From: Acidobacteriota bacterium
Lineage (GTDB): Bacteria > Acidobacteriota > UBA6911 > RPQK01 > CBDFMZ01
Length of the DNA stretch: 64,000 bases
NCBI GenBank assembly: GCA_965249865.1
Contig: CBDFMZ010000001.1
Span: forward strand, 704,415 to 768,414
Direction: 5' to 3'
Every line of letters begins with the position of its first letter. Position 1 is the first letter of the stretch. Positions 1-64,000 of this stretch are shown here, in pieces. A program made the translations under genes and the position numbers. The notes beneath the pieces are model-generated. The model was not told where the DNA came from, made no database searches, and saw nothing but the letters and a program-made list of their open reading frames with translations.

Positions 1-689
1 CGAGGGCCACGGTGTTACCGTCGTGTCCTACCTTGTCTCGTCAGCCCTGTCCACAACCGCGTATTAAATGGAACGAGACACTGGCATAGAGGTTCTACTG
101 TAACAAGCGAGTGAATAGTTTTCAACCCAAGCAACTTGGCCTTTCTTAATTTTGTGTGGAGGATCCTTGACACGTCGTCCAATTTCTAAGTGCCAAAGCC
201 TTCGTAGACTTTCCTTGGCGCTTTGCTATAATCCGTTTGTGCGACTTAATAGTGTTGCCTTCGAAAATGACAGCTGTATTCCCGTCAAATACACGTCTGA
301 TGGATCGGACGTGTCCTCGCCTTGAGCTGCGGTGAGGTGCGTCATGGGAGGGAGAGTTTCGCTTTGACGGTCATTAATCCCGATGCCCCGTGCGAGGATT
401 GGATTCACTGGCTGGTCTCCGATATCCTCAGGCATATTCGTGGGGTCTCCGAAGACGGACTGCTTTCTCCGCTCGCACGCCAGGTTTAAAACGATTTTAG
501 CAAGGAACCCATCGCTATCTGTTCACTCAGTATGCGCTGGGGATTGAGGTGCTCGTGGCTGGTAAGGGAAGTTTTGTCGACCAGTGCGAGAAACACAAGA
601 TTGTGAAAGCGCAACTCTATGGACAATTATTCATGCTGAAGAATTTGGCGGAGCGATAGATATGAGATTCAGTATTTGAGGTTAGAACA

Positions 690-2174
690 ATGACGGTTCA
701 GAGATTTCAAATGTACATCGGCGGCGAGTGGGTAAATTCCACCTCAGGAGACTCGTTCACGTCAATCAATCCCTATACGGGCCAGATCTGGGCAGAGTAC
801 CCGGCGGGCACTCAGGAGGATGTTGATCGTGCCGTTAGTGCTGCGCGAAAGGCCTTTGAGGGCGAGTGGGGTAAAACGCTACCCTCAGATCGTGCTCGGA
901 TCATACGGCAAATTGCCGATGCGATTGCCAAGCACGCTGATTACCTGGGGCGAATTGAAACGCAAGATAACGGGAAGCTCATCCGTGAGATGTCCGCTCA
1001 GGTGCACTATTTGGTGAACTACTACCATTACTTTGCCGGAGCGGCCGACAAAATTCAGGGAGAGGTTATCCCCGTTGATAAACCCACCATGTTTAACTAC
1101 ACACTACGCGAGCCGGTGGGCGTCGTCGGTGCTATTGCCCCCTGGAATTCACCCTTGCTTCTCTTGAGTTGGAAAGTGGCACCCGCCCTGGCGGCGGGGT
1201 GCACGGTAGTGGCGAAACCCGCTAGGCAAACGTCCGCGTCAGTTCTGGAGTTTGCACGTCTGGTGCTCCAGGAGACTGACTTGCCTGCGGGCGTTTTCAA
1301 CGTCGTGACCGGCTCTGGAGAATCTGTCGGGGCTGCGCTAGCCAGGCATCCTGGAATCGATAAGCTGGCCTTTACCGGTTCCTCCGAAACCGGGAAAATC
1401 GTTGCAAAAAACGCAGCGGAAAACCACACGCGTCTCTCTCTCGAACTTGGAGGAAAATCACCCAATATCGTTTTTGAAGACGCCGACATCGATAACGCCG
1501 TTAACGGCATTATTAAGGGGATCTTTGCGGCAACAGGACAGACATGCATTGCCGGGTCACGATTGCTGGCCCAGCAGAGCATTTTTGAAGAATTGCTTGA
1601 CCGGCTGGCTAAACGAGCCGGTAAGATCAAACTTGGCGATCCGCAAGACGTGAACACCGAAATGGGTCCAGTCGCCTTCAAGGAGCAACTCGACACAATC
1701 AAACACTACTGTCAGGAAGGTATTAAAGAGGGCGCAAAACTCGTCATTGGAGGCCAACAGCCGGAGAACAAGGAATTGACCCAAGGTTATTTTTTCGAGC
1801 CCACCATCTTCCGTAACGTCAAGAACCAGATGAAGATTGCTCAGGAGGAAATTTTTGGTCCGGTTCTCTGTGCCATCCCTTTCAGTACAGAGGAAGAGGC
1901 CGTCAGTATAGCTAACGATGTCGCTTTTGGTCTTGGTGCCGGTATTTGGACGCGTGACGTACAACGAGTCCACCGCATGGTGAAAGTGATTCGAGCAGGC
2001 ACCGTCTGGGTCAACAATTACCGGGTGATTTCTTTCGCGTCTCCCTTCGGGGGTTACAAAGCAAGTGGCTATGGCCGGGAAAATGGTTTGGAAGCTGTTC
2101 GTGAATACACACTCGTTAAAAGCGTGTGGATTGAGCTTTCCAACAAGGTCGAGGATCCTTTCATTTTGTCATAA
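690..2174 (+). CDS. NAD(P)+-dependent aldehyde dehydrogenase family protein
   Basis: 494-aa ORF with ALDH hallmarks in the translation: LELGGKSP (catalytic Glu region), FAATGQTCIAGSR (catalytic Cys) and GSSETG nucleotide-binding stretch. Confidence 0.9.
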   Translation: MTVQRFQMYIGGEWVNSTSGDSFTSINPYTGQIWAEYPAGTQEDVDRAVSAARKAFEGEWGKTLPSDRARIIRQIADAIAKHADYLGRIETQDNGKLIREMSAQVHYLVNYYHYFAGAADKIQGEVIPVDKPTMFNYTLREPVGVVGAIAPWNSPLLLLSWKVAPALAAGCTVVAKPARQTSASVLEFARLVLQETDLPAGVFNVVTGSGESVGAALARHPGIDKLAFTGSSETGKIVAKNAAENHTRLSLELGGKSPNIVFEDADIDNAVNGIIKGIFAATGQTCIAGSRLLAQQSIFEELLDRLAKRAGKIKLGDPQDVNTEMGPVAFKEQLDTIKHYCQEGIKEGAKLVIGGQQPENKELTQGYFFEPTIFRNVKNQMKIAQEEIFGPVLCAIPFSTEEEAVSIANDVAFGLGAGIWTRDVQRVHRMVKVIRAGTVWVNNYRVISFASPFGGYKASGYGRENGLEAVREYTLVKSVWIELSNKVEDPFILS

Positions 2175-2342
2175 GACCTGAGTCTTTTGGGTCGGGATGA
2201 GAGCGGAGCATGGATTCGGACATCTTTGCTCGGCCTTTGAGTTTTTCGAGAGCGTCCGATCGTTCGGTTGGAGCTCGAGGGCGACTACACTGTTGTAATG
2301 TTGGTTGCCATGCTCTCGTTATCGTAAAACCTGTCGGGTTAG

Positions 2343-3146
2343 ATGCGGCTAGCCCTTTGGAGGGAAGAGTTGAGTAAGGAATTCTGGCATACGAACATTT
2401 CCAAGGTTGAGCCTGGAAAGATTCAAGTGCGCGGCTATGATCTTGCCCTTTTGATTAGGCAAGCAACCTTTGGTGATGTAGTCTACCTCCTCTTCAAAGG
2501 TGAGTGGCCGCAGCAGGGTGAGGGCCGTCTGGTGGAGGCTATCTTGGTCTCTAGCTGCGAGCACAGTCTGCTTGCCCCTTCAGCTGATGCTACTCGGCTA
2601 GTAGCCTCTTGCGGGGTTCCTTTGCCATCGGCAGTGGCCGCAGGAATTCTGGCCATTGGCGATTACCACGGGGGAGCCATCGAAGGTTGTGCCCGCATCT
2701 TGGAGTCGGCACTGTCCTCAGAGGATGCCGACTTGACTGTCTCTGCCAACCGAGTTGTTGCCGCGGTGCTGGCTCGAGGTGAGCGCTTCCTGGGCTATGG
2801 GCACCCCATTCATCCAGAAGATCCTAGGGTTCATCCTTTATTCCAGGTTGCCAGGGAATTGGGCTTGACGGGACGTTGGGTTCAGTTTGCCCGGGAGATA
2901 GAGCGAGCTCTCCGAGAGCAGGTCGGTCGGCCATTGCCCATCAACGTGGATGGAGCTATTGCCGCACTTCTGCTTGAAATGGGTCTGGACTGGCGGCTGG
3001 GCAAGGCTCTCTTTCTGATTTCAAGGGCGGCTGGTCTCTCCGCCCATTATCTCGAGCAGGTGATGCGGGAACCACCGTTTAAGGCCCCCCGCCAAGAGGA
3101 GATCAGTTATGACGGCCCGCCCCTCCGTGATCTGCCTGAGACTTAA
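2343..3146 (+). CDS. citrate-synthase-fold protein, short form (citryl-CoA lyase-like)
   Basis: 267-aa ORF with citrate-synthase family signature LGYGHPIHPEDPR (cf. G[FY]GH.VY..DPR); much shorter than canonical citrate synthase; start codon uncertain. Confidence 0.55.
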   Translation: MRLALWREELSKEFWHTNISKVEPGKIQVRGYDLALLIRQATFGDVVYLLFKGEWPQQGEGRLVEAILVSSCEHSLLAPSADATRLVASCGVPLPSAVAAGILAIGDYHGGAIEGCARILESALSSEDADLTVSANRVVAAVLARGERFLGYGHPIHPEDPRVHPLFQVARELGLTGRWVQFAREIERALREQVGRPLPINVDGAIAALLLEMGLDWRLGKALFLISRAAGLSAHYLEQVMREPPFKAPRQEEISYDGPPLRDLPET

Positions 3147-3168
3147 AGAGGTCAAACCCTGACTCATT

Positions 3169-3900
3169 CTAGTCGTCTCGTCCCCCAAGAAGGTCGGCCC
3201 GCATCAGGAAGTAAAGCAAGGTTAGAAGAGTAGAGATAGCTGCTGCAACGTAGGTCAGAGCGGCTGCATTTAAGACGCGATCCATCCCGGCTCGTTCCTG
3301 TGGCAGGATGATACCCTTTTCGACCACCAGCGACTTTGCACGACTTGAGGCATTAAATTCCACAGGCAAGGTTATTATTTGGAAAAGGAGCACTGCCGAA
3401 AACAGCACGGCCCCGATTCCAACTAGATTGTTCGAGCCCATCATCAGCCCGACCAACATGACGATATAACCAATACTGGAGCCGATGTTGGCCGTCGGGA
3501 CCAGTAAAGAGCGAACCCACAACGGTCCATAGTTTTGGGAATGCTGCAGGGCGTGGCCGGCTTCGTGGCTGGCTGCGCCAATGGCGGCAATCGAGGACGA
3601 GTCGTAAACGTTTTTTTATAGAGCTAAGGTCTTGGTCACGGGATTGTAATGATCAGAAAGCAGGCCGTGAGTGGAAACAATCTTGACGTCGCTAATGCCC
3701 GCTCTTTTGAGCAATTCCGCTGCCGTCTCTCGTCCGGTTAAACCTCGTATAGATCGGACGGTGGAGTATTTGTTGAAGTTGGCTTTGACCCTCCAGCTAG
3801 CCCACATAGACAGCGCTAGGGCGGGTATCATGAAAAGCAGGTAAATAGGGTCGAAGAACATGATGAGTTCCCTTTTTCTTCGGTCAAAGCCCAGGCCCAC
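3169..3900 (-). pseudogene. YugP-like neutral zinc metallopeptidase interrupted by one in-frame TAA
   Basis: Two minus-strand ORFs (3616..3900 and 3169..3522) in the same frame are separated only by stop TAA (plus-strand tta 3616-3618). Readthrough gives ...NPVTKTLAL*KNVYDSSSIAAIGAASHEAGHALQH... with intact HExxH and the membrane-anchored N-terminus typical of the family. Confidence 0.6.
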
Positions 3901-4351
3901 ATTGTATTCAGGAAAGTGGAACCTGTCTAGCAGCTAGCAGTCCCGTGGTAAAAGTAGAGTGTGTTTGTCTGCCATGCATCTGCGGTTGCTGGCCATCTAC
4001 GGGAGGAGTTGATGTCGTAGCGCTGACTCGCCGTCACGCCTCAAATCAGGAACCGTTTTCAGCTGCAACAACATGGCATGTTCTTTGTGGGCCAGGATAC
4101 TAGATTCGTCGAGGTAAAAAAATGGATGATTAGGAACCGAATTTCTGTTAGATTCTCTCGTTTGACGTTGATATTATTACTCTCGGTCTCCGATTCTAGT
4201 GAAAATCTCACCATAAAACGAATGAGGAGTTGCAAGGTTCACGTGAAAAAATGCTGTATGCGCTGCAGCGCTGATATATACTATGGCCGCGCCCGGACGG
4301 GAATCCCGGCGTAGATGTCATCCTGGTGCTAGGTAGGTCAAGGAAGGGATT

Positions 4352-6940
4352 TTGCTGCGTATCCGACTGTGGTTCAGCGGTTTCTGTGTGTTGCTGATGC
4401 CTGGTGGTATTGTAGCTACGCCCACCTTCAAAGATTCCGTTCAGCCCTTTCTCAAGAATCACTGTACCTTTTGCCACAACGACGAGCTGAAAACGGCGGA
4501 TCTGTCGTTCGACCACTACCAGGATGAGAGGTCAGCACTCCAGGACGGAAAAGTTTGGCGGCGTGTCAAGCAGATGCTGGATCGCAAGATAATGCCACCG
4601 TCGTTCCGGCCGCGCCCAGCCCCCGAAGAAGTTGCCGCAGTTCTCTGCTGGATTGACAGCAATCTCGCGCCCGAAGGTATCCAACTCAATCCCGGCCGTG
4701 TGACCACCCGGCGACTGAACCGTTCCGAATACAACAATACTGTGCGAGACCTGCTGGGAATCGGCTTCCGACCCGCCGACGATTTTCCCGTCGATGACAG
4801 TGGATACGGATTCGACAACATTGGTGATGTTTTGTCGATTTCTCCAATGCTTATGGAAAAGTACGTGGCTGCCGCCGACAAGATCGTTCGGCGCGCGATC
4901 TTGATGGACCGTAGTGTCAAACCCAAAGTGCTCCGTTACAGCGCTCCGCGAGCAGAGGGTGAGGAACGTCAGATTGGAGCCGCGGGGAAAGTTCCTTACT
5001 CGCCGAAAGGCAGGCTTACCGTACGACATCTTTTCCCTGCAACGGGAGAGTACGACCTACGGTTGCAATTTGTTGACCGCCGCAGAGTTCCCCCGCGACG
5101 GCCGGAATGGACGCGTCGAGTGCCGGAACTCATTGAGCGGGTGTTGGATCTCAAGGTGGAGACGATCGACCTCGATCTGTTGGCGAAAGAATTCTACCTG
5201 AGTCCGGATCACGCTATCCAGTTCATGGAGAAATTCGATGCTCCAAAACGCGCCGGGACTTTTGTTATCGAACACGAGACGCTACTGTTAAAGCTGGTCG
5301 AATATCGGGATTGGCTCGAAGAAAACCCTGAGCCGCCCGCGCTTCCACCTCCACCACCACTGCCAGTTCTTTTCACATTGGACGGCGAGAAACTGGCGAG
5401 TTATCGTGCTGAGTATAAGCCCGATTACGAAGAGCCCCACCCCGTCCGTGTACGCGTCGAAGCCGGTGAGCGGGAATTACATGCGGAAGTCTTGAGCCCT
5501 GAAGGCGAACGCTGGAATCCAAACTTGCTTGATTGGACCGAGTACCGAATTGAGAACGACAAAAACGCGGCGAGGATGGTGTTCGCCGACTACATCGAGA
5601 TCAAGGGCCCGTTCAATCCTGAACCGGCACCACTGCCCCAGAGTCACCGCGAGATCATGGTGTGTGAGCCGGCGGACAACAGCTTTGACCGAATCTGTGC
5701 AGAAACAATCTTAGGACGTCTGGTTAGGTTTGCTTTCCGCCGGCCGGTGGCAGAGAAAGAAGTTCACAGCTATGTTCGCTTTGCCCAGAACGCTGTAAAT
5801 CAGGGTGCAAGCTTTGAACAAGGCATCCAACTGGCCTTGAAAGCCATCCTGGTGTCACCACAGTTTCTTTTCCGGATCGAGCGCGACCCTGACCCAGCAA
5901 GATCAAGCCCCACTCGTCATATCGACGACTTCGAATTGGCCTCCCGGCTCTCTTATTTCCTTTGGAGCAGCATGCCTGACGAGGAGCTGTTGAAGGCCGC
6001 GACATGTGGTGATTTACGAACAAAGGACGGACGCCGGGCGCAGGTCATGAGGATGATCCAAAACAAAAAATCCCAAGCGTTTGTCAGCAATTTCGCTGGG
6101 CAGTGGCTGCAGCTGCGGAACGTCTCGCTCGTAAAACCTGATCCGGACATCTTTCCTGAGTTTGACGAGGAGCTTCGTCAGGCGATGGTGCGGGAAAGCG
6201 AGCTTTTCTTTGATCACATCATGCGCGGAGACCGCAGCATCCTCGAACTTTTGAAAGCTGATTACACCTTCCTAAACGAACGGTTAGCGAAACACTACGG
6301 TATCGAAGGGGTGAAAGGGCAGGGATTCCGTCGGGTACGGCTCCCAGGCGAACAGCGTGGCGGAGTGCTGATGCAGGCGAGCGTGTTGACAGTATCTTCC
6401 TATCCCACACGCACCTCACCGGTTCTGCGTGGTCTTTGGGTACTGGAGAACCTGCTTGGGGACCGACCACCTGACCCTCCGGAAGACGTTCCCGCACTGG
6501 ATGAGCAGACGGTGGCTACAGAGGCCTCCTTGAGGAAAATGCTGGAGAGACACCGGGTTGACCCAAGCTGTGCGGTGTGCCATGACCGTATGGATCCTAT
6601 CGGGTTTGGCCTCGAAAACTACAACGCCATTGGAGCCTGGAGAACGAGCGACGGGAACTTCCCCATCGACGCCTCGGGTGAGCTGCCGGGCGGAACACGC
6701 TTTGATGGTCCAGCTGGCCTAAGGGCTGTGCTCTATGCGCAAAGGGACCAATTCGCTCGCAATTTGAGTGAGAAGGTGTTAACCTACGCTTTAGGACGTG
6801 GCCTTGAGAGTTACGATGAGCCGGTGATTGAAGAGATCCGTAAGGACATCGCCCGAAACGGATACCGGTTCTCGAACCTGGTTCTGGCAACTATCGAGAG
6901 TATACCTTTTCAAATGCGATTTGAGGAAAGGAGCGACTGA
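4352..6940 (+). CDS. Planctomycete PSCyt/DUF1592-DUF1588 family protein (c-type haem motif CTFCH at N-terminus)
   Basis: 862-aa ORF; N-terminal signal/TM then CTFCHN (CxxCH) motif; long conserved body; paired with a downstream DUF1552-like gene 4 bp away, the canonical Planctomycete two-gene pair. Confidence 0.8.
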   Translation: MLRIRLWFSGFCVLLMPGGIVATPTFKDSVQPFLKNHCTFCHNDELKTADLSFDHYQDERSALQDGKVWRRVKQMLDRKIMPPSFRPRPAPEEVAAVLCWIDSNLAPEGIQLNPGRVTTRRLNRSEYNNTVRDLLGIGFRPADDFPVDDSGYGFDNIGDVLSISPMLMEKYVAAADKIVRRAILMDRSVKPKVLRYSAPRAEGEERQIGAAGKVPYSPKGRLTVRHLFPATGEYDLRLQFVDRRRVPPRRPEWTRRVPELIERVLDLKVETIDLDLLAKEFYLSPDHAIQFMEKFDAPKRAGTFVIEHETLLLKLVEYRDWLEENPEPPALPPPPPLPVLFTLDGEKLASYRAEYKPDYEEPHPVRVRVEAGERELHAEVLSPEGERWNPNLLDWTEYRIENDKNAARMVFADYIEIKGPFNPEPAPLPQSHREIMVCEPADNSFDRICAETILGRLVRFAFRRPVAEKEVHSYVRFAQNAVNQGASFEQGIQLALKAILVSPQFLFRIERDPDPARSSPTRHIDDFELASRLSYFLWSSMPDEELLKAATCGDLRTKDGRRAQVMRMIQNKKSQAFVSNFAGQWLQLRNVSLVKPDPDIFPEFDEELRQAMVRESELFFDHIMRGDRSILELLKADYTFLNERLAKHYGIEGVKGQGFRRVRLPGEQRGGVLMQASVLTVSSYPTRTSPVLRGLWVLENLLGDRPPDPPEDVPALDEQTVATEASLRKMLERHRVDPSCAVCHDRMDPIGFGLENYNAIGAWRTSDGNFPIDASGELPGGTRFDGPAGLRAVLYAQRDQFARNLSEKVLTYALGRGLESYDEPVIEEIRKDIARNGYRFSNLVLATIESIPFQMRFEERSD

Positions 6941-6943
6941 CCT

Positions 6944-8293
6944 ATGAGAGGGAAATACGTTCCGAGACGGACTGTACTACGGGGCTTAGGCGCGGCAATC
7001 GCTCTGCCGTTTCTCGATTCGATGATACCCGCTTTTGCATCGCCTCTTCTAAAAACAAGCACGCCGCGGCGAATGGCGTTCGTCTATATCCCCAATGGTG
7101 CGATCATGGAGGATTGGACGCCCACGAAGTCCGGAACTGGCTACGACCTTACACCGATTCTCAAGCCGCTGGAGCCTTTCCGGGAGGACTTGCTTGTACT
7201 CACCGGGTTGGCGCAATACGAAGGGAATTCCCTCGGGGACGGACCGGGTGACCATGCCCGGGCGGGGGCGACCTTCCTAACAGGAGTTCACCCCAAGAAA
7301 ACAATGGGTGCCGACATCCAGGTTGGCATCTCAGTCGACCAGGTGGCGGCCCAAAAGGTGGGCCGCAAAACTCGTTTTGCTTCGGTTGAGTTGGGGACCG
7401 AGCCGGGGCGTTTGGCTGGCAACTGCGACTCCGGGTATAGTTGTGCTTACTCGAATAGCATATCTTGGCGATCGTCTACTACGCCGAATCCCCCAGAGAT
7501 TAATCCACGGCTGGTATTTGAAAGGCTGTTTGGAGGTGTCCGAACAGGCGAAACCCTGGACGCTCGAGCACAGCGCCTTCGGCAGGAGCGATCAATTCTG
7601 GATTTCGTGCAGGAAGACGCTAGGCGACTGCAGGTCTCACTGGGACCGACGGATCGCCGTAAGCTTCAGGAATACCTTGATGGGATTCGGGAAATCGAGC
7701 GACGGATTTCCTCCGCAGAGAAGGAAAAGATAAACTTGCCAGCGGATCTGGAAAAACCGCACGGCGTTCCGGTTGAGTTTAGCGAGCACGCGAAGGTCCT
7801 GTTCGATTTAGCAACGATCGCTTTCCAGACGGACTCGACTCGCATCCTGACTTTCATAATCGGGCCGGAGGGCAGCAATCGTAGCTATCCTGAAATCGGG
7901 GTCTCGGATGCGCACCACGGCTTGAGTCACCACCGAAGGGATCAGGAGAAGATCCAGAAGATCAGCAAGATCAACCGATTCCACATCGAGCAGTTTGCTT
8001 ACTTTCTCAGGAAAATGAAATCGGTCAGCGATGGCGAAGGAACATTGCTCGATAGCTCGATGATCGTCTGCGGTTCTGGCCTGTCAGACGGCAACCTGCA
8101 CACGCATGGAGACCTTCCACTGCTACTTGCGGGCAGAGGAGGCAACACGCTGAAGTCTGGGCGACACCTGGTATACTCGGAGGAAGCACCTCTGAATAAT
8201 CTGTTTCTTTCAATGCTCGATCGCATGGGGATACCAACCGAAACCCTGGGTGACTCAACCGGTAAGCTGGAACACCTGTCGAATATCGGATAG
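6944..8293 (+). CDS. DUF1552 family protein with twin-arginine signal
   Basis: 449-aa ORF starting 4 bp after the upstream gene; N-terminal RRTVLRGLGAAIALPFL Tat-like signal; partner of the DUF1592 family gene. Confidence 0.8.
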   Translation: MRGKYVPRRTVLRGLGAAIALPFLDSMIPAFASPLLKTSTPRRMAFVYIPNGAIMEDWTPTKSGTGYDLTPILKPLEPFREDLLVLTGLAQYEGNSLGDGPGDHARAGATFLTGVHPKKTMGADIQVGISVDQVAAQKVGRKTRFASVELGTEPGRLAGNCDSGYSCAYSNSISWRSSTTPNPPEINPRLVFERLFGGVRTGETLDARAQRLRQERSILDFVQEDARRLQVSLGPTDRRKLQEYLDGIREIERRISSAEKEKINLPADLEKPHGVPVEFSEHAKVLFDLATIAFQTDSTRILTFIIGPEGSNRSYPEIGVSDAHHGLSHHRRDQEKIQKISKINRFHIEQFAYFLRKMKSVSDGEGTLLDSSMIVCGSGLSDGNLHTHGDLPLLLAGRGGNTLKSGRHLVYSEEAPLNNLFLSMLDRMGIPTETLGDSTGKLEHLSNIG

Positions 8294-9238
8294 GTGGATC
8301 CGAGCCATTTTTACATACCTCACTGGCTGTTGTCTTCCAAGCCATGGGGTTCAATACCCTGGTGGTCGGTTCCTGCTCAGAAACGGACAGGAGCATTCGA
8401 GTGTTTGGGCTTGGGGTTTTGGATCTTTGGGAAAAGGCCTGCTACATATATATTCAAGCCCAGCAACGAACAGGTTGACGGTCTGCTCCCCTGAAGCGCA
8501 TATTTTGACCCCATTACCCATCAGGGAAGGACGGGAGCTGTTTCCTCAAACCCTCTTTTCGAAGACGGGCATCAGCGAGAGAGGGCTGAAAGATTGACAG
8601 TTTCCATACTGCGTCATTCTGGATGAAACTCTTTTGCGTGTCCCACAATCTCTAATCATCGCCCAGGGGAAGCGTACAGGACACTTCAAATCGGTTTCAG
8701 CTCTACTGAGCATTGGTTACAATTTAACTTCGCACGAAACGTCAGATGTCCGACTGGATAACACATTGCAAGTTGGGTTCGGACTTCTTGACAACACCTC
8801 AGATCCTTCCTGGATTTCCCTTCCCAATTTCCAGAGTGGTCGCCGGATCAGCTCAGAGTAGACTTAACACCGTAGGCCGATCTGCTTATCTGTGTATCCG
8901 TGCGGGCTTCAATTCTTTCGTTCTTTAATTTGAATTTGCAGGGATCTTTGGTTCGCTTCAGTAGGAAGTGGCCAGCGTTTAGAGGTCGAGTGATTAGGAC
9001 AAAGGTTTGAATCATCCAGGGAGGTTAGACCCACACCATTTGTACCTAAAAATAAGTTATAAGTACTCAGTAGAATGAAAAAAGGTAGAGAGAGCAGGAT
9101 CAACTTCATGGAAGGAGTACTCCTGCGAGTCTAAGCGAGAACGGGTGTGTGATCGTTACAAAAAAAGGCAGAAGCGGACGTTTAGGTCGTTTTGATTGAA
9201 GTCGAGAGCTGAGTGGCAGACCGGAGCTTTTGTGAACG

Positions 9239-9448
9239 GATGCGACCAAGCGGTTCAAGAAGGTGACCAAGGCCCAGACGGTCATCTGGAAGATGCTCTT
9301 GGTGGCTGAGAAAAAGTTTCGCCGCCTGAAAGCTCCAGAGCTGATGAAAAGTGTCTATGAAGGATTGAAGTATGTGAACCAGGAAGTTACCATCCAAGTC
9401 CTGTCCCAAGGCTTTGGTCATGGGCATGGTGGCTTGGCGTGCTTGTAG
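9239..9448 (+). pseudogene. possible IS256/Mutator-family transposase C-terminal remnant
   Basis: In-frame stretch DATKRFKKVTKAQTVIWKMLLVAEKKFRRLKAPELMKSV resembles the conserved C-terminal end of IS256-type transposases (..LRKVTK...ALKLLYLA..KKW). It lies in a 1.2-kb gene-poor, lower-GC gap with no intact ORF. Confidence 0.25.
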
Positions 9449-9483
9449 CGAGTGTGGAATGAAAGGAAGATAGATAGGATTAA

Positions 9484-10215
9484 ATGATCCCACTGCGTGA
9501 TGACAATCCCACCACAATCAGGCCAATTGTGACGGTGGGCCTGATCGCACTCAACGTCTTGGTCTTCTTGTACCAGATTTCACTGGGCCCAAGAACAGGT
9601 GGACTGTTTGTATACCAATATGGGGCTATTCCTGCTGTCATCTTCGGTTCCCAAGCTCTTCCGTCCGAGCTGGTAGCCATTCCCGCGTCCTTCAGCATCT
9701 TCACGAGCATCTTTCTGCACGGTGGGTTCATGCATCTGATCGGTAACATGCTCTATCTGTGGATTTTTGGCAATAACATAGAGGACTCCATGAATCATGG
9801 ACGATTCATCGTTTTCTACCTGATTACCGGTGTTATCGCCTCTATGACCCATTTTCTAATGGACGTAACGTCAGAAATTCCCACAATCGGTGCGAGTGGT
9901 GCGATCTCGGGTATCTTGGGCGCCTATATCTTGCTGTATCCTCGGGCAAGAGTTCTGGTTTTGATTCCGTTGGGCTACTTCATGCGCATAATGTACATTC
10001 CAGCTGGGTTTGTTCTGGGATTTTACTTTATACTGCAGCTCTTTCAGGGAACCCTGAGTTTGGGACAGAATAGCGGAGGAGTCGCCTGGTTCGCTCACAT
10101 CGGAGGATTTTTAGCTGGTTTACTCCTGGTAGGGTTGTTCAAGCAGCGAACAGTAAGCTTCCTTAACCAGCCACATTACCACCCTCGCCCTATCGAACGC
10201 TGGCACAGTCGCTGA
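9484..10215 (+). CDS. rhomboid family intramembrane serine protease
   Basis: 243-aa polytopic membrane ORF with the rhomboid catalytic serine motif GASGAISG and conserved HLIGNMLYLWIFG / AHIGGFLAG (catalytic His) segments. Confidence 0.85.
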   Translation: MIPLRDDNPTTIRPIVTVGLIALNVLVFLYQISLGPRTGGLFVYQYGAIPAVIFGSQALPSELVAIPASFSIFTSIFLHGGFMHLIGNMLYLWIFGNNIEDSMNHGRFIVFYLITGVIASMTHFLMDVTSEIPTIGASGAISGILGAYILLYPRARVLVLIPLGYFMRIMYIPAGFVLGFYFILQLFQGTLSLGQNSGGVAWFAHIGGFLAGLLLVGLFKQRTVSFLNQPHYHPRPIERWHSR

Positions 10216-10894
10216 CTCTATCTGTTCATTAAGCTCGGTCGTCCTGGTCGAGCAAGTTGCACGACTGCACTGGAGACGAGATCACGACCCACCTTCCTTC
10301 GCTCCTTGGTCCCCGAATTGTTAGAATGGTTTCTCATTGAAAAAGCCCGGATAGTCTGACGAGGCGAAAAGCTGGCGTCCTATCGATCCAGCCTGTCGGG
10401 TTGCTTAAATCGACAGCCCTGACAGGAGGGTAGATGTCCTCGGGTGGCTCAGAGAAATCCGGTGAATCCTTCGATGAACTGTCAAAAGAGGTTTGCAGGC
10501 TAACAGATCAGATCCGCGAAATCTACCGCCGGATATTCTAGATCAGGCAGGCTCTGCCGTCCGATATCTTGACAGCGAAGGGAAGTTTCATTTGGTGGGA
10601 AAAGGCCGGAAAGGCGTTTGAGAGGTTTCTGACCCCTGAGCAACAGATAGCTCTTCAGGAAATTAACAAGTTGAAACTGAGAGATCCTTGCTTGAAGAGC
10701 AGCTGGCGGAAAAAGAACTCCTCTTAACCATGGCTACCCGGATCTTTGAAGCACCAACACTTGATCAAGGCTGTGGGAGAGCGGTTGCAATCCGTGGCGC
10801 CTGTACAAGCTCCTACGGTAAAGAGCAGTAAAAAGCCCGGGATCGACTAGCCTCAAGAAAGTAGCTTCTTATTTGCTTCAGGAGATCATTCTAA

Positions 10895-12478
10895 ATGGCT
10901 GACGGAAATCTGGCGCGGTGGCAGGATCTGGTGGTCATCGCTCTCAATCTAGGCGTCATGGTGGCCATCGGGGTTTACTGCGCGCGCAGGACGCGTTCCT
11001 CAGACGCTTACTTTCTAGCCAACCGTAGCATGCCGGGGTGGGTAGTCGCCTTCTCCATGATGGCAACCATCGTCAGCTCGATGACTTTTCTGGGACTCCC
11101 GGGCTCTACCTTTAACGACGACTGGAGGTTTATGCTGGCGCATGCTCTCTACTTCGTTCCCGCAGCCATTGGGTGTTTTGTCTTCATGCCCTTCTTTCGC
11201 CGCGGACATGTCCGCTCAGCTTACGAATACCTGGAAAGGCGTTTTGGCACCTGGGCTCTAGTCTATGGCGCGGTGGCGTTTCTCTCCTATCACATGTTTC
11301 GAATCGGGATCATTCTCTATGCCGTAAGCCTCCCTTTTCAACGGATGAGCGGTGTGGATCTGCCCTATGTCATCTGCGTCCTCGGGATTCTAGTGGCTGT
11401 ATACACCATCGCCGGAGGGCTGCAGGCGGTAATATATACCGATTTTCTTCAGGGACTGGCTCTCATCGCCGGAGGAGCCATCTGTATGCCGATCATCGCG
11501 CAGCACCTGCCCGGTGGTTTCAGCCAGATCTTCACCGAGGCCTATGTGGACGGCAAATTCTCGGTCGGCAGTACCGGACTGAATCTGGATGAAAAGACTG
11601 TGTGGGTCATCATTCTCGCCTACCAGTTCCAGTTCCTTCAAATGGTATGCACCGACCAGACCATGGTACAGCGCTATCTGGCCATAAAGACCGACAAGGA
11701 GGCACGTCGAGGATTCGCCTTGGGGACAGCCCTGACGATTGCGGTTTGGCTCTATTTCGCCTTCGTTGGAACGGCACTCTACGTCTTTTATAAGAACTTC
11801 CCTACTTTGGCACTGGACAACGCAGAACCCGAAGTGGTCTTTCCGTATTTCATTCTTACACAAGTCCCCGCGGGTGTGGCTGGCTTCGTCATAGCGGGCC
11901 TACTGGCTTCTGCCATGTCGACGCTCGACTCTAGTATCAACGCCTCTGCCGCAATCGTGACGACCGATTTTTACCGCCGGTTCCGACCATCCGCGCGAGG
12001 CGAAAAACACTATCTTCGGGTGGGGCGCTGGTTCTCGCTCCTGTTCTCCCTGATCATGATCGGTGTGGCGTTGGTGATTCACTTCATGCGAACCGAGACT
12101 CTGATGGACATCCAGACGGTGGTCTACCCGGTTGTGAGCGCGGGTCTGTTGAGTCTTTTTGTCTTGGGATTCACGACTGTTCGTGTCGATACCCGGGCCG
12201 CTTTGATTGCTACTCTAAGCACGGTACTACTGGTCGCGGTTTGGGTCTTTTTGACCACAGGATGGGGTGAGAAAAATTTCCCCTACCTGGTTGACCGTCT
12301 GCCGAACGAGTTTTGGGTCGGGGTCCTCCCTCATCTTTTTTTTGTTGTCGTCGGGTATTTCATGAGCTTCTTGCTGCCTCGCCGCCCAGCCAAGAGTCTC
12401 GATAATCTGACCATGTGGACGAGCACTCCCCAGGGACTCCCCAAGAAAAACGCGGCTCCACTTGACCCTGACATTTGA
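10895..12478 (+). CDS. sodium:solute symporter (SSF) family transporter
   Basis: 527-aa ORF with about 13 hydrophobic segments; SSF-like motifs (GGLQAVIYTDFLQG); good RBS spacing. Confidence 0.8.
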   Translation: MADGNLARWQDLVVIALNLGVMVAIGVYCARRTRSSDAYFLANRSMPGWVVAFSMMATIVSSMTFLGLPGSTFNDDWRFMLAHALYFVPAAIGCFVFMPFFRRGHVRSAYEYLERRFGTWALVYGAVAFLSYHMFRIGIILYAVSLPFQRMSGVDLPYVICVLGILVAVYTIAGGLQAVIYTDFLQGLALIAGGAICMPIIAQHLPGGFSQIFTEAYVDGKFSVGSTGLNLDEKTVWVIILAYQFQFLQMVCTDQTMVQRYLAIKTDKEARRGFALGTALTIAVWLYFAFVGTALYVFYKNFPTLALDNAEPEVVFPYFILTQVPAGVAGFVIAGLLASAMSTLDSSINASAAIVTTDFYRRFRPSARGEKHYLRVGRWFSLLFSLIMIGVALVIHFMRTETLMDIQTVVYPVVSAGLLSLFVLGFTTVRVDTRAALIATLSTVLLVAVWVFLTTGWGEKNFPYLVDRLPNEFWVGVLPHLFFVVVGYFMSFLLPRRPAKSLDNLTMWTSTPQGLPKKNAAPLDPDI

Positions 12479-12498
12479 GTTAAGAAAGAAGGAAAACT

Positions 12499-13248
12499 AT
12501 GTGTGACCCCCTATTCGCCAGGTGCACCGCTTTGGTAACCGGCGGCTCCCGAGGCATCGGCCGAGCCATAAGCTTGATGCTGGCCCAACACGGCTCCAAA
12601 GTCGCCGTCAACTACCAGCAAAACGAAGCCGCCGCCCAGGAAGTCTGTGCCCAAATCGAAGCCGACGGCGGCCAAGCCATCGCCGTCCAGGCGGACGTTT
12701 CCCAACAAGAAGAAGTGGAGTACATCATCGCCAAAATCCGCCACCACTTCGGCCCCATCCAACTCCTGGTCAACAACGCCGGAATCGCCTCCACCGAAGA
12801 CCACGACCAATTCGGCTTTGCCCAGTGGAAGCGCATGTTCGATGTCAACGTGGATGGCCCCTTCCTTACCACCTGGGCCGTCAAAGACGAAATGATCGAG
12901 CAACGCTATGGCCGCATCGTCAACATCTCTTCCCTGGCCGGCGTCGTCCTCAAAAAGCGCAATATCCACTATGCCACCACCAAGGCAGCCCTCATCTCCT
13001 TCACCCGACACTGCGCCGAAGCCTTTGCCCCCTACAACGTCCGTGTCAACTGCCTGGCCCCCGGCCTCACCGACACCGAAATGGCTCGTACGGCCAACCC
13101 TGGCCTGGTAGACGACATCATCGGCGCCACCCCCATGGGTCGCATAGCCGATCCACAGGAAATGGCCTCGGTGGTCAAATTCCTCCTCTCCGACGACTCT
13201 AGTTTCGTAACCGGCCAGACCGTGGTCGCCTGCGGCGGTCGGACCTAA
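12499..13248 (+). CDS. short-chain dehydrogenase/reductase (3-oxoacyl-ACP reductase FabG-like)
   Basis: 249-aa ORF; TGGSRGIGRAI Rossmann motif, NNAG, catalytic YxxxK in HYATTKAAL; classic SDR. Confidence 0.9.
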   Translation: MCDPLFARCTALVTGGSRGIGRAISLMLAQHGSKVAVNYQQNEAAAQEVCAQIEADGGQAIAVQADVSQQEEVEYIIAKIRHHFGPIQLLVNNAGIASTEDHDQFGFAQWKRMFDVNVDGPFLTTWAVKDEMIEQRYGRIVNISSLAGVVLKKRNIHYATTKAALISFTRHCAEAFAPYNVRVNCLAPGLTDTEMARTANPGLVDDIIGATPMGRIADPQEMASVVKFLLSDDSSFVTGQTVVACGGRT

Positions 13249-13320
13249 CACGCTTATGGGGACTGCCGTTGACCACCCGCTGCGCGACTGTCGTGTCTGA
13301 ACTTCTGGTACGATGGTTAC

Positions 13321-13716
13321 ATGCTTTTGCGTCTTCTGCTGCTCTTTACCGTCGTCCCTCTGGTGGAGTTATATCTACTAATTCAAGTTGGAAACTACAT
13401 CGGTGCCCTGTCTACGGTTGGAATCGTCGTTGTGACGGGCATACTAGGAGGCCTATTGGCTAGAAATCAGGGGCTAGTTGTCCTGCGAAAGGTTCAGCGA
13501 GAAGTCCAGGAAGGCAGGCTACCGACAAGCACGCTCTTTGATGGCCTGCTGATTCTGATTGCTGGAGTGGTGCTGGTCACACCTGGCTTGCTAACGGATT
13601 GCTTGGGTTTCGTGCTGCTGATGCCGTGGACCAGACAAGCCTTCAAAAGGTGGCTGAAAAGCAAAGTACAGGAGAGAATCTCGCAAGGTGAGATTCAGGT
13701 CCACACCAATTTTTGA
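13321..13716 (+). CDS. fxsA: FxsA family cytoplasmic membrane protein
   Basis: 131-aa ORF; N-terminal LLFTVVPLVELYLLIQVG and conserved LTDCLGFVLLMPWTR match the FxsA (phage-exclusion suppressor) family. Confidence 0.75.
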   Translation: MLLRLLLLFTVVPLVELYLLIQVGNYIGALSTVGIVVVTGILGGLLARNQGLVVLRKVQREVQEGRLPTSTLFDGLLILIAGVVLVTPGLLTDCLGFVLLMPWTRQAFKRWLKSKVQERISQGEIQVHTNF

Positions 13717-13915
13717 GGTGTCTTCACGCGGCAGGGACCACTTAAGTCCCTAATTGCATATTGTGGAATTGAAGCATATTCCTTCTTTGATCGAGGATAA
13801 ATTGCTTTGTATCGAGGTTAGAGAGTGGGCCATGAGGCGGAGATAGAATGTGTCTGATGAGGTTTTTGCCGCGACTGGGCGCAAGCCAGGGGATTACTCC
13901 TCCAATCGCCCTATC

Positions 13916-14458
13916 TCAACATCGGTGTGGTTTTGAATCGCGGCCAGCACCTGCCGATAGTTGTTTTTGTCCAGGCGCAAGATCATATAATCTCCGTCCC
14001 CTGCTAGAATTCTTTGTAGTTTGAACGGTGAGCCAGTGCTTATTTCTCTTCAGAAAGAAAAAAGGAATCGCCATGGCCGATAGCCACGGAAACAAACCGA
14101 CACCAGTCTTCCATCTAGGATGCTTGGATTTCGAGTAGGTCAGAAGTTTCAGGTCCCCCCAGAGTACTTTGTTGAGGGTCTCTCCGGTCTTGGCATTGTA
14201 GGCTCCGATGGACTGATTTGTCAGCGTCAACTTAGCCTTTATTTCTGTTGCCTTATCGCCAACTGGTTGCATGTACTTGATTTTGGTGAAAGTCAGATTT
14301 CTGGGAAAGGACACTGGAGGGAATAGGCATACGATCATAAAGAGGGCTAGGAGGGGTTTCGACACATTTTTTCTCCTGTTGAAAGGGAGTCCAATGGCCA
14401 AATAAAAAAAGGAAAAACCGGAAACGAAAGCTTTTAAGTCGATTTTGATTGAAGACAC
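13916..14458 (-). CDS. hypothetical protein (possibly disrupted lipoprotein)
   Basis: 180-aa ORF in AT-richer DNA; start uncertain; no recognisable family. Confidence 0.3.
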   Translation of the reverse strand: MSSIKIDLKAFVSGFSFFYLAIGLPFNRRKNVSKPLLALFMIVCLFPPVSFPRNLTFTKIKYMQPVGDKATEIKAKLTLTNQSIGAYNAKTGETLNKVLWGDLKLLTYSKSKHPRWKTGVGLFPWLSAMAIPFFFLKRNKHWLTVQTTKNSSRGRRLYDLAPGQKQLSAGAGRDSKPHRC

Positions 14459-15364
14459 ACTCGTTAGGTTTGTCGATATTGTTTACTTTTGTCTCGAATC
14501 CGTTATCCAGACTACTCGGGATTGTGGATCGATTCAAACCACTCTAGGCTCCCCACCTGCGTGAGCGAGGGAGACTATGACGATGCTGCGCAATATCTCG
14601 ATCAATTCTAGGGCAAAATTTCAGGCACATTCGAACTTTACAGAAATTATCGCAATCGATAAGCTCTTTGTTATCAACGCGCGCCCGTAGCCTCAGCCTG
14701 GATAGAGCAACGGACTTCTAATCCCAACTGAAGCAAAGCACTTAACTTACATTTGCTAATAAATAAAGGGCTTTCCGGATTCTTCGCCGTTGAAGGAAGT
14801 CACTTGATTACCACTCTCTCACATCCTGCACAGGAGGCAATCTTATAGGCTACACTGGACTGCATGAGTGTTGTTGAGGAGGTAAGTTCTCACCTCCAAA
14901 CAACGAAACTTCATCCTCTACTATATCCAAACCAACGGCAATGCCCCTGAAGCTGCCATGATGTCCAACAACTGTTCCACACAGGACCGACAATGAGAAG
15001 GACCCACCTCGACCTTCACGGATAAAGATTATGAAAAAAATACCTTCAAGGAGCGAGGTGCTAAAAGTCAGAGGACCTGTGTAGGGTGCTTTGCGAAAAA
15101 AAGCGCATTAATTGACCATTCAGGTTGAACTGTCACCAGATTGCCAGGATACAATAGGCTTGGCTAAGCGACTGAAGTCAGCATTACGCACAGCTTTTGC
15201 TTTAAGAATCCCCGTTTTCATCGTCCCTCCAGGACATTTGCCCCGGTTTGAAGTGAAGTCCGAACGCTGGACTCGTTTCTGAAGTAGCCCAAGGGGCACA
15301 TTCTTCTTCAAAATAACGACTGCTGAAGTTGTAAAAACAGGGCCACGCGCGACGACTTTTAACG

Positions 15365-15394
15365 TTGACTATTTGTGCATTGAACTGCTAGGAT
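15365..15394 (+). promoter_or_regulatory. sigma70-like promoter candidate (TTGACT-18-TAGGAT) upstream of 15466 gene
   Basis: ttgact at 15365-15370 and taggat at 15389-15394 with 18-nt spacer; aggagg RBS precedes the ATG at 15466. Confidence 0.3.
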
Positions 15395-15465
15395 CGCCAT
15401 ATAAGGAAAGAGCTTTTTGGGAGGATGAAACTAGGGATTAACCCTTCCAGCTAAAGGAGGAGTCC

Positions 15466-15867
15466 ATGCGGATGGTTCTGACCGTCCTTTTAGTGATTTT
15501 CCCCGCTCTTCAGCCGGTCGCTCGAGCCGAGCAGATTTCACTTCACGTGGTACCGACAGAGGAGTTGCGGAGGACTATGGCGGCCACATTCCTCCAGCGC
15601 GAGTTGGATATCCAGGTAGTTGCAACGATGCTCCGCCACGAGGAAATCCAGAAACAGGTGGGAAGACTTGTCAACCTGGAGAGGATCGTAGAGACACTCC
15701 CCACCCTGAGTGATGAGACATTGAATCAGCTTGCCGAGGAGAGCCGGAAAGTCAACGACCAGCTCCAAGCAGGTGATTTCGGCGGGGCCTGGTTGTGGAT
15801 CGTCTTTGCTGCGGTTGCTGCCATCGTCATCTTTGTGTCGATTACCTACATCAGTGATGACGCTTAG
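15466..15867 (+). CDS. hypothetical secreted/membrane-anchored protein
   Basis: 133-aa ORF; N-terminal signal peptide (MRMVLTVLLVIFPALQPVARA), C-terminal TM helix; strong RBS. Confidence 0.5.
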   Translation: MRMVLTVLLVIFPALQPVARAEQISLHVVPTEELRRTMAATFLQRELDIQVVATMLRHEEIQKQVGRLVNLERIVETLPTLSDETLNQLAEESRKVNDQLQAGDFGGAWLWIVFAAVAAIVIFVSITYISDDA

Positions 15868-16281
15868 TGGTCTCGCTTTGTCAATAGCGAAAAAAGGTAT
15901 AACTAGGAGCAATAACCAGGCCATTCCGTGCACCACCACCATATCTTGCGGCCCCTCCCTTTCCCACTTCTCATTCGGGGCTACGGGGGCGGGAATCTAA
16001 TAAATTGAAGATGCTTATGTTCAGGCGGGTTTGGGCGATCCAAGTCTGAGATGTTCCTTTCAGCGAAGGGAGGCTGCCCGGTATTTGGGTCCTTCTTAGC
16101 GCCTCCTACACCCTGCTTTCTCCTCTCCCCTAGCGGGGGTGTTTCTGGCCTAGTGCGGACTGTTACATTAAGGGTACAGTGTTACGTAAAACATGTATGC
16201 TAAGCTCCCCGATACCCACTCGCCTCCGTATACCAATATTCCCATTCCAAAACCCCCCGCCTTAGGAGTCCAGTTCCAGGT

Positions 16282-16632
16282 TTGTCCGTGGGGATTCCCG
16301 AGAACGGCCAAGTCGAGTGTTGCACCACCAAGGGTGTCACTTGCTCGATGCTAAGTATTATAATTCGTAGGATGATAGACTATTTTATGCCCAAAAAAGG
16401 AAAGGCAGAGCCCAAGATGCTTCGGATCACCCCCATGCAGCGGGGCTGGTGCGACAAGATCCTCGAAGGCAAGAGCCAAACTGAGGCGGCAGTAGAGGCT
16501 TATGACCTTCAGAATAACCGGCGTGAGGCTGCCACTAGGGGTTACAGCTCCGGACAAAAACTGTCGTGCGTATATAGAATCACCACATGGATCACTCCAA
16601 CGCAGTACCTGAAGCTCTCCAAGCCATCATAG
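16282..16632 (+). CDS. phage terminase-small-subunit-like HTH protein (probably starts at 16387 MPKKG; possibly frameshifted into next ORF)
   Basis: Segment LRITPMQRGWCDKILEGKSQTEAAVEAYDLQNNRREAATRGYS matches the N-terminal DNA-binding motif of phage small terminases (..TPKQ..FC.EYL..gN.TeAa..AGYS). Overlaps the next ORF by 45 nt in another frame. Confidence 0.4.
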   Translation: MSVGIPENGQVECCTTKGVTCSMLSIIIRRMIDYFMPKKGKAEPKMLRITPMQRGWCDKILEGKSQTEAAVEAYDLQNNRREAATRGYSSGQKLSCVYRITTWITPTQYLKLSKPS

Positions 16633-17087
16633 ATATGCTTAAAGCCAACAAACACACACGCGAGAAAGGTAAATCAGTGGTGGTGGGGCCAGACTGGAAC
16701 GCAATACACAGAGCTGCCGAGATCATATTCAAGATAGCCAAATTCGGTGAATACCCCAAGAGTTCGGCAGATCTGGAGAAGTTTACGAAGACCCTAGACG
16801 TAAAGGCTATTGAAGCACGAACCGGAATAGTGAAGTCTGGAGAGGATATTGAGTACCTACCAACTGTAACGCCTAAGTTTGTGTCTCTCAACCCAGTGAA
16901 TTTTTCTGAAGAAAGCATCTCACGTTTAAGCCCTGTTGACGGCTCAGTCCGAGACCAAAAACCAGGGAACGACGTAGCGAATGACCAGCGGGCTGAAAGT
17001 GCAAATCTGGGCGAAGTCGAAAGGACGTCCGATTTCCCATCTTTGGAAGAGGCTGCTACCCTGCCCAAGGAGCGATACCACTATTAG
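16587..17087 (+). CDS. hypothetical protein (possible C-terminal continuation of terS-like gene)
   Basis: 166-aa ORF overlapping the upstream ORF; no recognisable motifs; acidic C-terminus. Confidence 0.35.
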   Translation: MDHSNAVPEALQAIIDMLKANKHTREKGKSVVVGPDWNAIHRAAEIIFKIAKFGEYPKSSADLEKFTKTLDVKAIEARTGIVKSGEDIEYLPTVTPKFVSLNPVNFSEESISRLSPVDGSVRDQKPGNDVANDQRAESANLGEVERTSDFPSLEEAATLPKERYHY

Positions 17088-17102
17088 ACCCCCGTTCACC
17101 AT

Positions 17103-18059
17103 ATGGGACACTCAATCTACTTCCCTTCATTTCTTGCTCAGCACAATGAAAGGTCCTGGTGCGAGGCGCTGGATAGCCTTCTGCCGCTGATCCACCCGGT
17201 CGACCAGGATGCCACTCGTGTTTGGTTTGCTTTTTGGCCTCTACATCTCTACCGGGTCATCCAACAGTCCGACAACCTCAACCAAACGGAGCAGAAGCTG
17301 GAAATGGAGGGACACTACTTGCTTGAGCAACAGCTCGACTCCTCACTCGGTTTTCTTGTGGGCTCTCAATACTGGCCTGAGGTTAAAGAAGCTGTCTGCT
17401 CCCACGCGGAGAGCTCCACATCCACTGATGGCGGCCTGGCCAATCAGATCCGTGCCATCGCGAAAAAACTAGCGTCTACTCTTCAGGTTCCTGAGTCTCA
17501 TCTCATCGGAATCACAACCGTCGCCTTGATGGCCTTACGACAGATCGGCCCGGCCGTTTTTTCTGCAACTTCCATCAAGGTCGCTAAAAGAAAAGCCTCT
17601 CCCAATCAGGTCTTGAGAGCCCGCTCCAGAAAAAGGGGCTGGTTTTTTGGCTTTCTGCACACTGTTGACTCCAAATACACGGTCATCTTTGACGAACACG
17701 ACAAAGCGTCTCGTTTCGAGGCCGTCCACGGCCAGAATATTTCAATGGCTGCTGGGAAGGATCACAGAGACTATCAATCGATCGATCCGCGACGTATTCA
17801 GGGACCGATTCCCTTCCAATGCCGTACGGGAACCTGTGGAACCTGCTGGATTGGTGTTCTAAGCGGGAAAGAAAAGTTGTCTCCGATCAGTGAATTCGAA
17901 AGGGCACGTTTGAAATACTTCGGCTACGACTTTGGTAGCTTCGACCAAGAAACTCATCCCCCCATTCGTCTCTCCTGCCAGGCCCGATGCTTCGGAGACG
18001 TTTCCATCGCTATCGCCCCCTGGAATGGGGTTCTCAACGTCCGGCGATCCGACCGCTGA
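17103..18059 (+). CDS. hypothetical protein with C-terminal plant-type [2Fe-2S] ferredoxin domain
   Basis: 318-aa ORF; C-terminal 90 aa carry CRTGTCGTC ... LSCQARC (C-x4-C-x2-C ... C), the 2Fe-2S ferredoxin ligand pattern; N-terminal 220 aa unrecognised. Confidence 0.55.
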   Translation: MGHSIYFPSFLAQHNERSWCEALDSLLPLIHPVDQDATRVWFAFWPLHLYRVIQQSDNLNQTEQKLEMEGHYLLEQQLDSSLGFLVGSQYWPEVKEAVCSHAESSTSTDGGLANQIRAIAKKLASTLQVPESHLIGITTVALMALRQIGPAVFSATSIKVAKRKASPNQVLRARSRKRGWFFGFLHTVDSKYTVIFDEHDKASRFEAVHGQNISMAAGKDHRDYQSIDPRRIQGPIPFQCRTGTCGTCWIGVLSGKEKLSPISEFERARLKYFGYDFGSFDQETHPPIRLSCQARCFGDVSIAIAPWNGVLNVRRSDR

Positions 18060-18076
18060 TATAGAAACCAAGAGCA

Positions 18077-18553
18077 GTGGCTGATCAAGAAACTCTTTGT
18101 CTTGAGCGGGAGGGACCTGACCCTCGCTCCCAAGACGTTGAAACCTTGCAAGCATTTCTGGAAGCGTTCAATCATCATGGCCAGCCCACCTTCGCGGTGG
18201 GGAGCCCGGAAGTCTTGTTCATCGCTTCGCCGAGATTCACAGAAGTGGAGAGGAACATCTTGTTTTTTCTTTATGAAGGTGGCGACTGGATCAATCTGGT
18301 GGGATCAACCCGTCAGCTGATCCATGAGGAAGGAGGGGCTTTCCTTTTTCTGCTCGCTGACTTCAGTAGTGCCGAAGCACACCGCCTTCTTGCAGGATCG
18401 TCCTCGACCCCTTCTGTGGAGCCGTCACAATCTCTCCTGGTCGCCTATAAGCTCGGCAGAAACTACCTCGGCTTCGACATCAACTCCGACTATTGGGCGT
18501 TTCTTACCGTAGGTTTTCGCACGGTTGCTCCCGCTACCCCAATTGGAACTTGA
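18077..18553 (+). CDS. hypothetical protein with degenerate DNA-methyltransferase-like C-terminal motif
   Basis: 158-aa ORF; C-terminal LLVAYKLGRNYLGFDINSDYW resembles the ..A..LGR.[FY]IGIEI..EY segment after motif I of N4/N6 DNA methylases, but the DPFxGSGTT motif is not intact. Confidence 0.3.
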   Translation: MADQETLCLEREGPDPRSQDVETLQAFLEAFNHHGQPTFAVGSPEVLFIASPRFTEVERNILFFLYEGGDWINLVGSTRQLIHEEGGAFLFLLADFSSAEAHRLLAGSSSTPSVEPSQSLLVAYKLGRNYLGFDINSDYWAFLTVGFRTVAPATPIGT

Positions 18554-18897
18554 CGGTGCGTATCTATTTATTCTTCTTTTCTTTTTTCAATTTTCGCTTT
18601 TCCTTTGGACTAAGCTGGGCCTTTTTCTGTTGTTCCCTTTTGCCTTTATCTTTACTTCCCTTATCACCCATATCTGCTTCTCCTGGATTAAAAACGAATG
18701 TTCCTCTAAGGGCCCAGCGTGCGGCGCCTCAGATGGCGATGCGCTCCACTTCGTCGAGTGTGATCTCATCCCCAGTCCGATTGTAGAGTTTCCTCAAAAA
18801 CTTCCCGACCATTTAGAGAACATCCCCTCTCTGTGGTCTCAATCCGGATCTGAAGGCTGCGGGGGAGGCCAGGCATCGATCCGCTCGCGTAGCTCTT

Positions 18898-19491
18898 TTA
18901 CCTCTTGCTCCAGCAGTTCGAGGCGAGCGTAAATCGAGGGCTGGGGTGGTTGCTCCCGGCGGCCGAGGAAGAAGGCGGCAGGGAGGGGGCTTCCTCTTGG
19001 GCAGCAGTGGCAAGGCTCCAGCGCGCCTCTTTTTGCCCGGGGAGACGGGGCAGCAACCGAACCAGAGGTTCTTCTCCGGCGGTCAGCTCTTGCAGTACGG
19101 CCTCCAGTTCCGCCGCAGAATCAAAAGGATGTAATCGTTCTGAACGGGCCCGAAGTTCTCCCGGAGTCTGGGGCCCGCGCAACAGCAGCAGGGCGAACGG
19201 GGCCTTGCGGGTCGGGTCGAACCCAATCCAGCGGTCGACGCGGTGGTTCCAGCGGTCTGCCCGGGCTCCACTGACTCGTTCCACCAGGCCGTCCTGCAGT
19301 AGGACTCTGAGGACATTGAGAACCTTAATTTCCGCCAGCTCCATCACGGGCTGCCGGTTGGTTTTCTGGTTGCAAGCCGCCACCAGGCCCTTGAGGGTCA
19401 GGGGATAGTTCTGAGGGGTGGCCAGCTCTTTCTCCAGCAGGCACCCCAGAACCCGCAGTTCCTGACCATCCAAGTCTTCCAGTCTTCTCAT
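18898..19491 (-). CDS. YceH/DUF480 family protein (C-terminus probably frameshifted)
   Basis: Translation from MRRLEDLDGQELRVLGCLLEKELATPQNYPLTLKGLVAACNQKTNRQPV matches the DUF480 (E. coli YceH-like) double winged-helix N-terminus. The expected C-terminal coiled coil (ARLELLEQEVKELRERIDAW) is encoded in a different minus-strand frame ending at 18839. Confidence 0.6.
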   Translation of the reverse strand: MRRLEDLDGQELRVLGCLLEKELATPQNYPLTLKGLVAACNQKTNRQPVMELAEIKVLNVLRVLLQDGLVERVSGARADRWNHRVDRWIGFDPTRKAPFALLLLRGPQTPGELRARSERLHPFDSAAELEAVLQELTAGEEPLVRLLPRLPGQKEARWSLATAAQEEAPSLPPSSSAAGSNHPSPRFTLASNCWSKR

Positions 19492-19633
19492 CTGGCCACC
19501 TTTACTGCCTTGCCTGCAGAGGCGGAAAAACTCCAATGTGAAAATCGCAGTGTAGGCAGTCCGCCTCACTACGGCCCATCTTTGTCGACCTTAAAACAAA
19601 CCCTAATCCAGATCACTGGCAAAGTTGAAAAAA

Positions 19634-19669
19634 TCTCCACGAGATGGGTCCTCACTTGGCGCCAAGGGG
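19634..19669. repeat. direct repeat copy 1 (about 35 bp) containing 12-bp palindrome cttggcgccaag
   Basis: atctccacgagatgggtcctcacttggcgccaagggg; near-identical copy (1-2 mismatches) 838 bp downstream. Confidence 0.7.
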
Positions 19670-19696
19670 TGATAGACTAGCAGAAATTCGCACGCC

Positions 19697-20161
19697 ATGA
19701 CTAGAAAAATCACGTTGGTCGCTCCTCTTGCAGTCTTATTCTTCTCGTCAGCGGTTGCGCAGAGCAATCTTCCAGAGAAGGTCAAACGGATTCGCGAAAA
19801 CGCCGAGCAGGGAGTCGTGAGTGCACAGTACATTTTGGGTGACATGTATTACTTAGGAAGAGGTGTACCGGAGGACTATCAGGAGGCGGTTAAGTGGTAT
19901 CGAAAAGCGGCCGAGCAGGGATATGCCTACGGTCAATATTTTCTGGGAACGACGTATATGGATGGGCGTGGCGTGCCCCAAGATGATGTTCGGGCCCACA
20001 TGTGGTTAAACCTGGCAGCATCGAAACTTTCAGGCGAGGATCGAGACAATGTCGGGGAGCAACGTGATAGTCTTGCCAAAAAGATGAGTCGGGAAGAGAT
20101 AGTCGAGGCCCAGAGGCTAGCACGTGAGTGGAAGCCCAAAGGCGAGGAAACAGGAGAATAG
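19697..20161 (+). CDS. Sel1-repeat (TPR-like) secreted protein
   Basis: 154-aa ORF; signal peptide; three Sel1-type repeats (AQYILGDMYYLGRGVPEDYQEAVKWYRKAAEQG, YGQYFLGTTYMDGRGVPQD...). Confidence 0.8.
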   Translation: MTRKITLVAPLAVLFFSSAVAQSNLPEKVKRIRENAEQGVVSAQYILGDMYYLGRGVPEDYQEAVKWYRKAAEQGYAYGQYFLGTTYMDGRGVPQDDVRAHMWLNLAASKLSGEDRDNVGEQRDSLAKKMSREEIVEAQRLAREWKPKGEETGE

Positions 20162-20301
20162 AAGGGGGGAAGGTTGCGCACCTCGAAGCACCAATCCTTG
20201 CTCCTGCAAAGGTGTTGTTAAAGGGCTATAAGGACAATCGGCACACTGTCCCAATGTGTCCTGTCCAGATAAGAAAACTGCCTCTGGGGGAGGCGGTAAT
20301 T

Positions 20302-20739
20302 TCAGGAGTAATTCGCGACCGTTCTTCGAGAGATTTCCAGCTGCTTGGCGGATCTGGCCAAGTGATTTCTTTTACTTCCGTAGCCTTCGGACTTCCCGGA
20401 TAACTTCTTCAGGAATGGGCTTCCGACCCATGGCGCTTGCCTTACACGCGCGCCCTGCTGATCCCAGAGCGAATCCGCGAGATGGGTCCCCACTTGGCGC
20501 CAAGGGGGCCAGGGGGTGGGGATACCCTGGGTGCCGTCCAGGAGTAGCTGTCCGAGATCCCAGTTCCGCAGGATGTCAATCCCATGGGTTATCGTCTCAG
20601 CGGCCTGTTTCAAACCGGGCCCGTGTTCTAGCCCACCACCCACGTATTCTCGGACTACGCGACCGCCGATCTTTTTCGAGCGAGTGTAATAGCGTCCACC
20701 CCTCTTGCGTGGTTCCCAGGCCATGGTGTTGCGTATCAA
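20302..20739 (-). CDS. hypothetical ORF spanning repeat copy 2 (doubtful)
   Basis: 145-aa ORF; C-terminal ..[14 protein letters not shown] is HTH-like; it overlaps the repeat and the start of the dehydrogenase remnant, so may be spurious. Confidence 0.2.
20472..20505. repeat. direct repeat copy 2
   Basis: atccgcgagatgggtccccacttggcgccaagggg; partner of the 19634..19669 repeat, same orientation. Confidence 0.7.
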
Positions 20740-21466
20740 TCCGCTTCAAAATAGCAACGATCCCTATTCCGTCCCGGCGGACAACCCGTTTTATGATGGT
20801 GGTTCGCTACTCGATAATGACAACAATGTGGAAGAGATCGCGGCTTGGGGCTTTCGCTATCCCCAAAACTTCAGCTTCGCCAAGAGCACTTGCGGCAACT
20901 ACCGCATGATCGTGTTTGACATTGGCGCCGGCGACTTTGAAGAAGTGAATATCGTCGACCTTGGCGACAACCACGGCTGGTCACGCCATGAGGGTTCGGT
21001 AGATGGCAACATGAAGACGTTACTCAAACTGCCGCCCGGTTCCACACTCGAATTTCCTGCTACCGTGTATGACCACAACATTCCCAACCTTCCTGGTGCG
21101 ACCCCCACAAAAAGTTCCACTGCGATCACTGGGGGCTTCGTGGTCTCCGATCCTGGCGATCCAAGTTTTCAGAACCAGGTGGTCTTTAGCGATCTAGCGC
21201 GCGGTGCTTTTTTTCACGCTGATTTTGACGATTTGCTGGCAGCCGATGCAGCCAATACTCAGGCGTCGATGTCGGTGATGGCGGTGAGTATCGACGGCAG
21301 CCCCGCGGGGCTGTTTCGTGACCTGATTGGTAAGAGCCGCGGCGATGCCCGTTTTGGCGTAGACGAAAGGGGCCGTCTTTTCATCATTAGTAGACTGACC
21401 AACGAAATCTATCTCACCGATCTGATCGCGGACCAGACTGCTGGCGATATAAATGGCAGAATGTGA
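20705..21466 (+). pseudogene. N-terminally truncated PQQ-dependent sugar dehydrogenase (glucose/sorbosone dehydrogenase-like) remnant
   Basis: Translation carries the C-terminal beta-propeller motifs of the soluble aldose dehydrogenase family (..NPFYDGG...EIAAWGFRYPQNFSF...GDNHGWSRHEG). The frame opens directly after a stop at 20690-20692 with only a TTG start, and the first ~200 aa of the family are missing. Confidence 0.55.
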
Positions 21467-21657
21467 CTCAATACCAGCCACGCGGTAGAATAACCTTTAA
21501 AATGAGGAATGTCGGGTGAGGACTTATGTCTGGTGAGTATACCGTCCTATCCACCGAATTCGATCCTGCGAAGACGTCCACTCGGAAGCGTATCCTGGGG
21601 CTTCCCATGGGACTGGTCATCGTGGTGGGAAACGTTATCAGTTACGGCATTTTCCTA

Positions 21658-22569
21658 CTAAAACGTTCTCGTCCCCGGCACCTTGGTCGCGACGTAGTAC
21701 ACGGATGTCTGTGTGGTGATGTAGAGTCCGAGAATCCCTCGGCCCCAGCAGCAATTCGTCGGCTGCTCTGGAGTGACAATCGTACCCAGGTGCTTCCCCG
21801 TCGAGCTGAAGATCCACAGTCCGCCGGGGCCAGACGAGTAAACGTTGCCCAACTCGTCGGTCTTGAGGCCGAACCGGCCGCCTGGCTCATCGGACACAAA
21901 CTCGGCAAACACGCGGCCCTGGCCCAGAGTTCCGTCGTCGTGGAGCGACTGGACACGGATGTTCTTTTGGTCGTTATCGGCCACGTAGAGCAGGTTTTGC
22001 TGCGGGCCTAGTGCAACGCCGCTAGGACGCGCGTATTCTTGAGAAACTCGTTCCAGCCTGTTTGCTCCAGGTAGCTGTGTGCGCGCGATGCGGTAGACAG
22101 CCGACACGTTGGTTCGCTGGGGGTCTATCCGGCTCCTCCGTGGCGAGTCACTGAAGTAAACAGAGCCGTCGATGTTGTAAACTAGATTACTGGGCCCGTT
22201 CAGACGCTTGCCTCCGTAACGGTCCGCCAGGACGGTGATCGAGCCGTTCTTCTCGGTTCGCGTCACCTGGCCAGTGCCCTGTTCACATGTGAGCAACCTT
22301 CCCTGATGATCGAAGGTCAGTCCACAAGCACCTTGGGACTTTTCGCGAAAGACCGTTAGCTTGCCTCCGCTTGGCTCGTTTTCCCAAACGAGAATCGTCC
22401 ATTTGTAGATCTTTTTGTCGCCCAGGTCGCTGAATAGGAGGAACCCGGTGCGGTTGAATACGGGACCTGTAGTCAACAGGAAACCGTCGGTCACTTTGAC
22501 GACCTGGGCACGTCGCTGCACCAGATCAAACAAATCGGGATGCTGGGCGTAGATTCCCGGTGCTCGCAT
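21658..22569 (-). CDS. SMP-30/gluconolactonase/LRE-like beta-propeller protein
   Basis: 303-aa ORF; repeated ..GP.F.rtG.LlfSD.. / NGL..DG.G.LY.ad propeller blades typical of the gluconolactonase family. Confidence 0.65.
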   Translation of the reverse strand: MRAPGIYAQHPDLFDLVQRRAQVVKVTDGFLLTTGPVFNRTGFLLFSDLGDKKIYKWTILVWENEPSGGKLTVFREKSQGACGLTFDHQGRLLTCEQGTGQVTRTEKNGSITVLADRYGGKRLNGPSNLVYNIDGSVYFSDSPRRSRIDPQRTNVSAVYRIARTQLPGANRLERVSQEYARPSGVALGPQQNLLYVADNDQKNIRVQSLHDDGTLGQGRVFAEFVSDEPGGRFGLKTDELGNVYSSGPGGLWIFSSTGKHLGTIVTPEQPTNCCWGRGILGLYITTQTSVYYVATKVPGTRTF

Positions 22570-22570
22570 C

Positions 22571-23875
22571 TCAGGATCCTACTCCGTGAGCGTAATAGGA
22601 TTCCGCAGTTCCTCGGTAGCGGATGTCAAGCATCGGTGTCTCGATCCGTCCCTGCCCGCGATGCCACGAGTCCATCAGGAACGAGAGCACTCCACTGGTC
22701 AGTAGCGTCCGTTCGACCGGATAGTCGAGTGTGCCCTGTGTGAACATGCGGCCAATGGAATCAACCAGTGGGCTGAAGTTATTGGAGTTTTCGATCGGGA
22801 TGTAACAAAGCGTTGCCTTCGGCTCACACTCTCCTTTGATCTTGATCGCGACCAGGTACTCAGCCACCTTGCCGCCTAGATCGAGGGCTGTACCACGAAA
22901 ACCGTCATTGTATTCAATCAAACAGGCGACGGGCCTTTCAGCTGTCTCTTCGACGGGACCCGGCGTGACCTTTTCTCCTCTTGCGAGCGCGGCATCTAGA
23001 AGGCTACGGCTCCAGCGAGCGTCGTCCGCAGCTTTCCAGACGGCATCGTCAGTAAGTAAATGCACGATCTTGACTCCGGTCTCTCCACCCGCCCGGCGCT
23101 CGGCGAAGCACTGTAGCATCTCGAGCAGTTGAAACAGCTCTCCATCGGACCCCCAACCGCCGCCGACGGCGAGAACTTCCTCCAGCTTCGTCTCGAGAGG
23201 AAAATCGAGTTCTGGGCGGCGAAACGTCACCGAAACCGACGAACCCGACATCAAGAGAAATTCTAATTCTTTCGACCAGTCGTACATCTGCTTCGACTCT
23301 TTCCAGTCGAAGGAGATGTGCTTATCATTGAAGACCGGTACAGAGCGACCCGATCGCCTGAAGACGCTCACGACCTCCTCCATGAATCGATAGCGTGGGT
23401 AGAGTTTTTGGTTCTTGACATTCGTCGGATAGTCACCGTGCTCAGCGATGAGCAGGACCCCATCCACGGCTAACTCTCTGCCGCCCAAGGTGAGCGTCTC
23501 CTGGATCGTTGGGTACGTCGAGATGCCCCAGCTCGTCGCGAGCCGCCTACTGATGTCGGCGTCGTGCTCCTGTTCGACGAACAACGACCCCACGTCGCAA
23601 GTGGGCTCGTAGTACTGATCGTTGATCCAGTAGCCCTCGAGGAAACGCGTTATGAAATTGTCGCTGTGCGAGCGGACATGATAGGTTGTCGACAGCGCCG
23701 CAATCTTCTTGCGTCCTGAAGCCAACGCCCACGACCCCGTGGCTCCAATTATTCCCGCTGTCGTCGTTTTGAGAAAGCTTCTTCGATCCATTGCAGATCC
23801 GTAGTCAGTGGTCGTTGGTCCCGCGTCAGAATCACCATACAGCTCAGGGGAAACCATAGGTCGTCTGAGTCGCAA
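22571..23875 (-). CDS. hypothetical protein with twin-arginine (Tat) signal
   Basis: 434-aa ORF; N-terminal DRRSFLKTTTAGIIGATGSWALASG Tat motif; stop abuts the downstream gene start (1-bp gap), consistent with an operon with the gluconolactonase-like gene. Confidence 0.55.
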   Translation of the reverse strand: MRLRRPMVSPELYGDSDAGPTTTDYGSAMDRRSFLKTTTAGIIGATGSWALASGRKKIAALSTTYHVRSHSDNFITRFLEGYWINDQYYEPTCDVGSLFVEQEHDADISRRLATSWGISTYPTIQETLTLGGRELAVDGVLLIAEHGDYPTNVKNQKLYPRYRFMEEVVSVFRRSGRSVPVFNDKHISFDWKESKQMYDWSKELEFLLMSGSSVSVTFRRPELDFPLETKLEEVLAVGGGWGSDGELFQLLEMLQCFAERRAGGETGVKIVHLLTDDAVWKAADDARWSRSLLDAALARGEKVTPGPVEETAERPVACLIEYNDGFRGTALDLGGKVAEYLVAIKIKGECEPKATLCYIPIENSNNFSPLVDSIGRMFTQGTLDYPVERTLLTSGVLSFLMDSWHRGQGRIETPMLDIRYRGTAESYYAHGVGS

Positions 23876-24074
23876 GAGTGCAAAACAACCGACCGGAGAC
23901 GCGCCTGTCGATCTGCTGTCGGCCTCTGAAGTAGTAACAAGAATATGTCATCCTGACTATTAAAACTACTTCTCAAACAAGGATAAAAGGCTTGCGAGAG
24001 AGGCACAGGAGATCAGGAGTTCTGAAGTTGGGTCTCCTTGCCACCGACCAAAGACCAGATACCACAGACTTCTT

Positions 24075-25418
24075 TCACACGTCGACGACCGCAGCCTGAG
24101 CTATGTTGGAGATGCTGTTCAACAAGACTTCTCGCCGATGAGACCGAGTGGTCAGTAGCACGACAATCAGTTGACGTGCCGGATCAGCCCAAGCCACGGT
24201 ACCGGTGGCTCCCACGTGGCCAAAGGTGCCGGCCGATGCCAGGTTTCCAAAGTAATTCCACACAGGCGAGTCTCTCAGTGCCCAACCTAGTCCCCAGGGA
24301 GCCCCAATGGTGCTATTGTGATTTCGGGTCATGGCGGCCGTGGTCATTGGTGAAAACAGTCGAAACTGGCCGTACTCCCCGCTGTTGAGGAATGTTTGGA
24401 GCAGTATGGCAAGGTCGCCAGCGGTACTGTGCAGGCCGCCCCAGGGATGATGACCCATGTCGCGCCAGTAGGGCGAATTGGGGCCCCACCTCCGCGAGTT
24501 CTCCGAATCACCGTGGTTCTCCTGGACGATAGCGGTGTCTTTGATACTCAATCCGTCTAGGCCGAGAACCGAGCTCTTCATGTTCAGCGGCTCGAATATC
24601 TCCTGGCGCAAAAAGTCGCGCAAACGGTTTCCCGAGACACGCTCAGTGATTTCCGCGGCCAGCAGTGTTCCCATGCTCTGATAAGCAAACTGGGTGCCTG
24701 GTGCATACAACAATGACGTCTGCAGCGCTCCGGCGACGAATTCGCTTAGCGGGGCATGAGCCCGGCGCAACTCGACGTTTGCTGGCAGCATGTCGGGCAT
24801 TCCTGAAGTATGAGATAATAGATGCCAAACCTTCACCTGATCCTTATGATCGCCCTGGAATTCTGGCAAGTAACGCTGTACAGGGTCCGATAGTACCACC
24901 TTGCCGCCTTCGACCAGCAACATCAACCCGCAAACGCTGACCGGCTTGGAAATGGAAGCAAGCAGATAAATGGTGTCCGGTTGGGTGGCCGGGGAATCAG
25001 GATGTGGATTAAGCTTGCCAAATCCACGATGGAGGATCACTTTGCCGTGGCGGGCCACCAAGACTGATGCAGAAGTGACATCACTGTTCTGAGTTTCGGC
25101 TTCAAGGTGATCGGTAATTCGCGCGAGTCGTTCGGCTGACATCCCGACGTCGGCCGGTTTGCCTGTTTCGAGAACTTGCGTACCCCTAGTTTGAGGTCCT
25201 ATTGTCAGCTTAGTCGTGTTCCGGGAATCGGCCCGATCCTGCAAAAACCCAGCTTGGCTGATGCCCATAACGCCGAGTATCCCGGTTTGCAACCAGCCCC
25301 GTCGTGTGTATGTGCTGCACGGTCGCGTCGGTGAGTTCATGGGTTTTTCTGGTCTCTGGAGTTTGACGTTTGGATTGTAGGCCTCTTGAAACAGCCTCAC
25401 AATAGCCATACAACTCAC
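24075..25418 (-). CDS. serine hydrolase, beta-lactamase/transpeptidase-like family
   Basis: 447-aa ORF; N-terminal Tat-like signal; S-x-x-K active-site motif in LASISKPVSV and YxN-like downstream motifs typical of class C beta-lactamase-related esterases. Confidence 0.8.
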   Translation of the reverse strand: MSCMAIVRLFQEAYNPNVKLQRPEKPMNSPTRPCSTYTRRGWLQTGILGVMGISQAGFLQDRADSRNTTKLTIGPQTRGTQVLETGKPADVGMSAERLARITDHLEAETQNSDVTSASVLVARHGKVILHRGFGKLNPHPDSPATQPDTIYLLASISKPVSVCGLMLLVEGGKVVLSDPVQRYLPEFQGDHKDQVKVWHLLSHTSGMPDMLPANVELRRAHAPLSEFVAGALQTSLLYAPGTQFAYQSMGTLLAAEITERVSGNRLRDFLRQEIFEPLNMKSSVLGLDGLSIKDTAIVQENHGDSENSRRWGPNSPYWRDMGHHPWGGLHSTAGDLAILLQTFLNSGEYGQFRLFSPMTTAAMTRNHNSTIGAPWGLGWALRDSPVWNYFGNLASAGTFGHVGATGTVAWADPARQLIVVLLTTRSHRREVLLNSISNIAQAAVVDV

Positions 25419-25940
25419 TGGCAGTCATAGGTTACTTTTGTCGCAATGGTTTAACCTGATATTCCTCATATCCACTTTGGACATGAGTTCCTCTGATCTC
25501 TCCGTGACGAATGATCGAAACCTATCATCATCCCAACATTGGAGCAAACGTTTTCCCTGAACAGCACCTCTGATCCCTTTGTTATCAAGATGCTTTTGTC
25601 AAAATTTGCTCGGTGGATACAATTCTCCACCCACTCGATCAGAATCACTTGGTGCTAAGCTTTACCAACGTCGCGATCCCAAAAGCCCAGCCTTCAACTC
25701 CTCCATCGACTCCACATCCAAAATCACTTTGGTAACCCAGGGATCACAAGCCCTTTTCAGCCGAAAAATGAGGAAAAAAGAGGGGGGGGAGTGTAAAGAA
25801 AAGTTACCCTGTGTTAGTTCACCCTCGAAATGCCCCAAAATGACAGACAAATGGGAACATTTTGGAAACATCTGCCAATTTGAGTGGTTTGGATGCGGCA
25901 GCGTAAAGACAGTAACCTACTGAAAATACTAACGAGAGGC

Positions 25941-25985
<45 letters not shown>

Positions 25986-26179
25986 ATCGTTTCAGCCCTT
26001 CACCGATCTCCTAGCGGGTCAATATTTTCCTAATTTCTCAATACCTTACGATTGTCATTCTCTGGGCCAGTTAGTTTCAAATTCCCCGGAAAACGTCAGT
26101 AAAACGTCAGTAAATGAGGAACGGGGGGCGCCGGTTTGGACCGATTACGAGGTGACAATGGAGAGGGGGATCTAGGATT

Positions 26180-27154
26180 TTGGCACGAATAAGATACATC
26201 AAGCCCGAATTACCCATGAACGAAGATCTGGCGGATCTGGGTCACACGGCCATGCTGTTGTTCGCCATGCTGCCCATGCTGGCAGATCGGGAGGGCCGTC
26301 TGGAAGATCGCCCGAGGCGTATTAAGGCCCAACTCTTCCCGCATGACAATACCCAAATCGAAATACATCTAGACAATCTAGTGAAAGATGGATTTTTGCG
26401 TAGATATGAAGTGGATGGTGAGGCGTACATTGCAATTGTGAACTGGACTAAGCACCAGAGACCGCACGATACGGAGAGAAAGTCTGAGATCCCAGAACCC
26501 CCTATTATTCAACAAGTTAAAGAAAAGACCGTTAACTCACCGTTAGATAACCGTGAACTCACCGTTAACTCACCGTTAGATAACCGTGAACTCACCGTTA
26601 ACTCACCGTTAGATAACCGTGAACTCACCGTTAACTCACCGTTAGATAACGGAGAAAATCCGCCCTTAATGGGGAAGGGAATGGGGAAGGGAATGGGGAA
26701 GGGAATGGGGAAGGGAATGGGGAATGGGGAGTGTGCACCTACGGTGCACCACGCGCGCGCGCAAGGCAAACCACCAGACACGACGTGTGAACGGGTTTTT
26801 AACCACTGGAATTCCTGTGATGCCTTGACTCGTCACCGAAACCTGACCAGCAAGATGAGATCTGGAGTTACTGCGCGACTAGAGGCTGGCTATCGCGAAG
26901 ACGATCTCTGCCAAGCAATTAGTCGGTATGCTGAGATGTGCCAGAAGCAAAGAGCACCAGGCCACAATCAGTGGGGTCTATATCAGCTCATGACACGTGA
27001 TGAAGGGGGTTGGATTGACCGGATGCTGAACCCGGAATACAAAGGAATCCAAACGAACAGTTCGCCGCAACCTGGACACACAAAGCGGAGTCAGCAAAAC
27101 GTGAAAAATGCCGAAGATTGGGTCAAGAGGAGAAAGCAACATGAACGCCAATGA
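26180..27154 (+). CDS. phage replication-initiator-like protein (lambda O-like arrangement with internal iterons)
   Basis: 324-aa ORF; N-terminal winged-helix-like region; internal protein repeats ELTVNSPLDNR x4 and GKGMGK x4 are encoded by DNA iterons; first gene after attL. Confidence 0.5.
   Translation: MARIRYIKPELPMNEDLADLGHTAMLLFAMLPMLADREGRLEDRPRRIKAQLFPHDNTQIEIHLDNLVKDGFLRRYEVDGEAYIAIVNWTKHQRPHDTERKSEIPEPPIIQQVKEKTVNSPLDNRELTVNSPLDNRELTVNSPLDNRELTVNSPLDNGENPPLMGKGMGKGMGKGMGKGMGNGECAPTVHHARAQGKPPDTTCERVFNHWNSCDALTRHRNLTSKMRSGVTARLEAGYREDDLCQAISRYAEMCQKQRAPGHNQWGLYQLMTRDEGGWIDRMLNPEYKGIQTNSSPQPGHTKRSQQNVKNAEDWVKRRKQHERQ
26526..26650. repeat. 4 x 33-bp tandem iterons (each built from about 11-bp sub-repeats [tc]accgt[tg]a..) - candidate phage ori
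   Basis: accgttaactcaccgttagataaccgtgaactc repeated at 26526, 26559, 26592 and (partial) 26625. Confidence 0.75.
26662..26760. repeat. G-rich 12-bp tandem repeat (ggggaagggaat x4-5) followed by palindrome gtgcacc..ggtgcac and (cg)5 tract
   Basis: Direct reading of 26662-26760; G-runs of 3-4 on + strand could form G4; alternating CGCGCGCGCG follows. Confidence 0.7.
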
Positions 27155-27827
27155 GCAAGCCACTTTCAGCAAAATTATCGCGGCCTACGCCAACACCTTG
27201 AGGCACGACATTTCCGCAGATGCCATCGAAATCTGGTGGCGCAAGCTCTCAAGGTTCGACCTATTTTCTATCGCTAAGGCTTTTTCCGATTATACCGAAA
27301 AAGGTCGGTTTTTCCCGTCACCGTCAGAAATAATTAGCCTTTTAGAGCCCGAGAAAGGAGGTTCACCTCTGCTGGCCTGGGTGGAAGTTGAAACAGCAAT
27401 AGTTCGGCATGGAGGTTATGTCACAGTTCAATTTACAGACCTGGTGACTAACGCTGTGATCCGCGATCTTGGCGGATGGCCCTGGCTGTGCCAGCAGAAC
27501 CTGGATGAACCCTGGATGCAAAAGGAGTTCGAGCGTCGCTATGGCGAGTACCATCAACACAAAGTGAACTACTCAACGCCACTTCAGGGGCTGGTGGAGC
27601 AACACAACCGCCTGAAGGGATACCACGATCACATCCCAGAACCGGTCGTGATCGGGGAGGGCCCAGTGGCATTGCCAGAGCCGGATCGGACCCGCGAGGT
27701 GCTCTCCAAACTCGGAGAACTCGTGAAGCAAAAGGAGAAGCCGGAAGGCGGGGAGACGGCCTCTCGGAAAGCGAAGCCGATGCCACCTGCTGCTGCCTTG
27801 ATCGACGAAGAGGAGGTGCCGGTTTGA
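27108..27827 (+). CDS. hypothetical phage protein (replication-module position)
   Basis: 239-aa ORF overlapping the upstream gene end; no recognised motifs. Confidence 0.45.
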   Translation: MPKIGSRGESNMNANEQATFSKIIAAYANTLRHDISADAIEIWWRKLSRFDLFSIAKAFSDYTEKGRFFPSPSEIISLLEPEKGGSPLLAWVEVETAIVRHGGYVTVQFTDLVTNAVIRDLGGWPWLCQQNLDEPWMQKEFERRYGEYHQHKVNYSTPLQGLVEQHNRLKGYHDHIPEPVVIGEGPVALPEPDRTREVLSKLGELVKQKEKPEGGETASRKAKPMPPAAALIDEEEVPV

Positions 27828-28018
27828 GCCCGCATATGGGCGCCTATCTCGGGGTTGATCCAGGGGCATCGGGAGGAATTGCGATGGTTGATGGCGATCT
27901 GGCGCAAGTTTGGGCATTCAAGAAACTGACGGAGCGGGACATCTCGGATCTGTTCGAGTGTTTTGAGGCCCGAGGGAATGTGGAGGAAGGACAATCAACC
28001 AAGACCGCCGCCCCCTGA
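27824..28018 (+). pseudogene. RuvC-like Holliday-junction resolvase N-terminal fragment
   Basis: MSPHMGAYLGVDPGASGGIAMVDGDL resembles the RuvC-fold N-terminus (I.GIDPG...G.A..). The ORF ends after 64 aa and is followed by about 170 bp of GC-rich sequence with no coherent frame before the cargo region. Confidence 0.4.
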
Positions 28019-28183
28019 TCTGCCCCCACTGCCAGGGCGCCATCTCGTCTTCCCTGGTCGCCAGGTACCTTGGCGCTCCCGGGTCCGCTTCCAAATCTCC
28101 CAAGAAGGTCGCCTCCGCCATGCGCAACATCGCCAAGGCGCAAAAGGCCCGGTGGAAGGGCCACCGGAGGAAGAAGGCGAAGC

Positions 28184-30649
28184 ATGGAATCTGTCGGCCA
28201 CGCCGACTACAATGTGAACCGTAAAAAGTGGAACTGCATCCCAAGGTTGAAGAGGTATTTTGTGTTTAAAAAGGGCCTGTTCGTTTCTGTCTTAGGTCTA
28301 CTGTCGGTTGTAGCGGCGGACCTTGTCACTGCTGCTGCACCGAGCGTGGAGATCTACACCCGAAACGGGAAAGGCACGAATCAAGATCCTGCCAAATCGA
28401 ACGCCTGGTTTAGTCCAAGGGCCAGGATCAATGGGACGGATGGGGAGCTTTTGGGCGGATATACTTTTCGCTGGAGATCCGAACCGCCCATGGTTTTTCT
28501 TGGTACGGATACGTGCTGTGCCCGGTTTCTTCTCCCAGAGGGTTGGGAAACGCTCACCGAATTCACAATTGTTCTTGAATTGGTCACTACCTCGAGGACG
28601 ACGATCCACACGCAATCCTTTTGGGCAAAGGAGGAATCCGGTGATGGAGGAGGTGAGTTGACACTCCCCTCCAACGTAGTAGCGCAGGTCAGCCCAGAAA
28701 TAGCGAGTTTAGGCGGTATCTTTTCCTTGACGGGTTCAGCTAGCGGGACAGTGGACCAATGGGCTTGGCTGGTGAGCAACACTTCGACAGACAAAGGGCT
28801 TGTCGTTAGAACGACGCAGAATGCTTCCTATCCGGCACCTCAGTATAGTACCAACCTTTACTTCACCCTGGAGGCTTCCAACAGCTTAGGGACCACTCCT
28901 AGCCTTCAGGTCAAGGTTGAGACCCGTGAGGAGAGTGATTCGAGTACGCCGAAAACGTGCAACGACTGCGCCACGGGTAATTCTCCCCAGGTGGATGCTG
29001 GTTCTATCAGTGAAACTATTCAGGGGGGACAGGTGCTCGCCCTGAATGGTAGCTGTATTGACCGTAATTCATATGGGGGGGCGGTCTCACCTGTCTCTCG
29101 AACCTTCCTGTGGGAGATCATCAATGACCAGGGATTGACGAGCTCGGGGTTGAAAATTGACAGTGCGGACGAACAAAATGCTTTCCTGGTGACGCCTTCG
29201 GTGGATGAGGATAAGCCACCTATTGAGATTCGGTTCAGCTGCATAGTCAACAGTTGTCCCTGCGAGGATTTGATTCTGGTGACTCTGAACAAGGACGCGC
29301 CAAGCCAAGTGGATGCCAGGCTGCAATACGGGGTGGGAGCCGATGGCGGCTTGATCGATGCCCCGGAGCAGCTAGTCGAGGTGTATTCTGCAGTTGAAAT
29401 CATTCTTGAAGCGAGTGGTAGCATTGGGGACAACTTGAGTGACGCGAACTTCGAGTGGACAAAGCAGGAAAATATCACCAGTGAACAGGGAGGAGTCGTC
29501 CTTGTCAAAAATGGCATGACTGCCACGCTGGTGCTTTCAGGAGGTACTGAGGGGACAATCACAGTCATAATCACGGTGACGCAAGGTAGTTCCACTTCGA
29601 GCAAATCAATAACTTTTAACGTTAGTGCTTCCACTCAACAGCCTTTAGCCCAGGTTCAGGTTTTCGTACAGGGTCGGGAAGTCCCTGAAGACGTCCCTTC
29701 GCCAATCGAAGTCGCAGAAGGTGTGTTGGTGGTCTTGGATGGTTCTGACAGTTCTTATCCGAATGGAAGTAAGCCCAATTTGACCTTCGACTGGCAGCAA
29801 GTTGGAGGAACACCCGTGAATCTGATTGGGCTCGATCAGGACCAGGCACGATTCATCGCACCGGATGCGAATGGTGAGGAGGGAATTCTTAAGTTACAGC
29901 TTACGGTGCATGATGGGGAGATCAGCTCCGAGCCGGAGTTGGTGGAGATTCGAGTGGTAATCGCACCTTTCTATTTTGCTCAAGTCGGAGTGGGTCCTGT
30001 GGATACTGAGTACGAGTTTCGGACAGTTTTGTTGTTGGTGAACAACACAGACCAGTTGGCGGAGAACGTTTTGGTTGAGTTCACCGACTGGACGGGTGTG
30101 CCTTTGGAAACGACGGTTAATGAGCAAGCTTGGGAGAATGCTCCGTTTGAAATCAATTCTCTCTCCTTTGCGCGGCTGGAGCTTCGAGGAGATACTCTTC
30201 AAGAAGGTTGGGCTTGTGTGAAGTCCGCTGTGGAATTGACCGGTTTGGTACTCTTCCAGGTCGTTGAAAGCATGTCTGGAAAGGTAGACCGGGAGGTAGC
30301 CATCTTCGAATCGCCCAGTGCCACAGGATTTGTGACCTACTTTAATCGGTTGGAACAAACAGTCGCTGCCATCGCCAATCCGGGAGAGCAAGTAGCAACG
30401 GTAAGGCTAACGATTAGCGATACAATTCTGGGCGAAGTGAAATCTAAACTTCTAGAGATTGGGTCTAGAGAGCACGTAGCCGAATTTTTGAATGAGGATT
30501 TCTTTGGGGAATTCCTTGAGGGCTTTGAACAGGGGACGCTCGTAATAGAGTCTGACTTGCCCGTGATTGTGACCATTCTGAAGACCGAAAAGGGGCTTGT
30601 GTGGTCTACGACGCCGATAGGCATCATTCGCCCGCAATTTCTTCTCTAG
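28184..30649 (+). CDS. large secreted protein with PKD/Ig-like repeat domains
   Basis: 821 aa from ATG 28184 (the listed 28070 TTG extension looks spurious); signal peptide VFKKGLFVSVLGLLSVVAA; PKD-like segment VVLDGSDSSYPNGSKPNLTFDWQQVGGTPVNL...ARFIAPD...LKLQLTVHDGE; Thr/Ser/Val-rich beta composition. Confidence 0.55.
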   Translation: MESVGHADYNVNRKKWNCIPRLKRYFVFKKGLFVSVLGLLSVVAADLVTAAAPSVEIYTRNGKGTNQDPAKSNAWFSPRARINGTDGELLGGYTFRWRSEPPMVFLGTDTCCARFLLPEGWETLTEFTIVLELVTTSRTTIHTQSFWAKEESGDGGGELTLPSNVVAQVSPEIASLGGIFSLTGSASGTVDQWAWLVSNTSTDKGLVVRTTQNASYPAPQYSTNLYFTLEASNSLGTTPSLQVKVETREESDSSTPKTCNDCATGNSPQVDAGSISETIQGGQVLALNGSCIDRNSYGGAVSPVSRTFLWEIINDQGLTSSGLKIDSADEQNAFLVTPSVDEDKPPIEIRFSCIVNSCPCEDLILVTLNKDAPSQVDARLQYGVGADGGLIDAPEQLVEVYSAVEIILEASGSIGDNLSDANFEWTKQENITSEQGGVVLVKNGMTATLVLSGGTEGTITVIITVTQGSSTSSKSITFNVSASTQQPLAQVQVFVQGREVPEDVPSPIEVAEGVLVVLDGSDSSYPNGSKPNLTFDWQQVGGTPVNLIGLDQDQARFIAPDANGEEGILKLQLTVHDGEISSEPELVEIRVVIAPFYFAQVGVGPVDTEYEFRTVLLLVNNTDQLAENVLVEFTDWTGVPLETTVNEQAWENAPFEINSLSFARLELRGDTLQEGWACVKSAVELTGLVLFQVVESMSGKVDREVAIFESPSATGFVTYFNRLEQTVAAIANPGEQVATVRLTISDTILGEVKSKLLEIGSREHVAEFLNEDFFGEFLEGFEQGTLVIESDLPVIVTILKTEKGLVWSTTPIGIIRPQFLL

Positions 30650-30756
30650 CCGCTGATTTTTATGGCGGCTATCGCGCAGCGCATGGAGAATACCCAGCTT
30701 CGCTACAAGGATTTGGTGGCATAGTTGTGGCGACAACACCCTTCCAGGACTAAGAA

Positions 30757-33081
30757 ATGACGGACAAAAAGCGCCAAACGGACCCAAAGGAATCCGCGAC
30801 GCGGAAGAGGATCGATATTATCCTCAACAACCTCAAATGGAATACTAATGAGTCGTCCCCACATTGCAACGTCTTCACGGAGCGGGCCAAAACTTCTGAG
30901 CAGCACCGCGCACTCCGAGGACGGCACCCAGACTATGTTCTCTATCGGTCCGGGACCGACACGCCGATTGCAGTCATTGAGGCGAAACGCTCCGGTCAGA
31001 GCCTCGAAAAGGCACGCAAAAAGGCCATCCTATATTATTCCACGCCCTTGAAGGTGCAGATCGTCTTCCTGGCCGATGGGTCACTCATCGAAACCTTCGA
31101 CCGACGAAGCGGACGAGCGCTGCTCGACGATGGTGAGCCGATCACGTCATTGCTCTCAGAGAAGCAATTGCTCCGCTTTGTGGAAGAAGGACCTGAAATC
31201 CAAACCCCTCCAGTTGTCCAGCATACGAAGCAGGAATTGATCGCAGTATTTAAGGAAGCGAACGATTTGCTCCGGCGTGAGGGCCTGCGAGAGGGGATCG
31301 AACGCTTCACGGAGTTCTCCAACCTTCTGTTCCTGAAACTCATCAATGAGATTGAGCAGGAGCGCGAGAGTCGAGGCGATCAGAGAATCTTGGAGAAGAA
31401 ATACTGTTGGGATGCCTTCTATCAACGGACGGGTGAAGATATGCTCGACTATATCAACGACACGATTTTACCCCGACTGGTCAATCGGTATAACCATAGT
31501 GGCGACGTGTTCCAGCCGAGGCTCCTAATTTCTTCCCCGAACACGCTCAAGCGAATTGTCGATAAGCTCTCGGCACTCACGTTGGTTGACACTGATTCAG
31601 ACATTAAGGGAGACGCCTTTGAGTATTTCCTGAAGAACTCGATTTCTGTAGGCAATGATCTGGGCGAATACTTTACGCCACGCCATATCGTTAGGCTCAT
31701 GGTTGATCTTGTGGACCCGCGCTTTGGTGAGCTCATCTACGATCCGGCGTGTGGAACAGGTGGTTTTCTGATTCAGGCGTTTCGACATATCAAGAACAAG
31801 GTGCGGCAGACAAAGCCGAATCTCCGGCGACTGAGAGAGCGAACTGTATACGGGCGTGAGCTGACAGGCACCGCTAAGATCGCCAAGATGAACATGATAA
31901 TTATTGGCGATGGGCACACAAACGTTGAGCAGAAGGACAGCCTGAAGCATCCGGTGAGACAAGCCTATGATGTGGTGCTCACGAACTATCCGTTTTCCCA
32001 GGACACCGAGTTTTCCAACTACTACGGGCTCACGACCGAGAGCGCAAACCCGGTGTTTTTGAAGCATGTGATTGATGCGCTCAAAAACGGAGGACGCGCC
32101 GCTGTCGTGGTGCCGGAGGGTTTACTGTTCGATGAAGGGTCTCAGTGCGAGAAGGTTCGCAGAATCCTTCTGGAGACGTGCGGCCTCGAATCGGTCATCA
32201 GCCTCCATCAGTACGCGTTTCGCCCGTATACTGGCCAGCCGACTAGCATACTCGTATTCCATAAAGGGAGTCCTACTCGCAAGGTCTGGTTTTTCGACAT
32301 TCAGGAAGATGGATTTGCCAAAACACTTAGGCTCACAGGTAGACCTACCATCAAGGAGAACGACATTCCACTACTGCGGCAATTGTGGTACGAAAAGTCC
32401 GATTCTGACAGGTCATTTTCCGTTGGGGTTGATTCAATACGCACACATGGTTATAAGCTTACAGCCGATGAGTATCGCGAGACACACGGAAAAGACGGGT
32501 GGGTGCCACTCGGAGGGAATCGTGGCCTGTGCGATCTCGTGATCGGTGGCACACCGTCTCGAAAGAAGCTTCAGTATTTTGGCGGTCCGCATCTATGGGT
32601 CAAGATAGGGGACATATCGAACGCAAACGGCCTGCCTATCACCGAGACGAATGAAACGATTACAGATGAAGGCGTCGATAAATCGAACGTGAAGCTGGTT
32701 CCAAAAGGCACGGTGTTGTTGAGTTTTAAGCTATCTGTCGGCAAGGTAGCGATTGCCGGTTCTGACCTGTATACCAATGAAGCGATTGCCGCGCTGATCC
32801 CTAAAGACAAACGCATACTCCCGAAGTATCTCTATTATTTGCTCCCAAGGCTCGATGGTCTTGGAACTCGGAAGGCCGCGAAGGGCATAACGTCTAGCAA
32901 GGCACGTTTAGCCGAAGTGCTTGTTCCGCTTCCTTCACTCCGCGTTCAGAAAAAACTTATTAAGGAAATGGACGGGCAAGAAGTCCAGATTAGGGCCTAT
33001 GAACAGAAGATTAAGCGGGCAAATGCGAGAGAGGAAACCCTCGTGAATGAACTGACACTCCCGTTGAAAGACAACGCATGA
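30757..33081 (+). CDS. single-chain Type IIG-like restriction-modification enzyme (PD-(D/E)xK nuclease + gamma-class N6-adenine MTase + HsdS-like TRD)
   Basis: 774 aa. N-terminus has HsdR_N-like nuclease motif (HPDYVLY ... IAVIEAKR). Middle has MTase motif I DPACGTGGFL and motif IV TNYPFS. C-terminal about 200 aa resemble a type I specificity-subunit target-recognition domain (..VPKGTVLLSFKLSVGKVAIAG..). Confidence 0.65.
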   Translation: MTDKKRQTDPKESATRKRIDIILNNLKWNTNESSPHCNVFTERAKTSEQHRALRGRHPDYVLYRSGTDTPIAVIEAKRSGQSLEKARKKAILYYSTPLKVQIVFLADGSLIETFDRRSGRALLDDGEPITSLLSEKQLLRFVEEGPEIQTPPVVQHTKQELIAVFKEANDLLRREGLREGIERFTEFSNLLFLKLINEIEQERESRGDQRILEKKYCWDAFYQRTGEDMLDYINDTILPRLVNRYNHSGDVFQPRLLISSPNTLKRIVDKLSALTLVDTDSDIKGDAFEYFLKNSISVGNDLGEYFTPRHIVRLMVDLVDPRFGELIYDPACGTGGFLIQAFRHIKNKVRQTKPNLRRLRERTVYGRELTGTAKIAKMNMIIIGDGHTNVEQKDSLKHPVRQAYDVVLTNYPFSQDTEFSNYYGLTTESANPVFLKHVIDALKNGGRAAVVVPEGLLFDEGSQCEKVRRILLETCGLESVISLHQYAFRPYTGQPTSILVFHKGSPTRKVWFFDIQEDGFAKTLRLTGRPTIKENDIPLLRQLWYEKSDSDRSFSVGVDSIRTHGYKLTADEYRETHGKDGWVPLGGNRGLCDLVIGGTPSRKKLQYFGGPHLWVKIGDISNANGLPITETNETITDEGVDKSNVKLVPKGTVLLSFKLSVGKVAIAGSDLYTNEAIAALIPKDKRILPKYLYYLLPRLDGLGTRKAAKGITSSKARLAEVLVPLPSLRVQKKLIKEMDGQEVQIRAYEQKIKRANAREETLVNELTLPLKDNA

Positions 33082-33374
33082 CTACGACACCTAAGCCAAA
33101 GCAGGGCGAGGTTGCGATAAAGAAACCCAAGACCGTTAAAGAGTACGTCAGAGGCGATGTTCACACCAATGGCATTGAGTCTCTATGGTCCATGCTCAAG
33201 CGCGGATATGTAGGAACCTATCACCAGATGAGCGCGAAGCACGTCCATCGGTACGTTAGAGAGTTCGCCGGTCGGCAGAACCTTCGGGAGTTCGACACCC
33301 TGACGCAGATGGGCCTCCTCGCTAAGGGACTGGACGGAAAGCTCCTCCACTACCGTGATCTGATTGCGGACTGA
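33078..33374 (+). pseudogene. IS1595-family (ISXO2-like) transposase C-terminal remnant
   Basis: From EYVRGDVHTNGIESLWSMLKRGYVGTYHQMSAKHVHRYVREFAGRQNLRE.. about 70% identical to the C-terminus of the full-length transposase at 37924..38958; the N-terminal 250 aa are missing; overlaps the stop of the upstream RM gene by 4 nt. Confidence 0.7.
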
Positions 33375-33454
33375 GGAAAACTTTGTGAAAGTCTTGTTGA
33401 TAAGGTGTTAACTTCTTGTGAATCAACTGTTTACGGACGATTTGTGTTGACGGA

Positions 33455-34303
33455 ATGAGCCAAGCTGCGTATATTCTCCACGTGCCAAAGGTGCCGTCGA
33501 TAGACCCCGTTGTTTCCACGGATTTAGGGAAGCTCTACCAAGCCGATTGCTTGGAAGTCTTGCCGGGGATACGCAGTGATTCGGTCGATGCTGTGTTTGC
33601 CGATCCTCCCTTTAATCTTCGGAAAAACTATGGCGGTCACGTGAAAGACGATAGGAGAGACTATCTCGGGTGGTGTCTCGCATGGTTGGAGGAGTGCGTT
33701 CGCATCTTGCGGCCCGGGGGGTCGGTATTTGTCTACAATCTGCCGAAATGGAACGTGCAGATTGCCGGTGCACTTGAAGGCATGGGGATGGAGTTTCGTC
33801 ATTGGATAGCCGTAGAGCAGAATAACCGCCTCCCGATCCGTGGGCGGCTGTACCCTTCGCACTACTCTCTGATCTACTACTCGAAGGGAAGCCCTAAAAC
33901 ATTTCACCATATCCGTACCCCAATAACCACGTGCCGACATTGCGGGAAGGAACTCAAAGACTATGGGGGCCACCGGAAAGCGATGCACCCGGACGGAGTG
34001 AATCTCAAAGACGTGTGGACCGACATCCCTCCTGTTCGTCATTGGAAGTTCAAGCCGACCACTCGGAACTGCAATTCTCTGAGTACCAAGCTCCTAGAAC
34101 GTGTTATTGAAATCAGCACGGAGCCGGGGGACGTTGTGCTTGATCCGTTTGGAGGAAGCGGAACGACTTACGCTGTATGCGAACAGAAGTCCCGCAAGTG
34201 GATCGGGATAGAAATAGAAGACCTTAGTTCCATCTTGGAGCGCCTGAACGGAGGGGTTTATAACCACTCCAATGATGATGTGGTGGAGTTTTGCCAGTCA
34301 TAA
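33455..34303 (+). CDS. DNA methyltransferase, beta-class (N4-cytosine or N6-adenine; DPPF motif)
   Basis: 282 aa; motif IV FADPPFNL near N-terminus and motif I LDPFGGSGTT near C-terminus (circularly permuted beta-class order). Confidence 0.8.
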   Translation: MSQAAYILHVPKVPSIDPVVSTDLGKLYQADCLEVLPGIRSDSVDAVFADPPFNLRKNYGGHVKDDRRDYLGWCLAWLEECVRILRPGGSVFVYNLPKWNVQIAGALEGMGMEFRHWIAVEQNNRLPIRGRLYPSHYSLIYYSKGSPKTFHHIRTPITTCRHCGKELKDYGGHRKAMHPDGVNLKDVWTDIPPVRHWKFKPTTRNCNSLSTKLLERVIEISTEPGDVVLDPFGGSGTTYAVCEQKSRKWIGIEIEDLSSILERLNGGVYNHSNDDVVEFCQS

Positions 34304-34821
34304 CTGAACGCCAAAGTTTCAACGGGTTTGAAGTAAAGATCCAGCGGCTTAACCTGGAAGAAGTGATCGCCGAAGTATACGAAGCGGTAGAGTCTTTCGA
34401 GCTTCGAGTTGATGAGCGGATACACGCAAACGGGACTCGGTGGATTCGTCAGCAAATCGACACCCACTTTGAACGAGTGGGAGGCTGGGAAAACACCGTT
34501 GTGGGTGGGGTGGATTGGAAGAAGTCAAACTCTCGCGGGAGTACAGTCGCCGTTGAGGTTCAAGTCTCCGGGAGAAGTGACCTGCTTGCGGTGGATGTCT
34601 TGCACCTTGGGCGGGTTCTTACCGGGGGAACTGTTGATGTCGGTTTGATTGTAGTACCTGACGATACCTTGTCAAGATTCCTAACCGACCGGACACCCAA
34701 TCTCAGAACAGCATTGAGGCACATAGACGGGGAAATGGCAGTTCAGATAGTTGCGTTCCGGCATGACGGGGCTGGACCCGCTTTGCCAAAAATGAGAACT
34801 AATCTCGGGAAGGCTCCATGA
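34291..34821 (+). CDS. putative Type II restriction endonuclease partner of upstream MTase
   Basis: 176-aa ORF overlapping the MTase stop by 13 nt; no recognisable family, assignment by context; contains acidic/lysine candidates (VEVQVSGRSD..). Confidence 0.35.
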   Translation: MPVITERQSFNGFEVKIQRLNLEEVIAEVYEAVESFELRVDERIHANGTRWIRQQIDTHFERVGGWENTVVGGVDWKKSNSRGSTVAVEVQVSGRSDLLAVDVLHLGRVLTGGTVDVGLIVVPDDTLSRFLTDRTPNLRTALRHIDGEMAVQIVAFRHDGAGPALPKMRTNLGKAP

Positions 34822-34991
34822 AAGACCGAACGAAGCCCAAACGCAAGCCTGGCCGTCCCTCCAAGCCTATCCCTAAGCTGGATGCTACGCCGGAGGAAAT
34901 AGCCAGGAGAATCTTTGAAAACGCCAAGCCCCCGGACCCGTCAATTCGAGTCAGGAACAAACCGGAGAAATTAGGAGGGTTGGCTAGTTAG
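34818..34991 (+). CDS. small basic protein (57 aa), AT-hook-like GRP motif
   Basis: MKDRTKPKRKPGRPSKPIPKLDATPEEIARRIFENAK..; ATG overlaps the upstream stop (atga); ends at the inverted-repeat junction. Confidence 0.35.
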   Translation: MKDRTKPKRKPGRPSKPIPKLDATPEEIARRIFENAKPPDPSIRVRNKPEKLGGLAS

Positions 34992-35040
34992 GTATGTAAT
35001 CCCCTTCGTTTAGGGGATTATATACTAAAGTAGCGAAGCA
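34980..35040. repeat. two IS1595-type terminal inverted repeats abutting outward-to-outward, 7-bp spacer (ttcgttt)
   Basis: 34980-35004 ttggctagttaggtatgtaatcccc (degenerate, about 17/23 match to the 38961-38989 end, same orientation) and 35012-35040 aggggattatatactaaagtagcgaagca (23/26 match to the reverse complement of 38961-38989). Confidence 0.6.
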
Positions 35041-35046
35041 CCTGAC

Positions 35047-35223
35047 TCACTTTGACTCCTTCTCAGGCATGACCTTGCGAATCCTCACAGGTTTTACCAG
35101 TGCCTGAATCGCTTCCTTGAAGGTGCCCTTGATCCGCAAGTCTTCGCGCAGTTCCGCACGGCTCGGTTGGTAGTCGTGAGAGACGATCTCGACCGTTGGA
35201 GTCTTGTCTTGCTTCTTTGTCAT
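35047..35223 (-). CDS. small hypothetical protein (58 aa) downstream of Type IIG gene
   Basis: MTKKQDKTPTVEIVSHDYQPSRAELREDLRIKGTFKEAIQALVKPVRIRKVMPEKESK; 24 bp after the Type IIG stop, same strand. Confidence 0.3.
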   Translation of the reverse strand: MTKKQDKTPTVEIVSHDYQPSRAELREDLRIKGTFKEAIQALVKPVRIRKVMPEKESK

Positions 35224-35247
35224 CACATCCTCCTCAGAGTTCGATCA

Positions 35248-37914
35248 TCATACTGACGACAGTACATGAGCGAGCGAGTCCGACACTGCATCAGCTTCCT
35301 GCCTCAATGACGTCGATCTATCCAATTGCTCTAACGCAACGTCAACGGACGCCTTCTGTTCATGCTTGTCGGGTGGATACAAAATTCTGAGTGCTTTAAT
35401 GGCCGGATAGTCCAATGCCAACCGAGACGATCCTGTAACCGCTCGATTGAATTGTGACCGGCATAAGTCGGAATTAAGAAACAGGCACAGATACTCCGGC
35501 ATGATCTCATTGTTAACTTCTATCTTTACAGAGTGTTGATTGATGTTCGCAGGCGGGAATCCTTTCTGGACCACTGCCGCGATTCCGTAGGTTCCTGTAA
35601 TCGTCAACACGACGTCTGATTCGCACAACTGCGACCTGCGCAGCGCGTCATGTGTCCTTGTTCCAATACACGGATCGTCTTCTGGGCTCCATTCCAGTCT
35701 CATCGGCTTTACGTTCTGGACCCGCACAAACTTTGGGCCGTCGTCAGGATACGATGCGCCGCGCGGAGTTGCTCCACCAGCCAGAGCGGTCTTGCTGCTC
35801 TTACGAAGCAATTCCCCGAGTGGCTTGATGAACCATGCACGCTTGGATGCCACTTCGTCCAGCGTATCCATTGTGTCGAAGTAGCGCGGATCGAAGAAGT
35901 GCGCGTCAAGTCGAAGCGTTGGATTGTGTGAGCGAAGGTCTGGCACGAGAAACGCCCGGTCCTTCCCGCGCAACTTTCCAGTAGAATCGAAATTCTCGAA
36001 CTCCTCCAGGATCTGCGGCAACTCATTGAGGTGTGGACGCTCCTTTCCTGAATCGCTATGCCCAACGTTCTTGCAAATGGCCATGAAAACATCAGCCTGG
36101 GGTTCCGATGGATCTGTCTTCTTCCGTAAGTAGATCACTGACGTCCTGACTGAGCCTTGTGCCTTGACGAACGTGTTACGCGGAAGCGAGATGACTGCAC
36201 GCAGAACAAACTTCGCCAGAATATATTCACGAAACGGTCTTGACGTTAGTGTGTTGAGGACGCTTTCGTCCATTATGGTGACTAAGCGACCCGCGCCCAG
36301 GTCAGAATCTCCACCTGTTAGTAGATCATGGTAGCGTTCGAGGAACATCACCGATGAACGCAGAGATGCCCGTGGCTTTCCATCCTCGTCTGTTGCTAGC
36401 GCATAGTCACTAAGTACCGAGAGTTCGCTTGGCTCCTTCCGTTCGTACGTCATAGAGAACGGTGGATTGCTGAGAACGCAGGAAAAAGTTGTCTTCCCGG
36501 TCGTGATCTCAGATCGCAGTTCGTCGATTTCAAGTTGCATTGGAAGCGGCAGTCCGTCCTCGGTGAGGAGGCGCTTATCTAGGGCGTCAGCAAAGTAGAT
36601 GCGACTTCCACCGTCCTTGTGCAGCAACATATTCAGGCGAGCTATACGCGCCATTTTCGGATCCTTGCCGGCATCAATGCCCCACAACATTCCTTGCCGC
36701 AGTCGCCGGAGTAGCTTTGCCTTCTCTGCCTTGGTAATCGATTTGCTTCTGAGCACCTTCCCTGTCATTTCGGCCATGGCTTCGATGAGGAAACCGCCGC
36801 TGCCGCAGCAGCCGTCCAAAACCAAATCCATCTTGGCCTTTGAGGCCCGCAATTTCGCAAGTTGCACCATGAACTTAACAACCGCGCGGGGTGTAAAAAA
36901 CTGCCCTAATGCCTTACCACGCATTGTTGCGGTGAGAAACGTTTCGAACAAGCGGCCGTTCAAATCCTCATCGACAGTGTAGAGGTCAAGGTGCTCAAGG
37001 AATAAAACCGCAGCCTTCACAGTCAGAGGCGCTAGTTGAATGCCCTCACCGGGCTCAAATATCCGCTTCTTTTCACCTTTTGCGATCTGAGCCTCAAGTT
37101 GCTTTGCGAGTTGAGCGAAAAGGATCGTATCGATGGGGTTGTCCGTCGTACTTTCCATCTGCTCAATCCAATCAACAGAAAAGCGAACCGCATCGGCTGG
37201 CACGGCCTCCGCCCCGGCTTCGATCTTGTTTTCAATCAAATACTCACGGAGGCGACGGTCTTCGTCGATCTTCACAAACATGACCTTGGCGAACTCGTAA
37301 AACGCAGAGGCGGGGCTTCGCTTTTCGGCTTTCCAGATCCTCCGATGGCAAGACTCGAAGATAGCCGGAAGCTCCACAGGTGCAACAGAGCGAAAATCGA
37401 AGGTGTTCCCCTTCGTGCCTTGACCTGTAGGGATCTCAGTCAACGAATCGCGGGCTATAGCTGAACAAAGGGCCTCAAACACGGGATGCCCATCAACAAG
37501 TTCAGCGAACGCCAGTGAATGCATCACTTTGTCGCTATCGTAGTGCTTGACGACCAACCGATGCCCGTTGATGCCCATGCAATACTGCTCGGGCTTCGGC
37601 TCCGACATTCGTCGGCGAATCACTGAGGCGTAGAGCTGCGCATCGTGGACTCCAGCTTCAGCGCTTTCATTGGGGTGTTTGGCGTCAATAATCAGAACAG
37701 GCTTGACCCTGGCGCGCACTGTATAGGCAAGGTAATCAGGAACGTATCCTCTATTCTTCTTCCTTCCCTTGCCTATTGATACCGCATCGATAGAGGCTTT
37801 GGTTTCAAGATAGTCTGCCCCGTACCCAAGATGTGCCAGTAGGGGCGCAACCAGAAACTGTTCGACATCGCTCTCGTTCCGAAGATTCTTGAGCTTGCAG
37901 AACAAATTCAACAT
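35248..37914 (-). CDS. single-chain Type IIG-like restriction-modification enzyme, second paralogue (nuclease + MTase + TRD)
   Basis: 888 aa. N-terminal PD-(D/E)xK (VPDYLAY ... VLIIDAKH), MTase motif I LDGCCGSGGFL and motif IV SNPPFS, C-terminal HsdS-like TRD; same architecture as 30757..33081 but divergent sequence. Confidence 0.65.
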   Translation of the reverse strand: MLNLFCKLKNLRNESDVEQFLVAPLLAHLGYGADYLETKASIDAVSIGKGRKKNRGYVPDYLAYTVRARVKPVLIIDAKHPNESAEAGVHDAQLYASVIRRRMSEPKPEQYCMGINGHRLVVKHYDSDKVMHSLAFAELVDGHPVFEALCSAIARDSLTEIPTGQGTKGNTFDFRSVAPVELPAIFESCHRRIWKAEKRSPASAFYEFAKVMFVKIDEDRRLREYLIENKIEAGAEAVPADAVRFSVDWIEQMESTTDNPIDTILFAQLAKQLEAQIAKGEKKRIFEPGEGIQLAPLTVKAAVLFLEHLDLYTVDEDLNGRLFETFLTATMRGKALGQFFTPRAVVKFMVQLAKLRASKAKMDLVLDGCCGSGGFLIEAMAEMTGKVLRSKSITKAEKAKLLRRLRQGMLWGIDAGKDPKMARIARLNMLLHKDGGSRIYFADALDKRLLTEDGLPLPMQLEIDELRSEITTGKTTFSCVLSNPPFSMTYERKEPSELSVLSDYALATDEDGKPRASLRSSVMFLERYHDLLTGGDSDLGAGRLVTIMDESVLNTLTSRPFREYILAKFVLRAVISLPRNTFVKAQGSVRTSVIYLRKKTDPSEPQADVFMAICKNVGHSDSGKERPHLNELPQILEEFENFDSTGKLRGKDRAFLVPDLRSHNPTLRLDAHFFDPRYFDTMDTLDEVASKRAWFIKPLGELLRKSSKTALAGGATPRGASYPDDGPKFVRVQNVKPMRLEWSPEDDPCIGTRTHDALRRSQLCESDVVLTITGTYGIAAVVQKGFPPANINQHSVKIEVNNEIMPEYLCLFLNSDLCRSQFNRAVTGSSRLALDYPAIKALRILYPPDKHEQKASVDVALEQLDRSTSLRQEADAVSDSLAHVLSSV

Positions 37915-37923
37915 GTCGATGCC

Positions 37924-38958
37924 CTAGTAGCTCCGCGCTCCCGAGTCGAGCCCATTGTCAGCAACCAGCTCTCGGTAACGCAGTCTCTTGCCGTTCATGC
38001 CGTCGCTGACAGTCTGCATCTGCTCGATGGTGTCCTGTTCGCGGACGTTGTGACGGCCAGCGAACTCCTGGACGTAGCGGTTCAGGTGCTTCGGGGAGAG
38101 CTTGTGGAACGTGCCCTTGTGCGCCCGTTTGAGCATGGACCACAGTGATTCTATGCCGTTGGTATGGACATCTCCCTTGACATACTCGGAGAGCGAGTGC
38201 TTGATGACTGCATGATCGAATGGAAGCGACTCATAGGCGGCTGCATCATCGGTGTAAACCGTAGCTCCTGGTGTGGCGTGATCCTTGACGAAACCTTGCA
38301 GCGTTTCCTTGTCGGCAAACCGAACAACCTTAGCAGCGACCTGCTTGGTAGCCCTATCCTTGGCTCCGACGACGGCGGTCTTGCCTACCGGCCCTCGTCC
38401 AGTGTCCGCCAGGGCCTTGCGCTTTGCTGTGCTCATATTCCGGCGACGACCCCCAAAATAGCTCTCGTCTACCTCGACCGGGCCACTAAACAGCGTATTG
38501 TCATCCTGTGACAAGGCGGAACGCAACCTCTGGGCAAGAAACCATGCAGACTTTTGAGTTATTTCAAGATCGCGGCTCAACTTCATGCTCGACACACTCT
38601 TCAGGTTGGTCATAATCTCGAACGTTGCGATGATCCAATCCTGATAACCGATCTTCGAGCCTTCCATCACCGTCCCAACCTTTGCGCTGAACAGCTTTCC
38701 GCATTCCTTCTCACGGCAGCGGAATGGCATGGTGGGATGCTTCGCTCCAGTCTGAACATTCAGCGACCCACACTTAGGGCAACACACGCCATTAGGCCAG
38801 CGTTGCTCAATAAACCACTTCTCCGCCGTTTCGTCATCGGGGAACATCCGCATGATCTGCTTGAGGGAGATGCCCTTGCGGAATGCCTTTCCAGGTGCCT
38901 TCTTTCTTCTCTTCTTTTCCATACTCAATATCTTACACGAGAGTAGCGGTGGCGTCAA
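37924..38958 (-). CDS. IS1595-family (ISXO2-like) transposase, full length
   Basis: 344 aa; N-terminal zinc ribbon (CPKCGSLNVQ...FRCREKECGKLF); DDE region; C-terminal HTNGIESLWSMLKR..HLNRYVQEFAGRHN typical of the ISXO2-like transposase domain. Confidence 0.8.
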   Translation of the reverse strand: MTPPLLSCKILSMEKKRRKKAPGKAFRKGISLKQIMRMFPDDETAEKWFIEQRWPNGVCCPKCGSLNVQTGAKHPTMPFRCREKECGKLFSAKVGTVMEGSKIGYQDWIIATFEIMTNLKSVSSMKLSRDLEITQKSAWFLAQRLRSALSQDDNTLFSGPVEVDESYFGGRRRNMSTAKRKALADTGRGPVGKTAVVGAKDRATKQVAAKVVRFADKETLQGFVKDHATPGATVYTDDAAAYESLPFDHAVIKHSLSEYVKGDVHTNGIESLWSMLKRAHKGTFHKLSPKHLNRYVQEFAGRHNVREQDTIEQMQTVSDGMNGKRLRYRELVADNGLDSGARSY

Positions 38959-38960
38959 GT

Positions 38961-38989
38961 ATTTTCGCTACTTTCGTATATAATCCCTC
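38961..38989. repeat. terminal inverted repeat adjacent to transposase start
   Basis: attttcgctactttcgtatataatccctc; reverse complement matches 35012-35040 at 23/26 positions. Confidence 0.65.
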
Positions 38990-39261
38990 TCCTATTCTAG
39001 GGGCATTATATAGCATAGTGCCCAGGGGAAGGAGATCACTCCAGCCAGTGCCGGAGTAAAACCCACACTGTGAGCGTCACCCCCTATCTGCTAACCTACC
39101 AGGGAGGTGGGCGGGCTGAGGTCTAAAGCTCTAACCCCTACTAAGTAACTAACTCAATGAGTACTGTGACTATGAGTAACCCTAACCTACCGCATCCTAA
39201 GACTAGAGCAACTCTATCCTACCCCTACCCACCAGATGAGTAACCCTGATCAACTTAACCC

Positions 39262-39852
39262 ATGAGCAATGCTAAGATTTCCGCCCCCACACCCACCAAA
39301 AAACTCACCCGCCAGCAATCCCTCTTCATCCGCTACTACCTCCAGTGCTTCAACGGCGCAGAGGCCGTAAGACAAGCCGGATACAGCCTCAAGGCAGCAA
39401 ATAGACAGGCCGTGCAGCTTTTGTCCATGCCTGTCGTCGTGTTTGAGATCCAGCGGCGCATGGCGGTGCTCCTAGGCAAGCTGGACATCTCGGCAGAGCG
39501 GGTCATTGCGGAAATGTGCAAGGTGGCGTTCTCAGACCTCTCGGAAGTGGCCGAATGGGGTCCGGATGGTCTAAAACTGAAAGATTCCGCCAGCCTCGAC
39601 CCCAGTGCTGCCGCATCCGTGCGCACCATTGCCGAGAAGCACACCAAGTACGGCAAGAGCCTGGCCATCCAGCTGCATGACAAGGTGAAGGCGCTGTACA
39701 CCCTGGGCAGATGGCTCAAGCTGGGCGAGGTGGAAGAGGGGCTGGGACCACGGCTGACAACGGGCATTCCACACTGTGAGGAACTGCCGGAGCAGGCAAC
39801 GAACAGGCAACAACAGGATCTGGCGGCCTCTCCTGGGGATGACCTTCCGTAG
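39262..39852 (+). CDS. phage terminase small subunit
   Basis: 196 aa; N-terminal LTRQQSLFIRYYLQCFNGAEAVRQAGYS matches the small-terminase HTH signature; immediately upstream of the large terminase. Confidence 0.7.
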   Translation: MSNAKISAPTPTKKLTRQQSLFIRYYLQCFNGAEAVRQAGYSLKAANRQAVQLLSMPVVVFEIQRRMAVLLGKLDISAERVIAEMCKVAFSDLSEVAEWGPDGLKLKDSASLDPSAAASVRTIAEKHTKYGKSLAIQLHDKVKALYTLGRWLKLGEVEEGLGPRLTTGIPHCEELPEQATNRQQQDLAASPGDDLP

Positions 39853-40106
39853 ACCCCCCCCCACCGTCCTGCTACCCCCCCTTCGCATCTCTATATGCGC
39901 CCGTCTGGGTGAAAACGGAAAAACGGAGGAATGGAAAGGGCGCCTCGGAAAAATAGAGAGAGGGAAAACTGGGGTTGTGAAGGGGGAGCGCGAAGGTTGG
40001 TGCAGTGGCATAGGGGGTCTCGTGACTATCGCCTGACCTATGGCGCGGTAGTGTATCATTGCGAGAGCCCCGTTGGAGTCGCCTGATGAATTAGATTGGA
40101 GGATAG

Positions 40107-41576
40107 GTGGCTTCCACCCACACGCAATCCGGCCTGGAGCGTCTTAGGCTAGAGTATCAGGGCTACACGCCTTTCCCGAAACAGGTGGCGTTTCACAAGT
40201 CTGGGGCACGGTATCGCTTGTTTGGGGGAGCGGCGGGTCCGGGAAAGAGTATTGCGCTGATCATGGAGGGGGTGAAGTTTGCTGGGGAGATGTACGACAA
40301 GGTAAGCGTGCTGATTTTACGGCGGACGTTCGAGGAGTTGGAAGGATCGATCATTTTGAACTTTCACCGTCAAGTCCCCCGGGAGTTGTATAAGAGCTAC
40401 AGCACCCAGAAGCACCGGGTGGAGTTTCACAATGGATCGATTCTGAAGTTCGGATATTGCAAGCATGAGAACGACATCTGGCAGTACCAGGGACACGAGT
40501 ACATTTTGGTGTTATGGGATGAGCTGACGCAGTTCACGCTTTCGCAGTGGCAGACGATGAAGGGGTGGAACCGCTCGCCGTATGGGCCGGGGAAGATGGC
40601 GGGGGCGACCAACCCGGTGGGAGTGGGCTGGAAGTGGGTCAAGCAGCTGTGGATCGACCGGGAGCCTGCCGATGGGATGGATGAGAACGAAAAGCGCCGG
40701 TATCAGCCTGCGGACCACCACTACATCCCGGCCAACTACACGGACAATCCGATTTACGCCAAGGACAAGAGCTACATTGCGGCGCTGGAGGCCCTGCCGA
40801 CACACCTGAAAGAAGCCTTGATGGCGGGGCGTTGGGACGTGCGGGCCGGGAGTTACTTCGATATTTTTGATCCGGCCACGATGTGCGGTCGGCCCGAGCT
40901 ATGGGAGATTCAGCCCTGGTGGCCGAAGTGGATCTCGATCGACTGGGGGTTCAATCATCCGGCGGCCGTGTACTGGCACACGCGGGACGGGCATGTGACG
41001 TACACCTACCGGGAGCTGATTGCCAGGAAGACGAAGCCGGGGGACTTGGCGGAAATGATCTGCAAGCGGTCCCTGGCGAGGCACGGGGAGCAGGAGAAGG
41101 TGGAGGCGGTCTATCTTTCGCCGGATGCCTTCTGGGACCGGAGCGGAGGCGGCACGATTGCGGACCAGATGCACGAGGCGTTTCGGGCAAAAGGATTTCC
41201 GACGGTGGCTCAGGCGGACAATGACCGGGTAGGGGGCGCGATGCTCATGTATAGCCTCTTGAGCGATGGCCTGTGGAAGATCGGGACCAACTGCACGAAG
41301 CTGATCGAGTGTTTGCCGATGATGCAGCGGGATGAGAGGAACGTCGAGGACGTGGCCAAGATGGACGGGGACGATCCGTATGAGGGAGCCAGATATGGGT
41401 TAAAGAGCCGTCTTTCGCCCAAGCGCACGCCGGTGATGCAGCGGATTCGCGCCGAGATCACGGCCGAGGACAAGAACGCGCAGGCGATGCAGATCCGCCG
41501 GGCCCTGGCCGAAGAGGAAAAGAAGGTTCAGCCCAGAAGGCTCCGGTACCGGCGGCGGCGAAGAAGAACCTGGTAA
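40107..41576 (+). CDS. phage terminase large subunit
   Basis: 489 aa; Walker A GGAAGPGKS, Walker B-like VLWDELTQF, C-terminal nuclease-like region with conserved Asp residues; position before portal. Confidence 0.8.
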   Translation: MASTHTQSGLERLRLEYQGYTPFPKQVAFHKSGARYRLFGGAAGPGKSIALIMEGVKFAGEMYDKVSVLILRRTFEELEGSIILNFHRQVPRELYKSYSTQKHRVEFHNGSILKFGYCKHENDIWQYQGHEYILVLWDELTQFTLSQWQTMKGWNRSPYGPGKMAGATNPVGVGWKWVKQLWIDREPADGMDENEKRRYQPADHHYIPANYTDNPIYAKDKSYIAALEALPTHLKEALMAGRWDVRAGSYFDIFDPATMCGRPELWEIQPWWPKWISIDWGFNHPAAVYWHTRDGHVTYTYRELIARKTKPGDLAEMICKRSLARHGEQEKVEAVYLSPDAFWDRSGGGTIADQMHEAFRAKGFPTVAQADNDRVGGAMLMYSLLSDGLWKIGTNCTKLIECLPMMQRDERNVEDVAKMDGDDPYEGARYGLKSRLSPKRTPVMQRIRAEITAEDKNAQAMQIRRALAEEEKKVQPRRLRYRRRRRRTW

Positions 41577-41668
41577 CCACGTTCCACTTGAACTTCGTCA
41601 GCCGATAGAAGTATCCTGTGAGGCGCCGCGCCCTTGTGTGAAGTCACCGCCAAAGGAGGAAGCTTTCG

Positions 41669-42004
41669 ATGTCGGACTTCACGCCCGTTCCCGCAAAAAC
41701 CGTTGCCTACATCGGTCCCGCCGGTGGCGTTCATGAGGCCATCGTGTGCCGGGTCAATGGCGACAGAACCATCAATCTGGTTTACGTGGACATCCTCGAT
41801 GGCGAAGACGCGCATGGCCTGAACCGCTGCGAGCTGGCCGGTGTGCCCCCCATCACAGAGAACTGGCGGCGCGGCTGTTTCGCCAAAGACGCGGAGACGG
41901 CTGAGAAGCTCCGCGATCGATTCGATAAGGCCGTCCAGACGCGACAGAAAGCGGATCAGAAAGCCGCCCAGAAGCGCCGTGCCAAGGTTCGGAAAACGTC
42001 GTGA
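41669..42004 (+). CDS. hypothetical phage protein
   Basis: 111-aa ORF with RBS (aaaggagga); basic C-terminal tail. Confidence 0.4.
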   Translation: MSDFTPVPAKTVAYIGPAGGVHEAIVCRVNGDRTINLVYVDILDGEDAHGLNRCELAGVPPITENWRRGCFAKDAETAEKLRDRFDKAVQTRQKADQKAAQKRRAKVRKTS

Positions 42005-42354
42005 GAAGCTGGCTGGGGCGGTTATCCGCTTACGTCCGGCGCCTGGAGCTGGACGTGGAGGAGTTAAAGCGGGAGCGGTGGTTGCTGTGGCAAACGATCG
42101 CTCAGATGCGAGGGGTGGCGTTACCGGTTGCCTCCGATCAGACTGGAGAGGAGAGCCAGGCGCAGGCGGAACAATCCCCGCGCAAGCCATGGTTTCGTCC
42201 CAATGTCCAGCGGTTGGTTCAAAAAATCCAAGCGAAAGAACGGGATATGATTGAGACGGTGGAGAAAAACCTTCGGCTGGCCCGGGATGAGCGGCTACGC
42301 CAGGGAAAGGTTAAAACCCATACGGATCCTAGAGGGGAGGCTGCCGATGCCTGA
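42001..42354 (+). CDS. hypothetical phage protein (coiled-coil)
   Basis: 117-aa ORF overlapping upstream stop (atga). Confidence 0.4.
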   Translation: MRSWLGRLSAYVRRLELDVEELKRERWLLWQTIAQMRGVALPVASDQTGEESQAQAEQSPRKPWFRPNVQRLVQKIQAKERDMIETVEKNLRLARDERLRQGKVKTHTDPRGEAADA

Positions 42355-42518
42355 GTCCAAGTCTCAGGTTCGCCTGGCTCATGCGGTGCTCTCGGGGCAA
42401 GCCCGGGATGCTTCCATGTCCCGGGGCATCGCTCGTGAGATCGTTCGCGAGATGCACGGGCGGCGGCTGTCCCGGCTACCGGAGAAAAAGAAGCGGAGCC
42501 GCATGAGGAGGCGAACGC

Positions 42519-44837
42519 ATGGTTGACGCGATGGCGGCCTCCGGTCTTCAAGGCGATCCAGTCGCAGGCACGGCCGGCACGGTGGTTCCCGATGAGGGGC
42601 AATCGGTCGGGGTCTACTACGAACGGATGGATGAGCGGCTGAAGTCTGCGCTCAAGCGGCTCAAGGACGATTACAAGTTTGAGGATATCAACTCGCGCCG
42701 GGAGGAGGTTCGCAAGGTCCGAAAGGCGCGGGAGTTCTGGCGGGGACATCAGAATATCTACTGGTCCGAGACTCAGCAAGCCTGGCATCTGCCCACCGAG
42801 AACCCCTACCAGATTGAAGTTGGCGAGCAGGATCAGCCGAAATTCGACTTCGTCACGAATATCTACCAGGCCTTCGGACTGTCGCTGATCGCCGTGCTTT
42901 CCCAAAGCGTGCCCGCCACTCGCCTGCAGCCCCAGAGCGTGAATCAGCAAGGAGACGTGGCCACGGCCAAGGCCGGAAACGAAGTGATTAAGCTGATTGA
43001 GCGCAACAACGACGCGCAAGCTCTTCTCACCGATCTGTCCTACTACTTGTGGACGGACGGCAAGGCCGGAGGCTATATCCGCTATGTCGTCGATGGAGGC
43101 CGTTTCGGGTATGACGAGGTTCCGATTTTGGAGCCCAATCAGATCAACCTCGCCCCCTCTTCAACCTGTCCCGTGTGCCTGGCGGAGATTCCCTTGGTGA
43201 ACTCCGGGGAGTGTCCCAACTGCGGGGCCCCCATCCCGGAGGACCTGTACGCTCAACCGGCCTATTCGATGCCTTATCCCGAACAAGCCGGGACCCGGCG
43301 TTTCCCCCGAGGCCAGGAAGTGATGGACGTGGTGGGGGCGCTGGAGCTACGCACGCCGATGTGGGCCAACAAACAGGAGGAGTTCCCTTACCTGATGTGG
43401 TCGGTTGAGATGCACGAGTCCCGTTTGAAAGCGGCCTACCCGCATGTGGCCGACAAGATCGGATCTCAGTCCTTCAGCGGCGGCGATAGCTATGAGAAGG
43501 TCGCCCGGCTGAGAATCCAGTACGGGGGGGCGGCTGAAGGCGAGGGCACGCAGCCCTATGGCTCGATGGCGACCTATGATCGCGTGTGGCTGAGGCCCTG
43601 GGCGCTCTACAAGATCGGGGACGAGGAGATTCGGAAGGAATTGCTCGAAATGTTTCCCGATGGGGTCTATTGCGCCTTTGCGGGAGACGTGTTTTGCGAG
43701 GCCCGGCCCGAGAACATGGACGACCACTGGTCCGTCATGCAGGCCCTGCCGGGGGACGGGCAGAACCGGCCCGCCATCGGGACCAGCTTCATCTCCATGC
43801 AGGAACGATTCAACACGCTCTCGAATCTCATCATCGAGAACATCGAGTACGGGGTTCCTCCGATCTATGCGGATGCCGCCATGCTCGACTTCGACCAGCT
43901 GCAGGACACGACGGCCCAGCCCGGAGCCATCTATCCGGTTCAGAGGGGTGTCGGGAAATCCATTCAGGAGGGTTTTTTCCAGCCGCGTCCCGCGCAGATT
44001 CATCAGGACGCCTACCGGCTTATGAACGATCTTCTAGGCCCTCATGGGCAGTTCGTGACGGGCGGTTTCCCGGCCCTTTTCGGTGGCTCGATGCAAAACG
44101 TCGATACGGCATCGGGCTACGCCATGGCCCGCGATCAGGCCCTGGGGCGGACCGGGATCATGTACCGGGGGATCAAGTCATTCTGGGGGCGGCTGATGCT
44201 CAAAGGGGTGAATGTGGCCCGCACGCACCGCCTGGAGGATATCGAGAACTCCATCCTGGGGGAAGGCGGGCAGTGGATGGGAGCTTTCATCCGTATCGCC
44301 GACCTGAAGGGAAACGTGCAAGTCTACGAAGACACCAGTGAGCAGTTCCCCAGGCTGTGGACCCAGCAGCGGGCGATCATGCTCCAGCTTCTCGACCGGG
44401 GCAATGAGAGCGTGATGGCGCTGCTGTTCCAGGACCCAGACAACTTCAAAGAGCTCCAGAGGTTAATCGGATTGGAGAACTTCAAGGCGCCGTTCGAGAA
44501 CGAGCGGGACAAGCAAATGCGCGAGATCGCACAGCTGCTGGAGGAGCGTCCCATCGAGCTTCCGGACGGACGGGTGTACGCGACCATCCTTCCGGATGAA
44601 TTGGTGGACAACCATGAGGTCGAAGCCCAGGCGGCGCGGTCCTGGCTCAGCTCGCCGGAAGGGTTGGCGGCGGCTGAGAAGAACCCGGAAGGGTGGCTCA
44701 ACGTGCGGGCGCATCTGATGATGCACGAATTGATTGTTCAGCAACGACAGGCCGCGCAAACCGTCATGACAGCGGCCGAGGAGGCGGAGGCGAACTCGCC
44801 TGCTGAGCCAGCCCAGAGCAAACCCAAGGGAGAGTAA
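42519..44837 (+). CDS. phage portal protein (putative)
   Basis: 772-aa ORF between large terminase and scaffold/capsid genes; size and position typical; contains a Cys4 cluster (CPVC..CPNC). Confidence 0.6.
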   Translation: MVDAMAASGLQGDPVAGTAGTVVPDEGQSVGVYYERMDERLKSALKRLKDDYKFEDINSRREEVRKVRKAREFWRGHQNIYWSETQQAWHLPTENPYQIEVGEQDQPKFDFVTNIYQAFGLSLIAVLSQSVPATRLQPQSVNQQGDVATAKAGNEVIKLIERNNDAQALLTDLSYYLWTDGKAGGYIRYVVDGGRFGYDEVPILEPNQINLAPSSTCPVCLAEIPLVNSGECPNCGAPIPEDLYAQPAYSMPYPEQAGTRRFPRGQEVMDVVGALELRTPMWANKQEEFPYLMWSVEMHESRLKAAYPHVADKIGSQSFSGGDSYEKVARLRIQYGGAAEGEGTQPYGSMATYDRVWLRPWALYKIGDEEIRKELLEMFPDGVYCAFAGDVFCEARPENMDDHWSVMQALPGDGQNRPAIGTSFISMQERFNTLSNLIIENIEYGVPPIYADAAMLDFDQLQDTTAQPGAIYPVQRGVGKSIQEGFFQPRPAQIHQDAYRLMNDLLGPHGQFVTGGFPALFGGSMQNVDTASGYAMARDQALGRTGIMYRGIKSFWGRLMLKGVNVARTHRLEDIENSILGEGGQWMGAFIRIADLKGNVQVYEDTSEQFPRLWTQQRAIMLQLLDRGNESVMALLFQDPDNFKELQRLIGLENFKAPFENERDKQMREIAQLLEERPIELPDGRVYATILPDELVDNHEVEAQAARSWLSSPEGLAAAEKNPEGWLNVRAHLMMHELIVQQRQAAQTVMTAAEEAEANSPAEPAQSKPKGE

Positions 44838-44840
44838 CCC

Positions 44841-45185
44841 ATGTCTTTTGACACGCCGATACTGTTAACCCAACTCATTGCCATTGTCGTCGATGCCGCT
44901 ACCGAAACGGGGGTGGCCCGCAGCCAGGTGTTCCAACTTCCGGTCAAGGATTCCCCCTCGGCCCACAAAATTCATCTTCAGCACGTTCCCGAAGGGACCT
45001 TTACGGTCCTGAAATTTGGGATCGAGCTGAGCCTGGACGGCGGAACGACGTTCGATGAGCTTCAGGAATGGGACGCCTTCTCGGATCCCGTGATTAGCCT
45101 CGATCTGGCGCGTTCGGGCCTGTACCGGCTCAAGGTCAAGACCTTTACCGGCGGGACCAGCAGCATCGTTCGGATTGGGGTGTGA
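44841..45185 (+). CDS. hypothetical phage structural protein
   Basis: 114-aa ORF 4 bp after portal stop. Confidence 0.4.
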   Translation: MSFDTPILLTQLIAIVVDAATETGVARSQVFQLPVKDSPSAHKIHLQHVPEGTFTVLKFGIELSLDGGTTFDELQEWDAFSDPVISLDLARSGLYRLKVKTFTGGTSSIVRIGV

Positions 45186-45294
45186 GGGTTGCGTTCAGAG
45201 GGGCACTAGGTAAGGCCAGGACGGCTTCTCACCTAAATGCAGTCCCTCACTTGACACACCCTGTCAGACCTGGTCTATAATATTTGCAAGGTCG

Positions 45295-46725
45295 TTGAAG
45301 TCACCAGGATTAGCCGAGGGCGAGTTTGGTGACTTCAACGAGGCTGTCATGGTGGCTTCCGATTTTCTCTCGGGGATCCGAACACCCCGCCTGCAAGACA
45401 GGGAAATCGGGAGAAACGCCATGGGAGACAGTCTGAGTCCAATCGAGGAGGCCCTGAGCGCGGGGGCCGCTAAACCACCCGAAACGCATGCCGATCCTTC
45501 GCCACCGCCAACGGAGGAGTCGGTAGATCCTGCCGGGGGCGAAAGCCCTCCGCCGCCAGAGCCCGGGGCGCCCGAAGGGGAAACGGGCACGGCAGACGCC
45601 TCTGAGGAAGGAGTCGAGACGGATCTTGACGCCTTGCCGGAGGAACGCCCTCTGGGTGAAGTCACCGAACCGGACGATTTCAAACCAGTCTTCAAAAGCC
45701 ATCCGAAGTTACGAGACGCCTGGTATGCCGCGGAGGCGTATCGGGAGGTCTTCGGGACCGTCAAGGAAGCGCAGGCCCTGCGCGATGCGCTTCCAGAAGG
45801 GATGGGCAGCCTTACCGAGATGCAGGAAAGCCTAGACGAGTTATCCGGCCTGGAAGATCTATTCTCCTCCCGCGAGGAGGACGGACCCGACCGGTTCCTC
45901 TCTGCCCTGCATGAAAAAGACGAGTCCGCCTATTCGGTCGTCTCGAATGCCAATTTCCGGAACCATCTGACTTGGCACCTGCAACAGGCGCACTCCCGCG
46001 ACGATCAGGAGTGGACTGAGGCTATTCAGGTCCTGTGGAACCGGTCCCCTGCTACTCAGAACAGCTCGTTTCTCGGCCAGGATCGACCGATGGGATCTGG
46101 ACCGCAGTCCGACCAGCGCCTTCGGAATCTGGAGGTGAGAGAAAGACAGCTGCGCGATCAGGAACTGGAGCATCAGCAACAGTCTCAAGCCGCCTTTGCC
46201 AATCGGGTTCAAGACGATATCGACTCTCAGGCGGACGAGGCCATTCGCTCTCATTTGAAGGTCACGATCGGAAAACGCACCGCACTGAGCGAGGGGGCTT
46301 TAAACCGGATGGCGAGTGAAATTTCCGATGGGGTCAACGAGCGAATCAACGGCAATGCTCAGATCCGGCGATTCGTAAAGCAATCGGTGAAGTCTGGAGA
46401 TCTCGGCCAAAAACATGCTTCCGGTCTCGTGGAGACGCTGGTGAGGCGCTATCGGCAACTCGTGCCCGGCGTGGCTGCCAAAGTCGTCAAGGACTGGAGC
46501 GACACGGTTCTTAACCAAAACAAAACAAGGGTGAGAGAGAGAGAAACCCAGGCGGAACGAGTAGATCTTGGCGGTGGCGGCTCCCCCGGAGCCCAAGGGG
46601 TCACCGGCGGTCAGTCTCCCGGCGCAAAGGAGATTGACTACCACAAGACCACCAACGACATGATTCTGCGCGGCGAGTACGTTCTCAAGGATGGACGGAA
46701 AGTCCAAACCCAACTGGGCCTCTAG
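45295..46725 (+). CDS. acidic scaffolding-like protein (start uncertain)
   Basis: 476-aa ORF rich in E/D/A with predicted long helices; located between portal and capsid genes. Confidence 0.45.
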   Translation: MKSPGLAEGEFGDFNEAVMVASDFLSGIRTPRLQDREIGRNAMGDSLSPIEEALSAGAAKPPETHADPSPPPTEESVDPAGGESPPPPEPGAPEGETGTADASEEGVETDLDALPEERPLGEVTEPDDFKPVFKSHPKLRDAWYAAEAYREVFGTVKEAQALRDALPEGMGSLTEMQESLDELSGLEDLFSSREEDGPDRFLSALHEKDESAYSVVSNANFRNHLTWHLQQAHSRDDQEWTEAIQVLWNRSPATQNSSFLGQDRPMGSGPQSDQRLRNLEVRERQLRDQELEHQQQSQAAFANRVQDDIDSQADEAIRSHLKVTIGKRTALSEGALNRMASEISDGVNERINGNAQIRRFVKQSVKSGDLGQKHASGLVETLVRRYRQLVPGVAAKVVKDWSDTVLNQNKTRVRERETQAERVDLGGGGSPGAQGVTGGQSPGAKEIDYHKTTNDMILRGEYVLKDGRKVQTQLGL

Positions 46726-46756
46726 CCTCTCTTCCCCCTAATCGGAGGAAAGAGCA

Positions 46757-48013
46757 TTGCAACAAAGAAACACCGATGTTGTCGCTCTTCAGCTGGAGAA
46801 GGTACGTGAGAAGCTTCCCCAGCTCTATGAGCGAGACGATACGCTACTCACCATGATCCAGGAGCGGGGCGACGTGGAGCCGGTCTCCAGTCGCAACATG
46901 AGGATCCCCATTCAGATCCGGCCCGGCGGCAAGTTCGGGCAGGTCAATATGGATGGAGGAGACCTGGGGCGCGGCAGCGGGACCAAGTATCAGCCTGCCC
47001 AGGTATCCCCTATTTCGTTCCGCTTCGCCACGGAGATCTCCAAGCTGATCGAGTACAGCACCAATAGCGATGAGAAGGCGATCCGAAACGCGGTGGACCG
47101 GGAGATCGTGCAATCCATGGCCCAATTCCGTAACGTCCTGGAACGTTATCTGCACACGGCCGGGGACGCTGTCATCGGAGAGATCGACACGGGCGGCGTC
47201 AACGGCAATACCTTGACGCTCAAAGACCCGCACCGGGCCGATCTGATGTACTTCAACCAGGATGTCTCGATTTACAACTCCGGTTTGGACACCAAGCGCG
47301 GAGAGTCCGACATCACGGCCATCGACTACGAGGCTGGAGAGATCACGCTTGCGACGGCGCCCTCGGGGACCCTTGCGGGCGACAAGGTGCTGGTCTCGGG
47401 CGTCCTTGGGGCCAACCCAGTCGGACTTTATGGAATCAAGTACCATCAGAACAATGGCACCACTGGCATGTGGCTTAACTTGAACCGGGCCACCTACCCG
47501 GAGATCCGCACACCCCGTGTCAACGCTAACTCGTCGTCCCTGACGACAGGCCCCATCCGCTTGGCGCTCAACAAGCTGCGCAAGGCGCTGGGTGCGAACG
47601 TCCTGCAGCAAAAGCGGCTAATCGCCTGTTTGAACGTCGAGCAGGAAGACGCCTACGAGCAGCTGGGGATTGTCATCAGCGAGATCATTAAGGAGAGTTC
47701 GGCCCGCCAGGGCATGGATCTGTTCTTTAACGGCCCCAAGACGATGGCCAGCGTGCCCATGTACCCGAACGTGCATGCCGATCCGCTGCGGATTGATTTT
47801 TTGGCCCTGGAGCACTGGGGAAGGGCCGTTTCCAAGGAGGTCGATTTTTACGAGGTGGATGGCACTAAGATTTTTCCGCTCTACAACACCACGTCGGGAG
47901 GGGTCGAAGCCGCGTTCGTTTACTACTACGTGACCACCTTCCAGGTGTTCACGGACAATCCGCGGTGCGGCGCTTACATCGACAATTTGATCCGGCCCTC
48001 CGGTTACAACTAA
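46757..48013 (+). CDS. major capsid protein (putative)
   Basis: 418-aa ORF with strong RBS (ggaggaaagagca-TTG); position after scaffold-like gene; size typical of P22/other coat proteins; no motif confirmation possible. Confidence 0.5.
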   Translation: MQQRNTDVVALQLEKVREKLPQLYERDDTLLTMIQERGDVEPVSSRNMRIPIQIRPGGKFGQVNMDGGDLGRGSGTKYQPAQVSPISFRFATEISKLIEYSTNSDEKAIRNAVDREIVQSMAQFRNVLERYLHTAGDAVIGEIDTGGVNGNTLTLKDPHRADLMYFNQDVSIYNSGLDTKRGESDITAIDYEAGEITLATAPSGTLAGDKVLVSGVLGANPVGLYGIKYHQNNGTTGMWLNLNRATYPEIRTPRVNANSSSLTTGPIRLALNKLRKALGANVLQQKRLIACLNVEQEDAYEQLGIVISEIIKESSARQGMDLFFNGPKTMASVPMYPNVHADPLRIDFLALEHWGRAVSKEVDFYEVDGTKIFPLYNTTSGGVEAAFVYYYVTTFQVFTDNPRCGAYIDNLIRPSGYN

Positions 48014-48020
48014 TCGTGGC

Positions 48021-48638
48021 ATGCAGATCCGGATCGGTTGTGAGCAACAAGACGTCCCGCGAGAGCTGCAGTCCCGTGTAGCTCGCGCGGGGGGGTTCAA
48101 CTTCTTCGGGGAACCCTATTTTAGGGTGGTCTGGGGTTGGTCCCGCCTGACCTTGATTGGAGGGGAATGGGAGGACTATGACCAGAATGGGTCCCTGTTG
48201 CGGCGCGCGATCGAGTTTCGGAAGGAACCCAAGTACTTTTTGGGCCTCGATCGGTTTCACATGGAAAAGTGGATGCCCCCGGAGACCTTCGGGACTCCCC
48301 GGCAGTGGTACGAGATGACTCAGGAGGTGGTGGGCGGAAGGACGATCTCAGCCAGCGGTCCTTACCCCAGCCGGGGAGAATACGAGCACTGCTGGACGAT
48401 TCAAACCCCAGCCGGAGAGTTCGCCCCCTTGGATGTCTCGATGTGCGAGACGGTTGTGCGGGCCGTGGAGTTCTCCCGGCATCTCGTCCGGTCCGACCGC
48501 AAAGCGGCTATTGATCGAAGAGAGGAACGCAAGAAAAAAGATTTCGAAGAAGAAGGTATGGCTCTTATGGAAGATGCGCGGCCCGCCTTCCTGGGCCAGC
48601 CGCAAGTCCGAGTGCCCGAGATTGGAGAATCGCAATGA
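48021..48638 (+). CDS. hypothetical phage protein
   Basis: 205-aa ORF, 8 bp after capsid gene. Confidence 0.45.
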   Translation: MQIRIGCEQQDVPRELQSRVARAGGFNFFGEPYFRVVWGWSRLTLIGGEWEDYDQNGSLLRRAIEFRKEPKYFLGLDRFHMEKWMPPETFGTPRQWYEMTQEVVGGRTISASGPYPSRGEYEHCWTIQTPAGEFAPLDVSMCETVVRAVEFSRHLVRSDRKAAIDRREERKKKDFEEEGMALMEDARPAFLGQPQVRVPEIGESQ

Positions 48639-49240
48639 ACACTATCGTTGTCGCAAGTATTTGTCCCTATCCGCTGCGGTTTCAACGCCGGTTCTGCCGC
48701 TATGAGATCCAGGCCGCCGAGTGGAAACGGCCGCTGCTGGGCGCCTCGTCCATTGTCCCGGCCACCGTGACCATGAAGGACGAGACAGACCAGATCGATG
48801 CGGGGGATGACCATTACTATCCCCAGCCGATCCCGGTTCAAGATCTGGTGGCCGACTGGGCGCGGGACGACGAGCTCAAGGAAGGCCTGTTCGCCTGCAA
48901 TGGCAAGAGGCCGCTCAAGGAAGAGATCGAGGCGGCCGTGGCTCGCCGCCAGCAGTGGAACGCCGGTTTGATCCAACAGGGGGATTACCTGTGGGAGCGC
49001 ACCCACCGTCACGAGCATATCTCGGACGCCATGCGCCGCGCCTGCTCCGAGATGGGCGTGAAGCGCGAGTGGGGGACCAAGCTGCTGCGGATGATCGAAT
49101 GCCCGGCCTGCGGGGAGGACATTCGCGGATCGGCCGCTTGGTGCCGTCACTGCAGCTGCGTCATCGATGAGGCGGCCTACAACAGGCTCAAATTTCACGC
49201 GGTGGCTCCTCATGCCGCCCAGGAGGCTCAAGCCGTATAA
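48635..49240 (+). CDS. hypothetical phage protein with C-terminal zinc-ribbon (CPACG...CRHCSC)
   Basis: 201-aa ORF overlapping upstream stop. Confidence 0.45.
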   Translation: MNTIVVASICPYPLRFQRRFCRYEIQAAEWKRPLLGASSIVPATVTMKDETDQIDAGDDHYYPQPIPVQDLVADWARDDELKEGLFACNGKRPLKEEIEAAVARRQQWNAGLIQQGDYLWERTHRHEHISDAMRRACSEMGVKREWGTKLLRMIECPACGEDIRGSAAWCRHCSCVIDEAAYNRLKFHAVAPHAAQEAQAV

Positions 49241-49243
49241 AAG

Positions 49244-49891
49244 ATGCCCGCGCTGGCCGATGTGACCCAAGCCGTCCAGCACTTGTTGCTGGACAGAGCA
49301 GGCAGCATTCTCACCGACAGCTACCAGCTCGTCTACCAGAATATCGTCTGGAGGAAACTGCAGCGGGCCATGGAGGAGACGGGATTTCTCGACGTGGTGG
49401 CGACCACGGAGATCTACAACGTTCCCGCCATCAAGACGAGTTTGGCCAACGGAGGAAACTCGGAATTACCGGATCGGGCCATCCGGGCGCATCGAATGGA
49501 GGAACGGCCGAGCACCGGAGGGGAGTGGGCTCTCATGAGCTATTGCAAGTACCACATGCCGGTCCTTCCCGCAGCCGCCACCCGGGACGTTTGGACCTGG
49601 GAGAACAACCGGATCGAGATGAATGCGGGCGTCGTTGCCAACGACTTCCGGATCCGGCACACGCAATACTTCGATGATCTGGTCAGCGGCCAAGGCATCC
49701 CGCTCACGGAAGTCCGGGAAGCGTTGATTTTCGGGACCGCCGCGCTCATCGCCCGCGCCAGGGGCGTTCGCGCCGCTGCCCTCGACTACAACGCTCAGTA
49801 CGAAAATGAGGCCAAAAAGATCTTTGGACGGGATTCTCTTTCGGAATTCGCCAAGCTCCTGGAGTTCGAGGCTGAGGAGGATTCCGCGTGA
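49244..49891 (+). CDS. hypothetical phage structural protein
   Basis: 215-aa ORF in tight co-directional array. Confidence 0.45.
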   Translation: MPALADVTQAVQHLLLDRAGSILTDSYQLVYQNIVWRKLQRAMEETGFLDVVATTEIYNVPAIKTSLANGGNSELPDRAIRAHRMEERPSTGGEWALMSYCKYHMPVLPAAATRDVWTWENNRIEMNAGVVANDFRIRHTQYFDDLVSGQGIPLTEVREALIFGTAALIARARGVRAAALDYNAQYENEAKKIFGRDSLSEFAKLLEFEAEEDSA

Positions 49892-50538
49892 TTCTTCAGG
49901 AAGTGTGTGAACTAGTCCGGGTCCTGTTGGGGGATCTCCCAGGCCGGACCTGGCCGGATGACGTGTTGCTGCCTTTGGTGAATTCGTCCTATCGCCACGT
50001 GCAACGGCAATTGGCCATGAACGGGATTCCGGTTCTGATCGACTATGCGGAAGAGGATCTGGCGGCATTCGCCAAGACGTTCTCCGGGGCGAACCTCCCG
50101 GACGATCTTGTGTTTCCGCACCGGCTTTGGGAGAAGGACCAGAGGACCACCGGTAGGTACGTGCCTATGAAACGAGTCTCAGGCGGCTTGCCCGATGTGG
50201 ATTCAGTACCCCGGCTCGGGGTCTGGGAATGGGCCGGAAACCAGCTCCGGTTTCTGGGGTCAAACCAGGCTAAGACGGTGCGAATCCGCTACGAAAAACG
50301 CCTGCCTCTTCTGGGCTACCGGTCCCCCGATAACTTCATCGAGGTCCGGGATGGGGGAGACGCGATTGCGGCCGGGACGGCCATGCTGGCTCCGGGGAAG
50401 CGCAAGGAGTTTACACCCCTTTTCAGGTCTCACCTCAATGACCTGATTGCCGATTACATCCGAAACGAGCAACGAGTCTCGCGCCGGCGCCAGCCCTACG
50501 GATACCGGGACTATCTGCGCCGTGCGCTGCGCGGGTAA
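49888..50538 (+). CDS. hypothetical phage structural protein
   Basis: 216-aa ORF overlapping upstream stop. Confidence 0.45.
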   Translation: MILQEVCELVRVLLGDLPGRTWPDDVLLPLVNSSYRHVQRQLAMNGIPVLIDYAEEDLAAFAKTFSGANLPDDLVFPHRLWEKDQRTTGRYVPMKRVSGGLPDVDSVPRLGVWEWAGNQLRFLGSNQAKTVRIRYEKRLPLLGYRSPDNFIEVRDGGDAIAAGTAMLAPGKRKEFTPLFRSHLNDLIADYIRNEQRVSRRRQPYGYRDYLRRALRG

Positions 50539-50563
50539 CGAAAGAGAAAGGAGACAAGAAACA

Positions 50564-50917
50564 ATGCCTTTAGCCGTTACAGTCAAGAAACACTGGTGGG
50601 ATGGGAAGATCTTGCATGCGATAGGCGATGTCACCCCATCCGGGAGCTATTCGACGGGAGGGGACGCCTTCTCGTTTGCCAACCTCCCCGAGGTTAAGGC
50701 GCAACAGGTGAATCCGCCCCTGGAAGTCACGGTTCGCGGCTTGGCCGGTTACGTGTACAGCTACAAGGAAGGCAATAACCGGGACGACGGCGCTCTGTTC
50801 GTGCACGAATCGGGAGCGGACGGGTCCGCATTGGATGAGCTCGGCGAGGCCGACTACCCCAGTGCCGTGACCGGCGACGATATCCGGTACCACGCGCTCT
50901 TTAAGGGCATCGTCTGA
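50564..50917 (+). CDS. hypothetical phage structural protein
   Basis: 117 aa from ATG 50564 preceded by aaggagacaagaaaca RBS (the listed 50447 start is an upstream extension). Confidence 0.45.
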   Translation: MPLAVTVKKHWWDGKILHAIGDVTPSGSYSTGGDAFSFANLPEVKAQQVNPPLEVTVRGLAGYVYSYKEGNNRDDGALFVHESGADGSALDELGEADYPSAVTGDDIRYHALFKGIV

Positions 50918-50928
50918 GGGAGGTCTTT

Positions 50929-53301
50929 GTGATCGAAGGCTTGACGCCGATCCCGGTGGAGAATTTCGGAGGCCTCGTGACGCTACCGGCGCTGTCCGAT
51001 CTGGCCCGGGGGATGAGTCCCGACTGTCAGAACGTTATCTTTCCGCCGGGCCAGGTGAGGACGCGCGAGGGACTGAGCGTGCCGTTTACCGCCGTGGGGA
51101 GCGTGAAATTCCACTCCATCGCCAGGTACGCCACCCCAGGATTCGTGAAACGGATCATGGCGTTCGGATCCAATGGTACGCTCTACAAGGAGAGTCCGGC
51201 GGGAACCTTGGCCGTGGTTCGCTCGGGCCTGGTTGCGGATTCCTACATGATCACGGATACCTTGTTCGGGCGCCTGTACTGCGCCTTCTACAACGGTCGG
51301 GTGGGTGGGGATATCCCCCTCTCGTTCGACGATGACTCCGTGTACCGGGTGTCTCCTGAAGGACCCGGCGCTGGTCCTTCCCTGATCGACGATTCATCTC
51401 TCACGACGGGTCGGATCCCGGCAGGCTTGCACAAGGCGGTCTGCTGGTTCGAGACCGCGACTGGGTACTGGACCAAGTGCTCGCCTCCAGTCCAGTGGTC
51501 CGCAGAAGGGGCCAAGCGGGTCAATATCACCGATATTCCCACCGGACCCGGCTGGGTGAAAAAGCGGTTCCTGGCCTTCACCACGGCCGGTGGGGAGAGC
51601 TACTACCATGTCCCGACCACGATGGTTATCGATAACAACACCACCACTGCGGTGACGCTCGACTTTTCCCTTGAAGAGCTGACGGCGGGGGAGCTGGTCG
51701 ATTATCTCTTTCGCATCCGGCAGGTCTCCAAACCCCTGGGCGTGTTCGCTACCGTGAACCGGCTGCTGTGGTGGTCGCCCCGGGCTTTGATGAGCAGCTG
51801 GCGGAACCTAGCCTTCGATGGCGGGTTCGCCTCGGGAGGCGAGCCGTTGGGATGGAGCCAAGGGACAAACTTCGCTGGAGGTTCTCAGGAAACTACTGAC
51901 ATAGTTTTTGGTCATGCGTGGCGGATTCAGGGAAATGGGACCGCCAGCATCAGGGGAGAAATCACTCAGGCGGCGTTCCGAGACGCCTGGGGAGGAGCCC
52001 GTCAGATTCGCGCCAACACCCGCTACAAGGTCCGGGCCCGGGTTCGCAAGAGTTCAGGTCTCGACTCCGGCCGTCTGAACATCGATCTGTCCTTCGACAG
52101 CTTTAATACGTCGGGTCTTCAAGTGAGCGCCTCTGACGCCACTACCGATTTCGCGGAGTATGAAGGGAATCTTACGGCGGGACTCAACTCGATTTCGACG
52201 GGCCTGGTCCTGCGGGTGTTTACCGATGAGACCCCGACCGATGGCGAGTCGTTCTATGTGGATGAGATTGAGATTTTCGAGGCGGCCGAGCCCTGGCATG
52301 CCTCCACGGTTTTCGTCTCCAAGCCTTTTCAGCCGGAAGCGCTCGATGCCATCGAGGGGCTACTCCAGGTGGCCCGTGATGACGGCCATGCGCTGCGGGC
52401 CATGTTCTCCCTGAACAACCTGATCTATCTGATCAAGGAACGCTCCATCTGGGTCACTGAGGACAACGGCGTCACCGAGGCCGATGGATGGACCCTGCGC
52501 CTGGTCTCCCCTTCGGTGGGGACCTTCTCTCCGCGCGGCGTGGCTGTGGGGGAGGATTGGGCCATCATCCTGTCCTTTGACGGGGTGTATCTGTTCGATG
52601 GGAGCCAACCGAAGCCCATCTCCGATGAGATCCGCCCGAACTGGCAGCGTATCAACTGGCCCGAGGCGCATAAGAGCTGGGTGGAAGTCGATCTCGTCGC
52701 CAAGCGGGTCTATATCGGCATCCCCACGGGCACGGCCACCGAGCCGGACCGGGTCTTGATGCTCGACTACACGGAAGGGTTCGCGCTGGAGGGCTTCAAG
52801 GCGGTCCAGGAAGGACAGGCTGTCACAGGCCGGGGACGCAAATGGACAACCTGGACCATCCCGGCCAATGCGGGGCGTTTTCTTCGGCGGGAGAATCGAG
52901 CCGCCCGCGCCATGCTCTTTGGCAACAACGTGGGCAACGGGAAAATCTACGAGCTCGACCCGGCGGCTTTTCATGACGACGGTTCGGCCATCGATTCCTA
53001 CTACCGGACGGGCCCGGTCAAGGCGAGCGCGGCGGTGCTGGATCTTTACGGATATCTGAGCGCCTACGTGTGGGGATCGGGAACACTCTCGATCCATCTG
53101 TACCAGCCTGACAACTCGCATGAATCCGTGACGAGCCATTCCCTGTCCAATCCCGCCGACGAAGACCTGGAACGGTTTCTGGAGCTTGAAGCGGAACGGG
53201 CTAGTGTCCAGTTTCGCACGAACTCCTCTGGAAATTGGTTTGCTCTGAGCAAATGTGTCCTGTGGGGAGCGCCCCACCCCATGATGCCGGTTCGAGGATA
53301 A
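50929..53301 (+). CDS. large phage tail protein (putative)
   Basis: 790-aa ORF preceding the fibre gene; beta-rich. Confidence 0.45.
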   Translation: MIEGLTPIPVENFGGLVTLPALSDLARGMSPDCQNVIFPPGQVRTREGLSVPFTAVGSVKFHSIARYATPGFVKRIMAFGSNGTLYKESPAGTLAVVRSGLVADSYMITDTLFGRLYCAFYNGRVGGDIPLSFDDDSVYRVSPEGPGAGPSLIDDSSLTTGRIPAGLHKAVCWFETATGYWTKCSPPVQWSAEGAKRVNITDIPTGPGWVKKRFLAFTTAGGESYYHVPTTMVIDNNTTTAVTLDFSLEELTAGELVDYLFRIRQVSKPLGVFATVNRLLWWSPRALMSSWRNLAFDGGFASGGEPLGWSQGTNFAGGSQETTDIVFGHAWRIQGNGTASIRGEITQAAFRDAWGGARQIRANTRYKVRARVRKSSGLDSGRLNIDLSFDSFNTSGLQVSASDATTDFAEYEGNLTAGLNSISTGLVLRVFTDETPTDGESFYVDEIEIFEAAEPWHASTVFVSKPFQPEALDAIEGLLQVARDDGHALRAMFSLNNLIYLIKERSIWVTEDNGVTEADGWTLRLVSPSVGTFSPRGVAVGEDWAIILSFDGVYLFDGSQPKPISDEIRPNWQRINWPEAHKSWVEVDLVAKRVYIGIPTGTATEPDRVLMLDYTEGFALEGFKAVQEGQAVTGRGRKWTTWTIPANAGRFLRRENRAARAMLFGNNVGNGKIYELDPAAFHDDGSAIDSYYRTGPVKASAAVLDLYGYLSAYVWGSGTLSIHLYQPDNSHESVTSHSLSNPADEDLERFLELEAERASVQFRTNSSGNWFALSKCVLWGAPHPMMPVRG

Positions 53302-53306
53302 GCCTT

Positions 53307-55745
53307 ATGGGACTCGCGCTGCATCAGCTCAACGAGATCAAGCACAGGGACCCGCACCTGTACGAAGTGCTGTCGGAGATCCTCAAGAGGGTCCAAAACG
53401 TCGAGTTCGAGACCGGAACCGAGCCTCCCGCTCCGGGGAGCCTCAAGCCGCAATCGCTGCCCGGAACCCCCGGATCGATCGACCACCCGGAGGCCCCGTT
53501 CGTCTTCGCGGATGCCATCGGCCTGGGAATTACCTTCAATATCGTGCCGCCCCAGGGCGCGAAGAATTACCAGAGCTTCAAGCACTATACGATCTCCCTC
53601 TATACGGACCGGGAGCGCAGAAAATTGGAAAGGACGCACAAGGGCTCTCAGGTCGAGTGGGCAACATCCCTAACGGTGATGACTCCAGGCGTCTATTACT
53701 GGTCCGTGACGGCGATCAACGCAGTGGGAGAGGGGGCTCCCGCGACCGGGAAGGCTTTCGTTGACGGCGTCTCGCCCGCCCCGAAAGACGGGGTGCCGGG
53801 AGTACCCTCGGTCTCCCTGGTTCAGAAAGTGATGGGAGGCGATCAGGCCCAGTTTCGTCTCACCCGGCCCTCCACCGGCTTCAACCAGATCGGACTCTAC
53901 CTGATCGTGGCGCGGGAAAACTCCACCTTCGATTTTCTGTACAGCCCCACCTCCTTTACCGGGAGCACCATCAAGGGAAGCAGTCTCTTGAATTCCACCA
54001 CCATCGTGTTCGCCTCCGGGGACGTAGGGAAACTGGTGGAACTCACCGGGGTCGAGTTCAATCTGGTCACCGGGCAGCGGCATCTTTACATCATCAAGGA
54101 GGTCGTCAGCGGCTCCCAGGTGCGCCTGCATGTCAACTTACCCTTCACTCAGGCGAGCGTGACGGGCAGAATCGGCACACCCTGGTGGAAGGACTCCCAG
54201 TACGTGAACCGCTGGGACATCTTCGTTCAGGGACCCCAGGCCACCCAGTCTCCGGATCACGAGTCGTTCGCCTTCCACCTGCCCTTCGACGGAAAGACGG
54301 TCTACCTGGCGGCCACCGCCATCAGCGTCTATGGATACTCGGACTGGTCCTCGACCATCGCCGTCACTACCGGAAGCCGGGCGTTGGCGTCCTCCCGGGG
54401 CATTCAGCCCGTCATCGGGACCAGCTTTACCCCCACCTCTTACCGGCGCGTCTCCTGGACCTCCGGCAGCGTCTACTACCCCGATGGAGGAACCGAATCT
54501 ATCAATAGCGGGAGTACTGGCAATTTGCCCACCAACGTGACTCGCTGGGTTTACAAGGTCCGGGGCAATGTGAATCTTCAAGTGAGCAGCTCCATTGCAA
54601 ACGCGACCGGCTTGGACCGGTTCCCGGTCGCCATCGTGCGCACTACCTCGGACACGGGCGAGTTTGCCTCCGTCGTTACCCTGGTCGCCAACAACAAAGG
54701 CTCCGTGCTCTCGGCCCGCAATCTCACCGTGGGAAAGCTCTCCGCACTGAGCGCCGACCTGGGAGAAATCACGGCGGGCAAGATCACGGGGCTGCAGATT
54801 AAAACGAGCTCCAGCGGCTCTCGCATCGAGTTGGATTCCACCAATGGATTCCGGGCCATCGATAGCTCGGGGGACGTCCGGGTGAAGATTCCCACTAGCG
54901 GAGATCTGGTGGAATTCTCCGGTTACGGCCGGATTACAGGGGACATACTTATTGACCCGAACACCGGTCTCGGCGTGGGATCGATGTTCCTTCGTCCCGT
55001 TTTCCCTCAAACAAACAATTTCTTTCTGGGAAGTTCCATATCGGAATGGTGTCGGATCAGCATACAGGCCAGCAATCAAATCTATATCAACTGCGGCGAG
55101 CTCCGGGTCGACGGCGCTCTCACGATGGTCGGCACAAATTCCGACATCGACTTATCGGGCAACGATATTGGTAGCGTGGGCGACGTGGAGCTGGACTCGT
55201 TGACCAAGGATGGAAACGGCAACATTTCGGTTAATGACGATCTGAACCTCTCGGGCAACGATCTCCTCAACGTAGGCGATGTGGAGCTGGACTCGTTGAC
55301 CAAGGATGGAACCGGGGACATTTCGGTTAATGACAATCTGGACCTCTCGGGCAACGATATCCTCAACGTGGGCGACGTGGAGCTGGACTCGTTGACCAAG
55401 GATGGGACCGGCAACATTGCGGTCAATGACAATCTGGACCTCTCGGGCAACGATATCCTCAACGTGGGCGACGTGGAATGCGACTCGTTGACCAAGGATG
55501 GGACCGGCAACATCCTCTTGAACGACGCCATCGTTCCTTCTGGCAGCGGGGATACGGATCCTTTCTTGGGGACGACGGCCATCCCATTCAACCGGGTTTC
55601 GGTGCACCGCGTTTTGTTTGACGAACGGGGAGCGCCCGCAACACCATCCAGCACTCATGCCTGGCTCTACACGGATTCTAATAGCGGCGACCTGGTCGTT
55701 AAATTTGACTCAGGGAACACTGTCACAGTGGCAACCTATGTCTAA
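53307..55745 (+). CDS. tail fibre/spike protein with internal 20-aa tandem repeats
   Basis: 812 aa from ATG 53307 (RBS gaggataagcctt); four tandem copies of DLSGNDILNVGDVELDSLTKDGTGNIxVNDNL near the C-terminus. Confidence 0.55.
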   Translation: MGLALHQLNEIKHRDPHLYEVLSEILKRVQNVEFETGTEPPAPGSLKPQSLPGTPGSIDHPEAPFVFADAIGLGITFNIVPPQGAKNYQSFKHYTISLYTDRERRKLERTHKGSQVEWATSLTVMTPGVYYWSVTAINAVGEGAPATGKAFVDGVSPAPKDGVPGVPSVSLVQKVMGGDQAQFRLTRPSTGFNQIGLYLIVARENSTFDFLYSPTSFTGSTIKGSSLLNSTTIVFASGDVGKLVELTGVEFNLVTGQRHLYIIKEVVSGSQVRLHVNLPFTQASVTGRIGTPWWKDSQYVNRWDIFVQGPQATQSPDHESFAFHLPFDGKTVYLAATAISVYGYSDWSSTIAVTTGSRALASSRGIQPVIGTSFTPTSYRRVSWTSGSVYYPDGGTESINSGSTGNLPTNVTRWVYKVRGNVNLQVSSSIANATGLDRFPVAIVRTTSDTGEFASVVTLVANNKGSVLSARNLTVGKLSALSADLGEITAGKITGLQIKTSSSGSRIELDSTNGFRAIDSSGDVRVKIPTSGDLVEFSGYGRITGDILIDPNTGLGVGSMFLRPVFPQTNNFFLGSSISEWCRISIQASNQIYINCGELRVDGALTMVGTNSDIDLSGNDIGSVGDVELDSLTKDGNGNISVNDDLNLSGNDLLNVGDVELDSLTKDGTGDISVNDNLDLSGNDILNVGDVELDSLTKDGTGNIAVNDNLDLSGNDILNVGDVECDSLTKDGTGNILLNDAIVPSGSGDTDPFLGTTAIPFNRVSVHRVLFDERGAPATPSSTHAWLYTDSNSGDLVVKFDSGNTVTVATYV
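55149..55525. repeat. 4 x 60-bp tandem repeat inside tail-fibre gene
   Basis: Near-identical 60-nt units encoding the 20-aa repeat; copies differ at a few positions (N/T, S/A, L/C). Confidence 0.8.
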
Positions 55746-55773
55746 TCTAAAACGGGCGGAAAGGAGATCGACC

Positions 55774-55944
55774 ATGCAACCCATTCAACTGGACGACCAG
55801 GACATCAAGAAGGGATTCGGGGAACTCTACACGGAGATTCTTCTGCTCAAAAAGCAGCTCCTGATTGAGCGGGCGGCCAACGATCAGCTCCAGCAGGCAC
55901 TCCAGGAACTAAAACAAGACGACCAGGAGGAAGAACAGGGATGA
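55774..55944 (+). CDS. small coiled-coil phage protein
   Basis: 56 aa; aaggag RBS 7 nt upstream. Confidence 0.35.
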   Translation: MQPIQLDDQDIKKGFGELYTEILLLKKQLLIERAANDQLQQALQELKQDDQEEEQG

Positions 55945-56357
55945 TTCGAGTTCTGCGGTCCGAGGACGCGCCCCATCTGGAGCGGATGTTCGAGCAACAG
56001 CATGCCCCCGAAGAGACCTTGGATGGCTTCGAAGCCGGCTTTCTGGGGGATGGCCTGGTGAGCAAGTTCGTCTGTTGCGACGAGGAGGGGCGGCCCCGCT
56101 TGGCGATGGTGGCGCGTCTGACGGCGGAAGTTGCGGTCTTCGGAGATCCCAACTGGAGGACGCCCAAAGAACGGTTTCTCTTAGGTGCTCAGCTAGAGCG
56201 GATCCTGTGCGAGGACCTGAAACAAAAGGGCCTGGATTCCCTGGTGGCCTTCATTCCGAGGACCTACAGGCGGTTTGCCGAGAGGATCGGGCAGCTGGGG
56301 TGGAGGGCGCAGACTTGGATTTCCATGAGAAAGGATTTGACCGATGGGCAGAAATAA
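55941..56357 (+). CDS. hypothetical phage protein (small alpha/beta; possible acetyltransferase-like)
   Basis: 138-aa ORF overlapping upstream stop (atga). Confidence 0.35.
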   Translation: MIRVLRSEDAPHLERMFEQQHAPEETLDGFEAGFLGDGLVSKFVCCDEEGRPRLAMVARLTAEVAVFGDPNWRTPKERFLLGAQLERILCEDLKQKGLDSLVAFIPRTYRRFAERIGQLGWRAQTWISMRKDLTDGQK

Positions 56358-56919
56358 AGGCAGCGAAGAGCAAAGAGATCTATCCAGAGAACAGCTGAGA
56401 ATGGACCAGCAGTGGCGTGCCGATCAACGGCGGGAACGTCAAGAAATGCGATCCACTCTCATGCCCGAGATCATGGGAATTCCGACCGAGTACGCGCCCG
56501 AAGAGAAGCAATCGATCATGCAATCCGCCCTGGACGCCACTGGGGGAGTGTATGACGTGGCCCGGGCGCGGGCCTCGCGGCACCGGGGACGCACCCGCCA
56601 GACGGCTGGGTACTCGGAGGCCGTGGGCGAGCTGACGCGCCAGGAAGCCGGCCAAAAGGCGGGATCCCGACGCTCTATCGAGAGCCAGTTTGCGGATGAG
56701 AAGTGGAGGCGGACCCTGGCCCGGCTGGATGCTCTGGCCAGCTTGTATGGGATCGACACGCGGCTGCTGGCCTCGACGGCCGGATTGTCGAGCCGGTCTC
56801 TGTATGGCCATGCCCAGGGGATCAGCCGGGGAAGCATCTGGGGAGATGTGATCAGCGGGGCCGCCCAGGTGGGCGCGGTAGGACTGGGAGGAATACAAAA
56901 TGCACAGACCTCTGGTTAG
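56344..56919 (+). CDS. hypothetical phage protein
   Basis: 191-aa ORF. Confidence 0.4.
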   Translation: MGRNKGSEEQRDLSREQLRMDQQWRADQRRERQEMRSTLMPEIMGIPTEYAPEEKQSIMQSALDATGGVYDVARARASRHRGRTRQTAGYSEAVGELTRQEAGQKAGSRRSIESQFADEKWRRTLARLDALASLYGIDTRLLASTAGLSSRSLYGHAQGISRGSIWGDVISGAAQVGAVGLGGIQNAQTSG

Positions 56920-56999
56920 AGCTCCGGTTCCAGGATATGAAAAAGAGCGGAACCCCTTTAGAGCTCCGGTTCCAGGATATGAAGAAGAACGGAACCCCT
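56917..56999 (+). terminator. two tandem 41-bp stem-loop repeats immediately after stop codon (terminator-like)
   Basis: tagagctccggttccaggatatgaaRaagaRcggaacccctt x2; each has ccggttcc ... ggaacc(cc) arms; the second is followed by ttttt. Confidence 0.45.
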
Positions 57000-57016
57000 T
57001 TTTACACGCGCTGAAG

Positions 57017-58246
57017 ATGAGGCGCCGCCGGCAGGATCCATCGGGTGGGTTTCCCGATCCTCCGGTCATGCCCCCAGCTCCGAAGCCCCCGGATTACGGC
57101 GATAGGCCACAGTACGAGCCTCCTGTGCAACCGGGATTGTGGAAGTCATTGCTGGCCATAGGTTTGGGATCGGCTGCGGAGGCGGGCCGTCCCGGCGGGG
57201 CCCAGCAAGTAGCGCACAACGTCTTTGAGGCTCCCCGTCAGAGGGCGCTCCAGCAGCATCAGCGGGCTCTGGGCAAACATTATGACAAGATGGGCGTCAT
57301 TCAGCGGGCGTATGAGGATGAATGGCGGAGGAGAAACTCAAAAAAGGACGAAAGGCTAGCACAATACGACTCCGAGATAGACCTTGCACTCTTTAGCTCC
57401 CGTCGTGAGGATGCTAGGTTGAAGCGGCAAGCTACGTCCGACCGGTGGAACGAGGAAATGAAGTTGCAGGAATCGCAAACCGAAAACCAGAAGTCGTATT
57501 GGCAAGCTATGTCCGACCAGCAGGAAAAGCGACTTGAGTTGGAGGAATTGCGAACCAACGCTCTGCTCCTGGAGATGAAGGCCAAGACTGAAGCTGGAAA
57601 GAGCCTAAGTCCAAGTCAAAGGGCGGATATGGCACGGGACTACACCAGAGCGCAAGGAGAGATCCGGGATCGTTATGCGAAATGGATGTCTTTGTCCAGT
57701 GATGAGGAGGGGCTGGAACTAAAACGGCAGATGGATAAGGAGTTGCAAGAGTTGAAAGAACTCTTCGAATCTAGTGGACTCCGGTTTCCTCCTCCAGCGC
57801 CAGGCTCAGAAGGCTTTAATCTGGTATCATCCCATGATCCAGCGCCAGGCTATCCCAATGGGTCCGATAACCCCCGGGATGTCATACCCGAGGACCGGTT
57901 GTTAGAGATGTCAAATACTGGTCGAGTTCCAGTTGCTCCATATCCAGACTTAAGAGACTCTAATCTGCCGCCAGGCTTAGGAGGCTCTAATCTGCGACCA
58001 TCCCATGTCGTATCCAAGACATCGAAGCCACGCTTTCGAAATCGGTCCGTAGGCGTTAATCCGCGACAGTCTGCTTCAGCGTCAGGCTTAGGAGGCTCTA
58101 ATCTGCGACCATCCCATGCTCCAGATCCAGGCTTAGGAGGCAAAAAATTGACGACAAAGGAAGCTGAGAAGTTTTTTAAACTGGCTAATTCCAATCCAAA
58201 AGAGGCGCGGCGATTAGCTCGTGCGGCTGGATATTGGTGGGAGTAG
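57017..58246 (+). CDS. hypothetical phage protein with coiled-coil core and Pro/Gly-rich termini
   Basis: 409 aa from ATG 57017 (the listed ORF from 56900 would read through the stem-loop repeats); repeated GLGGSNLRPSH motif near the C-terminus. Confidence 0.45.
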   Translation: MRRRRQDPSGGFPDPPVMPPAPKPPDYGDRPQYEPPVQPGLWKSLLAIGLGSAAEAGRPGGAQQVAHNVFEAPRQRALQQHQRALGKHYDKMGVIQRAYEDEWRRRNSKKDERLAQYDSEIDLALFSSRREDARLKRQATSDRWNEEMKLQESQTENQKSYWQAMSDQQEKRLELEELRTNALLLEMKAKTEAGKSLSPSQRADMARDYTRAQGEIRDRYAKWMSLSSDEEGLELKRQMDKELQELKELFESSGLRFPPPAPGSEGFNLVSSHDPAPGYPNGSDNPRDVIPEDRLLEMSNTGRVPVAPYPDLRDSNLPPGLGGSNLRPSHVVSKTSKPRFRNRSVGVNPRQSASASGLGGSNLRPSHAPDPGLGGKKLTTKEAEKFFKLANSNPKEARRLARAAGYWWE

Positions 58247-61200
58247 TCATGCCAGATATTTTTGACCGGTTGGCGGACTCTTTTCCCACCTCATCGAAGA
58301 CACGTAAAAAGGATATTTTCGATGAGGTGGAGGAGAAATACAAAAAGGAGACTCAAGCTCCCATCCCCTTGGAACATCGCCTCGACTGGAGTCGTCCGCG
58401 ACCCAGCAGCCTGGAATCGGCTTACCGCTCCTTCGGGAGGAGTTATCTTCACGGAGTGGGGTCAATCCCCAAGTACGTCGGCATCGCGGCCAAGGCCATC
58501 GGCGAAGATCGTCCTCTGGAAGAGTTAGCCAGCTATCGGCTAGGGTCCTGGATCCAGGAGTACGGTGAGGAGGCATTCCCTCGCGACACCCGGGTCGGAA
58601 AATCGTTCTGGAAGCACACGCTGCCAGGGGCTTTTGGGTCCATGGCCGCCTTTCTGACTGGAGGAGTGGCTGGCAAGGTTCTCAAGCTTGGCACCGCTGG
58701 GGCCACGGCAATCTCTGGGGTGACTGGGGTCGCCATGGAATCCAGCAACCAGTACGAAGAGGCGAAGGCTGCAGGGGCTTCTGACGATGATGCCATGAAT
58801 GCTTGGCTATGGGGCCATCCCATCGGAGCCATCGAGGCGGTTCCGATTGGACGGGCCTTGCGCCGATTCGACCGGGTGACAGGCGGAGGACTGCGAGCCG
58901 TGTTGTCCTCTGGATTTAAAGGAACGGCCGAAGAAGCCATTCAGGAAGCCGTGCAGCAGGTTGGATCCAATATTGTTGCCCAACAGATTTACGACCCGGG
59001 CCGGTCCTGGTCTGGAGGTATCGGCGAGAGTGCCGCAGCCGGTGGCATCGTGGGCGCGGCAACCAACATGGCCTTAACCGCCGCTGGGTTGACTACCCGG
59101 CGCGGAAGGGCTTTCGGGCTGCAGCAAAAAATCTCCAAACTCGAAAAGCAGCTCGCAAGTTTCGATCAGCTGAAGGCGGTTGACCAACAACCTGGGACTC
59201 CGAAAAATCGAGTGGAATGGGTTTCCACAAATCAGATCGAGGTTCGTCCCGACGACATGCAACCCCGCCATGGGCGCGGCAAGTACCGCACCATTCCCTC
59301 TCATGTCGAGTCGATTCAACGCAGCATGCAAACGTCCGGCTTCAAGACCGAGTTTCCGTTGCGGGTATGGGAAGATCCCACCACTGGGCAAAAGGTCCTG
59401 TTGGAAGGGCACCATCGGCTAGAGGCCGCTGAAGGAGCGGGATTGGATCAGGTTCCCGTACAGCGCGTCACGGGCAGTTACGAGGAAGCGGCGGCCCAGG
59501 CGCGTCGTTCCAATTCTCAGAATGTCCCCCTGTCTACGATTGAAGAATCCCGGGCTTTCGCCAAGGAAGCCCAGGAGGGCAAGAGCACCGAGGAGATCGC
59601 TAAACTCTACGGCGGAATCAAGGTTTCCAAGGTTGAAGACCGCTTGGCGCTCAACCAGCTTTCGCCTCGTTTGCAGGACCTAGTTCAACAAGAAGTATTT
59701 GATCTAAAACTGGCTGAAGTCCTCGGCCGCAAGTCCCACCAGCACGGGTTGCCTCCAGCTGTTCAGGAAGAGATCTTCGATAAGGTCATCCTGAAACAGG
59801 ATCTTACCAAAATGGAGCTCGAAACCTTGATCGACACGATAGCCCCGGAAGCGACCAAACAGTTGACTATGGGGCTGGGATTTAAGATCGATCAAGGCAT
59901 CGTGGACCCTCTCAAGGAGATTGTGGCTAAGATCCGCAAACTTACCAGTGAGCGAAAGGATGCCAACAAGATTCGCCGCTATATTCGCCGGAAAGAAAAA
60001 GCGGGAGAAAAGATCGCTGGTTGGAGGAGGACAGCCCTAGGAGAAACCAGCGCCGAAGTATCCAGACTGAGTAAAGAGCTCAAGGACCTAAAGAGATCTA
60101 TTGGCCGAGGGCCTAAACCTACGGCTGCAGGAGTCTCCGCGCAAATCGAGAGCGATAGGGTTAAACTGCAGAAGAGTGAGGATATCTTAACCCAACACGA
60201 AATTGATCCACTGTCTTCTACCCAGACTCCTGGGACGGTCAAGAAGGCGCTGGAGTCCCCCGGTCCCGTCAGCCGTAGCCAGATCGTGAAGCGACTCTCG
60301 GAAAGTCTTGATATCCCCATTCGTGGGAGGATCGGGAAGTTTAGTGGAATTTACAAGCCAGACTCTAAGGTCGTTCGCACCAGGCGGGACTTTGATATGA
60401 CGACCATCGCGCATGAGGTGGGTCACCACCTAAATCTTTTCTGGTGGCCTTTCACAGACCCTAAGACCGGTAGAACCCATCTGGATCTGAAGCCATTGAA
60501 AGCATTCGAGGATGAGTATACTCCCCTCCTCGCTCATCTCGACCTGAGCGCTTATCAGCCTAGCGCGTACCCGAAAGAGGGGTGGGCGGAGTTCGTTCGG
60601 CTCTATCTGACGGAGCCAGAGAAGGCTCGAACGAAGACCCCAAAAATGTACGCCATGATGGAGTCGAAGTTGGATGAGAGCCCGGATATTCGGGACATTA
60701 TTTACCAGTTTAGAAGCGATTATCAGCGTTACGACAAGCAGCCAGCAACCCAAAAAATACTTTCCATGATTTCCAAGGAAGATCCGCCGCAGCCCAGCAA
60801 CCGTCTGGAATCGGCTGAAACGAAATGGCTCGACCATCTCAGCCCACTCAGGAAAGCCGTGGAGTCAATGGGGGATGTTCCGACCAATCGTAATGCCTAC
60901 GAGCTGGCCCGTCTGTTGGCCGGCTGGTCTGGAAAGGCGGATCATTTTCTCAAGCACGGCACATTCGGTTTCCGGGAGCAAGGGATCACCGGGGAGGCTT
61001 TCGTCCAGATTCTTGAACCATTCCGGGACAACTTAGACAACTTTGCTGCATACCTGATCGCTCGCCGGACACTTGAAAAGAGCCATCAGGGGATCGATAC
61101 GGGGATCTCGCGGCAGGTGGCCCAAGAATCGCTCGCAGAACTCAGCTCTCCCGAGTTCGAGCAGGCGGCTAAGAAGCTGTACCGCTATCAATCGGACCTG

Positions 61201-63324
61201 CTCAAGTATCTGGAACAGGCTGGAGTTCTCTCGGCGGACCTCCGGGGGAAGATCGAGAAATGGAATCAGGACTATGTGCCCTTCTATCGGGTGATGCAGG
61301 AGGACTCTGGCTCCTTGGGCCAGCGGGGAGAGGAGATGGCTAACCTTTGGCATCCCATCAAACCGATGAAAGGTTCTCGCCGCGACATCGTAAATCCCCT
61401 GGAATCTATCGTGAAAAACACCTATGCCTTCATCCATCTGGCGGAGCGCAATGCGGTGGCTCAGGCGCTGGTGAGACAGGCCCGAAACACCGAAGGCGCC
61501 GAATGGATCGCCAAGCAGATTCCACCGGACACAAAACCCACGAAATTCAGGCTCTTGGAGATCCAGAAAGATTTAAAAAACCTGGGCGTGGAGTTGACCA
61601 GCGAGCAGCTCCAGGAAGCGGCCGTGATTTTCCGGCCCTCGGCCTATGCCTCCTCACGCGAGAACATCATTCGGGTCTTGGAGGGTGGTCAGGCGAGTTT
61701 TTACCAAGTCCACCCGGATGTCTACCGCACGTTGATGGCTCTGAATGAGGAGCAGGCCAACTTTGTTTTACGGGTGCTGGCCGCTCCAGCCCGCTTGCTC
61801 CGTCTGGGAGCCACCGCCCTGGGCCCCGAGTTCGCGGTCAGAAACCCGATCCGGGACACGTTGCAGGCCGCGCTTCAATCCGATGTGGGGTTTATTCCCT
61901 TCCTCGATACAGCCCGTGGGCTGTTCCACGTTCTCAAGCGGGATGGACTGTACCAAGAGTGGATGCGCAGCGGAGGCCCTATGGCCGCTTTGGTGAGTCT
62001 GGATCGCAAGAATCTCCAGAGCAATCTGAAGGACCTGACAGGTTCAAAGCTGAGCTGGGTCATGCGCCATCCAATCGAAGCTCTGCGCCTCTTCTCGGAG
62101 ACTTCCGAAGAGGCCACCCGAGTAGGCGTCTTTGCCAAGGCGAAAGCCCAAGGGATGAGTCTTGAGGCCGCAGGGTTGGAGTCCCGGGAGGCCACGATAG
62201 ATTTCGCCAAGAAGGGGCAATACGGCAAGAACATCAATATGGTGGTCGCCTTCTGGAACGCCGGAGTTCAGGGTACGAATAAATTCATTCAGGTCCATCG
62301 AAAGAACCCGAGACGAGCGGCTGCCATGGGTGCGGTCATGACGGGCATTAGCTTAATGAACTATGCCCTGAATCGGGACGATCCCGATTGGGAAGAAGTT
62401 CCCGACTGGCAAAAAGATTTTTTCTGGCTTTTCCCAGTGAAGCATACGCCTTTGGCTGGCGTTATGGATCAACTCCCTGAGTGGCTCCAGACGAAGTGGA
62501 TTCGGATCCCCAAGCCGTTTCTTTGGGGGATGCTCTATGGGTCCACCATGGAGCGTGCGGCCCGCTGGGTAGATCGGAAGGACCCGGCGGCTTTTGATGA
62601 TTTAGCAGAGAATCTCCTGCAAGCCACCATGCCTGGGATTGTTCCAACGGCTGCGATCCCACCGCTGGAACATTGGGCCAATCGGAGTTTTTTCACCGGC
62701 CGCGTGCTCGTTCCCGAGTACATGTCGGGAATCAAAGCAAAGTACCAGGACAGGCCCTACACCTCGGAGTGGTCCAAGACGACCTCTGAAGCACTGGACC
62801 GAATGGGGATTCCGATATCGCCCATCCATCTGGACAACTACCTGTATGGGTATACAGCCGGAGCGGGGCGGCTTCTGAGTGATATCTCGAACAAGATTGC
62901 GAAAAAGGGGGATCCCGCTCGAACCATGGCGGACGTGCCTTTGCTGCGAGCCTTCGCCGTTCGGTTCCCAAGCGGCTCGACCCGGTCAGTCCAGGATTTT
63001 TATGACGATATAGGCAAGCTCGATCAAAAGAAGAGAACCATCAATGCGCTGCGGAAGCGAAAGCAGCGGATTCCTCAAGCCGATCGGATGACCCTGCGAG
63101 AATCCTTCCGCTTGGAGCGGTTTCGTAAAATCAGCGATCATCTCCGCCAGATGAATCGACAAATTCGTTCCATCTACAGATCGCGCCAGTTGCCCCCCGA
63201 AGAAAAACGGAAGCGAATCGATTCCCTGCAGCTGAGAATAGGGAGGCTGGCTAGGCGTGCGTTGGGAAGAGGAAATAAACAGAAAAAACAAAACCCATCG
63301 AATCGCGTCATGGCCAAAGAGTAA
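58234..63324 (+). CDS. giant (1696 aa) phage protein with ParB/Srx-like nuclease-type domain and HExxH zincin-like motif - candidate polyvalent ejected protein
   Basis: ParB-like segment (nt about 59220-59470): IEVRPDDMQPRHGRGKYRTIPSHVESIQRSM...KVLLEGHHRLEAAEGAG. Zincin motif at nt 60412-60429: TIAHEVGHHLNLF with downstream EGWAEF. Gly/Ala-rich hydrophobic N-terminal region; rest unrecognised. Confidence 0.6.
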   Translation: MVGVVMPDIFDRLADSFPTSSKTRKKDIFDEVEEKYKKETQAPIPLEHRLDWSRPRPSSLESAYRSFGRSYLHGVGSIPKYVGIAAKAIGEDRPLEELASYRLGSWIQEYGEEAFPRDTRVGKSFWKHTLPGAFGSMAAFLTGGVAGKVLKLGTAGATAISGVTGVAMESSNQYEEAKAAGASDDDAMNAWLWGHPIGAIEAVPIGRALRRFDRVTGGGLRAVLSSGFKGTAEEAIQEAVQQVGSNIVAQQIYDPGRSWSGGIGESAAAGGIVGAATNMALTAAGLTTRRGRAFGLQQKISKLEKQLASFDQLKAVDQQPGTPKNRVEWVSTNQIEVRPDDMQPRHGRGKYRTIPSHVESIQRSMQTSGFKTEFPLRVWEDPTTGQKVLLEGHHRLEAAEGAGLDQVPVQRVTGSYEEAAAQARRSNSQNVPLSTIEESRAFAKEAQEGKSTEEIAKLYGGIKVSKVEDRLALNQLSPRLQDLVQQEVFDLKLAEVLGRKSHQHGLPPAVQEEIFDKVILKQDLTKMELETLIDTIAPEATKQLTMGLGFKIDQGIVDPLKEIVAKIRKLTSERKDANKIRRYIRRKEKAGEKIAGWRRTALGETSAEVSRLSKELKDLKRSIGRGPKPTAAGVSAQIESDRVKLQKSEDILTQHEIDPLSSTQTPGTVKKALESPGPVSRSQIVKRLSESLDIPIRGRIGKFSGIYKPDSKVVRTRRDFDMTTIAHEVGHHLNLFWWPFTDPKTGRTHLDLKPLKAFEDEYTPLLAHLDLSAYQPSAYPKEGWAEFVRLYLTEPEKARTKTPKMYAMMESKLDESPDIRDIIYQFRSDYQRYDKQPATQKILSMISKEDPPQPSNRLESAETKWLDHLSPLRKAVESMGDVPTNRNAYELARLLAGWSGKADHFLKHGTFGFREQGITGEAFVQILEPFRDNLDNFAAYLIARRTLEKSHQGIDTGISRQVAQESLAELSSPEFEQAAKKLYRYQSDLLKYLEQAGVLSADLRGKIEKWNQDYVPFYRVMQEDSGSLGQRGEEMANLWHPIKPMKGSRRDIVNPLESIVKNTYAFIHLAERNAVAQALVRQARNTEGAEWIAKQIPPDTKPTKFRLLEIQKDLKNLGVELTSEQLQEAAVIFRPSAYASSRENIIRVLEGGQASFYQVHPDVYRTLMALNEEQANFVLRVLAAPARLLRLGATALGPEFAVRNPIRDTLQAALQSDVGFIPFLDTARGLFHVLKRDGLYQEWMRSGGPMAALVSLDRKNLQSNLKDLTGSKLSWVMRHPIEALRLFSETSEEATRVGVFAKAKAQGMSLEAAGLESREATIDFAKKGQYGKNINMVVAFWNAGVQGTNKFIQVHRKNPRRAAAMGAVMTGISLMNYALNRDDPDWEEVPDWQKDFFWLFPVKHTPLAGVMDQLPEWLQTKWIRIPKPFLWGMLYGSTMERAARWVDRKDPAAFDDLAENLLQATMPGIVPTAAIPPLEHWANRSFFTGRVLVPEYMSGIKAKYQDRPYTSEWSKTTSEALDRMGIPISPIHLDNYLYGYTAGAGRLLSDISNKIAKKGDPARTMADVPLLRAFAVRFPSGSTRSVQDFYDDIGKLDQKKRTINALRKRKQRIPQADRMTLRESFRLERFRKISDHLRQMNRQIRSIYRSRQLPPEEKRKRIDSLQLRIGRLARRALGRGNKQKKQNPSNRVMAKE

Positions 63325-63380
63325 ACTGTTTTTCAACCCGCCCTCTCGCACTGAAGTCACCATTTAGGAGTAAATCTTCG

Positions 63381-63692
63381 ATGTCTGACTTCATGCACAT
63401 CCTGGAACGCTCAATCATTCACTTTTTCAGTTCAGCCGGCTTCTACCTCATCGCGCTCTGGGGTTTCTGGATGCTGGAGCGGAAATGTCTCTGGTGGCCC
63501 CAGCTTCAAGACTGGTGGAAGCTTGTCTTGCTTGTCGTGGTGTCGTTTCTGTTCCTTTCTTTTAGGGAGATCTTCGACGTGAACGCCGGTGGATCCGCCG
63601 TGGAGTCGGTTTGCGATTGGCTCAGTTGGTTTGTGGGCCTGGGGGTGAGCGCGTGGGCAATCTACCGCCTGTTTCCGATGCGCTTGGCGTAG
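63381..63692 (+). CDS. small 3-TM membrane protein (holin-like candidate)
   Basis: 103 aa with three hydrophobic helices; follows the giant gene. Confidence 0.35.
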   Translation: MSDFMHILERSIIHFFSSAGFYLIALWGFWMLERKCLWWPQLQDWWKLVLLVVVSFLFLSFREIFDVNAGGSAVESVCDWLSWFVGLGVSAWAIYRLFPMRLA

Positions 63693-63720
63693 ATCATAGC
63701 TGAGATTAAGGAGGCGTCCG

Positions 63721-63975
63721 ATGACCGGAATTGACGACAACAACGCACTTGCGGTTCTCGTGGTGCTGATCCCACTGCTGGGCGTTGGCGTTCTGCTGTG
63801 GCAACGCACGACTGCCGAGGGGCGAAAGATGGCCGACTGGAGGGGCCGGGTCAATGAACGATTGAAGAACGTGGAAAAACAGCTGGAGAAGCTCGATAAG
63901 CTCCAAAGCTGCGTGCAGGATATTCGCCTGCAGTTGGTTTCGGCGATTGACCGAGACAGGAGAAAGAACCCATGA
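63721..63975 (+). CDS. small N-terminal-TM coiled-coil protein (spanin/holin-like candidate)
   Basis: 84 aa; one N-terminal TM (ALAVLVVLIPLLGVGVLLW) then coiled coil. Confidence 0.3.
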   Translation: MTGIDDNNALAVLVVLIPLLGVGVLLWQRTTAEGRKMADWRGRVNERLKNVEKQLEKLDKLQSCVQDIRLQLVSAIDRDRRKNP

Positions 63976-64000
63976 GGCCTTTAACTCGATTCTATGAAAA

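Follow-up and report, generated by a model that had tools for sequence, protein, structure and literature searches.

The 64,000-nucleotide window analyzed here, from an Acidobacteriota bacterium, carries a frame of 5 kb at the end of a prophage's late genes, which raises the question of whether so large a protein travels with the phage, serves the prophage within its host, or has no function at all. The uninterrupted frame spans positions 58234 to 63324 (+ strand), or 1,696 codons if counted from an in-frame upstream TTG. The original prediction adopted these limits, and the frame is indeed intact, but its start is better placed at the ATG at 58249 (MPDIFDRLA...). This codon is directly preceded by the Shine-Dalgarno-like stretch GGTGGGAG, the preceding ORF stops at 58246, and an identical database protein (P0001) is 1,691 aa long. 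The ATG is likely the true start, and the gene accordingly covers 58249 to 63324 and encodes a phage-type polyvalent protein of 1,691 aa. When compared with a relative that is 75% identical (P0002), dN/dS is ∼0.11 overall; leaving aside the first 60 codons, for which dS has reached saturation, each region falls between 0.05 and 0.25. Because dS approaches saturation in this comparison generally, the ratios are rough. These values indicate purifying selection on the entire frame.

The gene lies at the end of the structural module, as had been claimed. No large gene comes after it in a + strand late block that includes TerS (39262 to 39852), TerL (40107 to 41576), a major-capsid-like gene (46757 to 48013), and a virion structural protein (50929 to 53301), and it is co-oriented with the structural genes and overlaps or abuts its neighbors. 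A small holin-like ORF with two transmembrane segments follows directly, and the window ends 676 bp past the giant gene; in the relative encoding P0002, a Peptidase_M15 endolysin comes after the giant gene. The relative's prophage (L003) encodes a CI-like S24 repressor and is temperate. Three genes immediately upstream (55941 to 58246, +; 138, 191, and 448 aa) are syntenic with L003, where the genes in the same order are 75%, 77%, and 37% identical. None of the three has a Pfam or PHROG match or resembles N4 gp51 to gp54, the proteins encoded upstream of the phi24B giant gene, or the MW202898/FGH neighbors, and it is by position only that they are candidate partner ejection proteins. An IS1595 transposase adjoins the prophage end.

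About 1,000 residues of the protein had been regarded as unassigned. This description no longer applies, because ∼800 aa belong to one conserved C-terminal module and ∼230 aa to an N-terminal domain resembling that of N4 gp50. The mainly alpha-helical module (60877 to 63018, +; ∼715 residues) is followed by a basic helical tail (63019 to 63321, +) with 33 K/R versus 9 D/E per 101 residues and long predicted helices. The module matches phrog_9854 (E = 1.4e-110) and contains LPD38 (Large polyvalent protein associated domain 38, PF18857; 62380 to 62943, +), detected at E = 1.3e-34 (120 bits) over profile positions 1 to 188 of 189 and at E = 1e-35 with the segment alone. By hhalign, it aligns with residues 1908 to 2786 of phi24B vb_24B_48 (prob 99.7, E = 1.4e-25), apparently the gp47 of the phi24B preprint. 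An AF2 model (pLDDT 72) consists chiefly of helices, and its BFVD matches are LPD38 polyvalent proteins throughout, including that of phage PTXU04 (Foldseek E = 6e-32); homology thus extends over the entire 800-aa module in both phages. Beyond LPD38, the phi24B and PTXU04 proteins share the zincin HExxH with its downstream Glu, the giant multidomain architecture, and the late or virion gene context. Mass spectrometry detected the phi24B protein in virions, and an ejection role was proposed for it (10.64898/2026.04.10.717836). Because no solved structure resembling the module was found, T7 gp15/gp16 and other solved ejection proteins included, a function in packaging or ejection is suggested for it by its constancy and by the parallels with phi24B and N4.

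This constancy is evident across the family. The 248 homologues (E ≤ 1e-5; 33 to 47% identity) have the zincin and the C-terminal module in common, and the module is collinear in all homologues aligned. The zincin lies at a median of 822 residues from the C terminus (interquartile range, 805 to 854), while 60 to 4,838 residues precede it in proteins of ∼1,000 to 5,950 aa. The N termini vary, with DdrB-ParB, ParBc, lysozyme, SLT, GGDEF, RelA/SpoT, zeta toxin, and methylase domains, among others. In podophages, the homologous gene lies after the internal virion protein genes and before the tail fibers. The LPD38 match and the combination of a shared zincin and C-terminal module with unrelated N-terminal effectors bear out the proposal that the giant protein is a polyvalent protein, of the LPD38 phage type described by Iyer, Burroughs, Anand, de Souza, and Aravind (2017, J Bacteriol; PMC5512222).

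The N-terminal effector in this case is a ParB module (59158 to 59853, +; residues ∼309 to 540), in which a ParB/Srx-like N-terminal domain and a ParB HTH were recognized by several ParB profiles and solved structures. It matches phrog_1033 (ParB-like; E = 9e-20), TIGR00180 (parB_part; E = 3.7e-9), and Spo0J in the PDB (1vz0; E = 2.2e-4), with further matches to Noc and PRTRC ParB profiles and to Noc and ParB chains, and Pfam HTH_ParB scored 22.7 bits against a cutoff of 22.6. The alignment with Spo0J, Noc, and PRTRC ParB covers ∼150 to 200 residues. In the alignment with Spo0J, GHHRLEAA (59407 to 59430, +) falls column by column on GERRYRAA as a variant of ParB box II (GERRxRAA), with His-His in place of Glu-Arg and the last Arg retained, and SNSQN (59509 to 59523, +) is the counterpart of the ENLQR box, of which Asn and Gln are retained. 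Since box II reads GHHR rather than GERR, CTP-dependent clamping should not be assumed. Neither Pfam ParBc nor the DdrB-ParB variant PF18763 matched the giant protein. ParB-superfamily cargo recurs among LPD38 proteins, but where others carry DdrB-ParB, methylase, LPD1/LPD5, or MuF-C, the sequence here points to a classical ParB N-domain with HTH rather than the DdrB-ParB usual in the family. The predicted ParB fold is thereby retained; the module is of the Spo0J/Noc type with an HTH, and no sign of a nuclease was obtained. DdrB of the phage P1 Dar antirestriction system is a head-packaged protein in which a ParB-superfamily domain is likewise joined to a C-terminal zincin, and it is believed to undergo processing and delivery together with the DNA; however, P1 is a myovirus, and its DdrB has the PF18763 variant and lacks the LPD38 module.

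A closer kinship to Spo0J, Noc, and PRTRC ParB than to DdrB-type domains, together with the temperate lifestyle of the relative's prophage, might suggest that the module serves prophage maintenance or regulation (partition, silencing, or nucleoid-occlusion-like binding) in a cytoplasmic, unpackaged protein. We regard this as very unlikely, given that the gene is embedded among co-oriented structural genes and that the module is fused to LPD38 and to a C-terminal region whose homologue is present in phi24B virions. Moreover, no ParA partner was seen, no C-terminal ParB dimerization domain was detected in the giant protein, nothing resembling parS turned up in the phage part of the window, and the module scores far under the curated cutoffs for partition families.

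Between the ParB module and the zincin lies a charged, poorly conserved linker (59854 to 60237, +) that matches P0002 only, has no significant family match, and shows the highest dN/dS (0.25) of the measurable regions. The zincin-like metallopeptidase domain that follows (60238 to 60876, +) is lethal-factor-like and has no covering Pfam model. Its HEVGH (60412 to 60426, +), the predicted zinc-binding and catalytic motif, aligns with HEFGH of lethal factor; as had been noticed originally, it accompanies GHHRLEAA, the two motifs being located at residues 727 and 392, 335 residues apart. The first Glu of EGWAEF (60577 to 60594, +), in the next helix, is the predicted third zinc ligand. Alignments A1 and A3 show no variation at H, E, and H of HEVGH or at this Glu, and the second Glu of EGWAEF is invariant in A1 and conserved at ≥90% in A3; the two Glu residues align with E735 and E739 of lethal factor. 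The domain is present in 100/139 collected homologues, with HExxH retained in all 100 and E[GA][FWYL][AS]E (family form EGFAEF) found in 79 of them, at a median of 46 residues past HExxH. A search with the domain returned 6,094 cluster representatives at E ≤ 1e-3. The family profile matched anthrax lethal factor in the PDB (2l0r, E = 7.4e-4; 4dv8, E = 0.01), and the AF2 model (pLDDT 87.6), comprising a beta-sheet, the HExxH helix, and the Glu helix, retrieved lethal factor by Foldseek (prob 0.99), followed by ArdC, IrrE/PprI, and PPEP-1. Although the best matches by profile and by fold are to the catalytic domain of lethal factor (MEROPS M34) and to the ArdC/IrrE zincins, with both helices aligned, the likeness is weak (E ∼1e-3, TM ∼0.36) and confined to the catalytic core, around which the helices are family specific. 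The zincin claim stands as to fold, whereas the Pfam MPTase-PolyVal model did not match the giant protein. Iyer et al. likewise tied the metallopeptidase of the N4 virion RNA polymerase to lethal factor (PMC5512222).

The missing matches to ParBc and MPTase-PolyVal, the transposase beside the prophage, and the fact that function is predicted for HExxH and GxxR from sequence and models could all be accommodated if the motifs were chance or relic features of a decaying prophage gene. This reading is contradicted by the invariance of HExxH in 100/100 homologous domains and by a dN/dS of ∼0.1 over an intact 5-kb frame. HExxH occurs once in the protein against 0.037 expected from composition, and the zincin segment is modeled with confidence, which leaves decay or coincidence scarcely credible.

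The Gly/Ala-rich N-terminal domain (58435 to 59136, +) is kin to the membrane-associating N-terminal domain of N4-like virion RNA polymerases. It matches phrog_2206 ("virion RNA polymerase"; E = 2.6e-11) and phrog_10691 (E = 1.3e-26), and BLASTP aligned it with N4 gp50 residues 233 to 432 (26% identity, E = 5e-4). An alignment of six sequences matched the N4 domain by hhalign (prob 67%, E = 5e-5) over N4 residues 320 to 431, so that residues 233 to 278, which overlap predicted membrane helices, are linked by the pairwise BLASTP match only. Both proteins start with FDRLA. The domain is also found near the N terminus of four homologues (P0013, P0046, P0015, and P0097) and is the best-conserved region relative to P0002 (88% amino acid identity, dN/dS 0.05). 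On a Kyte-Doolittle scale, it has no classical transmembrane or strongly hydrophobic segment; for the gp50 domain, membrane-spanning helices are predicted and nanodisc insertion has been reported (PMC13434306). The overall order in gp50 is also the same, with the N-terminal domain followed by a central enzymatic cargo, an HExxH zincin (C1), and a large alpha-helical C2 that has no structural relatives (PMC13434306). However, the giant protein lacks the RNA polymerase domain, the N4 C2 is longer (∼1,125 versus ∼800 aa), and no sequence similarity was detected between the N4 C-terminal domain and the module.

Alternatively, the protein might be mainly a structural component of the ejectosome or internal core, in the place that T7 gp16 or N4 gp50 occupies in those phages. 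The zincin would then clear a path for the DNA by digesting envelope proteins or the peptides of peptidoglycan, while the ParB module would simply hold the leading DNA end, with no anti-defense role. The run of small, small, medium, and giant genes after the tail genes reproduces the layout of T7 gp13 to gp16 and N4 gp52 to gp50, the PTXU04 homologue (gp25) is needed for infection, and the phi24B authors put forward a conduit role and peptidoglycan degradation by the metallopeptidase (10.64898/2026.04.10.717836). Some homologues on phage-sized contigs (for example, P0051, P0065, P0106, and P0137) consist of hardly more than the zincin and the C-terminal module, which points to an indispensable mechanical function of the module itself. 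Yet the protein shares neither fold nor sequence with T7 gp15/gp16 or other solved ejection proteins, its nearest zincins (lethal factor, ArdC, IrrE, and PPEP-1) cleave proteins, and the cargoes of its relatives (RelA/SpoT, GGDEF, zeta toxin, and methylases) are effector-like rather than structural. Homologues with dedicated lysozyme or SLT domains also retain the zincin, which is therefore not simply a wall-degrading activity. A mainly structural role, which overlaps with the polyvalent reading and is compatible with it, is in our estimation rather unlikely.

We consider it likely that the gene, part of a temperate podovirus-like prophage, encodes a polyvalent protein in which a constant delivery part is joined to a ParB cargo and which is packed and ejected. 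As originally proposed, the protein probably travels inside the phage head and is injected into the host together with the DNA, judging indirectly by the gene position, the phi24B-homologous C-terminal 800 aa, and the N4 gp50-like N-terminal domain. The zincin and the alpha-helical C-terminal module (∼800 residues including LPD38) would form the constant part, here supplemented by the N4 gp50-like domain, and the ParB-type N-domain and HTH would be the variable cargo. Synthesized late, the protein would be brought by its constant part into the capsid and, upon infection, out through the tail with the DNA. Its N-terminal domain might then join the envelope or the ejectosome, while the zincin might cleave either the polyprotein itself or a host protein. 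During the first minutes, DNA would be the target of the ParB module, which would most likely bind either the phage genome as it enters or the DNA of the host. Because the polyvalent class has already been described, the giant protein is a new member of it rather than a new kind of protein.

One uninterrupted reading frame on the + strand, in the ORF list and on translation, extends from a TTG at 58234 to a TAA ending at 63324 (1696 codons) and contains the motifs GHHRLEAA (residue 392) and HEVGH (residue 727), as had been described from the sequence. The start codon is the part of that description to be revised: an ATG at 58249 (MPDIFDRLA...), preceded by the stretch GGTGGGAG and located 3 nt past the stop of the preceding ORF (58246), is likelier than the TTG. 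Translation from this ATG yields exactly the 1691-aa database protein P0001 (100% identity). Residues are numbered here from the TTG, and the numbers of P0001 are 5 lower. Several unrelated domains are combined in the 1691-aa ORF, namely, a region resembling the N-terminal domain (NTD) of the N4 virion RNA polymerase gp50, a ParB region with a helix-turn-helix (HTH), a zincin, and a module bearing LPD38. [quoted passage not shown] 2017, PMC5512222). This match and the multidomain architecture bear out the original prediction of a polyvalent protein. Relatives are named "LPD38 domain-containing" or "large polyvalent protein" in UniProt and NCBI.

The gene lies at the end of a late-gene block. 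From position 1 to ~39 kb, the window holds ordinary chromosomal genes, including those for an aldehyde dehydrogenase, a symporter, a beta-lactamase-fold protein, and two large N6-methylases, along with Planctomycete-type PSD/PSCyt (DUF1592/1588/1587/1585/1595) and DUF1552 genes at 4352-8293, which are typical of Planctomycetota. The GC content changes from ~0.52 to ~0.60 at ~39000-40000, where the co-oriented late genes start. A search of the window detected neither a tRNA gene nor an evident att site to mark the left boundary of the prophage. A defense or mobile-DNA cluster is located immediately to the left of the prophage and comprises an 859-aa ORF without a Pfam hit (28070-30649, +), a 774-aa ORF with N6_Mtase, Methylase_S, and an HSDR_N fragment (30757-33081, +), an 888-aa N6_Mtase ORF (35248-37914, −), and an IS1595-family transposase gene (37924-38958, −) that adjoins the small terminase gene. 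The genes for the small terminase (39262-39852, +; Terminase_2, E=5.6e-26), the large terminase (40107-41576, +), a capsid-like protein (46757-48013, +), and a virion structural protein (50929-53301, +) all precede the giant gene, in agreement with the earlier proposal that it closes the virion module. Directly after it lies an ORF of 103 aa (63381-63692) that contains two hydrophobic stretches and likely encodes a holin, so that the late, virion-region gene is followed by a holin-like ORF here and by an endolysin gene in a relative. That relative, P0002, is 75% identical and is encoded in a second genome (locus L003) with the same gene order, a Peptidase_M15 endolysin gene next, and a CI-like S24 repressor gene further on; therefore, the element is a temperate prophage. 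A near-identity DNA search against phage genomes returned zero matches.

Within the late block, a putative tail-fiber gene (53235-55745, 836 aa) precedes three genes of 138, 191, and 448 aa (55941-58246) that lie directly upstream of the giant gene. The putative fiber and its L003 counterpart (4372-7779, 1135 aa) have only the first ~54 residues in common, whereas the flanking genes are 73 to 77% identical between the two prophages, a divergence that looks like the exchange of a receptor-binding cassette. The 138-, 191-, and 448-aa proteins gave zero hits in Pfam and PHROGs, and BLASTP against N4 gp51-54, the proteins preceding the phi24B giant protein, and the MW202898/FGH neighbors yielded nothing. 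The sizes and order of the three genes resemble those of T7 gp13, gp14, and gp15, and we consider them candidates for novel ejection proteins. The resemblance of the giant gene itself to T7 gp16 is one of gene position only, with no SLT or lysozyme hit in the protein and no Foldseek match to solved ejection proteins. A tape-measure or tail-fiber identity for the giant protein was rejected, since no such hits were obtained and podovirus-type relatives carry separate fiber genes.

The HExxH motif occurs once in the giant protein, against an expectation of 0.037 from composition. A chance occurrence was rejected on the basis of conservation: 100 of the 139 collected family proteins match a profile of the zincin region, and HExxH is kept in 100/100. 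A second motif, E[GA][FWYL][AS]E, is present in 79/100 of these domains at a median of 46 residues downstream of HExxH, and a 31-sequence alignment shows no variation in the H, E, and H or in the first Glu of EGFAEF. When compared to the PDB, the zincin profile matched anthrax lethal factor in its catalytic domain (2l0r, E=7.4e-4; 4dv8, E=0.01), with HExxH placed on the HEFGH of lethal factor and EGFAEF on the stretch holding Glu735 and Glu739. In the AlphaFold2 model of residues 655-885, which is confident (pLDDT 87.6), a small beta-sheet is accompanied by the HExxH helix, and a Glu-bearing helix comes next. In Foldseek searches of the PDB, lethal factor was the top match to this model (prob 0.99, E=0.03, TM 0.36), followed by ArdC, IrrE/PprI, and PPEP-1; the E-values are modest, and the matches are all zincins. 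The zincin originally predicted from HExxH is thus upheld by the conserved H/E/H/E residues, the lethal-factor profile match, and the zincin folds. The structure 4dv8 also served Iyer et al. (PMC5512222) to class the HExxH domain of the N4 virion RNA polymerase as a zincin. Pfam has no model for the domain; the hits obtained, to putative zinc peptidases, ATLF, and eCIS_core, were weak and scattered. The MPTase-PolyVal model (PF18818) found nothing at E≤1 in the giant protein or at E≤10 in eight family members. One Pfam model need not span every MPTase because 12 MPTase clades have been described (Iyer et al. 2017, PMC5512222).

The zincin is part of a large family in which it keeps a fixed distance from the C terminus. 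An HMMER scan of 1.84 billion representatives recovered at least 6094 clusters (50% identity) at E≤1e-3, of which 1365 were found at E≤1e-30. Among 71 long hits, the distance from the zincin end to the C terminus has a median of 822 residues (IQR 805-854), and the zincin is preceded by anywhere from 60 to 4838 residues. The first homologue search returned proteins of 1400 to 2600 aa that are collinear from just before HExxH to the C terminus, and a profile of the zincin-to-C-terminus region matched 248 proteins at E≤1e-5, most of them covered over 96 to 99% at 33 to 47% identity. The N-terminal parts of the homologues are unrelated in domain content and carry DdrB-ParB, ParBc (PF02195), phage lysozyme, SLT, GGDEF, RelA/SpoT, zeta toxin, and other domains; DdrB-ParB (PF18763) occurs in 13 homologues among the matches listed. 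The fixed location of the zincin relative to the C terminus, combined with variable N-terminal cargo, argues that the zincin and the conserved, mostly helical C-terminal module that follows it, including LPD38, form a packaging or ejection unit.

Searches of phage genomes with tblastn located this C-terminal region in giant proteins of podophages with genomes of ~35 to 40 kb, including Vibrio phages, Shewanella X14, Thalassomonas BA3, Pelagibacter HTVC010P/034P, and the Bacillus megaterium Pascal/Pony group, and more weakly in larger genomes, e.g., Ralstonia Gerry/Alix. In the podophages, the homologous gene follows the internal-virion-protein genes and precedes the tail-fiber genes. A weak tblastn hit to the Methanosarcina virus MetMV was also observed. 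In bacterial genomes, the module was found across many phyla. Further relatives of the module lie on contigs that binning assigned to Saccharibacteria (CPR), to Omnitrophota, and to a single Woesearchaeota MAG (L018, L040, L043, and L056), although the Woesearchaeota contig is just 2 kb and possibly misbinned.

The predicted structure of the C-terminal module is mostly helical (pLDDT 72). No similar solved structure was found, a Foldseek search of the PDB with a 1042-aa model having returned only noise. The family profile matched PDB sequences only through low-complexity TALE-repeat artifacts from N-terminal overhang columns. Among predicted viral structures, the module matches only LPD38 polyvalent proteins, including one from coliphage PTXU04 (E=6e-32). 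We assume that this match is gp25, a putative polyvalent protein of 2198 aa that is needed for infection by PTXU04 (PMC11879866). The module is also homologous to residues 1908-2786 of phi24B vb_24B_48 (2807 aa; hhalign prob 99.7, E=1.4e-25, 760 columns), which we take to be the same gene as that for gp47, the 2811-aa giant protein of phi24B with LPD5, LPD1, and LPD38 (10.64898/2026.04.10.717836). The latter was seen in virions by mass spectrometry, is invisible in the reconstruction, and was proposed by the authors to be an encapsidated ejection protein (10.64898/2026.04.10.717836). By analogy with this virion-borne homologue, the prophage protein would be packaged and delivered with the DNA. 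The phi24B giant protein (29149-37569 of locus L006) contains two more HExxH-type motifs, AHEWFH at ~aa 1295 and RHEIIHH at ~aa 1565, which BLASTP aligns weakly with the zincin region of the prophage protein; phi24B may have two diverged zincin copies far upstream of its C-terminal module. The main rival to the delivery of an effector is that the giant protein is chiefly a mechanical component of the ejectosome, with the zincin aiding the breach of the cell wall. A role of the zincin in breaching the wall was also suggested by the phi24B authors, and the mechanical and effector functions are compatible with each other.

Residues ~68 to 300 of the giant protein form a Gly/Ala-rich domain that was found again near the N termini of other giant proteins, P0013 (E=2e-39), P0046, P0015, and P0097. 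The virion RNA polymerase family phrog_2206 matches this N-domain (E=2.6e-11) only over profile positions 300-509, BLASTP aligns it with residues 233-432 of N4 gp50 (26% identity, E=5e-4), and hhalign aligns a small N-domain profile with gp50 residues 320-431 (prob 67%, E=5e-5). Taken together, these alignments provide moderate support for homology to the gp50 NTD. An FDRLA motif is common to the N termini of the giant protein (58249-58275) and N4 gp50 (locus L005), MPDIFDRLADSF versus MSVFDRLAGFADS, and may be a packaging or ejection signal. The N4 N-domain is predicted to span the membrane with helices located at residues 224-278, it inserts into nanodiscs when isolated, and it is proposed to help build an inner-membrane complex (PMC13434306). 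The C-terminal domain (CTD) of gp50 consists of C1, which bears HExxH, and of the helical C2, which has ~1125 aa and no structural relatives (PMC13434306), a layout equal to that of the zincin and helical module of the giant protein. Between the C-terminal module and the gp50 CTD, no significant similarity in sequence was detected (hhalign prob 0.1; weak fragments in hmmsearch), and the solved gp50 structure did not appear among the Foldseek matches. As for the polymerase domain of gp50, no RNA polymerase hit was obtained for the giant protein in Pfam, PHROGs, or the PDB.

The ParB region (residues ~309 to 540) matches phrog_1033 (E=9e-20), NCBIfam models for parB_part (TIGR00180, E=3.7e-9), PRTRC ParB, and Noc, and PDB chains of Spo0J (1vz0, E=2.2e-4), Noc, and ParB. 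HTH_ParB (PF17762) is marginal on the segment (22.7 bits versus a cut-off of 22.6) and reaches 27.6 bits in P0002. Judged by these profile matches, the region is of the classical N-domain-plus-HTH type; DdrB-ParB (PF18763), common in relatives, does not match the giant protein. Because the scores are far under partition-family cut-offs and Pfam ParBc gave no hit in the region, it is assigned to the ParB superfamily rather than to the partition proteins. In the alignment with Spo0J, GERRYRAA corresponds to GHHRLEAA and ENLQR to SNSQN. The last Arg of box II is kept and the Glu-Arg pair is lost, and the Asn and Gln of the ENLQR box are kept; GHHRLEAA thus lacks the GERRxRA arginine pair of CTP binding and hydrolysis. 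The earlier ParB-like reading of this region holds at the level of superfamily profiles. A search of the phage-derived portion of the window for canonical parS found no significant site, and none of the scanned late genes looked ParA-like; the early region lies beyond the window.

The giant gene is under purifying constraint, with an overall dN/dS of 0.11 relative to P0002. The ratio is 0.05 for the N-domain, 0.11 for ParB, 0.25 for the linker, 0.10 for the zincin, 0.08 for the C-terminal module, 0.05 for LPD38, and 0.17 for the basic tail; all values are approximate because dS is ~1.5 outside the first 60 codons, where saturation of dS makes the ratio uncomputable. Each measurable domain is under constraint, and therefore the gene is not in decay. 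Kyte-Doolittle analysis of the giant protein revealed no strong transmembrane segment. The last 101 residues (63019-63321) are very basic (33 K/R versus 9 D/E) and predicted to be helical, and this tail may touch DNA within the capsid.

The giant protein is probably a delivered effector whose C-terminal part would mediate encapsidation and which would then exit the capsid together with the DNA. As has been proposed for N4 gp50, its N-domain would contact the envelope or ejectosome. The zincin would process either the polyprotein or a target in the host, in line with the proposal of Iyer et al. for the polyvalent class, and the ParB-HTH cargo would act on DNA in early infection. A bolder possibility, which we consider improbable, is that the zincin and the ~800-aa helical module, here with a gp50-like N-domain added, serve podoviruses in general as a delivery chassis that is equivalent to what the NTD and CTD are in N4 gp50. 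In this prophage, the chassis would carry not a polymerase but a ParB clamp. This ParB-type protein, NTP-dependent and preloaded in the capsid, would enter with the leading DNA end and spread on or bridge the incoming genome. If so, ParB would have a new biological use: once delivered, it could shield the genome against restriction or nuclease attack, or establish silencing or segregation for lysogeny.

The polyvalent class, LPD38, zincins, and ParB-superfamily fusions are already in print, and the conceptual gain is small because LPD38, zincin, and ParB-superfamily polyvalent proteins have been known since 2017. Modest novelty lies in the classical ParB-plus-HTH cargo with GHHR, in the gp50-like N-domain, in a zincin family without a Pfam hit that is notable for its size and its fixed position, and in the setting among Planctomycete-type genes. 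The analysis extends the polyvalent class to a prophage in a chromosome with such genes and ties the zincin and C-terminal module to a phi24B virion protein and, via the N-domain and layout, to the N4 virion RNA polymerase. The combination of ParB cargo, zincin, and C-terminal module is a compact construct for studying the encapsidation and ejection of giant proteins and a delivered ParB.
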